Shown here: positions 1 through 64,000 of the stretch, one piece after another
Position numbering within the stretch: the stretch's first letter is position 1
How the letters are laid out: each line of letters begins with the position of its first letter
Source: Magallana gigas
Lineage: Eukaryota
Direction of reading: 5' to 3'
Assembly (NCBI RefSeq): GCF_963853765.1
Contig: NC_088859.1
Location: 37,138,001 to 37,202,000, forward strand
DNA length: 64,000 nucleotides
Made by a program: the position numbers and the translations under genes
The notes under the pieces: generated by a model
Seen by the model: only the letters and a program-made list of their open reading frames with translations
The model's database searches: none
Told to the model about the DNA's origin: nothing

Positions 1-13049: not shown

Positions 13050-13255
13050 CTTTCTATGGTGTTCTGATGGGGCCACTTCGACCTTCGCACTTTCGCCTTT
13101 AGGGCGTAGATGCGAGAGTGCGAAGTTGTGAAGGCGAAAGTACGAAGGCGAAGGAGCGAAGATGCGATGGCGAAAGTACATGGGCGAAGGCGAAGGAGCG
13201 ATACTACTTCGCCTTCGCAACGTCGCACTCTCGCATATGCAACTTCGCCTTTTTG
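13050..13255. repeat. GCGAAG/CTTCGC-rich composite inverted and direct repeat, probably a non-autonomous element fragment
   Basis: 13110-13142 is inverted to 13205-13236, and two GGCGAAAGTAC...GGCGAAGGAGCGA direct units lie between them. Confidence 0.55.
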
Positions 13256-14204
13256 ATTGCATTCAGCAAGTCTCGGTCGATCACATAGAATTTGATGACC
13301 GTACGTACTCAACAAGGTTTTCCGATTTATCCATGATATTGGTACGCATGCGCTAGGCCATCGTGCTTAATTACTATTTCAGATTTTTTACGCGTACTTG
13401 ACTTTAGCAACCAATCTCAAAGGGTAACTCCTTTGTTTAGAATTTAGTCATGTTAAATTTCATCGATCTATCGACCGGTACAGCTAGGGGCACAGTCACC
13501 ATGCATTTCCAATAATCAACAAAAAAACGTAGCATCAGTCGTCAATTAATAACGAAATACAGGGTTCACAACTCTTTGTTAAATTAACAAAGCGCGTATC
13601 ATGTTTTTGTTTATTATCTAATTTAAGTTGCTGAATATACATGTTAATGCACTACATCACGGTAGCTATTTGTAACGCTAGAAACTGTAAATTACATTGA
13701 TTTCGTTATACATGTACTTGCAAATACATGTAAAGAAAAAACTTTTTTTAAAGAAAAAGAAGATTTTACGGTATATATACATGTACATGTTTTTATAGCA
13801 CCGTGTTATCAGAGGTTTGTATGTATCTGTTGAATCATATCTATACAAATAGTTCAAACGGTCTGACATGCATGCAACAATTTTATTTATAAGCCCCAAG
13901 AGTGTTTTTACATCTTAGTATCATCCAAAAAAACGAAAATTAAGTTGAATCTTTCAAATACGTTTTAGTGATATAGAGCTCTTATCATTCTATCAAATGC
14001 ATGTAGTTAAACAAGCGTTTAATGATATATCATAAGCCTCGGGCGATCAAAGTTAAATCCGTGCATGTATTAATTCATTACAAATGTTCTCAGAACTTCA
14101 AAAACAGTATGTGCTATCTTTAAACTAGTTTTATAAGCATTCGGATAAGACTGAATTTCTCAATACAAGTAATGTTATAGATATGATATTTCATATCGGG
14201 ATCG

Positions 14205-14300
14205 AAATCCAGTTGGTAACAAGTGCCCCAGCTTATAGCCAATCAAAACGCGTCTCTTCGATAGCAACAACGACAACAGCAATGGCGGATAAAAAATAGC
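14205..14300 (+). promoter_or_regulatory. Putative VWA3A promoter: CpG-enriched, with a CCAAT box and RFX half-site-like motifs
   Basis: GTTGGTAAC (14212-14220), CCAAT (14239-14243) and ATAGCAAC (14261-14268) lie just upstream of the ATG at 14326. No complete X-box is present. Confidence 0.35.
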
Positions 14301-14325
14301 ACGAGAGGATATCATATTGATCAAG

Positions 14326-17300
14326 ATGGAAGCTATTTTTGGTCGCGGAAGTCGCAAAAGTAGCTTGCTTGAAGAAAATGAGTAAGGCGCTTACATTCAG
14401 ATTAATCGGTTAAGTCTGCTGATTTTAAATGATGCCACTGTACGGTGGATATTCCCTTAAAATCGCAATTTGTTAATGTTATATGTTCCTATTATACACC
14501 CTTTTTGTTATAAGAAGCTTTCGGTGGTTATCTATTTGTATGATCATTCTGTAATAATATTTTTACTTATTTCCCAGGTTTTATATCTTTGTGTCAATCT
14601 ATTATATTTTGAAAGAAAATGTTGATAAATCCAATAAAGTTTAGCCTTTAAAGCTCTATAGTCACTTCAAATTCAGTTTAGATATTAATTTATGTTCAAA
14701 TACGGAGATGGGTACCAGTGATGTACGTAAACTATTTGGATTGATTCATTGTATAGATGTAATATAACTGACATCCTGACTTGTATTCGTAGTCTACTGT
14801 TGTGCAACCAGTTCTCGCTGAGTACCATTTCTTGTCAATGCATTCTTACATGTTCTTCAGTTTTCAAATATGATTTTATGAGTTAATAAAATGATGTAAC
14901 AAATGGGCTGGAAAGAAATGGTACGTGGCGAGAAATGGTCACACGCCAGTACCATTTGTGAAATATCTCAGTCTCCACTCACAAGCTTGTTATCACAGAC
15001 ACAAACCAGTCAAGTATACACACTGTACAGCACATTAATTTTTAAGAGTATGATCAATCTTATTGTATAATTTACAATTTAGAAATGAAATCGACGATGA
15101 GACTGAAAATCCTGTGAGAGAGGATGCAGAAGATGAAGATCTTGAAGTTGCTGATGATGATAATGATGATGATGATGATGATGAAGATGACAGTGATTCA
15201 GATAGTTCATTTGATGATCACCCCAGGTAATAGTTGTCAGATTTTTTCATTACATTATGCATTGATTGAAGTTTTTAAAAAAATCATTATTATATACATT
15301 ATTCTGTATGTGTATTATCCAGTCAAATACTGTAAAACGAGAAAATATATATTGCATTACAAATTTTCGCACCTTTGGCGCATGTGCCCCTGAGTGCCAA
15401 AATTGATAGTGTGCCAATGATTTACTTTCAAGTTACACAACAAAAATGTCAATGATCAGTCCTTTTTTAATAATAGAAGTTTGCACTAACATAATTTTAA
15501 TGCATGATGATTCTGTTTGTTTACACAATTACACAGGTAAATAGTGTAGTAAACCCAGTATAAGTTCTGCCAAAACATGAATTAATTAATTTTATTTTAT
15601 TGCATATTAGTATCCATCATTATCACCTTCCAAATTGGGCTTCTCCCTGTGTCACATCCATTTAGCGCCTCAAGGGGAAAATGTGATCAAGTGTGGTGAT
15701 ACCTCTGTTTGTGTTATTTAAACATAAAATTACTGTGAAAAAGATTCGCTCATGGTGATCAAAACTAATGGTAGCATTCAATTTCCCTTAATTTTGATTT
15801 TGGAAGTCTTCTAGACAAGTTCTAGTGTTATCCCAGTCGTTATGTTAAATTCAAATTCTGACAACTTTAACTTGTTTACCAACAAAAATTACCCACCATC
15901 ACTAATTATGAAGTTTTTTATCTATCTGCTAAAAAGTTTGACAAAAGTTAGTGTATTGTTCTCAAAGACTTATACCATATACGGAAGTTAGAAATTAAAG
16001 TTCTTGTTTTCACCTGCTTGAGTGAACACGGAATTAAATTTGGGCATTACCGTTGATCAAACAAGAACATATTTTATACTCCAGTTACCTTTTTTAAGAG
16101 TTTAAACTATAGTAAAAGGTGCATTCGTTAAAATCTAATTGTGCCAATGTATTGGTTTTCTCTTTTTACAGTACAATGTTTGATGTGTTGCAAACACTTG
16201 CTTTTCTATGGAACAAGATTTGCTGATAATTTCTTATTTTCTGAACAATTTACAGAACATGGGAGAACCCAATTCCTTGGGAGCAGCCAGTGGTGAAAAA
16301 TGCCAAACCACCACATCCTTTGACTGTCACTCATGTCAACCAGACCCGGGATTTGATGGTCAGTCATTTGATGAAAATTTCTTTGTTTTTAAAATGCTTT
16401 TTTTAAACGTCTAAGAATTGATGATGTCCATGATACATTTCACTCTGCCCGAAGATAATACTCAGAGTAACCAGTAGATAGAGATGCAATTAACAAAAAT
16501 GTTCATGCATGCTTCTTTGAATACTTATTCTTTCCTTTACATCATTTTATACAGAAATTACAAAGTGCTGAAGCCATGATGAACGCAGAACTTCAGAACT
16601 CTGAGGAATGGCTAAAACTTCACAGTGTGGAATACATGAAATTAACTTTGAAAGACCTGGTTGACAGAGGCAAAATTGGAAAGTATGTAGAATATACTGG
16701 TATATATCTTAAAATATGCTTGTTGATGTCCTGTACTCTTGTATGTATTTGATCATATACTGTAATCTGGAGATTTCATTTGATCACTCAGTTCCTCAAA
16801 TCTTATTTGTTCTTATTATAATTCAATATTTCACTATTGCAGCATGAAACCAGATCACAGAACAGGAAAAGCTTTACAACACATACAGTTTGAGGCTTAT
16901 GATGTCAATGAATTTGAATACAAACTAAACATGTAAGTTATGCAAAGAAAACTATTTTTTAGCGCTTGTTCGTTTTTCCTTGAGTAAATACTGCAAGTTA
17001 CCCATAAACACAAATGTTCATGAATTATAACTGAGTAGTATAAACAAATTATGATAGGCTACACTTTACAAAATATGTATAAATTCAATTATTAAACTTA
17101 ACCTGATCTTTACTTTCAGGGCCATAGAGATGTACACAAAAAGAATTAAATGGCTGCTACAAGGAAGCAAAAGGGTATGGACAAACATTGCAAAATGTAG
17201 ATCTGATTACTGGTACTCCTCTGCAAGCAGTTGTTAACTCTGATTTCAATCAAAGCATGGTAAATCTTTATGGACTGTCTTCTATTGATCAGATATTTGG

Positions 17301-20300
17301 TAATATCCGAGGCAAAAGAATAGCAGTGGTTGTTGACATATCCGATGCTAATGCTGGGTTTGGGAGACTAACTGCCTTTCAAGAATCACTGGTGGTGAGT
17401 ACAAGTAACAAGTGCAGTATCTGCCTATCTGTAAGCAATTAATTTTGGCAGCAATTTTTGCCTTGATTCATATGCATTGGATGTTAATCTTGAGAGAATT
17501 TTGCCTGTTTAGCACCTTATAGATGAGCAACTCGCTCAGCGACAGTCTATATACCTCATGTCATTTGGAACTGACATTGACCCCCTGTGGCCTGTAGCCA
17601 GAGATGTCAACTGCAGAATGTGAGTCAATCATCTGAGATTGTAATTTCAAATGAATTAAACAAAATTAAAGAAGATAAAATAATATCAGTTCTGGAAACC
17701 ATACTCTTAAGTAATGATTATTTATTATACGTATATTTTTTCATGTCGTTGATAGAGTTGAGGAGGCCAAGGAATGGGTGATGAGGATGAAACCATCAGG
17801 AGGATGTAATCTCCTCAAGGCCCTCAAACATGTCCTGAAAGTCCAGGATGTTGATTCTGTGATGATCATTCTGGGTAGTGTGTAAGTACATGTGTATGAC
17901 TTGCATGTGACAATTAATATTCATTATCCAGATAAATAACAAGTATCTTTAACCAAACTTTTTGAATATTATTAAAACAGGCCTGACCAGACATCTGAAA
18001 TTTTATGTGACTATGTACATCAGTTGGGAATAGGCCAAGGAATCCCATTACAGACTGTTGCTTATGACTGCAGCAATCACTTGACAAATGTAAGAATGTT
18101 TACTTGCAAACTGGTAATTTATTTTTGTCTTTGAATTTTAAAAAATATCATGTATGTATTCCTGTCTGTAATTTGTCTTAGCCACCTGAGATTCGTATAA
18201 TTATCAGAAACATTCAAGTACTATGAATCTTGCGAGTGAAGATGTTTGAAATAACAGATTTCAGTTAAATTTTGATTGTTATTTCCCTTGTTCAATTCTT
18301 TATTGATTTGATCAGTTGACCCTGCGGAGTCTGTCAGAGGTGTCCCATGGTAGCTATCATTGTTACACAGCTAACTGTGAGGACCAGATCTACACTGGAA
18401 CGGACATCAGTCTCATACTGAAGGAAATACAGAAAGCCCAGGAAGTCATCAATAAAATTAAAGAGATGAGGGACGGAATGATGGGAAGTGCTCTTGTCAG
18501 CATTATGAATGAGGTAAAATAGGATTAAGCTGTGTTAATTTTTTTTTAAGAAATGTTTAGACTGGTGAATTATCAACTTTTGCTGATCTCTGCTTTCTTT
18601 GTTTAACCATTTTTCATTTTTATGTTTTCCTAGATAACAACAGAGGTCGCAAAGCTTCCTCAGTCAAGGTTTCTCCCTCGACCTCCAGGTCATGACCTCC
18701 CACTGAAAATTGAAGTGCCAAAATTCCAGGCAAGGTCATCGATTGAGTGGATCAAACAGCATGGTCTGAAAGGTATAAATATTTTTTTTTTTTATAATAG
18801 TAAACGAAACTGTTACATGTAACTGCATGTGTATCATTTTGGAGTTCATTCCCTATCATCTTCAGTCTTAAATCTGTGCTGAAAATGTTTTATGAATATT
18901 TTAAAAACTGTTTAGCCTATTTTCTATATGTAAACCTCTTTATATAGATTTATATGCCTATAATAACTCAATCAATTTTATTTGTGTATGCTCATTGTGT
19001 AGTTTTAACTTATTATGTAAAGCGCTTTAGAGTAATTTTATTATATTTAGCGCTATATAAATGTTATAATAATAATAATAAATAATAATAATCTTTATTT
19101 TCATAGCTACATGTATATTTTTCTTTATTAAAATTTATCAAAGAAGTTTTAATTTATTGAATTTACCGGTTACTCATCTACGCTTACACAATTAATGTTC
19201 TTTAATTAGTTACAAACAACCTGGTATTAAGTTTTCTTTCATATTCTTTTATTACAGCTAGAAGATTAGATCTCTACCAGATTCTAGCCCCCAATGCTTA
19301 CTCTTACAAGGAAGAGTTTATTCCAGTGATTAAAAAGGCAGTACAGTCTCAAGTTCATGAGGCAAGTACAAACATTTATCAACGTTTTGATTATCAACAG
19401 CAAGCTTTTACAGTATTGTTCATGAATGTTTGTTACAAGACTTTACTTAGAATTTTTGAGAGTTTTTGTCTTGAATTGTAAATGTCCTATTTGGTTTTAG
19501 AAAGCCATGGTACAGTTTCAATGGCATGATGGATCAGTGAAGAACATCCATGTTGACATGTCGCTGTTGTTTGAGTACCAGAAGCAGCTGTACAGCACTG
19601 TGAGGCTGTATGAGAAGAGGATCGAGTGGCTCGCCAGTGGTAGTCGCAGAATATTTGGAACCATTGTGGAGAAAAAGTAAGTGATAATTATTGAAAAATG
19701 TCACTTAGAACACTGTCAAGACTTTTATGCAAGTCATGGTATAGAAAGATTTTTGTCCCAATTTCCCTCATTGACAATAGGCAAACTGAAAATGCATGAA
19801 GCTGGTTGAAAACTTTAGGTTCCTACTCTTTGTCAGAGCGATTCAATTTTACTTGGGGAAAAATAACTCTTTCAGTAATTCTTTTAAACACGTATATTTG
19901 GATGTAAAAAAAACAAACAAACAAAACATTACATGCCCTATAAATTTGACATTTGATCTTTATTTTTTGCAGTGTTGTTATCTTGATTGATTTGTCCATT
20001 TCCAATGTCAACTATCTGGTACATATTCAGCACTCTCTCCGCCTCTTAATGGAGCAACAGCTGGCCAACAAAGAATACTTCAACATGATTGCGTAAGTAA
20101 AGTCAATGTTAATCTCTAATTTGTGTAAAGTTACTCTCTATTTTGTACTCCAATTTTTTTTACACACTTGTTAACCTGGTGACACATGCATAAAAACCTT
20201 CCTTTTTTTATAGGTTTGGAAGTGAAGCAGTTACATTTAAACCAACCATGGTAAAGCCAACCCCAGCAAATTTACAAGAAGCTTGGAGGTAAGAACTGTG

Positions 20301-23300
20301 GCCTTCAGTAGTTACAACATGTATCTTAAATAAAATCAGTCATTGTGTTGTATATTCTTTCTTTTGTGCCATATCATGATAAATTTGATATTAATTGCAG
20401 CTGGGTATTGGATCTTCAGTGTGGAGGAAGCCGCAATTTCCTTTCTGCTTTTAAATTAGCTGTTGAAAATGAGGAGGAAATAAAACACAAAATATGTAAG
20501 CTCATATAACTTGCAACATAGTGTTCTGGTTGCCTTAGAATCTTAATCAAATCATTTTTTTAAATATAATTTATATGTATTGTAGATATATTGTAAAAGT
20601 TACGTAAGATCTGCCTTTTATTTTTCTGTAGTTTCTGATGGGATATACCTCTTCAGCAGTGGTGTCCCTGATCAGACCCAGGACATTTGCTGCTCCTACA
20701 TCGAGCAGTCCACATCAGGGCGGGGCATCCACCTCCATTCCATTCTGTTCAATGTGGATGATTATGATGCAGAAGGTGCTATTCCTGGTCGCTATGCCAA
20801 CATAACCAGGACAGCTGAATGTCTACGAAACATGGCTCACTGCAGCAAAGGCAGATTCCACTGGTTCAGAGAAACTGGTAAATATACAAATAAATACAAA
20901 TACAAATATTTTTCACAATTTTTTCATTCATCCATAGCTGTCAATGTGAATGTATGAGTGTAAAACTTGAAGTTGATGTGATATTGTTATTGAATTTGAT
21001 TTCTCTTTATGTATTTATCTGATGTTCAGGTATCATTGAAAGTGATGACATTCAACACATTACAACTGAAATTGACAAGGCTATGAACTTCTCTAAAAAA
21101 GTCCAACTTCTGGTTGAGTCAGTGAAGAAAAAGTACAGAAATAGATATGTAAGTCTTAATTCAAAGTAGATCGAAGGTAATTTTTGGTACAGAATAATTA
21201 ATGAAATTAAGTGCATTGCTACTCTATCAATGGTGATTGGATAAATAAAAGGAGTAATGAGTTTGTTTTACTATAGCAACATGATATCATGGAAGAGATG
21301 GCAGCCCTCCCTGCTCCACCCCGATTTAGACGTAAAGCCCTGCCCCCAACAGCATCCACCACCCCTCCTGCTACCTACAGACAGGTAATAAAATGTCTTT
21401 AGTTATCTGGTTTTGACAAACTGTGCAATAATTGATATTTTAGGGCAGAGCAAATATTTGTGAATTGACTAATATGTTAAATTTTGTTGTTTTCTCTTTC
21501 AGCAAAGGACAGAGGTTAAAGAAGAAAGGGCCAAAATTTTATCAAAAAGACCAACAAGTGCCTCCTATTTGCGTGACAGTCAAATTGCTGGTAAATAATT
21601 TAAAAACATAATTATTTGAATATTAACAAATTTTGATATCTTTATTGATTAAGAGGATGTTCCATATCATCAAACAATTTTGTTGTGTTTATAAAAATAT
21701 ACATGTATATGAACAACATGTACTATAATACATGTACTGCGTATTTATGTAAATAGGAAGGGATAGACCCAACTCAGCCAGAGATCCTATGTCGAGAGTG
21801 AAGTCCTCCAAACGCTTTGCCACCACCAGTTTCTTCCTGGACACAAAGCAGAAGATGGGGGATGGGACAGGGAGTGTCATCAAGAAGTACCCAGACCAGA
21901 AATCTGTGCGTAAGGCAGTGGGACAGCCACACATTCCCGATGTAGAGGACATTGTCTCCACCAAAGAGGTATTTATATAGTAATCCAGAACACATTACAA
22001 ATGCTCTGTAAGTATGCTTTCATGTTAAAACTAGGATCAGATTTTGAAATTTAGCCATTCTTTTTTAAAATTAACTGATTTTACAAACTCTTGCAGTGGC
22101 TGAGGCTTTACAGTTTGTCGAAGCTGAAACTGGATTTGGATAAACTAGTATCTGGCCCGGACTGCAAGCACAATGAGGGCACTGTCAAAACCCTTCACAA
22201 ACATGTCTCTGCTAAGTGAGTATAATTTGTTTTTGTTTCAGTATTTTCATGATTCAGTTTTGAATAAGATTTACTGAGAATTTTACATGTAGAAACATTA
22301 GGAGTTTTAAAAATGATGGTTGTTGATATATGCAACTTCTTGTAGGTACTGTGATATTTTCCCAAGCATAAATGTGAAAGGAACAATCAAACACTTACAA
22401 CTCTTACCACATGAACTGAAAGAATATGAAGCTCAAGTGGAGAAGGTGCTCAAGAGATATCTAAAACGACTTCAATGGCTGCTCAGTGGTAGGGATCTGA
22501 AGATCATTTCCTTTTATGATGAAAGCTTTGGACATTTTATTCATTAACTTTGGTTTTCTAACTTGTCTGTGTACTTGTTCTAAATTAAAATATGAATTTC
22601 TAGGCAGTAGAAGAGTGTTTGGAACAATTCTGCACAAGAAGGTTGTCATCTTGGTAGACACTTCAGGATCCATGGAGCAGTATATGAATGAGTTAAAGAA
22701 AGAGTTAGCTGCCCTTATTTGGGATCAACTATACAGATTGGGTGCAAGGTACTGTAATCTTCAAGAGATGAAATAGTAAAGACATGTACTTTTTATCTTA
22801 TATTAGCTAATATTCATTTGTCTAGCTATTTTCCATCAATTTATCAAATTATAAGGGTGTTATACAAATTAATTTTAGGTTTAACCTTATTCGGTTTTCC
22901 GGTGACTGTGAAAAATGGAAACAGAGATTAGAGCCAGCCACACAGGAGAACTGTCACAGTGCTGTGTCATGGTCCTCCAGATTCACAGCCTCGGGCAATA
23001 CCTGTACACTGGATGCACTGAGGGTAAGGCTTGTAGCTCACAATTATTTTGAAGTTGGCATATGGTGTTTGACAAAATGCCCTGGCACTTGAAAAATGTG
23101 CAGGGCTATGCTACATGTTAGATTGCTTTAGATTTAACACTAATCAACTCTACCATCATGTAGAGTATTTTGCTATACATGTATCGGTACTTCAGAAAAT
23201 AACTGAACATAAAATTATTCTTTCATCTTCTAATTTTAGATGGCCTTTGATGATCCTGACATTACAGCAGTATATATGTTAACTGACGGAAAACCAGACA

Positions 23301-24240
23301 CAAGCACCTCCATGGTCCTGAAGGAAGTCTCCGAGATGAATGTGGACAGGAAGATTCCTATCAACACCATCTCCTTCAACTGTTCAGACAGGTTTGTTCT
23401 TGTTATCAGTCAAGTTCAACATCTTCTCTTTTATAAGAAAAGTCAACTTTCCAACATCATCGATGTAGAAAATTGTCATATACTTACTGGTATGATCTTT
23501 GAGTGACTATTCTTAATACTCTTATATAGCACTGCAAACAATTTCCTTCACCTGATGGCACAAGAGACAAGTGGCAGGTATCATCGCTGTCAAACAGATT
23601 TCGATGCACAGCTTTTTGCACACAAGCTGTTGACAGAGGGTTTTGAGGATACAGAGTACCCCCATTTACCAGAGTTTGAAGGAGATGATCTACGCAGACT
23701 TGGCTCTGAAATCAACACTGCCCGCAAATATTTGGCACAGTCAAGGCAGTACAGGTAGGACACAAATTCACAAATGTTCAAGTCTATAGACATGTATATG
23801 CCCATCTAATATCTAATGTAGCCCTCATCACTCAAGGCCTACAAAAAAAAAATCTATGTCTAAATTATCATTCTCCTCAATAAGTCTCAGAAATCAAGAA
23901 GTTCAAATTTTCTTTCATGATAATACCGGTAATTATTATCATATCAAAGGTCAAAATTTAATGAATATTAATGATATTTCTCTTTTAGATCTTTATATCA
24001 GTCAAAAGTATCACAGAGTGAAAAACCAGCGAGCAACAAAGGTAATTATCAGTAAACATGTATTGTAGTTTCATTGTAATTACATTGTAATTGTTAAGCA
24101 TGTACATGTACACAACAGTTTGTTTATGAATATACGAAACAATCTTATTTTTTTTCATAAAATCTATACAAAAAATATTTATATTTTTAGGAAATGTGAC
24201 TCCATTTGTTGTTGGCAAACCAAAGACGACTGTGCAATAG
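14326..24240 (+). CDS. VWA3A: von Willebrand factor A domain-containing protein 3A, about 1243 aa, 30 exons
   Basis: In-frame exons: 14326-14381, 15083-15226, 16256-16358, 16555-16682, 16843-16932, 17120-17174, 17293-17394, 17513-17619, 17756-17881, 17981-18089, 18316-18513, 18634-18772, 19258-19361, 19501-19676, 19973-20092, 20214-20288, 20401-20495, 20632-20877, 21030-21148, 21277-21384, 21503-21590, 21757-21968, 22097-22215, 22346-22488, 22604-22748, 22879-23023, 23240-23391, 23530-23754, 23989-24041, 24191-24240. The protein has three repeats of (EWL..H/Y)...(RI.WL..GS.R.FG.I)-vWA. The C-terminal vWA has DTSGS and TDGKPD. Confidence 0.88.
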
Positions 24241-25089
24241 AAGTTTTGAGGAAACAGAAGTAGATAACCTTGACAGCTGTTAGATATTGTTGTAAAATGT
24301 ATTCCAGTGCTTTCATGAAGACAAAACATACTTTCATATTAACTCAAACAGATACTGTCAATGATGCAATTTCCATCAGACTCTTTAAAAAAATGTTACA
24401 TTTTATATGAAAACTTTGTATATTTGGAATTATTATTTTTTTTTATCAATCTTAGCTTTCTTTATGATGTATTTTAGATAACTGTAGATATGCATATGGT
24501 CATGGAGTTGGGTGCTTTTGGATTAGCTCTAATTTTAAAAAAAAATTATTTTTTCACTCTTTGTGCAGACTGCATATGGCTAGGTATTAACTAGAATAAG
24601 AAAACATCTTGAAGTTAATTTTTTTAATATGCATGTACATGCAAGGACATGTATTTAAAGTGTATCAAATACAGACTAAATCTGTAGATAGTATGTATAC
24701 TGGGAGTAGAGCTGTTTTCTGTGATATGGTGAGTAAAGACTAAGAGCCAATAGGTACATGCAAGTTATGTGAAAGTGATATTATCATGTTTATAATGTTA
24801 CATATTAATTGTTTGATACTTAGTTTACAACATGGAAAGATTCATTAAAACATAGAATAAAAATAAGAGAATATCTTTCTGTTTTTATTTAATAAATTAC
24901 TTACACACATATTTATATATCTACTGTATACAACATAGAATCATCAGAGTGTATGATTCCTGAATTGTTTGGTACCTGCAGCTCTGGTGAATTTAAATAC
25001 CAAATTATTTTTTAGGATGGATTTTGTTATTGGTAGCTCAACTTAGCTAAAAGCTTTTGACTCTGAACATAAAAACCGTGCCCATGAAA

Positions 25090-25275
25090 CATTATTATAC
25101 TTTCATGTTAAATACTGAAATCTGATTGGTTAAGACGCAGTTAATAATATTTTCTATTACCCTCAGCGTTAGCAACGCACTTAGCAACGGGTAACATTAA
25201 AAAATGTTACATGCGCGAAAATTATGCGCAATTTCAACTGTTACCCTCCCAAACAGGCACTATTTATTATAATAT
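25090..25275. mobile_element. Short interspersed repeat fragment (possibly an internally deleted non-autonomous Crypton-like element)
   Basis: It contains CTGATTGGTTAAGACGCAG...TTAGCAACGCACTTAGCAACGGGTAAC...AATTTCAACTGTTACCCTCCCAAACAGGCAC. I recall this as a common oyster repeat but did not verify it by search. Confidence 0.35.
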
Positions 25276-26609
25276 TATTAGAATGGGTAGGGTACATGTA
25301 CATGGAGACAAAGAAAAAAGATCCACTATCTCAGTTTTGTATTTTGGTTTCTTTTTTCTAAGACAAAATTAACTTTACATGAAGAATGACAACTTTATTT
25401 TCTACACATTGTATCTGTTTATCAGACACTGACAGAGAAAGTTTTTTCTCATGTATTGTTAATGCATCGGACGAAGACCATCCCCTCCATTTATAGAATG
25501 AGAAATAAAGGAACAAGCAACAACAAATTTAAAATTAATGTTCTGCAAATAATTCTTCACTTTTATATAGATCATAGTAGTTCGCCAACTGTCATCGTGT
25601 TGTTCCTTGTGAATATCGCAGTTACTAAATTAATATGCCATGTAAAATTCGGACAAAATCGATTATAGTGAGAACAAATCGATTAATAATATTAATTTAA
25701 CGATTCTATAAAAATCGATTATAAAGCATTTATTAATTTCTGTTACTATAATACATGTAACTCTTTCTAGCATGGGCTTTCAATTCTTCCTTTAAGTTAG
25801 TTGTTTCGTTTTCATTCATACACGAATCGGCTGTTGTCTTTTTCTCGAGGAGTAATTTAGAGGCTAGTGTAGAAGTCTGTCTCATCAACGTTTGATTTTT
25901 TTTTTTTCATAATGCATAATATTTCTTGAAGTTCTTAAACTTCTAGTAAGAGGTTTTATTAATTCATATGCAATATAGATCAAATTATATACACATTTCT
26001 TTCATTTTTTTAAGGGAATGCGAAAAAATTATGATAGATTTTATTACACCCTAACGTATTTGATAACATAATATTCGAGGAATGATTCCTTATTACTATT
26101 ATCATTTTTAGCAGTTGTGTGATTTAAAAATGTTAAAATAGTCATTGATAAAATATATTGGACTAGTATACATTTCAAAATCGATCCGATCACAAACAAA
26201 GACACTGGAATAAATATATAAAAACTTGGCGACTTCCGACAAGTACATTGTATTTTGTGCTTATCATCAGCAACAAAAATGCGCACTTAAAATTTATTAG
26301 TTAAATATTCCTAAAGTGATTGAAACACTTTTTAAAACTTGGGGCTTTTAAGCCTTGCAGGGGATTTTAAAACACTGGAAAGATTCAGTTTTAAATTAGA
26401 TTTTAGGTTTCAAGTAAAATGTGAAGAACAAATTAAATATCACAGCAATGCAAAGCGAACATTCAGTCAAACTAAAGTTATTTATCAAAGTCGTATATGT
26501 TAACGCCTTATAATATATATGTATAGGAGATATATTGATAGTAGTAAGTGCACTGAATTCATTAGAATTTATACTAAGTCTGAAACATTGAAAACTGAAT
26601 AATCATAGA

Positions 26610-26612
<3 letters not shown>

Positions 26613-26658
<46 letters not shown>
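26613..26658. repeat. (CT)n microsatellite
   Basis: Directly visible. Confidence 0.95.
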
Positions 26659-26660
<2 letters not shown>

Positions 26661-27202
26661 GATTTTAAATATATATTTTTATCAAAAAAATGAAAATAAA
26701 AGAATTGTTATTTATCCATTTCTTTAAAATACAATTACAGTTGCATTTACAATTTAGAAAAAATTAAAATATTCGATTTTTTTTAAAGATTAAAAATAAT
26801 ATTATTATATAGCATATATGTTACATACCATATATAAAGTATATGGCATGTGTAATGTTTCATTTGCATTTAATTGTGGGATATCCCAATCATTGTTATC
26901 AATTGTTATCTGAATTGATTCGTCATTCAAAATCCCCTTAAAACTTTCTTGAGAGTCAACACCTTCAGTAGAAGGAGAAACTTGATCAATCAAATTCAAA
27001 GTCAAAATCAACTAATAAATTTGAGCGAATTAAATCAATAAAACCAGGGACGTATATACTAGTTTATACGTCCCTAATATAACTAAGTCGTGGATCCATT
27101 ACAACGGGGTTCCATAGACAAGTTTTAGCTTGTTTATTCAACAAGTCGGGATAGGAATACGTGAATCACACATGTTGAAATCGAGGCGTTGCGATCAACA
27201 AC

Positions 27203-30200
27203 ATGGCGTGCGTGGACCAAAATTCCAATGCAGTTCTTCAAGGAATTGCCCGTCACATCAATTGTTTGGGAGAAGAAAACAGAAATACAAGAAAAAAAGC
27301 TTTAGAAGGAATAAAAAAAGATACGCTACAGCGAAAGCCAGCTTTAGAGTCAACTGAACTCCAGTTAGTGTTCAGTGAAGTTGCTAAACCTTTGTTAAAA
27401 GTTTTCTCCGATCCCGTTGAGAAATGCCGAGAATTATCCATCATTATCATCCGAGAATTCATGGAGAAGGTAGAGAAACCAGACGAAAGTTTACCTTATG
27501 TAATGCCCGTATTAGTTCTAAGACTGGGCCAACAAGAATTGACAGAACCTTCGGAGGAAATTCGGCTTATGTTAGTGGAATTTTTAACTCAGATCGTGGA
27601 ATATTCTGGAAAGAGACTTTCGGTGTATCTTGACGACTTGATAAGAATTTTACAAAGGACAATTATAGACCCATTTCCAGATGTAAAGAAAGAAAGTTGC
27701 AGATGTACCTCAAAAGTGGCTAAAGCTATCCCTGAATATTTTCATATGCAGTCAGAATCTCTCATCAGTCCACTTTTAATGACAATCACACATCAGCATG
27801 CCAAAGTGCGGAGTCTAGTTGTTGAAACAATAGGTAAAATTCAAAAACCTTAATCATAGTTTATTATATTTTACTCTTCCCTATGATATTTAAATATCTA
27901 TATACTGACCTGGGACCATTTTTCATCAGTTTATTGTAACATCATTATTCATATATAATTTCAAATATAGTGATGTAACAATACACTGAGGAGAAATGCT
28001 CCTTGGCTAGAATTGGACGTATTCTAGCCTTATTTTAAAAATGAGAACCCTGACACTTGTCTTCATGATAAAATTTAAAGTTCAGCAACACACTTGTTTA
28101 TAGTAGTAAAATGAGCTTGAATTTAATTTTAATTTTTAGGCAGTGTGATGCAATATGGTAATAGTAAATCAATGGAAAAAGTGGTTCCACATTTGGCACA
28201 GAGGCTGTTTGATGACTCGCCAGTGGTCAGGAAAGCAGTAGTGAAGATTGTGGGGAACTGGTTGTTAGACCTACCCGACCGTTACTCCTTCCACCACAAG
28301 CTAATTCCTCTGTTGCTGACTGGTCTCGCTGACTCACAGCCAGAGATTGCCGAGTTAGCGGACACCTTGTGGTATGATACAGGTATGAATAATACAATTT
28401 ACAAGTTCATTTTAACTTTACATTTAGTGAAGTTTGGAGACCTCAAAGAGGAAAATATTAATAAGCATCTCTTGTTTAATCTTGTTAAGAATTTACAAAT
28501 CAAGCAGTTATTTTGTTAACTTTATATGGTGTATATAATTTATAATTTGCCTATATTAAACTGCAGGACTGAAGTATGAAAAAGAGAATGAGGAAGAGCT
28601 AAAGGACAAGTTAGATTTTTCCAAAGAAAAACCAGCACACTATCCCTCAAATGGTCAGTAGTACATTGTAATAAATATGTACATGTAAAAAAATAAAAAC
28701 AAACAGAAAAATTGAAGTGGCAATTAGAAAAAAATGTTGTTGTTGTCTGATAAGAAATTGATCTAATCATAATGTAATTTTATTTCTATTAATGTCCATT
28801 AAGCCATTTATTTGGAAAACTAGGTCCAGTCTTGTATACCCTTACTGACTATGGATCAATTCATTGAATTATTGACAGTTTCATGACCTATTCATTCGCA
28901 ATTTGAATATTGGTTCTCTTCCACTTTAATGAAGGAAATCCACTTAAGTGCCTACATGCTTATGGGTGCAAAAAGTATGATATTACATAATTCCTTTATT
29001 TTATTTTATTGCTACTCATTAGGACCCTACAGTCAGCTATGGTTTGGGGGACTGGCCATGGAATCGTTTTTATGCATCCTCCTAGCTTAATTTTAATGAT
29101 TATTGATTTTAGATAGGAAAAAAAACCCACAATTAAAAAAATGTATCAGAAGAAGAAGAACCTTGTCACAGATGATACAGAAAAGATAAAGTGGAAATAA
29201 TTTCTACTAACCCCTAACTTTATCTTGATTTTTTAACTCAGTGGAAAGACCCAACTTGGGCTGTCGAGTTCTGATGATGAGACACCTGTCCAAGATCCTG
29301 CCCGCCCTGATGAAGGATGTTACAGATTGGGTAGTAGCCACCCGACTGAAATCAGCAGCCCTTCTGTACTGGCTCCTCCTGAACGCTGAGGATTATGTCA
29401 CCCAGCACATGGCAGTGCTGACCACTGGAATGTATAGAGCCTGTGTGGATGAAGAGGCTCAAGTTGTCAAAGATGTAAGAATTAAATGCTACCTTAGTAA
29501 AAATTAATTTAGTGTTAAATTCAGATTTTCATGTGTATTTTTTACAAACAGGTACAAAGAGCAGCTGAGTTGGTGGGATACTTTGTTTCTCCTGAGGTCT
29601 GGTGTAAGATGATTCTGGCCAATGTCAAGTCTATGCAGTCATTTAGCCCTGTCATGATCCTAGCATCAGTCATCAGGGGGTCCGAGAGAACTGCACTGAG
29701 ACCATACCTGCCCAAAATTGTCTCTACCCTGAATGATTCAGACATCTGTTTTACAACTCAGGTAAATGTTTTTTACCTCTCAAAGAAGTGAAATTTTCAT
29801 TATTTTGTATACTGGTAAATTTCATACAGTTATTGGTGGAACATATTATCATCTATCATTTTTCTGTCAAACTTTAAATCTGATCTTAATTAATATTAAT
29901 GTATTTGCATTCTTACAGGTGCAGATGCAAGCACAGCTGTTAAACTGCACAGCAGCAATTCTACAGGTATCTGAAGAAGACTGTGCTGGAATAAGCCAGC
30001 TGCTGTTCAATCTTCTCCTCACAGTCCTGTGTCAGAATGAGGAAACTCATGGACAGGTACTTGCGTCTCATTGCAAAGTGTGTAATTAATGTGATGTAAA
30101 GCAATACATAACACTCAATCAGTTGCTTGATCTGTTACTAACATGTTTATTCGATATGTTATGCTGTGTTTTATTGAATTGCACTTGTTCACTATAGCTT

Positions 30201-32285
30201 TAGAATAAAGGGTTTGTTTAGGATGAAGTTTTAATAGTAGTGATTGCATATTTCTTTTTAAAATCAAATTTTCATCAGATAGATTATATTTCTAATCAAC
30301 TGCATATTATAATAGAAACAATCACTTTTTTTTAATCAATGCATGTTTTCTACACATACATGTATTACATAAAATGAAATAAGAGTGTGCCATGTGTAAA
30401 AAAACAAGTTTGTAATGAAATGCTGATATTTATTCTTTTTTATTTTCCAGGTGAATGAACTTTTGGACAGTTTGTGCAAGGTTCAGGTACTGGAGTCCAG
30501 ACAAGAGCTGTACAGTAGACACACCAAGCCATTGATTAACCAGCTGAAGGAGTCCGCCAACATGTGGACTGTTCATTCCACAGAGAGACTTCTGTTTGAC
30601 ACCCTTCTTATTGAATGTGGTAAGCTGAAGAATAAATTGCTGAATTACCACTGAATTTATGCATGTTACACTTACCACTAATTCCCAATAATGAAACACA
30701 GGATAGATAAAGACAAAGAAGGTGCAATAATTTGACAGGATGAAAATAAGAAATGTTTAGACAGTTAAAGATGCAATAATTGTATTTTTGTGTGTTTCAA
30801 GGACCCGTTGTTGGAGATATTCTGGATGAGGTTATGCCGATATTTGTGACAAACCTCGACACAGATAAGGACCCTGAGCTGCGGCTAAAGTTTTTCTCCC
30901 TGCTGTCCCGCCTAGTGATCAGCGCTGGGTCGACCCTGGATTCTTGTCACAAGTTTGGGGAGTTTGCAGTAATCGTAGTCAAGGATATCATCATTCCTAA
31001 CTGCGTGTGGAAGGCTGGGAGAGTAGCGGGCGCCATCAGAACCACGGCTACTTCCTGTGTGTGGGCACTGCTACAGAGCGGGGTCCTCAGCAAGGACAAG
31101 GTATCCAACATTTCATGTTGATTTACCAACATTTAAGTTTTTTAAAGCAGAAGAAGAACTGTAAAATGTCTGTCAATTGACTGTACTTTGTTTAATATTT
31201 AGCAGAATGCCTTTTTAAGAAATACATTGCTAAATGTCCTGCTTTAAAAATAAAGAGAGGAGTCTATTTTAAATGTCCAAAATTAAATCAAAGCTAACTT
31301 TAAAAAAAAATTAATTTAGTAAAATATAAAACATTTACAGTATAATGATTGATATTGGTGCACATATACATGTATTATAAATGTACTGAATTTTAATTTG
31401 TATAATGTTTAGTAATAAATGTTCATGTACATATGTACAATGAATTAAAATGGAATATTCTAATTTATGGTTTACTTACTTTTTAAAATTAAAATTGATG
31501 ATAGTTTGGTTTGATTGAAAATATAGTAGGTAAATGATTTTTATTGGTTTTAAAAGTTTTGTTCTTTTTAATACATGTAATAATCTATTGATGCTTTTAA
31601 TTTCAGCTTATGCCAGTTGTTGAAGATCTGTTAACTCAAATGATTACTACAATGGATGATGACAACAAAAGTACACGACTCATTTGTTGTCGAGTGATGA
31701 CCCGGTTATTTGATCTAATTGGCATGGAACTAGGTCAAGACCGATTGCACAATATGTATCCAGATCTTCTTAAACGCTTAGATGACAGCAGTGATGAGGT
31801 CAGAATCACAGTCTCCAAGACATTTTTGGCTTACTTTGATTGCTTTGAGAATGGCTACGACGTCATATTATACAGAGCTCATTTAGAAGCCATTTATAAA
31901 GGACTGTTGGTACATCTAGATGATCCAGAACAAAGGATACAAGAAGCAATACTAGGTAAGTTAAAACCAAGGACTTCAGTTTTTTTGCAAAAGTACTGGC
32001 CCAGTAGTATGATCAGCATATTTAAATAATAATAATAATAATCCCCATTTCCAGAATTTCAATTAGTTCTACAAATTTTGATAAAGCAGCTATACGAACC
32101 ATTACATATAGGAAACAATTTATTTTGATACCTAACTTTAGCATGTAAATTTTTCAGAGGTTCTTAAGAAATCAGGCTCAATCTGTCCGACCATGCTACT
32201 TCAGGAAGTGGAGGAAGTGAAGCACAAACACAGGTCCAGTGTGTACTGTAACAAACTGATGGAGTACCTCAAGGGGCTGCTCTAG
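27203..32285 (+). CDS. DNAAF5: Dynein axonemal assembly factor 5 (HEATR2), about 828 aa, 10 exons
   Basis: In-frame exons: 27203-27833, 28140-28382, 28567-28653, 29242-29474, 29552-29761, 29919-30056, 30451-30619, 30802-31100, 31607-31955, 32158-32285. HEAT-repeat motifs typical of DNAAF5 are present ([89 protein letters not shown]). Confidence 0.92.
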
Positions 32286-32511
32286 GGGCCACTTATCATG
32301 ACGGAGCTTTGTAAGGGAGACCACTGATTTATAGACCTATACAAGGGAGGCTACTCCGTGATTGTACTATTTTTGTAAGGGTGACCCCGTGACGAAGCAT
32401 GATTCCTGCAGGGAAAAGTACCCTCTAAGAATGGCGACATTTGTAAATGGAGACAACATCATATCACCACTGCCATGTGTATTTATTTTCAATGAATTTC
32501 TCATTTTAATC

Positions 32512-32517
32512 AATAAA
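32512..32517 (+). terminator. Candidate polyadenylation signal of DNAAF5
   Basis: AATAAA lies about 227 nt after the stop codon. Confidence 0.45.
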
Positions 32518-33047
32518 ATGTTCATATAAATTCACTCTATTTGAACCTATGGTTGATTTATAGCATTTAGAAAAATAAATTAATGTAATTTTTATACATA
32601 TTTAACTAAACACACGAATGTGTTGTGGTGTTAGGATTACAAAAAGAGCAGTCACAAGTGAGTTCATTTCGAATAATGTCAAAGCATGCCTGATTGTCAT
32701 TTACTCAATATCTATATTCACTGTAAATGTTTCAGTATAAATGAACATTAATTTTCAAAATGGGATACATGTAGCGGACTCCTGTTATAAGAATGCTTGC
32801 GTCAACGTTCGCAAACTTCTAAAGAAGAACTGTATATTTGTTAAAAAAGAAGATGGGGGAATAAGATGGCGTAACTGCTCATTTGGTTAAGTCGTAAAAT
32901 ACACTTTCAAATTTAACATTTTTTTCAATGAAATATATTTGATATGTTATAAAACAAGTTTACAAAAGGGTAATTTCTAACTATATTCAGTTTGAAATCT
33001 TTAAAAAAAACCCGGTAAGATTTTTTTTTTCTTAAATCTTAAGTTTT

Positions 33048-33097
33048 GGTGGTAGCGAACCCACAACCTAAAATATTGAGCTCAGACCCACTCTATG
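33048..33097 (-). mobile_element. Degenerate tRNA-derived SINE head remnant
   Basis: The minus strand reads TAGAGTGG...AGGTTGTGGGTTCGCTACCACC, resembling A-box/B-box spacing. No cloverleaf is recoverable. Confidence 0.25.
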
Positions 33098-34974
33098 AAA
33101 GAAAATGCATTGAAGTTATACATGTAAAATTGACACTATTTGGAGGTTTCGACACGCATACACAAGTTTGAATCAACCTATTGCAAGTATTTAAAATATT
33201 TAAGGGTTACAAACCGATGTTACGTTAAATGTACATTGTTTTTTTTATTTATTTTTTGAAAAAGTATCAGATTTAATGATATTTTAATTTTGCAGTATCT
33301 AATTATTTCTCATGGGCATTTTACACGCCTTATTCATTTTTAAAACTGAATGTTTAAATTTTGTATGAGATGTCGCAATGTCTTTCTTTTTTGCCCTTAT
33401 TTTGAATTTAGAGATTAAATAAAAAATTGACAACTTCCATTTTAAAACGGCTTCAAAGTTAACATATAATGCAATGGTAAGAGGGCAATGATATGTCTAG
33501 TATAAATAAATGAATTTGTTATTTCTTTGTGAATGATGTCTTAAGGATTAGAATGTGCTGCAGAAAATATAAACAGGACGGAAAAGGTTAAATTACAATA
33601 TATCTTCCTAAACAAATCATTTTATTCACTAAGAGGACCGCGGCTGTTGGTTTCTTTGGAGGAACTACCGCGCATGTTACCGCAAAGTCCCCCTTACCAT
33701 TATTTAGGGTTTTTCCTTTATTGCAGGAATAATTACTTTTCATGTAATCATTTCACGCGTTTGTAATATTTAACAAAACGGCATCCTACCGATAATTTAA
33801 AAAAAATGTTTTATAGGTAGGAGGCTAATCTCTTATATCTACCTTTTATTATTAAATACAAATATGCCTGGAAGCGGGAACCTTCGTTTTGTTTACAAAG
33901 GGTTTTTACCGTGTGTATACTTCATTACATCGCTACATTTCTGAACACAGCCTCAAAAATGAAACAAAAAGGTAACATTACTTAACTTAATCGAATAGAC
34001 GATTCCAATGAAATATACTTGGTTTTTTTTGGTTGTTTTTTTTTTTGGAATATGCTATTGTAAAAGATTTTCGTGACGTATATACATGTACTTGAGTTGT
34101 TTATTGTTTGATCAATTTATCTCAGATTACAAATGTATCATGTCGATCGATTTTCGTTAAAGCTATCGTAAAGTTACGGTGGTAAATTTATGGGAAGATT
34201 TGAATGACCATAGCCCGGAGAAATATTCCGAACTATATGTACGTGCAGTATTAAAATCTTTAAAATTGTGTACATGCAGATATTCATTTGGCATAATTAC
34301 TAAGACAAAATACTATAACAAGTGTTATTATAATGTCAACCTATTGAAATCAAAGTGTTGAATTTAAAATCTATATTTAAGCATGATTAATTCTAATTAC
34401 AGTAAAGATTTATAGTTGTTCTTTTCTCTCTATCCCCTAGCTGGCTCAAATCATACCGTTTACATAGAGTGAATTTGGTTTAATAAATACGCCGAATACA
34501 CATATTTCAAAATAAGGGGATACAGAAAAACGATTTAAATATCATTTAAACTTTATATGTTGAATATTCTAATTGGTCAACGATAACTGTACTTGCAATT
34601 GTACTTTTCACACACGGCCTTTTCCACGACGACTTATTAAACTTAATTCCATGATGATGATATGGAAACTATGCGGCAGATGGGTAATGCGGCATTGTCC
34701 TTGATAGCCGTGTTGACCAAAGACTCGGTGGTGCCCTTCCGCACCGATACTTAATCGGAAGTCAACCCGGTTCAATACAAAGCTACCTGATTGTTTCTTA
34801 CAGGTCACAAGTAACAAATCTATGGGGTGTTATTCAAATATGACGTAGAAGTTGATGTCAAAATTCTCTCTTGATAATACACATTCTCAAGAGTCCTCTC
34901 TTACAAATGCTTGATGTGGGCGATATATAAAAGCAGGGCGAGCAAAAAGCTGTATTATTTTAGTCAGTTTCGCC

Positions 34975-36279
34975 ATGGCTAATTCAACAGTATCTGTATG
35001 GCACACCGGCGTCACGAACGATTTTAACCAGTCTTTGTTGATCACAAACAATTCGTCGGCATCTACAAACACTTTTAGAAATTTTTCTTGGGATTTAATA
35101 AGCCTAAAAGTTATGTGTTGTGCCCCAAGAAAAAACTATACTTTGTTACAAGTTATGTGCGATTCAGTATTCTTCCCGGTTATTCACAGCCGCAAAATAG
35201 CCGAACCGGAAATTTCTTCGGCTTCCAAAACCATCCTCATGGTTCTGTATTCTGTAATAATTTTTGTCTCGCTGGTGGGCAACATGTTGGTCTTGATCAC
35301 GGTGTGTGGGAACAGGAACATGCGGTCCGTCACAAACGTCTTTATTCTTTCCCTGTCCGTCAGTGATTTACTCCTGGCCCTCATTGCCACACCCATCAAC
35401 ATGGGCAACGTCATGTCAACGTATTGGAAATACGGGGCCTTTGCCTGCAAAATTGTCCCGTGTATAACTACTTTTTGTGTGGCCTGTAGTTCATTGACGT
35501 TATGCTGTATTGCTTTTGAGCGTTTCTACGCAATAGTTTATCCGCTGAAGGTCAAGTTTTTTCAGGCGTCGACCAGACTTGTGCCCCTACTGATAACCGT
35601 TTGGGTCACGTCATTGATATCAGGGACCCCCCAAGTTTTTTATTTTAAGCTCATCAAGGCGAGAGACGTTTGCGGGAAAGTTGTGAATGACGTTTGCACA
35701 CTACCTCTGATCACAAGTAAGACAATGGAGTTTTTTCAGTTATGGCTGCCGTTTGTTGTCCTTTTCGTCACCCCTCTTCTTGTGATGACAATTCTTTACT
35801 CAATCATAATTGTTAAGCTGTGGGGAAGACGACAGATTGGGATATCCATGAAAGCAAGCGACTCCTACCGACTGAAGCAGAAGAAGCGCGCCATCAAGAT
35901 GTTGGTGACTGTGGTGGTCCTCTTCATCATATGTTGGCTTCCAATTCAAACCTTCAATGCCGTGGGAGAGAAAGCTTCCAACATGACACCCGTAGCCACC
36001 TTGCAGTGGAAAGCGTTTCTGAAATGCTTGGCTCTAAGTAGTAGCTGTTACAATCCCATTGTTTACGCATTTATGAATGAAAACTTTAGGAAGAATTTCG
36101 CAAATCTGTTGCGCTGTGGAAAACACAGAATTGAACCGCTTTCCGTGAGAAATGTCAATCACAGACAATCGATAATGACAAAACCAGCGCAAGCCGTATG
36201 GATCAAATTCGGATCCGAAAATGTCACCAGCGCGCCGACCACGAATCAAAGGAAGACAACTGAAACTAACATTAAGTGA
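34975..36279 (+). CDS. Intronless class A neuropeptide GPCR, QRFP/26RFa receptor-like, 434 aa
   Basis: Single ORF with seven hydrophobic segments, GN..V..V...MRSVTNVFI.SL..SDLL (TM1-2), ERF in place of DRY, KKRAIKMLVTVVVLFIICWLP (TM6) and NPIVYAFMNENFRKNF (TM7/helix 8, as in QRFPR). N-terminal N-glycosylation sequons are present, with TATATAAAA at about 34925. Confidence 0.85.
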   Translation: MANSTVSVWHTGVTNDFNQSLLITNNSSASTNTFRNFSWDLISLKVMCCAPRKNYTLLQVMCDSVFFPVIHSRKIAEPEISSASKTILMVLYSVIIFVSLVGNMLVLITVCGNRNMRSVTNVFILSLSVSDLLLALIATPINMGNVMSTYWKYGAFACKIVPCITTFCVACSSLTLCCIAFERFYAIVYPLKVKFFQASTRLVPLLITVWVTSLISGTPQVFYFKLIKARDVCGKVVNDVCTLPLITSKTMEFFQLWLPFVVLFVTPLLVMTILYSIIIVKLWGRRQIGISMKASDSYRLKQKKRAIKMLVTVVVLFIICWLPIQTFNAVGEKASNMTPVATLQWKAFLKCLALSSSCYNPIVYAFMNENFRKNFANLLRCGKHRIEPLSVRNVNHRQSIMTKPAQAVWIKFGSENVTSAPTTNQRKTTETNIK

Positions 36280-36316
36280 CCATAATGATTGCATGTGAAT
36301 GTAATCTGTATATTGA

Positions 36317-36812
36317 AGGGGCATGGTCACGATTTTGGTCAAATTTTATTTTTCTGTCTTTATTATTTACAAATGCTTCAGGAATGCATTTCTAATGATC
36401 AAATGAATTTTAAGAGTCAATCGTAGAGTTATAAGCAAGATACAAGGCTCACAACTCTTTGTCATGTAAACAAGGCTCGTGCTCTGTTTTTGTTTACAAA
36501 TGTTAAATATATCAGTAAAAATGTTTTTCAAACTAATTTGTCTAATACCTTCTTATTCATTTTAAGCATAAACAAATAGTTCGTAACGATTAACAATTTA
36601 TTTTTGGTCTAAAACTGTAATGTTCACTTCAACATTAAAAATGTAAACAAAGGCTTTGTTCACATAGCAGAGAATTGTAAGATCTTTAACTCGCTTATAA
36701 CTCAACAAATGACACTCAAATTTTAGTTGCATATTAAAAATGCCTTACTGAAGCATTGTAAACAATAAAATCGAAGAAATAATTTTTGACCAAAAATCGT
36801 GACCATTTCCCT
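36317..36812. mobile_element. MITE with about 27-bp TIRs (Kolobok-like ends) just 3' of the GPCR stop
   Basis: AGGGGCATGGTCACGATTTTGGTCAAA pairs with TTTGACCAAAAATCGTGACCATTTCCCT. The TTAA TSD is not intact. Confidence 0.65.
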
Positions 36813-37922
36813 GCAGAATACTCGGTTTGTCGGGTCGTAGATAAATATGTATACACAAGTTCTTATTTCCTTATGATGGAACAGACATTTTAAAAATTGT
36901 TATTTTAAAAGGGTACACGTGTAGGTTATATTTATCATGTTTATGTTTTCTTTCAGATATATTGGTAAATATTGTATATCGATAATTGTATTTAGATGAA
37001 TTCTGATTTGTACTTTGACCCTGTAATACATTTATCTCAAATCACATATCACAATCATACTGAAAATGTGTACAAAGGAAGCTTCATTAATTTTTGTTCA
37101 TTGAAGACTAAAATTCATTAAACATTCTCCTTTAGTTATTAACGTTGTGGTTATATACATGTACAAATCATTGTTTGCTTAATTTTTACTCAAAATATAT
37201 ATTTCTTACCCAACCTTTCTTTGACAAAATTGTTTTTGAAAAGATGAATTCTTAATGATACAACTACTGTAACCATACATTATATACATATTTATGGCTA
37301 TTCTCTATCACACATGTACACACTTGGAAACTATAATACTGTCGATGCATCATGGGTACACTTATCTCGACTCCATAAATCAATTCAAAGCTGACATGTA
37401 TTTAAATACTTTAATTATTTCAAATATCATGGTACCTAACCAAACAAAATACTTTATATGTACAATCTCTGTACAACCCTTCCATTTTAGAACCAAAAAA
37501 TAAAGTGACGATAAAATTAACTGTATATCCCATTACAAGTACACTATTATTTAACACGGGTTGCACCGCATCTGTTGACATTTTTTTCAATCACGCACAG
37601 AAAAAATTGAATTTTCGACACTTTAATGTAACACGTCACTGAAATCGCTTAGTCTCACAAAGGCACGGTCCAGTACCATATGATACTCTGCCGTCCACAA
37701 GTCTTAAATTACTGTACATGTAAGTGTGACATCTGTTGTTAAGATTGCGGCATGAATGGTCGTGGCCATGTTATACTGAAATATATATATATATAGCAAA
37801 ATATTCAAAGTTTAAAGCGAAATTAAATGGATTTTTTCTTAACTTAATCACATTTTATAACTCGACAAATCCATTTTAAAAATCGAATGATGAACTGATA
37901 GGTAATTTTTGACCACCTAACT

Positions 37923-38034
37923 TTCTTAAATTCTTCACTTCGTAAGTGGTGTTCATCCAGATGGTTCATGTAATGTTTTCTTAGATTCTTCACTTCGTAA
38001 GTGATGTTCATCCAGATGGTTCACGTAATGTTTT
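37923..38034. repeat. 55-bp tandem duplication downstream of the UPF0489 stop
   Basis: TTCTTA(A/G)ATTCTTCACTTCGTAAGTG(G/A)TGTTCATCCAGATGGTTCA(T/C)GTAATGTTTT occurs twice. Confidence 0.9.
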
Positions 38035-38060
38035 TGCTTAAATCTATTATGTCATTATTG

Positions 38061-40142
38061 CTAGGAGTGTCGGAATCCAGTTTTCCCGTTCAGCAATCCA
38101 TCATCGTAAAACACACGAGTATCGGGATAGTTAGACCGAATTGCCTTTAGTACCAAATACTCTATGTCTTTAAAGTATTTCCTGGGCGTGTATCCGTCAC
38201 GGATAGACCGACACACTGTCACGAACTTTGGGGGATTTCGTCTAAACACCCCCAAAATGTTGTTTATTAATTCTCCCCTAGTGTGGACCTCCTTTCGGTT
38301 CGTCCTATGTTCCGTTACCACAGTTTCGTTTGGGGAATTTGCTCCTTTGCACATGCCAAAGAGGGAGGGATTCAGTAATTGATACGTTTTATGGGAGGTA
38401 GAAAGACAGAAACCGACAGTCTGAATAGCACTCAGTTGTATTTTATTTAATTCTAAAAATTCTTTAATAATTACGTCAAAAAGAAGCGTTGAGTTTTTCA
38501 GCGCGTCCGAGCAGAGATGTGAACGCCAGAGGAAACTTTTATTCAAATAAAACTGTTTTATCTTGTTCCAAAGATTGTTTCTGCACTCCCTATGTTTTTC
38601 AAATCTGCAATTGTTCAACTTAATAAATTCAATCAAATCAGTTAAAAAATTATCCAGAACCTTTTCTGCAGGTGGGTTCATTGGACAAAATAACTGATTT
38701 AGGAAGCTGTCCAGCACCTCAATGTTTGGTACCGCATGATCAAAGAGAGGTTGGGATGCATATTCACAACCAAAAAAATCTTCGTCGATGTCAAGAATAA
38801 TATCGACATTTTTATGGATGGAGTTGAGATATTCCACAGCCAAATCTTCTCTAATTTCGGTAAATCCAATGGATCTTTTGACAAAGCATAAATCATTTTC
38901 CATTTCTACTTCCGGATTTGTTTCGTCTTCTGAAAAAAACATGCACTTTTGACCTGTTTCGTCTGTGATGCACATACAAAAATCTTTTTCTGCCCCCAGA
39001 CTAGACTGTTGGACGATTGTCCAGCCTAGCTGAATTGTGCCGGAGAACTTCGAAGCGTTGTGGTTGATATGATCCCATTCAGGCCAAACCCAGACCACAT
39101 GTTTGATAAACCCTGCCATTGCTGCCGCCTGTGAGAATAAATTAAGAATCATTAAAGATGATATTCAAGAAAATGTTTTCTATGAAGACTGGTCAGCTAT
39201 TTTATATAATAACTGAAGATGATGTAGAGAAATGTACTAGCACTGACCATTGTACCTTTGCCATATTTGATATTCCTACAATGAATTAACAGCAAACACG
39301 CATACATACACACACAATAAGGAAAAGGTGAACGTTATTATCACACAGCCGATTCCCAAGAACTTTACTAATTTCAAATATCCGTCTTCATGAAAACATC
39401 TATTTATTTTCTTTTTTTGTTGACACTGCATACACATTTTCTCTTTGCATGTATTAACCTCGTACCGTAATAAATCCATCGTTGCGCTGCATCATCATGT
39501 TGATGTCTTGTCCATCTAAGGGCCATTCGAAAAAAGGATACCCTTTCAAATAAGAGTTTATCGCAAGATCACTGTGCCCATCGATGTGGATCTAGAATTT
39601 CAACCAAGGGAAAAATCACCTAACCAACCTTTTAACAAAAATAATCTGCATTAATTCTATATCACCAGAAATTGATTTCACCACCTACTAATGTTACGTC
39701 TTTGGGGATTCTTCCACGCTCAGCCTCTCTAAGCCAAAACGGTAAAACTTGAAAGAACAATTTTAAAACGAACTAAGTTATGTTAATTATAAAAAATATA
39801 GTAAAAACGCATTCCCAATTGTTGCAATACACAAGCTATTATGTTTTCACAGAAGAGACGGATTCCTAGCATTATCATTTTGTGTTTTATTTTTACAAGA
39901 CTGAATAAAAAAACACGGAATTTTGATATAACTTTTATACCCTCATGATGTTCCTCCACAACGTGGACTGGTAGATATGACCATCTGCGTGCTGGCTGTC
40001 TATTGGACAATTTCAAACGGTGAACCTCTAAATGGTCATTTCTCCATGATAATACAGCCAACCTTAGGCCAATGCAAATGACAAATAAAGCACAAATCAA
40101 AAACATCCATTTATAAGATCTTGAGAATCGCATCTTCCTCAT
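38061..40142 (-). CDS. UPF0489 (C5orf22-like) family protein with an N-terminal type II membrane anchor, 484 aa
   Basis: Exons 40142-39941, 39747-39689, 39591-39466 and 39128-38061 join in frame. UPF0489 motifs LPVHVVEEHHEVLPFW, IHIDGHSDL, VWVWPEW, ILDIDEDFF and FVTVCRSIRDGYTP are present. The hydrophobic segment WMFLICALFVICIGLRLAVLSW follows a basic N-terminus. Confidence 0.82.
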
Positions 40143-41529
40143 GACCTGCGACCGACAGGATTTCAAGTTGTTAATGTATGATTTGTAAATTTTCCGTGTT
40201 CTTTTCGCGACTCAATCTGTTGACAGAATTTAATGAAACAGATGTATGAAACTCTTTTTCCCTTGACGTGATAGCTATATAGATATAATGTATCGCGTGT
40301 AGTGGTGTGACAAAGATAGAAAAAAATCGCCTATATGTTTTGAATTTAATGGACCGGCGTTACTCACGGCTGAAAGTTGATTTTTCTTAAAGATAACACG
40401 CTCTCAAAACATTTTTGTCCGGTGGTAGAGTTTTCTCAAGTCAATTTCTTTAAAAGAGATTTGAGCGTTTTTCAATGTTTTTTCACTTGGTTGTAAAGTT
40501 TAACCATTGTTCTTCATTTTCAAAATGTTAGATTAAGATATTTTCTTGATATGATATAGTAATTGTTGTCTACATGTCCGATGCAAGTATAAATTTCTAA
40601 TAATTATGTGTCTTATAAATAAATAACATTAATATGATCGGTCAAAATCTGGTATTCATGAACTGTTGAATACAATTGGGATATAATATGCGATAATGAT
40701 ATATGCCTTCAAGTTGTTAGCTTAAACTATGTTTAGTTTTAAGGATGAAAAACATAGCATTCATAGATACCGAGGCACGAAGGAATTCGTATTTTAGATT
40801 GCTTGTAGAGAATTCTTTTAAAAATAAATTATATTAACTATTATATATGATTGTTTCACGACAGAGTTGAAGATTTCTGATATATAACAATTTAATAAAA
40901 CATATAATTCCTGATGTCGGTTTGACTGATATATTATTTCACACACGAAGGCGAAAAAAGAATAATACTTACTCATTGGTTCGCTGACTACATTTCATTA
41001 ATAAAAAAGATAAAATTAAAATCAGTTTGATACATTGATTTTGATTTGTTCCATATAATGTAAACATTTAGAATATTTGAATCTCTGCTAGGATTGATCT
41101 GTTGTTATGGATACTGCACTAAGCTAATTATCTTAAAATATGATTTAAAAATATGAGGAAGGAAATCTCAGTTGCACATGATTTTCTTCATAAACTGTGT
41201 TTGTTCCAATAAAGAAAACTTTGTTTTTGTTACAATTAAATGGATTATGTAAAAGAATGTGCGATTAAATAACAGTTGAGATCCATTACAAAGGACAATA
41301 TGGCGATAAGAAAATGTTTTAAAATAATATACTTGATCGATTATTTAATAATTCTTATATATATATAATTATTTTGTACAGATTTACATACGCATACAAA
41401 TGTTGTTCATGATTTTCAATTTGACGATAATAAAAAATATATATACATTAAAAAATTAGCTTTCACATTTTAATGTTGCACAAACTATTAAATTTCTAGC
41501 ATATTTCAAAATCAGTTAATACAGGCTTT

Positions 41530-44500
41530 ATTTAAACAATATTTTATTATGTTAAAAAATATTACATAATAGGATTGGGCAGCAGGCAATCTGCCTATTT
41601 GAGCCCTCTCCTTTAACAGTCAATATGACAAACATTGATGGTACAATGTAACAATAGAATAAAGTAGAGAAAGACAAAGGAAAAATAAGTGGAATTAAGA
41701 TGCTTGGTACCGGGTATTATTTATGTACAAAATGAAAAATAGTTGTAGAAAGCTAGCAGTTCAGCTGTTTGAGTGACACTGTGAATAATGCATTAAAACT
41801 TAAATCTTTTGGTAGGTAATATATATGATCATGTACAATCTTAAATATAGCAACATTTTTGTTATAAGGCAAACTACTGTCCCCATATAACAATAAGTCC
41901 AGAGAGATGGGGATATCTAAATGTAAATTACTTATTGACTGTATAAAAACTTGCCTCTGTGCATCATAATGTGGACAGACAAAAAAATAATGATAAGCAT
42001 TTTCAGATACATAAACACACATATCACAAATAGAATTTTCACACAAAAAATGATTGAATAGGTCAGCATTTAAATTGCTTGCATTATTTCTTATCTGACA
42101 ATGTATAATATTTGCTTTTCTGTTTCCAAAGTCATAAAGTTTGTTTGGCTTTCTAAAGAATATGTTTTTTATGGCTTTTTTGAATGAAGACTCAGTTGGT
42201 AAAATTCTAATGTGAAGAGGTAATTCATTCCATACTTTTATAGACGAAGGTAGAAAACTGTTCATAAAGGCAGTTGTTTTTATCTGGGGTATAACAAATT
42301 TAAAATCATCTTGGTGTCTTAGTGAGTAATTATTTTGCGGTGTACATGGCATAAGTAAATCCTGTAGATATTTGGGGGCAAGACCATGGACCATTTTATA
42401 AAATAATGTGAGTTTATGAACCTTTCTTCTATCTGATAGTAGATCAATACCCAATTTATATCATATAGAGCTGACCTGGATGAGTTACTTCTAAGACCTG
42501 ATATAATCCTTGCAGCAGTTACTTGAATATCTTCTAGAAGTTTAACTTCTCCATCTGAACAATTATCCCAAACTAAATCAGCATATTCTAAAACTGGTCT
42601 AATAAATGAAAAATATATTTTCTTAGAGAGCATCTACATAGCTTATATTTAACAAGTTTCAATAGGTTTAACCTTATACAAGCTTTTTCATGAATAGAAT
42701 TAATATGTTGTTTCCAACCTCCATCATATTGGAGATTTACACCAAGATGGATGTGACTATCAACTTTTTGTATAAATGGACCATGGACACCAAACTGCAC
42801 AGGGGGATGCGATATATTTTTTCTACTAAAATCAAGGTTTTTGGTTTTACTGGGATTAAAATCAACTGCCCATATGTCAGACCATTTACATATTTTGTCA
42901 AGATCAGAAACAAGTGAATTTGTTACAGCCGGTGTGTCATTGTCAACAATAACATATATAGAAGTGTCATCAGCAAAAAGACGAAGATTGTTTGATATAT
43001 CATAAGACAGGTCATTAATATATAATAAAAATAAAAATGGACCAAGAACAGATCCTTGGGGAACACCTGAGGTAGTATGTCTGAGTGATGAGGAAAAACC
43101 ATCCAAAAAGACTTTTTGCTTCCTTTCTACTAAACAGTTCTCAACCCAGTTAGTAATTTGATTGCAAATGCCATATAGTTTTAATTTATATAATACACCT
43201 TTGTGCCATACCCTGTCAAAGGCTTTACTGATATCGCAAAAAACAAATCTCACATCTTTACCTTTATCAAGACTGGATATGATAGTATTATAAATTATAA
43301 ATTGGTAAGTTGTAGAATCTCCAGGTTGAAACCCAGACTGGTATTTGTAAATAATTTTATTTTCAAAGAGATAGTTGTGAATATGTTTAAAGATAATTTT
43401 TTCAAGGATCTTGCACAGTATTGAAGTAATAGATATGGGTCTGTAATTATTAACTTCTTGCGCACAACCCTTATTTTTGTATACTGGTGTTATATGGGAA
43501 ATTTTCCACATGCTAGGGAGTTTACCCAAGCATAGGGAAAGATTAAATAGTTTTGTAAGGGGTTTAACAATAGATAAAGATATATTTTTTATGATAAGGG
43601 GTGATATACCATCTGGACCCGAGGGTTTGTTTACATTTAAAATATGAATTTGATCCAATACCTCTTGGTCAGAGATTATAAGATTGTTCATATGGTTCGG
43701 TGGCCCAGGTCCATGTAACGGAGGGTCAGGGAGCTTAGGCTCTACAGGCAAGGATGAGATTTCAGCAAAATACTTGTTAAATGCATTAGCTTTGTCAACT
43801 GGATGAAACAGAGTTTGACCAGATGCTTTAAGAGGGGGTAGTGGTTTATGGCTATTATTTAGTTTAGTCAAAGATTTAATAATCCTCCACCATTTGGCAG
43901 GGGGTATTGTTTTATCAATCTGTGCTGTAAGTTTTTTATTGTAATTATCTCTAAAACGCCTAATTTCATCTATGACTCTATTTCTTAGGTATCTATAATT
44001 TCCCCAGTGAACAGGATTTTGAGTTTTACAAGCTTTGTGATGCATACGATTTCTTTTCCTCATTAATTTCCGAATTGTATTATTCATAAATGCTTTATCT
44101 CTAGGACGAACTGTAATAATTTTTGATGGTATGTGCTTATTAATGCATTCATTGGTTTTATCTAAAAAAAGATTTGTATATGTCATCAATGTTTTCCCCT
44201 TGGAAGACATCTTCCTCCCAATTAACCTGTCTAATGTCTTCATTAATTGCATTGTAATTAGCATATTTATAATCCCTCACTGTGCGCTTGTATGCATATT
44301 GCTTGAATGATTGAAATTTGATCTCAGTGCCTATTGTCGAATGAGTACTGCAAAATGGTGGAAGAATAAATGAATCTATAACTAGACTAGAGTTGTTGGT
44401 AAGGATAAGGTCAATACAGGTACCAGTGCTAACTGTAAAATTTGTGACATCATGAATTAAATTATCAAGACCAAGTCTTTGCACCATTTGTCGAAAATTA

Positions 44501-46140
44501 GTACCTTGATCACTCAAGACATTGACATTGAAATCTCCTAATAAAAACACTGGTAATTCACATTGTGCTACTTTTTCAAGATTTGAACAAAAAGGGTTCC
44601 AATAATCTGCCAGAGCACTTGGTGGTCGGTACAAAACACCAACAAGAATTTTTTTTACAATTAACATTAATTTCAGCCCATAGAATTTCTAAACCAGGGG
44701 TTGATAAATCAATTCGTTCAATAAAAGATAAATAACTTGAAATGTATATTGCAACACCTCCTCCTCGTCTTTTTCTGTCTTTCCTAAGAGGAGGGTAAAA
44801 ACCATCAATTACAATTGAGTCACTTTGAATAGAGTTGTCAAGATGTGTTTCACTTATACATATAACATCAAAATTAGACATTTCAGCAGTAACAATGTCC
44901 ACTTTTGGATATAAACTACAAACATTGTTGTGTGCAATACGAATAGAACTAAGTTTAACATTGGGCAAATCTGAGCCAGGCCCAGGGTTTTTTTCAACAC
45001 CTCCAAGAATTAACAATAATTATACAATAACGCCGTTGCTAAAAATTGCATCGTATTTAGAACATATCAAGAAAAGCTGAACATACCTTGGAATAATTAA
45101 TGTCCATGGCCTAGAATAAATTAAGTTTTTTTCAATCAAAAGTATCAAAAACAATGATGAACATATTATTCAGCATGGCCATGGACACAAGTAGTAGTCA
45201 GATGTATACATAAGACAGAAAATATAGGAACTGGTACCAACAAAGAGCAACAAATTCCGGAATGGAAAAATTGGGAGAAAAAATTAAACAAAGAAAAATG
45301 AACATATATACATGACAAAATAGCAATGATAGAAGCATGTAGGAATGTTTGCGTGTAATGAAAATGACATCATATCGTTTACCTATACAATGTGAAACGA
45401 AAGAGTTTGAGAATGGCCTGGACATTAGGATTTTAACAGCTGATAATCAGCTGACAAGGAATAGTGATTACACTTCCGAAGTTTCAAGGATCTGTGTACG
45501 CTGTTCACCAAGAAGTTCAATGGACAGCACGTCATCATCACTTCGGATCAATGATTTGGGACCACCTTGCGTTTTTTTGACGAAGATATTTCCCTCATAT
45601 GTCCAACACGAGTCAATTAGGCCATCTCTTTTGCACTAAAGCAGACGCGAAAACATCTTGGCGCGATTCTTGGTCAGTGCCTCATTGACGAAAACCTTAT
45701 ATCCACTCGAGGGGTTGTTGTTGTAGTTCTTGAGATTTTTCTTATTGCCATACACAGGGCACGGTCACGGTACCGCACGAAATTTACGATGATGTCTCTC
45801 GGTTGGTCGTTGCGGGAGCGTGGCTTTGGCCCAAGGCGATGTGAGTTACTGATGGTCCATGGGTTGAGGGTGGTACCAGTGGACTTCAGGATTACTTTGT
45901 TACATAGGTTGAGGATCAATTGGTCTGTGTTTTCTGGGTCTCCTTTTCAGTTTTGTGGGCTTTTTGCAATGCCAGAAAATTTTAGACAATTTTTTCTGGA
46001 ATACTGAGACATATCGTCAATTTGGCGATGCAGGTCTTTTATTTCAGCTCTCATTCTGTCAACTTCAGGAACAAGCTCCATCGCCAGAGCGTTAATACAG
46101 GCTTTAAATAATGAAGGGCATATTAAAAGCTTATACATTT
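41530..46140 (-). mobile_element. CR1/L2-group non-LTR retrotransposon, near full length, inactivated by frameshifts
   Basis: ORF1 remnants (DDMSQYSRKNCLKFSGI, SHRLG, RDIIV) lie at about 45400-46138. ORF2 is split over 45016-44576 and 44667-44158 (APE endonuclease: SETHL, GGGVAIY, GVLYRPP, LLGDFN, CIDLILTN), 44264-42588 (RT: YRPISITSILCKILEK, DISKAFDRVWH, GVPQGSVLGP, FADDT), 42633-42319 and 42454-41753 (C-terminal CxxC..H..C). The 3' UTR ends near 41530. Confidence 0.9.
44978..45019 (-). other. 2A-like (StopGo) peptide motif at the start of LINE ORF2: LLLILGGVEKNPGP
   Basis: It matches (G)D(V/I)ExNPGP except for D>G (codon GGT, one change from GAT) and lies directly upstream of the endonuclease domain. 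Confidence 0.7.
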
Positions 46141-46572
46141 ATTACTTATTATTCATAAACTATCCTACTTGTTCAAAGCATTGCTCTGTGTATATCAGTA
46201 AAACGTTTAAAAACTGAATTAAAGTCATATTACTTCAAGCGAGGTCATACGAAGAGAAGAACACATGAAAAAATGTATTTCATGTCATCTTTTCTACAAG
46301 ATATTAACTATTCTTTTGTACCTGGATCATTTTTTAAAAAATCTCGATTTTTTTAAAGTGACATTCAAAACTTACATTATATACATGTCAAGTTATTTAA
46401 CATCATTGTTCTTTTGCTTCGTAATTTTGATTTTCATTGTATATATTTCTTATATGTGTGTGATTATTATGAAATACACATAAAGATTACATTTCAAACT
46501 TTAAAGTATTATTATTTGAAGAATATCTATTAATCATACAAACAAGCAGACAAACTTTATATGTAAATATAT

Positions 46573-47295
46573 TGTAACAATTTTATGTTATGTAATGTTA
46601 AATCATGCGTACGGCACATGACGACTGTGTTTGTATTGTCGCCTAGCAACCAGCTGAGATTGTCACGTGACCCACAGAGGGTATTTAAACGAGCGCGTCG
46701 CAGCTGCAGCGTTTTTTTCCCTAGCAGTATTGAAAGAGAAAGACCGAGAGAGAAATTGCGAGACTACGGTAAGGGTTTGGTAGGTGGGTTGCCTTGAGAG
46801 GGAGGCTTACCACATTTTCATAGTTAATAGGACCAATCGTGTTTGACCACTAGTTGGTTATTATAGAGGCTGTCCTCTCGGAGGTTAGCCTAGCTTAGTT
46901 GTCGCTGATACTCTAGTAGTATTAGGGAAGGGGTACGCCTTTGGTTAGAGGTTGTATACTGTCCGTCCTGCATAAGGCATTAACACAGTGACTGCCTCTA
47001 CTAAGGGTTTACCTCTTCAGTAGGTTATCCAGCTAGGGCGTGCCGCGGGTATTCACTACCGCCTGAATAAGGCATATAATAGTGTTTACCTCGTGGTATT
47101 AATAAAGTTACAATCCCGGCCGACCAGATTCATTTGTGATTTTACCCTAAGTAAGGGAAGGCCATTTTGTAAATATTTGTAGGCCAATTGTAATCACCGA
47201 TCATTTTAGAGAGGAAAATTATTATTATTTGATATTTTTTATATTCAACCCCAGACCCTAGAATTGACTAGGTACGGACCCCTCGACGCGTTACA
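46573..47295 (+). mobile_element. Solo LTR (Gypsy-type by its 4-bp TSD), 723 bp
   Basis: The termini TGTAAC...GTTACA are inverted, with ATAT on both flanks (46569-72, 47296-99). A TATA-like TATTTAAA is at 46682 and AATAAA at 47101. GC content is higher than the flanks, and no gag/pol is present. Confidence 0.82.
46638..46689 (+). promoter_or_regulatory. LTR U3 promoter: RFX X-box, palindromic E-box and TATA-like box
   Basis: GTCGCCTAGCAAC (46638-46650) fits GTNRCC-N-RGYAAC. GTCACGTGAC is at 46662-46671 and TATTTAAA at 46682-46689. Confidence 0.55.
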
Positions 47296-48576
47296 ATATT
47301 GTTTTATATCAATAAATAGAATTTACAAAAACAAAAATCCTATAGAAATGTTTAAACTTGATAAATGATTTGCGAATTTTTATAAATGATTTCAGTTTGT
47401 AAATTTTTGGTCATATTTTTGTCATTGATCTTTGACGTTTAATTAAAGTTCGTAAAAACTATTTTTTTTCACTTTAATGCTCTATAACTTTTACATTGTA
47501 CTGAAATTTTCTTTTGAATGAAATTGATATGATGGTATTAAAGCATTATTTAAATAGTCAATTGATGGTAAACCAAGGGTTACAAGATGCCAAAAAAATC
47601 ATTTCATCTGTTTTCAGCATTTTCTAACTTTTCAAAGGGAGGTAACTTGTAAAACTCCAAATATTTTGTTCTAATAATTTCCTTTTATTTTTTTTTTTTA
47701 ATTTCACCATCGAAATTTTTTTTAAATGCTCAATCTTTATTACACATGAATTGATTATTATTATGTTAAAATTTGGAAATAATCTTGTGGCTACTTTTTT
47801 ATTTGTTTTACATATTTGCATTTGTATGACATACATAATTTTTGTAAAAATTGTGATATTTTTCTTTATAACAAATAATGTTAAGTTTTTTCTTAATTAT
47901 TGTGTTAATTTTTTGTGATGTTATTGGTATGTTTTTGCCTTAATTTATATTTCAAATATTTTTCATTTGTTTTTTTTTTTACATAACGTGCATTTCTTCA
48001 GATGCAATAAATGATCAAATTACCGATGATTGTGATGTGGTCTTCCATATTAAAATGTAAATAAGATTATATGAAACATTTCTGCAATTTGGTGAATTTT
48101 GGAGAAATTTTTTTGGGACCCCTCAGCCTCCTTAATATGAACTTACCCTTAGGGTAAGGTAGGAATTTTAAGGTACATTTGCAGACAAAACAAGAAGTTA
48201 AAAAATGTAAATATAAGCATTAAATCATGAAATTTTGAAAGATACAATTTCATACTGCAGCGATGCTAATGCGCGATACTCAATTTGAATGCACACACCC
48301 CTGCAGTTATGAGACTGTATCTTTCAAAAAATCATGATTCAATGCTATAATATATACATGCGATACATGGAAACCACTGTGACATCTATAATTCGGCTGT
48401 TAATGATAATGCATTACAAATATGAAGGTCGATGCATTGTATATGATTTTGATATAAAACCCCTTATACCATTTACTGCAAAGCATGTATAATTTTATCC
48501 CGTTATTTCTAAAATCAAAGTACTGAAGTACTGAAAACCGGGCTCTTTTGGTGTGTCTTAATGTATATTGTGTAGT

Positions 48577-48581
<5 letters not shown>

Positions 48582-48627
<46 letters not shown>
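48582..48627. repeat. (CT)n microsatellite
   Basis: Directly visible. Confidence 0.95.
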
Positions 48628-48629
<2 letters not shown>

Positions 48630-49670
48630 GCTTTTAATGTCGGAAAAGCGTCAGAGAGCGACGAAATTTTGTAAGTGGCTATAAACAAAAATATGTCTGT
48701 CTAGTAGAAAAAAAATTAACAGTTGCTGCCTTGAATTTTGCAACAAGCGTTATATATTCGATCCCCATTTCTTCAACGCGCAGCAAAGTAGTTCATGAAA
48801 ATTCACGCGCATTGTATGTGTCCAAAATGCATAGTCTTGTTTTTAAAACACGTTATTGATAAAAAAAAAAAACTAACTTCAAAAGATCTAGAGAGAATTC
48901 TCTCGATATCAAAAAAAGAAAAGAAACAAAATGTCAATACTTTTGCCAAACGTGGCTCTTTGTGTAACTATTTGGAATAGCGGAAGCTTTTACTTTGACG
49001 TTTGGTTTTTTGTTTACTTTTGAAGTTGTGCTATTTATAGTAACATTGGCGATTTGCCTGCCTACGGCCAGAACTCTGCTTTCAGCAGAACCCGGCTAAA
49101 AACAATCCTAATTTAAGATGTTTCAAAATGAAGTCGAATAAACGAGAATGACTGTTCTACTGCAAAGCAATCAAAACGCTATTATCAAGTTTTGAAGTTA
49201 CATGTATCTTCAGCATGTACGTGGCAATCACAATGCAAAAATTGTATGTATTAATTTCAAGTGTCATGGTTGGGAGGATTGCAAGGCTTGTTGTATTCCT
49301 GTTATTCTTTTACATGCGCTGTATGTCGTTTAACTTTACTTTATTAGATTGTTCGAGCTTGTATGCAAAATGTGGATAATAATTAAGATTTTCCTGTAAT
49401 AAACCCTTGCTAGTTTCTATCATTTTACAACATTCATACAAAGTCTGTTGAAAATTAAATAGCCTTCTGACACATATAATATATTCGAAACTTGATCTGT
49501 CACTTGACAGCTTCGGTTCATTAAGTTTGAATAACTGGGTTTTTAAAAACCACAAATCGGAGAAATTTAGAACACGAAGATTTATACTGCGTTTGGAAGA
49601 AGTTATCATTTGTGTTTTTAAAAATTGGACTTTTCATCAATCTCGGTGCATCTGTTACCGAAGGCGGCAC

Positions 49671-52600
49671 ATGATGGAAAATCCTACAGTTTTTCTTCTG
49701 TATGCCAAGGATGGAATTAAGATTGCAGACACAGTCAAGGAACGTTTGGAACAAAACGAAACTACAGTACATGTTGCAGACGTTTTGAAAATCCATGAAG
49801 AGTTCCCTTCCTCATTATTGGTGCTGTTTTTAACCCCTGAGATGTTATCTCTGTTGAAATCACCAAATGCACCCGATCTCGAAAGTGTGCATCACAAAAG
49901 CAACAAATGTGCTTTATTTTTCCATGATACGATCAATTTCGCTGGAGATCCAGTCCAACAGATTCTTAATCAGAAAGTCCCTTCCTATAAAAATTGGCAA
50001 CCTTTTGTGATAGAAAAGAAAGTTCGTGGAACCGTTCTACAAATCTTAAATCTGATTGAGACGCAGGATGTTGAGATTCCAGACCTTGTGTCCGACTGTA
50101 AACTTTATCCAGATGATGTTTGGGAGGTATGTTTAAAAAAACATAGGAAACTAAGTTTTTTATTTAGTAAATTAGTTAAGTATTAATACTGTGTCATGAA
50201 ATTTTAGGACAAGCAGACTGTGTTCATATCCTTTAACTCCGAGAGAACACAGGAGGACAAGGTGACGGTTGACGTAGATCAAACCTTGTTTGAAGCCACC
50301 TGGGTTAACCCGTACACCTTTATGTTCACATACAAGGGTAAAATAAAGATTCTGATCATTAGAATAGATGTTATGCAAATTATAATGTTTCAATGAAATA
50401 TGTTTATGGCATATGTAATTACTGACATCGGTATTGATAAAACTAAGTCAAGAATAATACATACTAGTATTCAGCAATATGTACTTGCATATTGACAAAC
50501 ATACTATTTTGTGAGAACATTATGGGAAAAATTACTTAGAGTATAGTCATTTGTTTTAAAATTCGGAATTTTTAGCACAATTGCACTAGTGAGCTGTGTT
50601 AGGTCTTATTTTCCGTTAATCTTTGAACTCTATGCAGATTGCAGGGATTCTCCTCAGCATACGGTGACTGTGTGCGCGAACGATGCCTATGTAGGAGCAT
50701 GTAAGGTACTCATCAAGAACAGGGATCAAATTCTCCTAGAAGAAATCAATGACGAGAATTCGTCACTTCATTATTTGCAAGACATCATGCAAACAATTAA
50801 AGACACGGATGTTGAATTACACACAGTTACCACTGATTCCAGAATTCTGAAGGGCACTAGGCAACTATTGAAAAGACTGAACCAGACAGTTTCAAAGGGT
50901 ATATTCATTTATACCTAGCCATTCAAAGCGACAACGATTTAAAGGGAAAACTCAATGTTGACTAAACTACAATTACAGATACTGTCTTGTTCATCAATTT
51001 TATATTTTGTGTTTTAGAAAGTTCCGCCCATGTGAACAAGGGGACTCAAGATAAACAGACCGAGGAAGAGGTGATCTTTAATAATACGACATTTTTTTTT
51101 TGGGGGGGGGGGGTGAGCTTTAGAAGAATCTGATTACAGTTAAGTGTATTCAATTATTTTTTTTTTTTAATAGAGTGCTAAACCTTCACGGCTAGAAAGA
51201 ACCATTCGGGACGTCAGAAATAAATGGGAAGGTATGGTGTCTGGTACGAGTAACACACATTTATTATTAAACAGTCAGTATAATATATGTATAAGGTTTA
51301 ACATGAAAATTATATTATATGTATAAGGTTTAACATGAAAATTATATCGGGTTCAAGTCACGTATCTCTGATTTTAACAAACAGTAAGTTTAATACGATA
51401 TAATAAATGATATAAATTAACAAACTGATTTTCTGTCCAAAGAGTCACAAAGAGTCGTGAATATGTTTACTATTCAAAACTGTGAAGCATATCATGCTTT
51501 GTTAGCAACAGAAAATGAGTTGAACTTGTCTACTAGGTTAATATATGGTGCGATAACATTGCGCAAAAAGATACTTATTATAGTATTTTTTTTTTAAAAT
51601 TCGGACTTATGAGTACAAACACACTAAAGAGCAGTACTGGTTCGTTTTTCTGTTAATCTTTGAACTCTTTGCCGATTGTAGGGATTTTATTCAGCATATC
51701 GTGCTTAGTCAACAATAGAAAATGAGTAAAAATTGTCTACTAGGTTAATAGTATACAAATATTGACTGGGGTTGAGGGCAACATTGATTATATTAGCCCC
51801 CGAGGGACGAAATATTTCCCGACGCGAAGCGGAGGGTAATATTTTCGTCCCAAGGGGGCTAATGTAATCAATGTTGCCCAAAAACACAGTCAACATTTGT
51901 TTTGTTATATGAAGAAACAAACCAAAATTTAAGAAAGTAATTGAAAACAGATCGCCGTAATTTTCTCAGCTCAACGAAGAATTCACGAATTCAATTTTGT
52001 GCAAAGTTCATTTCCAAAATATCCATAGCATCAAACGGTCACTGGTGATATTCCACCGTCCGTAAGAATTAACATACAGATGTTCTACCTGATTTTACTT
52101 CACAGTAATTCGCGAATCCTTATATCCGTTATGATAGCAAACCGTCGCATTGCGCGTCCGTTATTTACTTGCTTTGACTGACTGTCTATTAAAACGTCAC
52201 CTTGTTTTGGAGTCGCGAAGAGTTATTTACGTCATCGTTTACGAATCAACAAATCATAGGCGATTATTTGAAATAGAGGGAATGTTCTCTAGATATTATT
52301 CCTAGCCGGTCAATATCAAAAAAATATTGACCGGTCAATATTTTTCGGACGAGCTAATATTACAATTATTGACTATTCGTCTATAAAGAGTTATATAGTA
52401 AGAATATACTACTGAATATAACAAATGTATTTATTTCAGGAATGAATTTAATTTCGACCTATGTTATACGATTTAACATAACTTGGGACAGTTTACGCTT
52501 TATAAACCGCGAAGCAGTTTATAAAAAAGCGTAAACTGTTCCAAGTTATGTTATACTCGTATAACATAGGTAGAAATTAAATTTATTCCTTATAATTTAA

Positions 52601-52800
52601 TTTTCTACTATTTAAATCAGATAATAAGGCCCATTTATTAGTTAAACTATGTGAATTTGTACAGAATTTAAACGTAACGTCAAGCGGATTAATACATGTA
52701 CCTTTCGCACGCACGTCGTATTGTGACGTAGGCAAGTTATGTTATACGATATATGTGAATTTTTTTAGCCAATCAAATGAGGCGTTACAATCAGAATTAA

Positions 52801-52882
<82 letters not shown>

Positions 52883-54005
52883 TCAAAGGGATATAGCATA
52901 CAACCATATTGAAAGCTGATTTTTTTCTCGCAACAAATAGTTTTGTTAAAATTCACATATTTGGTTTTTGTTATTGTACTGATATATAAACTGTACATAT
53001 GTTAAATAAGCGAAAAAATGCAGTTTGGGGTAAAAAATGAATTTCAAAACAAATTCAATAAGACAATTTAGTAAGAAACAACAAAAGGCCTTGGGGGAAT
53101 CAAACTCAACTTTATTATAAAATTACCTTATTTTCCACCTTAAAACTGAACATTACGTTTAAATAGGTACGGTCACACAGATTTATAACCCCTTTGATTT
53201 TGTTGCTTTCGATTGCACACCTGAAACTCGTGTTGTATAACGTCTAGTTAAACCAAACGCTTTGTCTACGCAACGAAGCTTTGCTCAAAGATAGCGTGTG
53301 GTTGAACGGGAAAATCATAAAAATTAATTTTAAAAAATGATAAAATATATTTGGAAAATAGATAGTATTCTTTGCATGTTATTCATTTAAAAAACTGATG
53401 CTGATGGACACAACTCTGTTCATATATATAAAAAAAAACAACAACAACCAAACAAACCAAAGAAAACACCTTTTTTTAAATGCAATTTGGTTTAGAAAAC
53501 TAAACAGTTAAATGATATGAAAGTAAAAAAATGGTTATGGAGCTATCAGTAACCTTTAATTTAAAACCAAACGTTTTGTCTACGCAACGCAGCTTTGATC
53601 AATGTAATGGACTAGTTTTACAATATTGTTGCCCTATTATATGCATTTATGTCGTAACACTATGTATAATAAAGATAATGGTTTTGATTTTTAAGATCGT
53701 TCAAAAAGAGACGCCGATGGTCCATTAATATCTAAATTGGTAAGTATATCAAAGGAAATTCGTATCCTAGTGTTGGATTTAGAAAATTGATACACAAGAC
53801 CAAAAGATAATATTCTTTAATCTTAGATTGATAAGTTTATGAAGTTTCTTATCATTTTAAGCGAAAACGAAGTCAACGATTTACCAAAGCTCTGCAAAAT
53901 CTGAATAAAGAAGAAGACATTCCTCACATAAAGCGGAATTCAAGTTTAATCAAAAGATTGCCTTCGGACTTTTTCGACGTCGCGAAGGGTCTATTCAAAC
54001 GTTAA
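49671..54005 (+). CDS. Short BCAP/BANK1/Dof-like TIR + DBB protein, copy 1 (about 381 aa, no ankyrin repeats)
   Basis: In-frame exons: A 49671-50126, B 50208-50337, C 50638-50898, D 51018-51070, E 51174-51231, F 53696-53739, G 53862-54005. Exon A has a TIR-like beta/alpha pattern (VFLLYAKDG, LLVLFLTPEML, YKNWQ). Exons A-end/B/C align by eye to the BCAP DBB region (LYPDDVWEDKQTVFI vs VQPDRIRCGAETTVYV; WVNPYTF vs VENEYTI). Confidence 0.7.
51545..51705 (+). pseudogene. Dead duplicate of the exon C acceptor region of TIR-DBB copy 1
   Basis: TTTTTCTGTTAATCTTTGAACTCTTTGCCG-ATTGTAGGGATT...TCAGCATA parallels 50609-50661, with the acceptor CAG changed to CCG. Confidence 0.6.
51756..52427. mobile_element. 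Non-autonomous element carrying a 144-bp terminal palindrome with a GCGAAGC apex (Crypton-like?)
   Basis: Palindrome 51756-51899 has its apex at 51824-51830. A second small palindrome CCGGTCAATAT..ATATTGACCGG lies near 52306-52335. The right boundary and family are inferred. Confidence 0.5.
52438..52802. mobile_element. Second non-autonomous element with a 153-bp palindrome and GCGAAGC apex
   Basis: Palindrome 52438-52590 has its apex at 52509-52515. Its arms are unrelated to the previous hairpin, and AGCCAATCA lies near the far end. Confidence 0.5.
52803..52880. repeat. (TA)n microsatellite
   Basis: Directly visible. Confidence 0.95.
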
Positions 54006-55318
54006 ATATCATTTTTTTCTTATATACTATAAAAAGAGTATGAAAATGATAAGAAGTCAGACTAACTTTCTTTAAATTTTTTTAAATAATTGCTTTATAT
54101 GGAGCTTATACAATATACTTTTTATTTCTGAATGACAAAAACATAGCTCTAACTGTATGTATTCTTATAATAATGAAGCTATTGTCATGCTGAGGAATGT
54201 ATATACTGCATGCTGGAAACGATGAAAAGTGGGAGTCTTGGAATAATGACCGGGTCCTTTTTTCCTTAAAAAATGACCGCTGTCATTTTAGGCATGTTTG
54301 GTCCTTTATCGACCGTAATGACGAAATTATTATTTTGATTATTTTATCGTAGATAGAATATATATAATTGTTAGAATATTTCCTTTCTTTTGATTTTTAA
54401 ATGATTAGAATAGATTGTTGCGGAATTGTCCGAATGATTTTGAAGATTTTGTAAATAAACTAAACTACATGTATGTATTTGTGTATTTATTTTTTAAAAG
54501 GTGTGCATATTGCTGTTACAGTCATGGAATATTACATCATGATTGATTGATTAATTGATTGACAATCCAATATTTATCATGGTACATATATAAAATTCTA
54601 GTTATTCCAAAATGCAAAATTGATTTTAAAATGTTTTAAATAAATAAAATAGCATTTATCTTGTATCATAGATGCAGAAAAATGGAACATATTCTATTTA
54701 TCGGATATTTTGTATTCGTATTTAATTTAAAATGTTGGGCTACATGCTGCAGAAGTGCACTAAAGCTTTCAACGCAGGTCAGCAGTAGCGAACTAAGACA
54801 ACGTCTACTGAATTTAAATGTGAAGTCACAGACATTGTGCCACTGAATAAGCCAAGAGGAAACACTGTACCTTAGATAACTAGACTATTTCTGCAGCTTC
54901 ACATTTAAAACGAGCAAATCATCTTATGTACAAAGTTTTGTTTTAACTCCTTAATTGTTATTATCTGAGTTAAAAAAGAAGCTATGGTGATTCAATCAAC
55001 CAATTTTATATCATTGCCAATATCTTTTTTCTTTTTCTTTGTGTACACAAGACATTTAAAGTCCAATTAAGAACAGTAATGAATTTATGAATGATTTTTT
55101 ATAGTTCCTACCCTGCAACCCTGCTTTCCACAAAATTGGACTAAACATTTTACATTGCATGGGACACTAGATACAAGTTCTGTACTAGACTTGTATGAAT
55201 GTATTTAAAAAGAACTATTCTGTATGGGAAATGAGATTAGGGAATTTTGTATTGTTTGTTTGTTTATATGTTTGTTTGGGTTTTTGGTTGTTGCAAGAAT
55301 TGCCAAAATATCCAAATA

Positions 55319-55492
55319 CAGTAAAACACGTTTATAACGAAGTGCCAGGGACGGGTGATTTTACTTCGTTATAAGCGAAATTCGTTATATCTGTCAAGTT
55401 AACAACATATTTTATAGTCATGGGAAATGAAAATCACTTCGATGTAAGCGTCAATTTATTGTAAGCGTGTTCGCTATGACCATGTTTTACGG
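55319..55492. mobile_element. Tc1/mariner(pogo)-type MITE, 174 bp
   Basis: TA-CAGTAAAACACG...CATGTTTTACGG-TA. Confidence 0.7.
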
Positions 55493-56303
55493 TACCTTGC
55501 ACAGAAATTGATTATCTTACGCGGAAAGGGTGAAGAATGCCTTCCATGATCTTTCCATTCAGTGGAAAATGTATAGAAACTATCAATAATTCAAACCTGT
55601 GACCAAGTGTTTAGTAAAAACATTGCATAAAGACACGCTATTTGTTTAAACATGTTCTGGTATGCATTGATTTTACAGGGTTGTTTAGATAATGCATTTT
55701 GTTACATTTAAGTTGTCACATTTATGACTGCATTATGTAGTAAGCTATTTTAATGTTTGACTGTTTATTGACAAACTACTACACTATAATGACTGTTTCC
55801 GTAATCAGTCTATTTAGTGCTGAATTCATGGAAAACGATTTTTTAACAACCTTAATCAAATAACCTTTACCTTGGATTGCAGTTACATGTCCGGAATTAC
55901 GATTACCAACAAGGTCAGTTGTTATAACGTGTTTGCTGAATAATTGACGATAGTTTTATTTTTAAATATATGGACATATATTTCAAACAATCAAGCTTCT
56001 AAAGCCATTTTACAAAATGCATATTCATTCTTGTTTTAAAGCAAACCGTCACAGGCTCAAAAATGAAGTCTTTATCTATCGCGGAACGTTATTTCATCTA
56101 AAGTTATCTCTTCCGTAAAGCTGTTTTGATAAAATTTCTACTTCTTTCTAATCTTGACTTCTTTTGATATTTGCACATAACTGTAATTAAAAACTGTCAA
56201 CTGTCTTTACACTGCCAGTCGATGAAAATAAATTGATTGTTTATGATTTAGACACATGGATCTTTAAGCAGATTTTTTAAACGTTATATTTCAGAAAATC
56301 GTC

Positions 56304-58319
56304 ATGCTAGATTTTCCCATAGTTTCTCTCCTTTGTGCGCATGATGGAATTAACATTGCTAATACGGTCAAAAAAAGTTTAGAAAAAAATGAAACCAAGG
56401 TACTTATTGTTGACGTTTTGCAAATCAGTGAAGCACCTCCTTCCTCTGTACTGGTACTATTTTTAACCCCAGGGATGTTATCTGTGTTGAAATCATCACA
56501 TGCACCCGATCTGAACAGTGTATATAGCAGAAGCAAAACGTGTGCTTTGTTTTTTCATGAGACAATTGACTTCTATGGAGATTCGATTCAACAATTGTTG
56601 CAACAAACGATTCCTTCATTTACAAAATGGGGTTGTTTACCTACAGGAAAGAGAATTAGAGTTATCGTTTTAAAAATCATAGAACTCATTGACACAGTTG
56701 AAGAGGAACCAGATCAAGATGTTCCTGGTCTTGTGTGGGACTGTAAGCTTTATCCAGAGAGTGTATGGGAAGTGAGTTTGTAAAATCATTAATCTGTTAT
56801 TTTATGTTATTTGCTTCTATGTTTTGTAAAATGTATAATTAATTTGAGATTTCAGGACAAGCAGACTGTGTTCATATCCTTTAACTCCGAGAGAACACTT
56901 GAGGACAAGGTGACGGTTGACGTAGATCGGACCTTGTTTGAAGCCACCTGGGTTAATCCGTACACCTTTATGTTTCAGTATAAACATGGTAATTTTTTTT
57001 ATTTGTTTTCATCTTTAAAAACCTCTCAGACTTTACAACAAATCTTGGCAGTTTCAAACTGTTTAATACACTAGATGATATCCCGGGGAAGCGCGAGAAT
57101 GAACACTTTACACATAAATATGATTCAATACTTAAAATAATGAACTCTGTTGTTTTTTTTCATTTTTGTACATACTTTGTCCGAATGTTTTCTTAATTTC
57201 TATCTAAGCCTATTCTTTTAAATTGAAATAAAAACACAACTGCACGGCTGAATACTACGAGTAGTATTGCAGCTAACTGAAAAAAATAACAACTTTTCAA
57301 ACGCATGAGTGGGTATTTAGTTCGTCGTATCTCTATTGTTCTTTAAGTCAAATTTCTCTATTATTTTCACCACTGTCCTAAGAATTTCAGATAAAAAAAA
57401 ACTGTTTTGAATAACAACAACTGGGAAGGGGGCCACCCCCGTCCAAATATAACTTCTCCGTTTTATGCATAGACTGTTTATGATTTTCAAAATAATGTAT
57501 AAGGTTTACTACTCTACCAACATGTCGTTCTATGAAAAATATATAAAATTAAAAAACGCTAGTGAATGCATATTTTGTTCGATATTTTAAACCAAAATTG
57601 TTAGATACAAAGCATCTCGCACTACACTTTCCGCCATTTTATTAATCAACTTTTTTGTATTGACCAAAGATGTTCAATTCAAGGTATCTGCCAGTAATGC
57701 TTGATGAATCGTCTTATACTGTGTATTTGCCATGACGTTAATTAGTCAACCCGTGTTCTTGGTTACCACTCTTGATAGTTATATTCCATACTCTTGTCAT
57801 GTTGTAAATTTTGAATTTACTGGATGGGTGTAGATACAAAGTTGTCATGTTGTAAATTTTGTATTTACACTAACTCAGTAAATTCAAAATTTACAACATG
57901 ACACTCTCACCAGAGGACGCGCTACGCAAGCGTTCTATCCATCAAAACTAAAATCGCGCATTAAAAAGACAGATTGCCTGATTTTATTTATTCAACACTT
58001 GTCAAATTTTCACTTCTATGTTACTCTAAGTAAGATTCCAGTAACTAGAAACAATTGTCAGGTAAAATTCAATTATAGCTTACGAACATCATATGTCTCG
58101 TGTTGAAATACCAAAGATGTAAGCAGTAACTCTAGTGCAGGCATGTTTGAGTTTATTGGCAAAAGGTCGTAATTTATAAGTATAGATGTTATCTGTTTGA
58201 TCATTATGCATTATTAATATGCCTTTTAAATGTCATGAATATAATTATCTATACTATTTTATAATAATAGACTCGAATTGTTGGGCTTTAATATCAAGAA
58301 TTTGGAAGAGAACTGTCTT

Positions 58320-58402
<83 letters not shown>

Positions 58403-61400
58403 CATCATTGGCACTTATTACCAAGTTTTTTTTTCTCAATCAAGATTCGCTTATTAATAATCAACGAAAATTCCTGTAAACAAATCCGGAAACCTACCGT
58501 ATTTTTGGGATTTTACAATCTTGCGCATGCGCATTACATTTACGCTTAATCACGGGTGGCTCTTTAGTTTATATTTCCACAATATCACATCTGCATGGTA
58601 TACTCAGAAACGAAATTACAAATACGTGTAAATTTTCCTTGAAAATTTGTCATCTATTCTGTTTATCAAAGGAAATACGGGAGATGACTCTTAACTCATT
58701 AAATATGAAATTTTTCACATGAAAAATCCCGAGAGTTCCGAATGTCAACATGGTGTGTAAATTCGAAGCGAGTAAAAAAGTTGGTAAAAAAAGTGTTGAA
58801 TTCTTCATAAATTGGATTAAATGTTTTTTAGATGAAAGGTATTTACTGCCTCAAAATGGTTTGTTATGAATATTTAACTGTTATTTTCAATGCAGTTTTC
58901 TTGATTTTCTCCAAAATCGTTTCGGAGCGATTCTGCAATTTTTGGTACATTACGGGTATATGGGAGGCATTTTTACTGTGGTGAAGGCCAGTCTCGAGAC
59001 ACAGTTACATGTAGATTATTCTAACTAAGCAGAGTGTAGTGAAAAATTAATAGCATTATTGTAGGATTAAGCTTGGTTATGTAAATGTCAACAATACGGT
59101 GTGTCGAAGTTTCTATTTCGTAAACGTCCGATATAATTTGCAATATCAACCCGTGCACGCACGGGTCAAAGTCTAGTTTCAGTTATAAGTATACATGTAA
59201 TTATTATTGCTTCCTAAAGTAGGGCCAGTTATTATTGATGCAGGTTAGATACAACACTCGATATTTTCATAGATCGGAGAAACAGACATTTCTTATGAAA
59301 ATTTCCAAAAAGTTCCTATTGCTGTTAATAATGCTATTTAAAGGCGGTGGACACATATGAATGAGAATGTTTTTCATAAATACACAAATTATGTAACCGT
59401 GTATATGTTGTATGTATTCTTTATGATGAACTTAAAATCATAATCGCTTAACATTATTAACGTTACAATGGTTTTTCAATCCTTGGATTCTTTTTTATCA
59501 AGATGGAATCTCATTCGTTAGTAAAAAAGTTAATAAAATGATTTAGGACATCTATTTTTTTTTTTATATATCTGCACGCGTAAGTATGAATATATTTTTG
59601 CAGGCTGCAATGCAAATGGCCAGCGCTTGGTAACGGTTTTTGTAAACGGAGAATGCCTAGCCACTTCTATGATTTTCGTTAAAGACAGGAGCCAGATACT
59701 ATTAGGAGAAATCAACGACTCAGCTTCGCCACTTCATTTCTTAAAGGACATTGTACAATCTATCAAAGACACAGATAGCGAATTGCCTACTGAGAGCATA
59801 GATGTCAAACTACTGGAGGGCACCAAACAGTTTTTAAAAATGTTGGCTCAATTACCTGACTTTACAGATGGCAATAAAAGCGGTATGACTACTGTAAACC
59901 AACTTTTATTTGCGTGCGAGAAATTAGCGCGAGGTTCGCTAGAGCCTCGTCGTCGCGAATATATCTCGCCGCGAACCAGTCTTCATCGTATGGTTGTTAT
60001 AACAAAATACGGGTCTGGATAATGCTTCGTCGCGAACATTAGTCGTCGCGAACCAGTTTATTGGAAATAAATCGCGAAATAACGTCGCCGCGAATAAATG
60101 TTGGTTTACAGTATTGCTACCATAAAAAGAACGTTGGTGAATGACATGATTTGGAATGAATATGTGTCTTAATAAAGAAAGTAACGATAAAATTTGTAAC
60201 GTGTCATTTTGTTGTTGAGTCAGATAGTTCCCACAAACAGAAAATAAAGACTCTAGAGGAACCTACCTTGGAAGAAGATCTTTCTTATGTAAATACACTT
60301 TTTTAATAAATGTTTATTGAACAGAAAGAGTAACTCATATAAATTTTCCTCAATTTAAACAAAAAAAAAACAAGCAATGATTCTATGAAGTACATATGTA
60401 TTGAAATAACAGGTTATGGGGTTGTAAATTATCGTGATATAAACCAATCAGACAACAGTAAAGCCAAAGACTTTTACTACCTTTGACAGAGTACCGAGCC
60501 TGTCGTCCGAAGATCCAACAGTCAGGACATCAGAAATAGAAGAGAGATATCAATACCAGGTACTTTAATGCAACAGGAAAAACATTATACATTTTTTCGC
60601 AAACCAAGCACTTTAAAAATAGTTTTTCTCAAATATCACAGTTTTATGGGTGTGTGTGTTTTTGGTGGGTTTTTTTTTGGGGGGGGGGGTGTTTTTTTCT
60701 TCTTTTTTTTAATCTTTTTTTTTTTTGGTGGGGGGGGGGGGGTGTAATTTTCATGCTTTTTTCTTAGGGGTGATTTATAAAGTTTGTCAAACCAGAATTC
60801 CATACAGTCATTAAAAAGTCAAAAATTGTCATTTAATATTTAGAAAAATGCCTTAGAAATCAATTTTTGAAACTCCAATTGCAATCTAATTCAACTGCTG
60901 ATTTTCTATAAATCTAGAAGGTACTATATTTTTCGCTAATCAAGAAAATGTCAGTGGGGAACAGTCACGATTTCAGCAGGCTGATTTGAAATCTTAATAT
61001 TATATAATTATAATGTTTAGAATGGTTATTAGGTTGTTTTTAATGGTCAGTCCTGATTTGAGTGTCAAGCACACTAATTAATTTTATACTTACTACATGT
61101 AGCAATATTTTCATATTGCAACTTCTTAGACTGTTACAATCACAGCCCGTTAATTTATAATTTATAATTGAGAACTCTGTAAGCCTGGATGAGTTCCACA
61201 TCATTAATTATTGTTAAAGTCAAAGTTACTTGCCAGGATAAAACCCTGTTACAAAAACCTACCATTTTGACAATCGAGACTTGTTCGAAATGTATGTTTT
61301 GTATTGCGTTGTTAAACTAGATACTTATTATTTTAAGATTGTTCAAGAAAAGACGCCAACACTATATGTAAATCTACAGAGGTAAGTATACCAAATACCA

Positions 61401-62377
61401 ATTATTATGTGACGTATTTTTATGTGTTCATCTTTGCACATGACGTAGTAAGTTTATTTAGTCCTGAATTGGTGGAAAACTTTAAACAAATAACCTTCAC
61501 CTCGGATTGCTGCAACATTTCCGGAATTACTATTACCCACGAGGTCAGTTGTTATACAGCATTTGTTAAATTCAATTCTTTTTTGACCTTAGACACATGG
61601 ATCTTTAATCATTTAATTTATATCACAGGATATTTTTCAGAAAATCGTCATGCTAGATTTCCCCGTAATTTTTCTACTTTTTGCTCATGATGGCAAAAAG
61701 ATTGCCGATACAATCAAAAAAGGTTTAGAAAAAAACGAAATTACGGTGCATAGCGTTGATATTTCGCAAATCAGTGAAGCGTTCACTTCGTCTGCACTGG
61801 TACTATTTTTGACCCCGGGGATGTTATCTGTGTTGAAATCAGCACATGCACCAGATCTGAACAGTGCATATAACAAAAGCAGCACTTGTGCTTTATTCTT
61901 TCACGAGACAATCAACTTCACTGGAGATTCGGTCCAACAATTGTTAAAACAAACAATTCCTTCATTTCAAAAATGGAGTTGCTTTCCTACAGGAAATAGA
62001 GTTCTAACAATCGTTTTAAAAATCATAGAACTCCTTGATACAGTTGAGGAGGGACCAAATCAAGATGTTCCAGGTCTTGAGTCCGAATGCCAGCTTTATC
62101 CAGAGAGTGTGTGGAAGGTGAGTTTGTAAAAAGTTATTCAGGTTTTTCCGTTTCCAACGGGAGACCTTGTACTGCTTGTAATGGCTTTTCTTATAACACA
62201 ATTTTTCTTCTAGACGTGTTTCAAAATCTTAAGCTTGTTTAAAACTAATTTCATTCTATTTTTCAGAGTAAAGTGTAATAATAATAATTTTTAAAAATGA
62301 AATATTTACCTTCTAATCATATTATTAACAAATTTATTATAAAGTTATATAAATGTGAAATCAGATGTCAATTTGTG

Positions 62378-62426
<49 letters not shown>

Positions 62427-63493
62427 ATTGAAACGTAAATGACCATCCGCTATAGTTTTTGAAATGAGCAAAACGTTTGCTGGGCCCTATGAGCTCGTGA
62501 TTTGGTTCAATATATCACTGCTAAAGCATGTTAAAGCAAATGCTACATCGACCAGTTTCTGGTCTTTAAAAAGGATGAGGTTCTGAAAATGGGTGAGGGG
62601 TGAGGAGGAAAGTTATTTGAAAGAAGAATATGTATAGAATCGGAATTTTTATAAGAGGCATGAGAATTGGGAGGCCGTCTAAAGATGTTCAGGGCAGGCA
62701 AGCTTCCAGGATCTCATGAAAATTTGAGATATTCAAGATTCATTTATTAGTTTCAAACCAAAAGAGGACTTTTACGATCGTTATCTTAAAGATATTAGAA
62801 ATTAACATTTACGTCAGAATATAACTGTAATAATATGATGTTGTCTTATCAACATTAATATCGCAGAGGTTCTGAAATCACCTTCATACCATCGTCCATT
62901 CCTTAGTGTCAAATTCGTATTTTTCAGTACTTATCATATAATTTTAATGGCATTTAAAATCCATTAATTTAGGTATTCTTAAGGACTATATAGTATAGTA
63001 TAGGACTAGAGTTCTTTTTAATACAAAAGGATCAGCTGCCATCTTCTTAAACTACAAAATAAAATTTTTGCATAAAATTTATACCAAAGGGAATCAGCCT
63101 TCATGAATACTGACTTCAAAGGCATATAATGCAAAGAAATGTCTAATTGTAAATTTTGAATTTACTTGGTGGGAGAAAATACAAAATGTACAATTCTCAT
63201 GTTGTAAATTTTGCATTAGTACCCACCCAGTAAATTCAAAATTTTCAACTCGGAAAAAACATTCACAGGAACCACACATTACTTGATCACTGAGTTTTGC
63301 ACTAGCTTTATGATACTGGTTCTATGTTTTGTAAAATATACATTTAATTTGAAATTTTAGGACAGGCAGACTGTGTTCATATCCTTTAACTCCGAGAGAA
63401 CACTTGAGGACAAGGTGACGGTTGACGTAGATCAAACCTTGTTTGAGGCCAACTGGGTTAACCCTTACACCTTTATGTTTCAGTATAATCATG
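56304..63493 (+). CDS. Multi-module TIR-DBB protein (copies 2 and 3 apparently fused in frame); continues beyond the window
   Basis: In-frame exons: A2 56304(acceptor 56295)-56771, B2 56856-56988, C2 59604-59882, D2 60224-60288, E2 60490-60559, F2 61338-61381 (phase 0), A3 61641-62117 (phase 0 acceptor), B3 63361-63493. No terminal G-like exon is visible between F2 and A3. Confidence 0.65.
57790..57905. repeat. Small palindromic MITE-like element (copy 1)
   Basis: GTCATGTTGTAAATTTTGAATTTACTG ... CAGTAAATTCAAAATTTACAACATGAC, with an internal direct copy of the arm. Confidence 0.6.
58323..58398. repeat. (TA)n microsatellite
   Basis: Directly visible. Confidence 0.95.
59150..59176 (+). mobile_element. 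Helitron 3' terminus
   Basis: The hairpin CCCGTGC-AC-GCACGGG is followed 7 nt later by CTAG and then T, the canonical Helitron 3' end. Confidence 0.65.
59892..60111. mobile_element. Tc1/mariner-type MITE, 220 bp, in intron C2-D2
   Basis: TA-CTGTAAACCAAC...GTTGGTTTACAG-TA, with internal CGCGAA repeats. Confidence 0.78.
62382..62425. repeat. (CT)n microsatellite
   Basis: Directly visible. Confidence 0.95.
63145..63250. repeat. Small palindromic MITE-like element (copy 2)
   Basis: TTGTAAATTTTGAATTTAC ... CATGTTGTAAATTTTG ... CAGTAAATTCAAAATTTTCAAC, the same layout as 57790-57905. Confidence 0.55.
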
Positions 63494-64000
63494 GTAAGTT
63501 TTTGATCTGTTTTTATCATCCAGAACCTCAAGATCTTAGGTTTTCAAAGAAAACTGGCCTGTTGTAAACATTTTAAGGTGGTACAAAACAGAATAGCTAG
63601 ATTTTTCCTATGATTCAATTTTTATGAAATTTTTATATTTTTTTCTTTGGAATGAAATCTTTTAAAACGTAAAATTTGAAGGAAAAAAAATCAGACCTCA
63701 CAATTTTTGCCCACATTGCTTCAAACCTACTTGTACCATCTTCTTTCAGTAGAGTGTAAAATTGAAATAGTCATTGTTATAATTTTCTATGCCATTAAGT
63801 TATATTTCAAGATTTTACAAATATTTGTGCAGCTATTTAAACAGGAGACCTTCTTGTTACTTAAAAATACTGAATAAACTCTAACTGGTAACTTTAGATA
63901 ATTTCTCATGCGATATAATGTAAAACTAGTGCTTGTGAATAATCTTTTAAGACGAAAATTTGCAGCACTTAACGGTATCTAAAAAGAAAATGTATTATTC

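What the first reader, a model, noticed from the sequence alone, without database searches (positions are those of the whole stretch)
49671..63493. Tandem array of minimal TIR-DBB (BCAP/BANK1/Dof-like) modules lacking ankyrin repeats and the long C-terminus
Three homologous modules share exon architecture (TIR exon; DBB exons B and C; short linker exons, with F 44 nt in both complete copies). In BCAP the TIR engages MyD88/MAL-type adaptors and the DBB drives dimerisation, followed by ankyrins and YxxM sites. These modules stop after DBB plus a charged linker, which suggests an expanded family of TLR-pathway decoys or scaffolds. The TIR exons are strongly diverged between copy 1 and copies 2/3.
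Basis: partly seen in the sequence, partly recalled or inferred. Interest (0 to 1): 0.75.

Follow-up and report, generated by a model that had tools for sequence, protein, structure and literature searches.

The report
Oyster ankyrin-less BCAP-like TIR-DBB genes
Three neighbouring Pacific oyster genes encode short, expressed relatives of the vertebrate immune adaptors BCAP and BANK1 that keep the TIR and DBB domains but lack the ankyrin repeats and PI3K-docking tail, so they look like natural versions of a lab-made BCAP fragment that dampens Toll-like receptor signalling.

Summary
The window is Magallana (Crassostrea) gigas chromosome C7. On the + strand it holds three tandem paralogous genes with the same exon plan. 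Pfam TIR_3 and DBB do not hit single exons. The annotated copy-1 protein scores 19.7 bits on DBB against a cut-off of 22.2. An AlphaFold model of that protein, compared with 48,161 PDB representatives, has the BCAP TIR (5FOR, Z 11.3) first and the BCAP DBB (6SWS, Z 11.1) second. Its five best Swiss-Prot fold matches are BCAP and BANK1. There is no ankyrin exon, and the only YxxM lies in a domain-2 strand, not the tail. The genes are spliced, expressed and under purifying selection (dN/dS about 0.33). They form an oyster-only clade, and the array sits next to the same eIF4E gene in Saccostrea. Copy 2 lacks exon G, and its 3' end is unresolved. Function is inferred only: a dimeric TIR regulator without PI3K coupling. 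This is a new variant of a known kind, of moderate interest.

The parts
49671..50126 (+). Copy 1 exon A: start codon plus the whole BCAP-type TIR domain (152 aa)
   Evidence: The exon is an ORF ending at a GT donor. It is identical to residues 1-152 of XP_034314161.2 (P0025). Model residues 4-130 match 5for_A at Z 11.3.
50208..50337 (+). Copy 1 exon B: first half of the DBB (TIG) domain, 130 nt
   Evidence: AG..GT borders. Nucleotide identity to the other two copies is 90-93%.
50638..50898 (+). Copy 1 exon C: second half of the TIG domain plus the C-terminal helices of the DBB, 261 nt
   Evidence: Exon model. Model residues 140-249 match 6sws_A at Z 11.1.
51018..51070 (+). Copy 1 exon D, charged linker (53 nt)
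   Evidence: Matches P0025. Borders. pLDDT is under 50 here.
51174..51231 (+). Copy 1 exon E, charged linker (58 nt)
53696..53739 (+). Copy 1 exon F, 44 nt
53862..54005 (+). Copy 1 exon G: conserved last exon (47 aa plus stop) with a predicted helix and an invariant LPxDFF motif.
   Evidence: Invariant columns across 8 orthologues and paralogues.
56304..56771 (+). Copy 2 exon A (TIR domain, 156 aa)
   Evidence: The RNA joint 56771>56856 is seen in three runs.
56856..56988 (+). Copy 2 exon B (133 nt)
   Evidence: RNA joints on both sides.
59604..59882 (+). Copy 2 exon C (279 nt)
   Evidence: RNA joints 56988>59604 and 59882>60224.
60224..60288 (+). Copy 2 exon D (65 nt)
   Evidence: RNA joints.
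60490..60559 (+). Copy 2 exon E (70 nt)
   Evidence: RNA joints.
61338..61381 (+). Copy 2 exon F (44 nt). It ends in phase 0 with an intact GTAAGT donor, and no exon G follows.
   Evidence: No exon-G match lies before copy 3.
61382..61649 (+). Interval between F2 and the copy-3 ATG. It is transcribed, unlike the other introns, and contains the AG acceptor just before 61641. Splicing F2 to that acceptor would keep the frame.
   Evidence: RNA contigs run unbroken over 61456-61700, 61504-61699 and 61540-61656, while 60588-61335 has zero depth. Frame check.
61650..62117 (+). Copy 3 exon A (TIR domain, 156 aa)
63361..63493 (+). Copy 3 exon B (133 nt). Exons C-G lie beyond the window at L001:954-1232, 1369-1433, 1623-1692, 2537-2580 and 2744-2887.

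Best explanation
The region is a tandem array of three paralogous, transcribed protein-coding genes of Magallana gigas. They belong to an oyster-restricted, ankyrin-less branch of the BCAP/BANK1/Dof adaptor family. Each gene encodes about 380-400 aa with four parts: a BCAP-type ('cryptic') TIR domain from one exon; a DBB domain (a TIG Ig fold plus C-terminal helices) from two exons; a disordered charged linker of about 50 aa from three tiny exons; and a conserved 47-aa C-terminal exon with a helix and an LPxDFF motif. Copy 1 is intact and is annotated as 'uncharacterized protein'. Copy 3 is intact if a shifted splice pair is used. Copy 2 has lost its last exon.

The mechanism is inferred, not shown. 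The DBB would dimerise the protein and so present two TIR domains. These would engage the TIR domains of oyster TLRs and MyD88-type adaptors and alter signalosome assembly. With no ankyrin repeats and no YxxM or proline-rich tail, the proteins cannot couple to PI3K the way BCAP does. They would therefore act by occupying or nucleating TIR assemblies. Inhibition is the most likely outcome, as for the engineered human BCAP TIR-DBB fragment. The conserved C-terminal motif probably docks a partner that is still unknown.

My odds are about 0.9 for the TIR-DBB family identity, about 0.55 for action in TIR/TLR-type signalling, and about 0.4 for net negative regulation.
For: Three collinear copies are present. 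Exon borders are confirmed by GT..AG RNA joints in three RNA-type assemblies and by raw stranded reads. Copy 1 is identical to XP_034314161.2.

A profile of the three A exons finds only 24 clusters among 1.84 billion representatives. Every one that a source names is bivalve. [quoted passage not shown]

On Pfam DBB, subfamily members P0005, P0075 and P0072 pass the cut-off, and copy 1 scores 19.7 bits against 22.2. The family profile's best PDB hit is 6SWS, the BCAP DBB, at E 0.007.

The AlphaFold model has pLDDT 85-93 over residues 1-130 and high confidence over most of 143-222. VIA-align against 48,161 chains ranks 5for_A first (Z 11.3) and 6sws_A second (Z 11.1). Foldseek gives 6sws_A a target-normalised TM of 0.72. 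The top five Swiss-Prot AlphaFold hits are PIK3AP1 (three species) and BANK1 (two species), covering query 1-274. The top AlphaFold DB clusters are DBB-domain proteins.

The N-domain profile aligns end to end (E 6e-4) with the oyster's own Pfam-positive TIR_3 exon.

There is no ankyrin exon, the only YxxM lies in a TIG strand rather than the tail, and dN/dS is about 0.33 in the TIR exon.

From the literature: human BCAP TIR-DBB (residues 7-330) is dimeric and represses MAL/MyD88-driven NF-kB as well as full-length BCAP does, and three helices after the TIG stabilise the dimer (PMC7128310). The oyster model has three helices after its TIG domain.
Against: Pfam TIR_3 never hits the family, apart from one relative at E 0.084. 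Copy-2/3-type proteins give no Pfam DBB hit.

CheY-like receiver domains score nearly as well as TIRs on the N-domain (Z 9.9 against 11.3). The TIR call therefore rests on rank, on the joint two-domain match and on family context.

The third DBB helix is modelled at low confidence. The homodimer prediction gave no verdict.

No binding, localisation or immune-challenge expression data were obtained. Drosophila Dof, a member of this family, works in FGF signalling rather than TLR signalling. In the cited paper the monomeric BCAP TIR enhanced signalling, so the sign of any effect is uncertain.
Confidence: 0.6

Rival explanations
1. The proteins are TIR-DBB adaptors, but they act positively. The DBB-dimerised TIR pair would nucleate MyD88-type assemblies, or would link a receptor to a new effector through the conserved C-terminal LPxDFF exon. 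On this reading they are signal-promoting scaffolds, not decoys.
For: The domain evidence is the same as for the best explanation. A C-terminal exon conserved across Magallana, Crassostrea virginica and Saccostrea (invariant R, E, P, I, L, LPxDFF), with dN/dS 0.40, argues for a partner-binding function beyond simple occupancy. In PMC7128310 the authors suggest BCAP may act 'by enhancing filament nucleation', and the BCAP TIR alone raised NF-kB output.
Against: In the human system every dimeric construct containing TIR-DBB repressed signalling. There is no known effector-docking motif in the tail: no YxxM and no PxxP.
Confidence: 0.25
2. The N-terminal domain is a generic flavodoxin-like or receiver-like fold rather than a working TIR, and the family has nothing to do with TIR signalling. 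It could instead be a Dof-like scaffold for receptor tyrosine kinase signalling, or have a lineage-specific role.
For: There is no Pfam TIR_3 hit. CheY-like receivers score Z 9.8-9.9, close to the TIR hits. The nearly invariant columns of the N-domain alignment include no acidic residue. Dof works in FGF signalling (PMC5241739, introduction).
Against: The top structural hit of 48,161 chains is specifically the BCAP TIR, and the adjacent domain's top hit is specifically the BCAP DBB. Whole-protein fold searches put BCAP and BANK1 first across both domains. The profile aligns collinearly with a Pfam-positive TIR_3 exon from the same genome, which has the same one-exon layout running from the ATG to the domain end.
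Confidence: 0.1
3. The array is partly decaying, and copies 2 and 3 are pseudogenes or non-functional duplicates.
For: Copy 2 has no exon G and no in-frame stop after exon F. In copy 3 the exon C donor reads TT at the ancestral position. No M. gigas protein of 220-700 aa for copies 2 or 3 was returned.
Against: All remaining exons of copies 2 and 3 keep open frames. dN/dS between them is 0.23-0.45 at dS 0.18-0.5. Copy 2 is correctly spliced in several RNA runs. A GT one base upstream plus an AG four bases upstream restores the frame in copy 3. Copy-3 orthologues in related species are full-length transcripts. The missing database entries may reflect length limits or withheld records.
Confidence: 0.15
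4. This is an ordinary BCAP/Dof orthologue whose ankyrin and tail exons lie further downstream.
For: None was found.
Against: Transcript-derived ORFs stop at 380-401 aa. No ankyrin-like exon lies in 45-74 kb. The array is followed about 6.6 kb downstream by an eIF4E gene on the other strand, as in Saccostrea. A canonical gene with a TIR_3 exon and an ankyrin exon lies elsewhere, at C7:1.538-1.543 Mb.
Confidence: 0.02

Closest known systems
Vertebrate BCAP (PIK3AP1)
   Same: It has an N-terminal cryptic TIR followed directly by a DBB (TIG plus helices). It gives the best structural matches for both domains: 5FOR at Z 11.3 and 6SWS at Z 11.1. AlphaFold models of the chicken, human and mouse proteins are the top three Swiss-Prot hits.
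   Different: BCAP is about 800 aa, with ankyrin repeats, a proline-rich region and YxxM sites that recruit PI3K p85. The oyster proteins are 380-400 aa and have none of these. They carry a family-specific C-terminal LPxDFF exon instead. Sequence identity is only 10-13%.
Vertebrate BANK1
   Same: It has the same TIR-DBB head, and it ranks 4-5 among Swiss-Prot fold hits. [quoted passage not shown]
   Different: BANK1 has ankyrin repeats and a long tyrosine-rich tail. The window genes have neither.
Engineered human BCAP TIR-DBB fragment (residues 7-330; Lauenstein et al. 2020, PMC7128310)
   Same: The domain content matches the oyster proteins: TIR plus TIG plus three helices. The fragment is dimeric and represses MAL/MyD88-driven NF-kB as well as full-length BCAP does. 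It is the best functional analogy.
   Different: It is a laboratory truncation, not a natural gene. It lacks the oyster linker and C-terminal exon. The oyster proteins have not been tested for the same activity.
Bivalve short BANK-like / 'DBB domain-containing' proteins (Ostrea edulis XP_048762332.2, Saccostrea XP_061182371.1, Potamilus, Sinanodonta, Solemya; five or more loci at M. gigas C7:17.66-17.71 Mb)
   Same: They are homologous over the N-domain and the DBB, with E down to 3e-15 against the exon-A profile. The N-domain is likewise encoded by one exon starting at the ATG.
   Different: They keep an ankyrin region (EFPTLLHFGAKFGL...) and pass Pfam DBB clearly. One also keeps a tail YxxM and PxxP. 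In the tree they fall outside the 100/100-supported ankyrin-less clade, which sits on a long stem. Their post-DBB region shows no profile similarity to the window genes' tail.
Drosophila Dof (stumps/heartbroken)
   Same: It is the founding invertebrate member of the DBB family.
   Different: It is a large FGF-receptor docking protein with ankyrin repeats. It was not compared directly here. This row rests on the introductions of PMC5241739 and PMC7128310.

Membership tests
BCAP/BANK1/Dof (DBB-domain adaptor) family | DBB domain detected by Pfam PF14545 above its gathering score | tested here: inconclusive
   The window copy-1 product P0025 scores 19.7 bits (E 8e-4) against a cut-off of 22.2. 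Subfamily orthologues pass: P0072 at 23.2, P0075 at 25.5 and P0005 at 27.5. Copy-2/3-type proteins P0073 and P0074 give no hit. Single exons give no hit. The six-frame search of the genome with PF14545 did not list the window.
BCAP/BANK1/Dof (DBB-domain adaptor) family | DBB fold: a TIG/IPT Ig domain followed by C-terminal helices, as in PDB 6SWS | tested here: met
   6sws_A matches at Z 11.1, rmsd 3.1 A, with 106 of 113 residues aligned to model 140-249. It ranks second of 48,161 chains. Foldseek gives a target-normalised TM of 0.72 and E 1.4e-5. The family profile's best PDB sequence hit is 6sws, E 0.007. The model has helices at 224-233, 238-251 and 259-285.
BCAP/BANK1/Dof (DBB-domain adaptor) family | N-terminal BCAP-type TIR detected by Pfam PF18567 (TIR_3) | tested here: not met
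   There is no TIR_3 hit on any window exon or subfamily protein. The only hit is a distant relative, P0019, at E 0.084. The genome's TIR_3-positive exon lies elsewhere, at C7:1542210-1542542.
BCAP/BANK1/Dof (DBB-domain adaptor) family | N-terminal domain has the TIR fold of BCAP (PDB 5FOR) | tested here: met
   5for_A matches at Z 11.3, rmsd 3.0 A, with 120 residues aligned to model 4-130. It ranks first of 48,161 chains. Other TIRs (TIR-1, RPS4, SARM1, SIGIRR) score Z 9.4-10.1 and CheY-like receivers reach 9.9. hhalign of the N-domain profile against the oyster TIR_3 exon gives E 6e-4 over 126 columns.
BCAP/BANK1/Dof (DBB-domain adaptor) family | Ankyrin repeats following the DBB | tested here: not met
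   tblastn with four bivalve ankyrin regions finds nothing better than E 1.9 in 45-74 kb. P0006 hits its ankyrin part only in the other C7 clusters. The alignment shows the ankyrin block absent from this subfamily.
BCAP/BANK1/Dof (DBB-domain adaptor) family | Long C-terminal tail with YxxM (PI3K p85) and proline-rich docking sites | tested here: not met
   The tails are 71-119 aa with 0-2 tyrosines, no YxxM and no PxxP. The single YTFM lies inside the domain-2 segment NPYTFMF, a predicted TIG strand.
BCAP/BANK1/Dof (DBB-domain adaptor) family | Dimerisation through the DBB | tested here: inconclusive
   The homodimer prediction for residues 140-290 scored 0.31 against a mark of 0.32. The tool's verdict was 'no answer'.
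BCAP/BANK1/Dof (DBB-domain adaptor) family | TIR-TIR association with MyD88/MAL-type adaptors or TLRs | not testable with these tools
   This needs co-immunoprecipitation or biophysics with oyster MyD88 and TLR TIR domains.
Enzymatic (NAD-cleaving) TIR domains such as SARM1/TIR-1 | Invariant catalytic glutamate | tested here: inconclusive
   The fold resembles TIR-1 and SARM1 (Z 9.8-10.1). Across 26 N-domains the invariant or nearly invariant columns are T55, P56, H85, L99, W109, I125 and P147, and none is acidic. No residue-level structural superposition was available.

The most novel reading that the evidence does not exclude
Oysters may have evolved a natural 'TIR-DBB only' class of BCAP-like regulators. 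These would be uncoupled from PI3K and carry a new conserved C-terminal docking peptide (LPxDFF). In M. gigas, loss of copy 2's last exon leaves an intact phase-0 donor. If that donor splices to the acceptor before copy 3's ATG, the frame is kept, giving about 757 aa with two TIR-DBB units in one chain. Such a product would be a covalently tandem TIR adaptor, which has no known counterpart in the BCAP/BANK/Dof family.
Probability: 0.15. Interest if true: 0.7.

Novelty: new variant of a known kind. Interest (0 to 1): 0.5.

Why it matters
Oysters have greatly expanded TLR and MyD88 repertoires, but little is known about what restrains them. The window genes are annotated only as 'uncharacterized protein'. 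Full-text searches found no paper on them or on bivalve BCAP/BANK-like genes. If they behave like the engineered human TIR-DBB fragment, they would be the first natural BCAP-family members that regulate TIR signalosomes by dimeric TIR occupancy alone, without PI3K coupling. That would make it possible to separate the two proposed modes of BCAP action. It would also give aquaculture immunology a small, tractable set of candidate regulators. The finding shows as well that standard Pfam thresholds miss this branch, so surveys of TIR-domain proteins in molluscs probably undercount it.

Tried and rejected
- Pfam on single exons gave only noise.
- AlphaFold on the three-sequence exon-A alignment gave an unusable model with pLDDT 45. 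It was replaced by a 30-sequence full-length alignment.
- Foldseek against PDB with the two-domain model was cluttered by integrin-beta and anthrax-toxin-receptor-type 'Rossmann-like plus Ig' proteins. Only 6SWS was informative.
- The homodimer prediction for the DBB gave no verdict. It counts neither for nor against dimerisation.
- hhalign of the subfamily tail against the ankyrin-plus-tail region of the BANK-like proteins found no relationship. The idea that exon G is a degenerate ankyrin remnant is therefore unsupported.
- I tried to find how NCBI models copies 2 and 3, and whether a fused product exists. Two protein searches within 210-700 aa returned no M. gigas product. A third, using an alignment headed by a 522-aa sequence to widen the length range, returned only unionid and Solemya proteins.
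- The single read-laying run did not list any joint leaving exon F2, and most joints and loose ends were not shown.
- The search of earlier findings returned nothing.
- The first try at look-up of sequencing runs failed because the machine was busy.

Full report
**Where the window is.** The window is G000:C7:37138001-37202000 of a 564-Mb assembly in 29 contigs. The annotated product of copy 1 is XP_034314161.2, 'uncharacterized protein [Magallana gigas]', on a contig of the same length as C7. The organism is therefore the Pacific oyster.

**Observation.** tblastn of the copy-1 exons against the window finds three copies of exon A (E 1e-102 self, 4e-53 and 2e-53), three of exon B and two of exon C, and nothing else. 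The third exon C lies about 950 bases past the window end, in L001. No fourth copy exists in the 10 kb on either side.

**Gene models.**
- Copy 1 has seven coding exons: A 49671-50126, B 50208-50337, C 50638-50898, D 51018-51070, E 51174-51231, F 53696-53739 and G 53862-54005. All have AG..GT borders, and the translation equals XP_034314161.2, 381 aa.
- Copy 2's exons A-F are fixed by GT..AG joints in three RNA-type contig sets. Three of these joints are also seen in raw stranded poly-A reads whose first mates lie on the minus strand, as expected for a plus-strand RNA. The exons are 56304-56771, 56856-56988, 59604-59882, 60224-60288, 60490-60559 and 61338-61381, giving 353 codons with no stop.
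- Copy 3 has A 61650-62117 and B 63361-63493, then C-G in L001, ending at window-extended position 66887.
- Exon F is 44 nt in all three copies.

**What the proteins are.** Pfam finds nothing on single exons. The six-frame genome searches with PF14545 and PF18567 hit other places on C7, not the window.

A profile of the three A exons, run against 1.84 billion representative proteins, finds only 24 clusters. Every hit that a source names is bivalve, from Magallana, Saccostrea, Ostrea and Potamilus. Several unnamed hits are exon-A ORFs called on metagenome contigs, and they end in the same W-x-V-S read-through of the splice donor.

The full-length hits fall into two groups.
- The first group has proteins of 380-401 aa, collinear with the window genes.
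- The second group has proteins of 441-487 aa that score 1e-12 to 1e-17 on Pfam DBB and carry an ankyrin region. [quoted passage not shown]

Within the short group, Pfam DBB is passed by P0005 (27.5 bits), P0075 (25.5) and P0072 (23.2). It is narrowly missed by the window's copy-1 product (19.7 against 22.2) and not seen in the copy-2/3-type proteins. A profile of the whole family has the BCAP DBB crystal structure 6SWS as its best PDB sequence hit, at E 0.007.

**Structure.**
- Model quality: an AlphaFold model of the copy-1 protein, built on a 30-sequence alignment, is confident over the N-domain (1-130, block means 78-93) and over most of the second domain (residues 143-222). Confidence falls in the helices beyond about residue 240, and the linker is disordered.
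- PDB comparison: aligned without pre-filter to 48,161 PDB representatives, the best match is 5for_A, the BCAP 'cryptic TIR' (Z 11.3, 120 residues, model 4-130). The second is 6sws_A, the BCAP DBB (Z 11.1, 106 residues, model 140-249). Other TIR domains (TIR-1, RPS4, SARM1, SIGIRR) follow at Z 9.4-10.1. CheY-like receivers reach 9.9, so the N-domain call rests on rank and context rather than on a wide margin.
- AlphaFold libraries: against the Swiss-Prot AlphaFold models, the five best hits of 550,129 are PIK3AP1 of chicken, human and mouse (E about 5e-11, query 1-274 against hit 6-311) and BANK1 of mouse and human. Most of the top AlphaFold DB cluster hits are DBB-domain proteins and PIK3AP1, and apart from fragments they are 564 aa or longer.
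- Same-genome TIR exon: the N-domain profile aligns end to end (126 columns, E 6e-4) with the TIR exon of a canonical BCAP/Dof-like gene at C7:1.54 Mb. That exon passes Pfam TIR_3 (31.1 bits) and has the same layout, one exon from the ATG to the domain end.

**What is missing and what is added.** No ankyrin-like exon exists between 45 and 74 kb (best E 1.9). P0006 hits its ankyrin segment only in the other C7 clusters. The tails have 0-2 tyrosines and no YxxM or PxxP. The single YTFM lies in the domain-2 segment NPYTFMF, a predicted TIG strand.

The proteins do not simply end in a charged linker, however. The last exon is conserved across Magallana, Crassostrea virginica and Saccostrea, with invariant R, E, P, I and L residues and an LPxDFF motif. 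Its dN/dS between copies 1 and 3 is 0.40, and part of it is predicted helical. It shows no profile similarity to the ankyrin-plus-tail region of the BANK-like relatives.

**Family context.** The M. gigas genome holds the three window copies plus at least three, and probably five, BANK-like loci at C7:17.66-17.71 Mb. Those have N-domain, Pfam-positive DBB and ankyrin exons. The canonical gene at C7:1.54 Mb is separate.

In a maximum-likelihood tree the ankyrin-less proteins form a clade with 100/100 support on a long stem. Copy 1 groups with 'type 1' transcripts of related species. Copy 3 groups with 'type 2/3' transcripts, and copy 2 branches just outside them. The two Saccostrea genes are sisters.

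In Saccostrea echinata the two genes are also in tandem and are followed by an eIF4E gene on the opposite strand. An eIF4E gene lies about 6.6 kb beyond copy 3 in M. gigas. The array therefore occupies the same locus in both genera.

**Selection.** dN/dS is 0.33-0.36 in the TIR exon, with dS about 0.84 between copy 1 and copies 2/3 and 0.45 between copies 2 and 3. It is about 0.8-1.05 in the D-F linker between copy 1 and the others.

Exon B is odd. It is 90-94% identical in nucleotides in all pairs, while other exons are 60-74% identical between copy 1 and copies 2/3 and exon B's flanking introns are about 70-78%. Its dS is a third of that of exon A. Short-tract gene conversion or a nucleotide-level constraint would explain this, and I could not tell which.

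**Integrity of copies 2 and 3.** Copy 2 has no exon G, and exon F2's GTAAGT donor lies 268 bases before copy 3's ATG. The interval between them is transcribed: contigs run unbroken over 61456-61700, 61504-61699 and 61540-61656, while the preceding intron has zero depth in all four runs.

One 817-base contig continues for about 330 bases past F2 with sequence that is not collinear with the genome there. Its destination was not listed. Splicing F2 to the acceptor before 61641 would keep the frame, adding three residues and then copy 3's Met. Splicing to copy 3's exon G would also be in frame. Read-through runs into a stop near 61690.

In copy 3 the exon C donor is TT at the ancestral place. A GT one base upstream together with an AG four bases upstream of the usual acceptor restores the frame with one extra residue.

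**Mechanism (inferred).** Lauenstein et al. (PMC7128310) showed four things about human BCAP.
- The BCAP TIR binds MAL.
- The DBB is a TIG domain whose dimer is stabilised by three following helices.
- TIR-DBB (residues 7-330) is dimeric.
- TIR-DBB represses MAL/MyD88-driven NF-kB as well as TIR-DBB-ANK or full-length BCAP, whereas the monomeric TIR enhances it.

The oyster proteins are natural equivalents of that fragment, and their model has three helices after the TIG domain. The most likely working is therefore a DBB-dimerised TIR pair that engages TLR or MyD88-type TIR assemblies and changes their growth, with no PI3K coupling. The C-terminal motif would dock a further partner. The homodimer prediction gave no verdict. 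Binding partners, localisation and regulation are untested.

**Verdict.** The genes do not meet the ankyrin and tail features of the BCAP/BANK1/Dof family, but they share its two signature domains by fold and by transitive homology. I class them as a new variant of a known kind. No paper on them was found. Interest is moderate, at 0.5.

Noticed in passing
window 50208-50337, 56856-56988, 63361-63493: Exon B is 90-94% identical in nucleotides among all three paralogues. Other exons are 60-74% identical between copy 1 and copies 2/3, and exon B's flanking introns are about 70-78%. Its dS is about a third of that in exon A. This points to exon-limited gene conversion or a nucleotide-level constraint, and it remains unexplained.
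   Followed up: partly
window 61338-61700: Copy 2 has lost its last exon. The F2-to-A3 interval is transcribed although the neighbouring intron is silent. Splicing F2 to the acceptor before 61641 would make an in-frame two-unit protein of about 757 aa.
   Followed up: partly
L001:1225-1240 and 1360-1372 (window-extended 65225-65240 and 65360-65372): In copy 3 the exon C donor reads TT where copies 1 and 2 have GT. A GT one base upstream and an AG four bases upstream of the usual acceptor would compensate, adding one residue.
   Followed up: partly
G000:C7:17664531-17708349: A second tandem cluster on the same chromosome holds at least three, and probably five, BANK-like genes. They have N-domain, Pfam-positive DBB and ankyrin exons, mostly on the minus strand.
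   Followed up: partly
G000:C7:1538392-1542542 (L003:291-764, minus strand): This is a canonical BCAP/Dof-like gene. Its first coding exon passes Pfam TIR_3 (31.1 bits) and has the same layout as exon A of the window genes, one exon from the ATG to the domain end. An ankyrin-like exon lies 4 kb downstream.
   Followed up: partly
G000:C7:37211517-37215259 (minus strand) and L004: An eIF4E-family gene lies about 6.6 kb beyond copy 3. In Saccostrea echinata the two-gene array is followed by an eIF4E gene in the same orientation, so the locus is syntenic.
   Followed up: yes
window 57596-59278 and 59840-60213: Stretches inside copy 2's introns reach RNA contig depths in the hundreds to thousands, with many mismatches and loose ends. 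They are probably expressed dispersed repeats or transposon fragments rather than part of the gene.
   Followed up: no
window 41753-45016, minus strand: A non-LTR retrotransposon with reverse transcriptase (RVT_1, E 1e-31) and a sub-threshold endonuclease/exonuclease/phosphatase-type match (23.3 bits against a 24.5 cut-off, E 6e-5), split over several frames.
   Followed up: partly
window 34975-36279 (+) and 27203-32029 (+): A single-exon rhodopsin-family GPCR (7tm_1, E 3e-53) and exons of a DNAAF5-like HEAT-repeat gene (TPR_DNAAF5, E 1e-78) lie upstream of the array.
   Followed up: partly
window 38061-39152, minus strand: A 363-aa ORF with no Pfam match.
   Followed up: no
protein cluster of P0011/P0066 (JGI/IMG metagenome): A 163-aa 'NTP pyrophosphatase' in a metagenome annotation matches the exon-A profile over its whole length (E 8e-10). 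It ends in the W-x-V-S splice-donor read-through typical of these exon-A ORFs. It is most likely animal DNA carrying a wrong label.
   Followed up: no
window about 52790-52870 and 58320-58400: Long (TA)n microsatellites lie downstream of exon E in copy 1's E-F intron and in copy 2's B-C intron.
   Followed up: no
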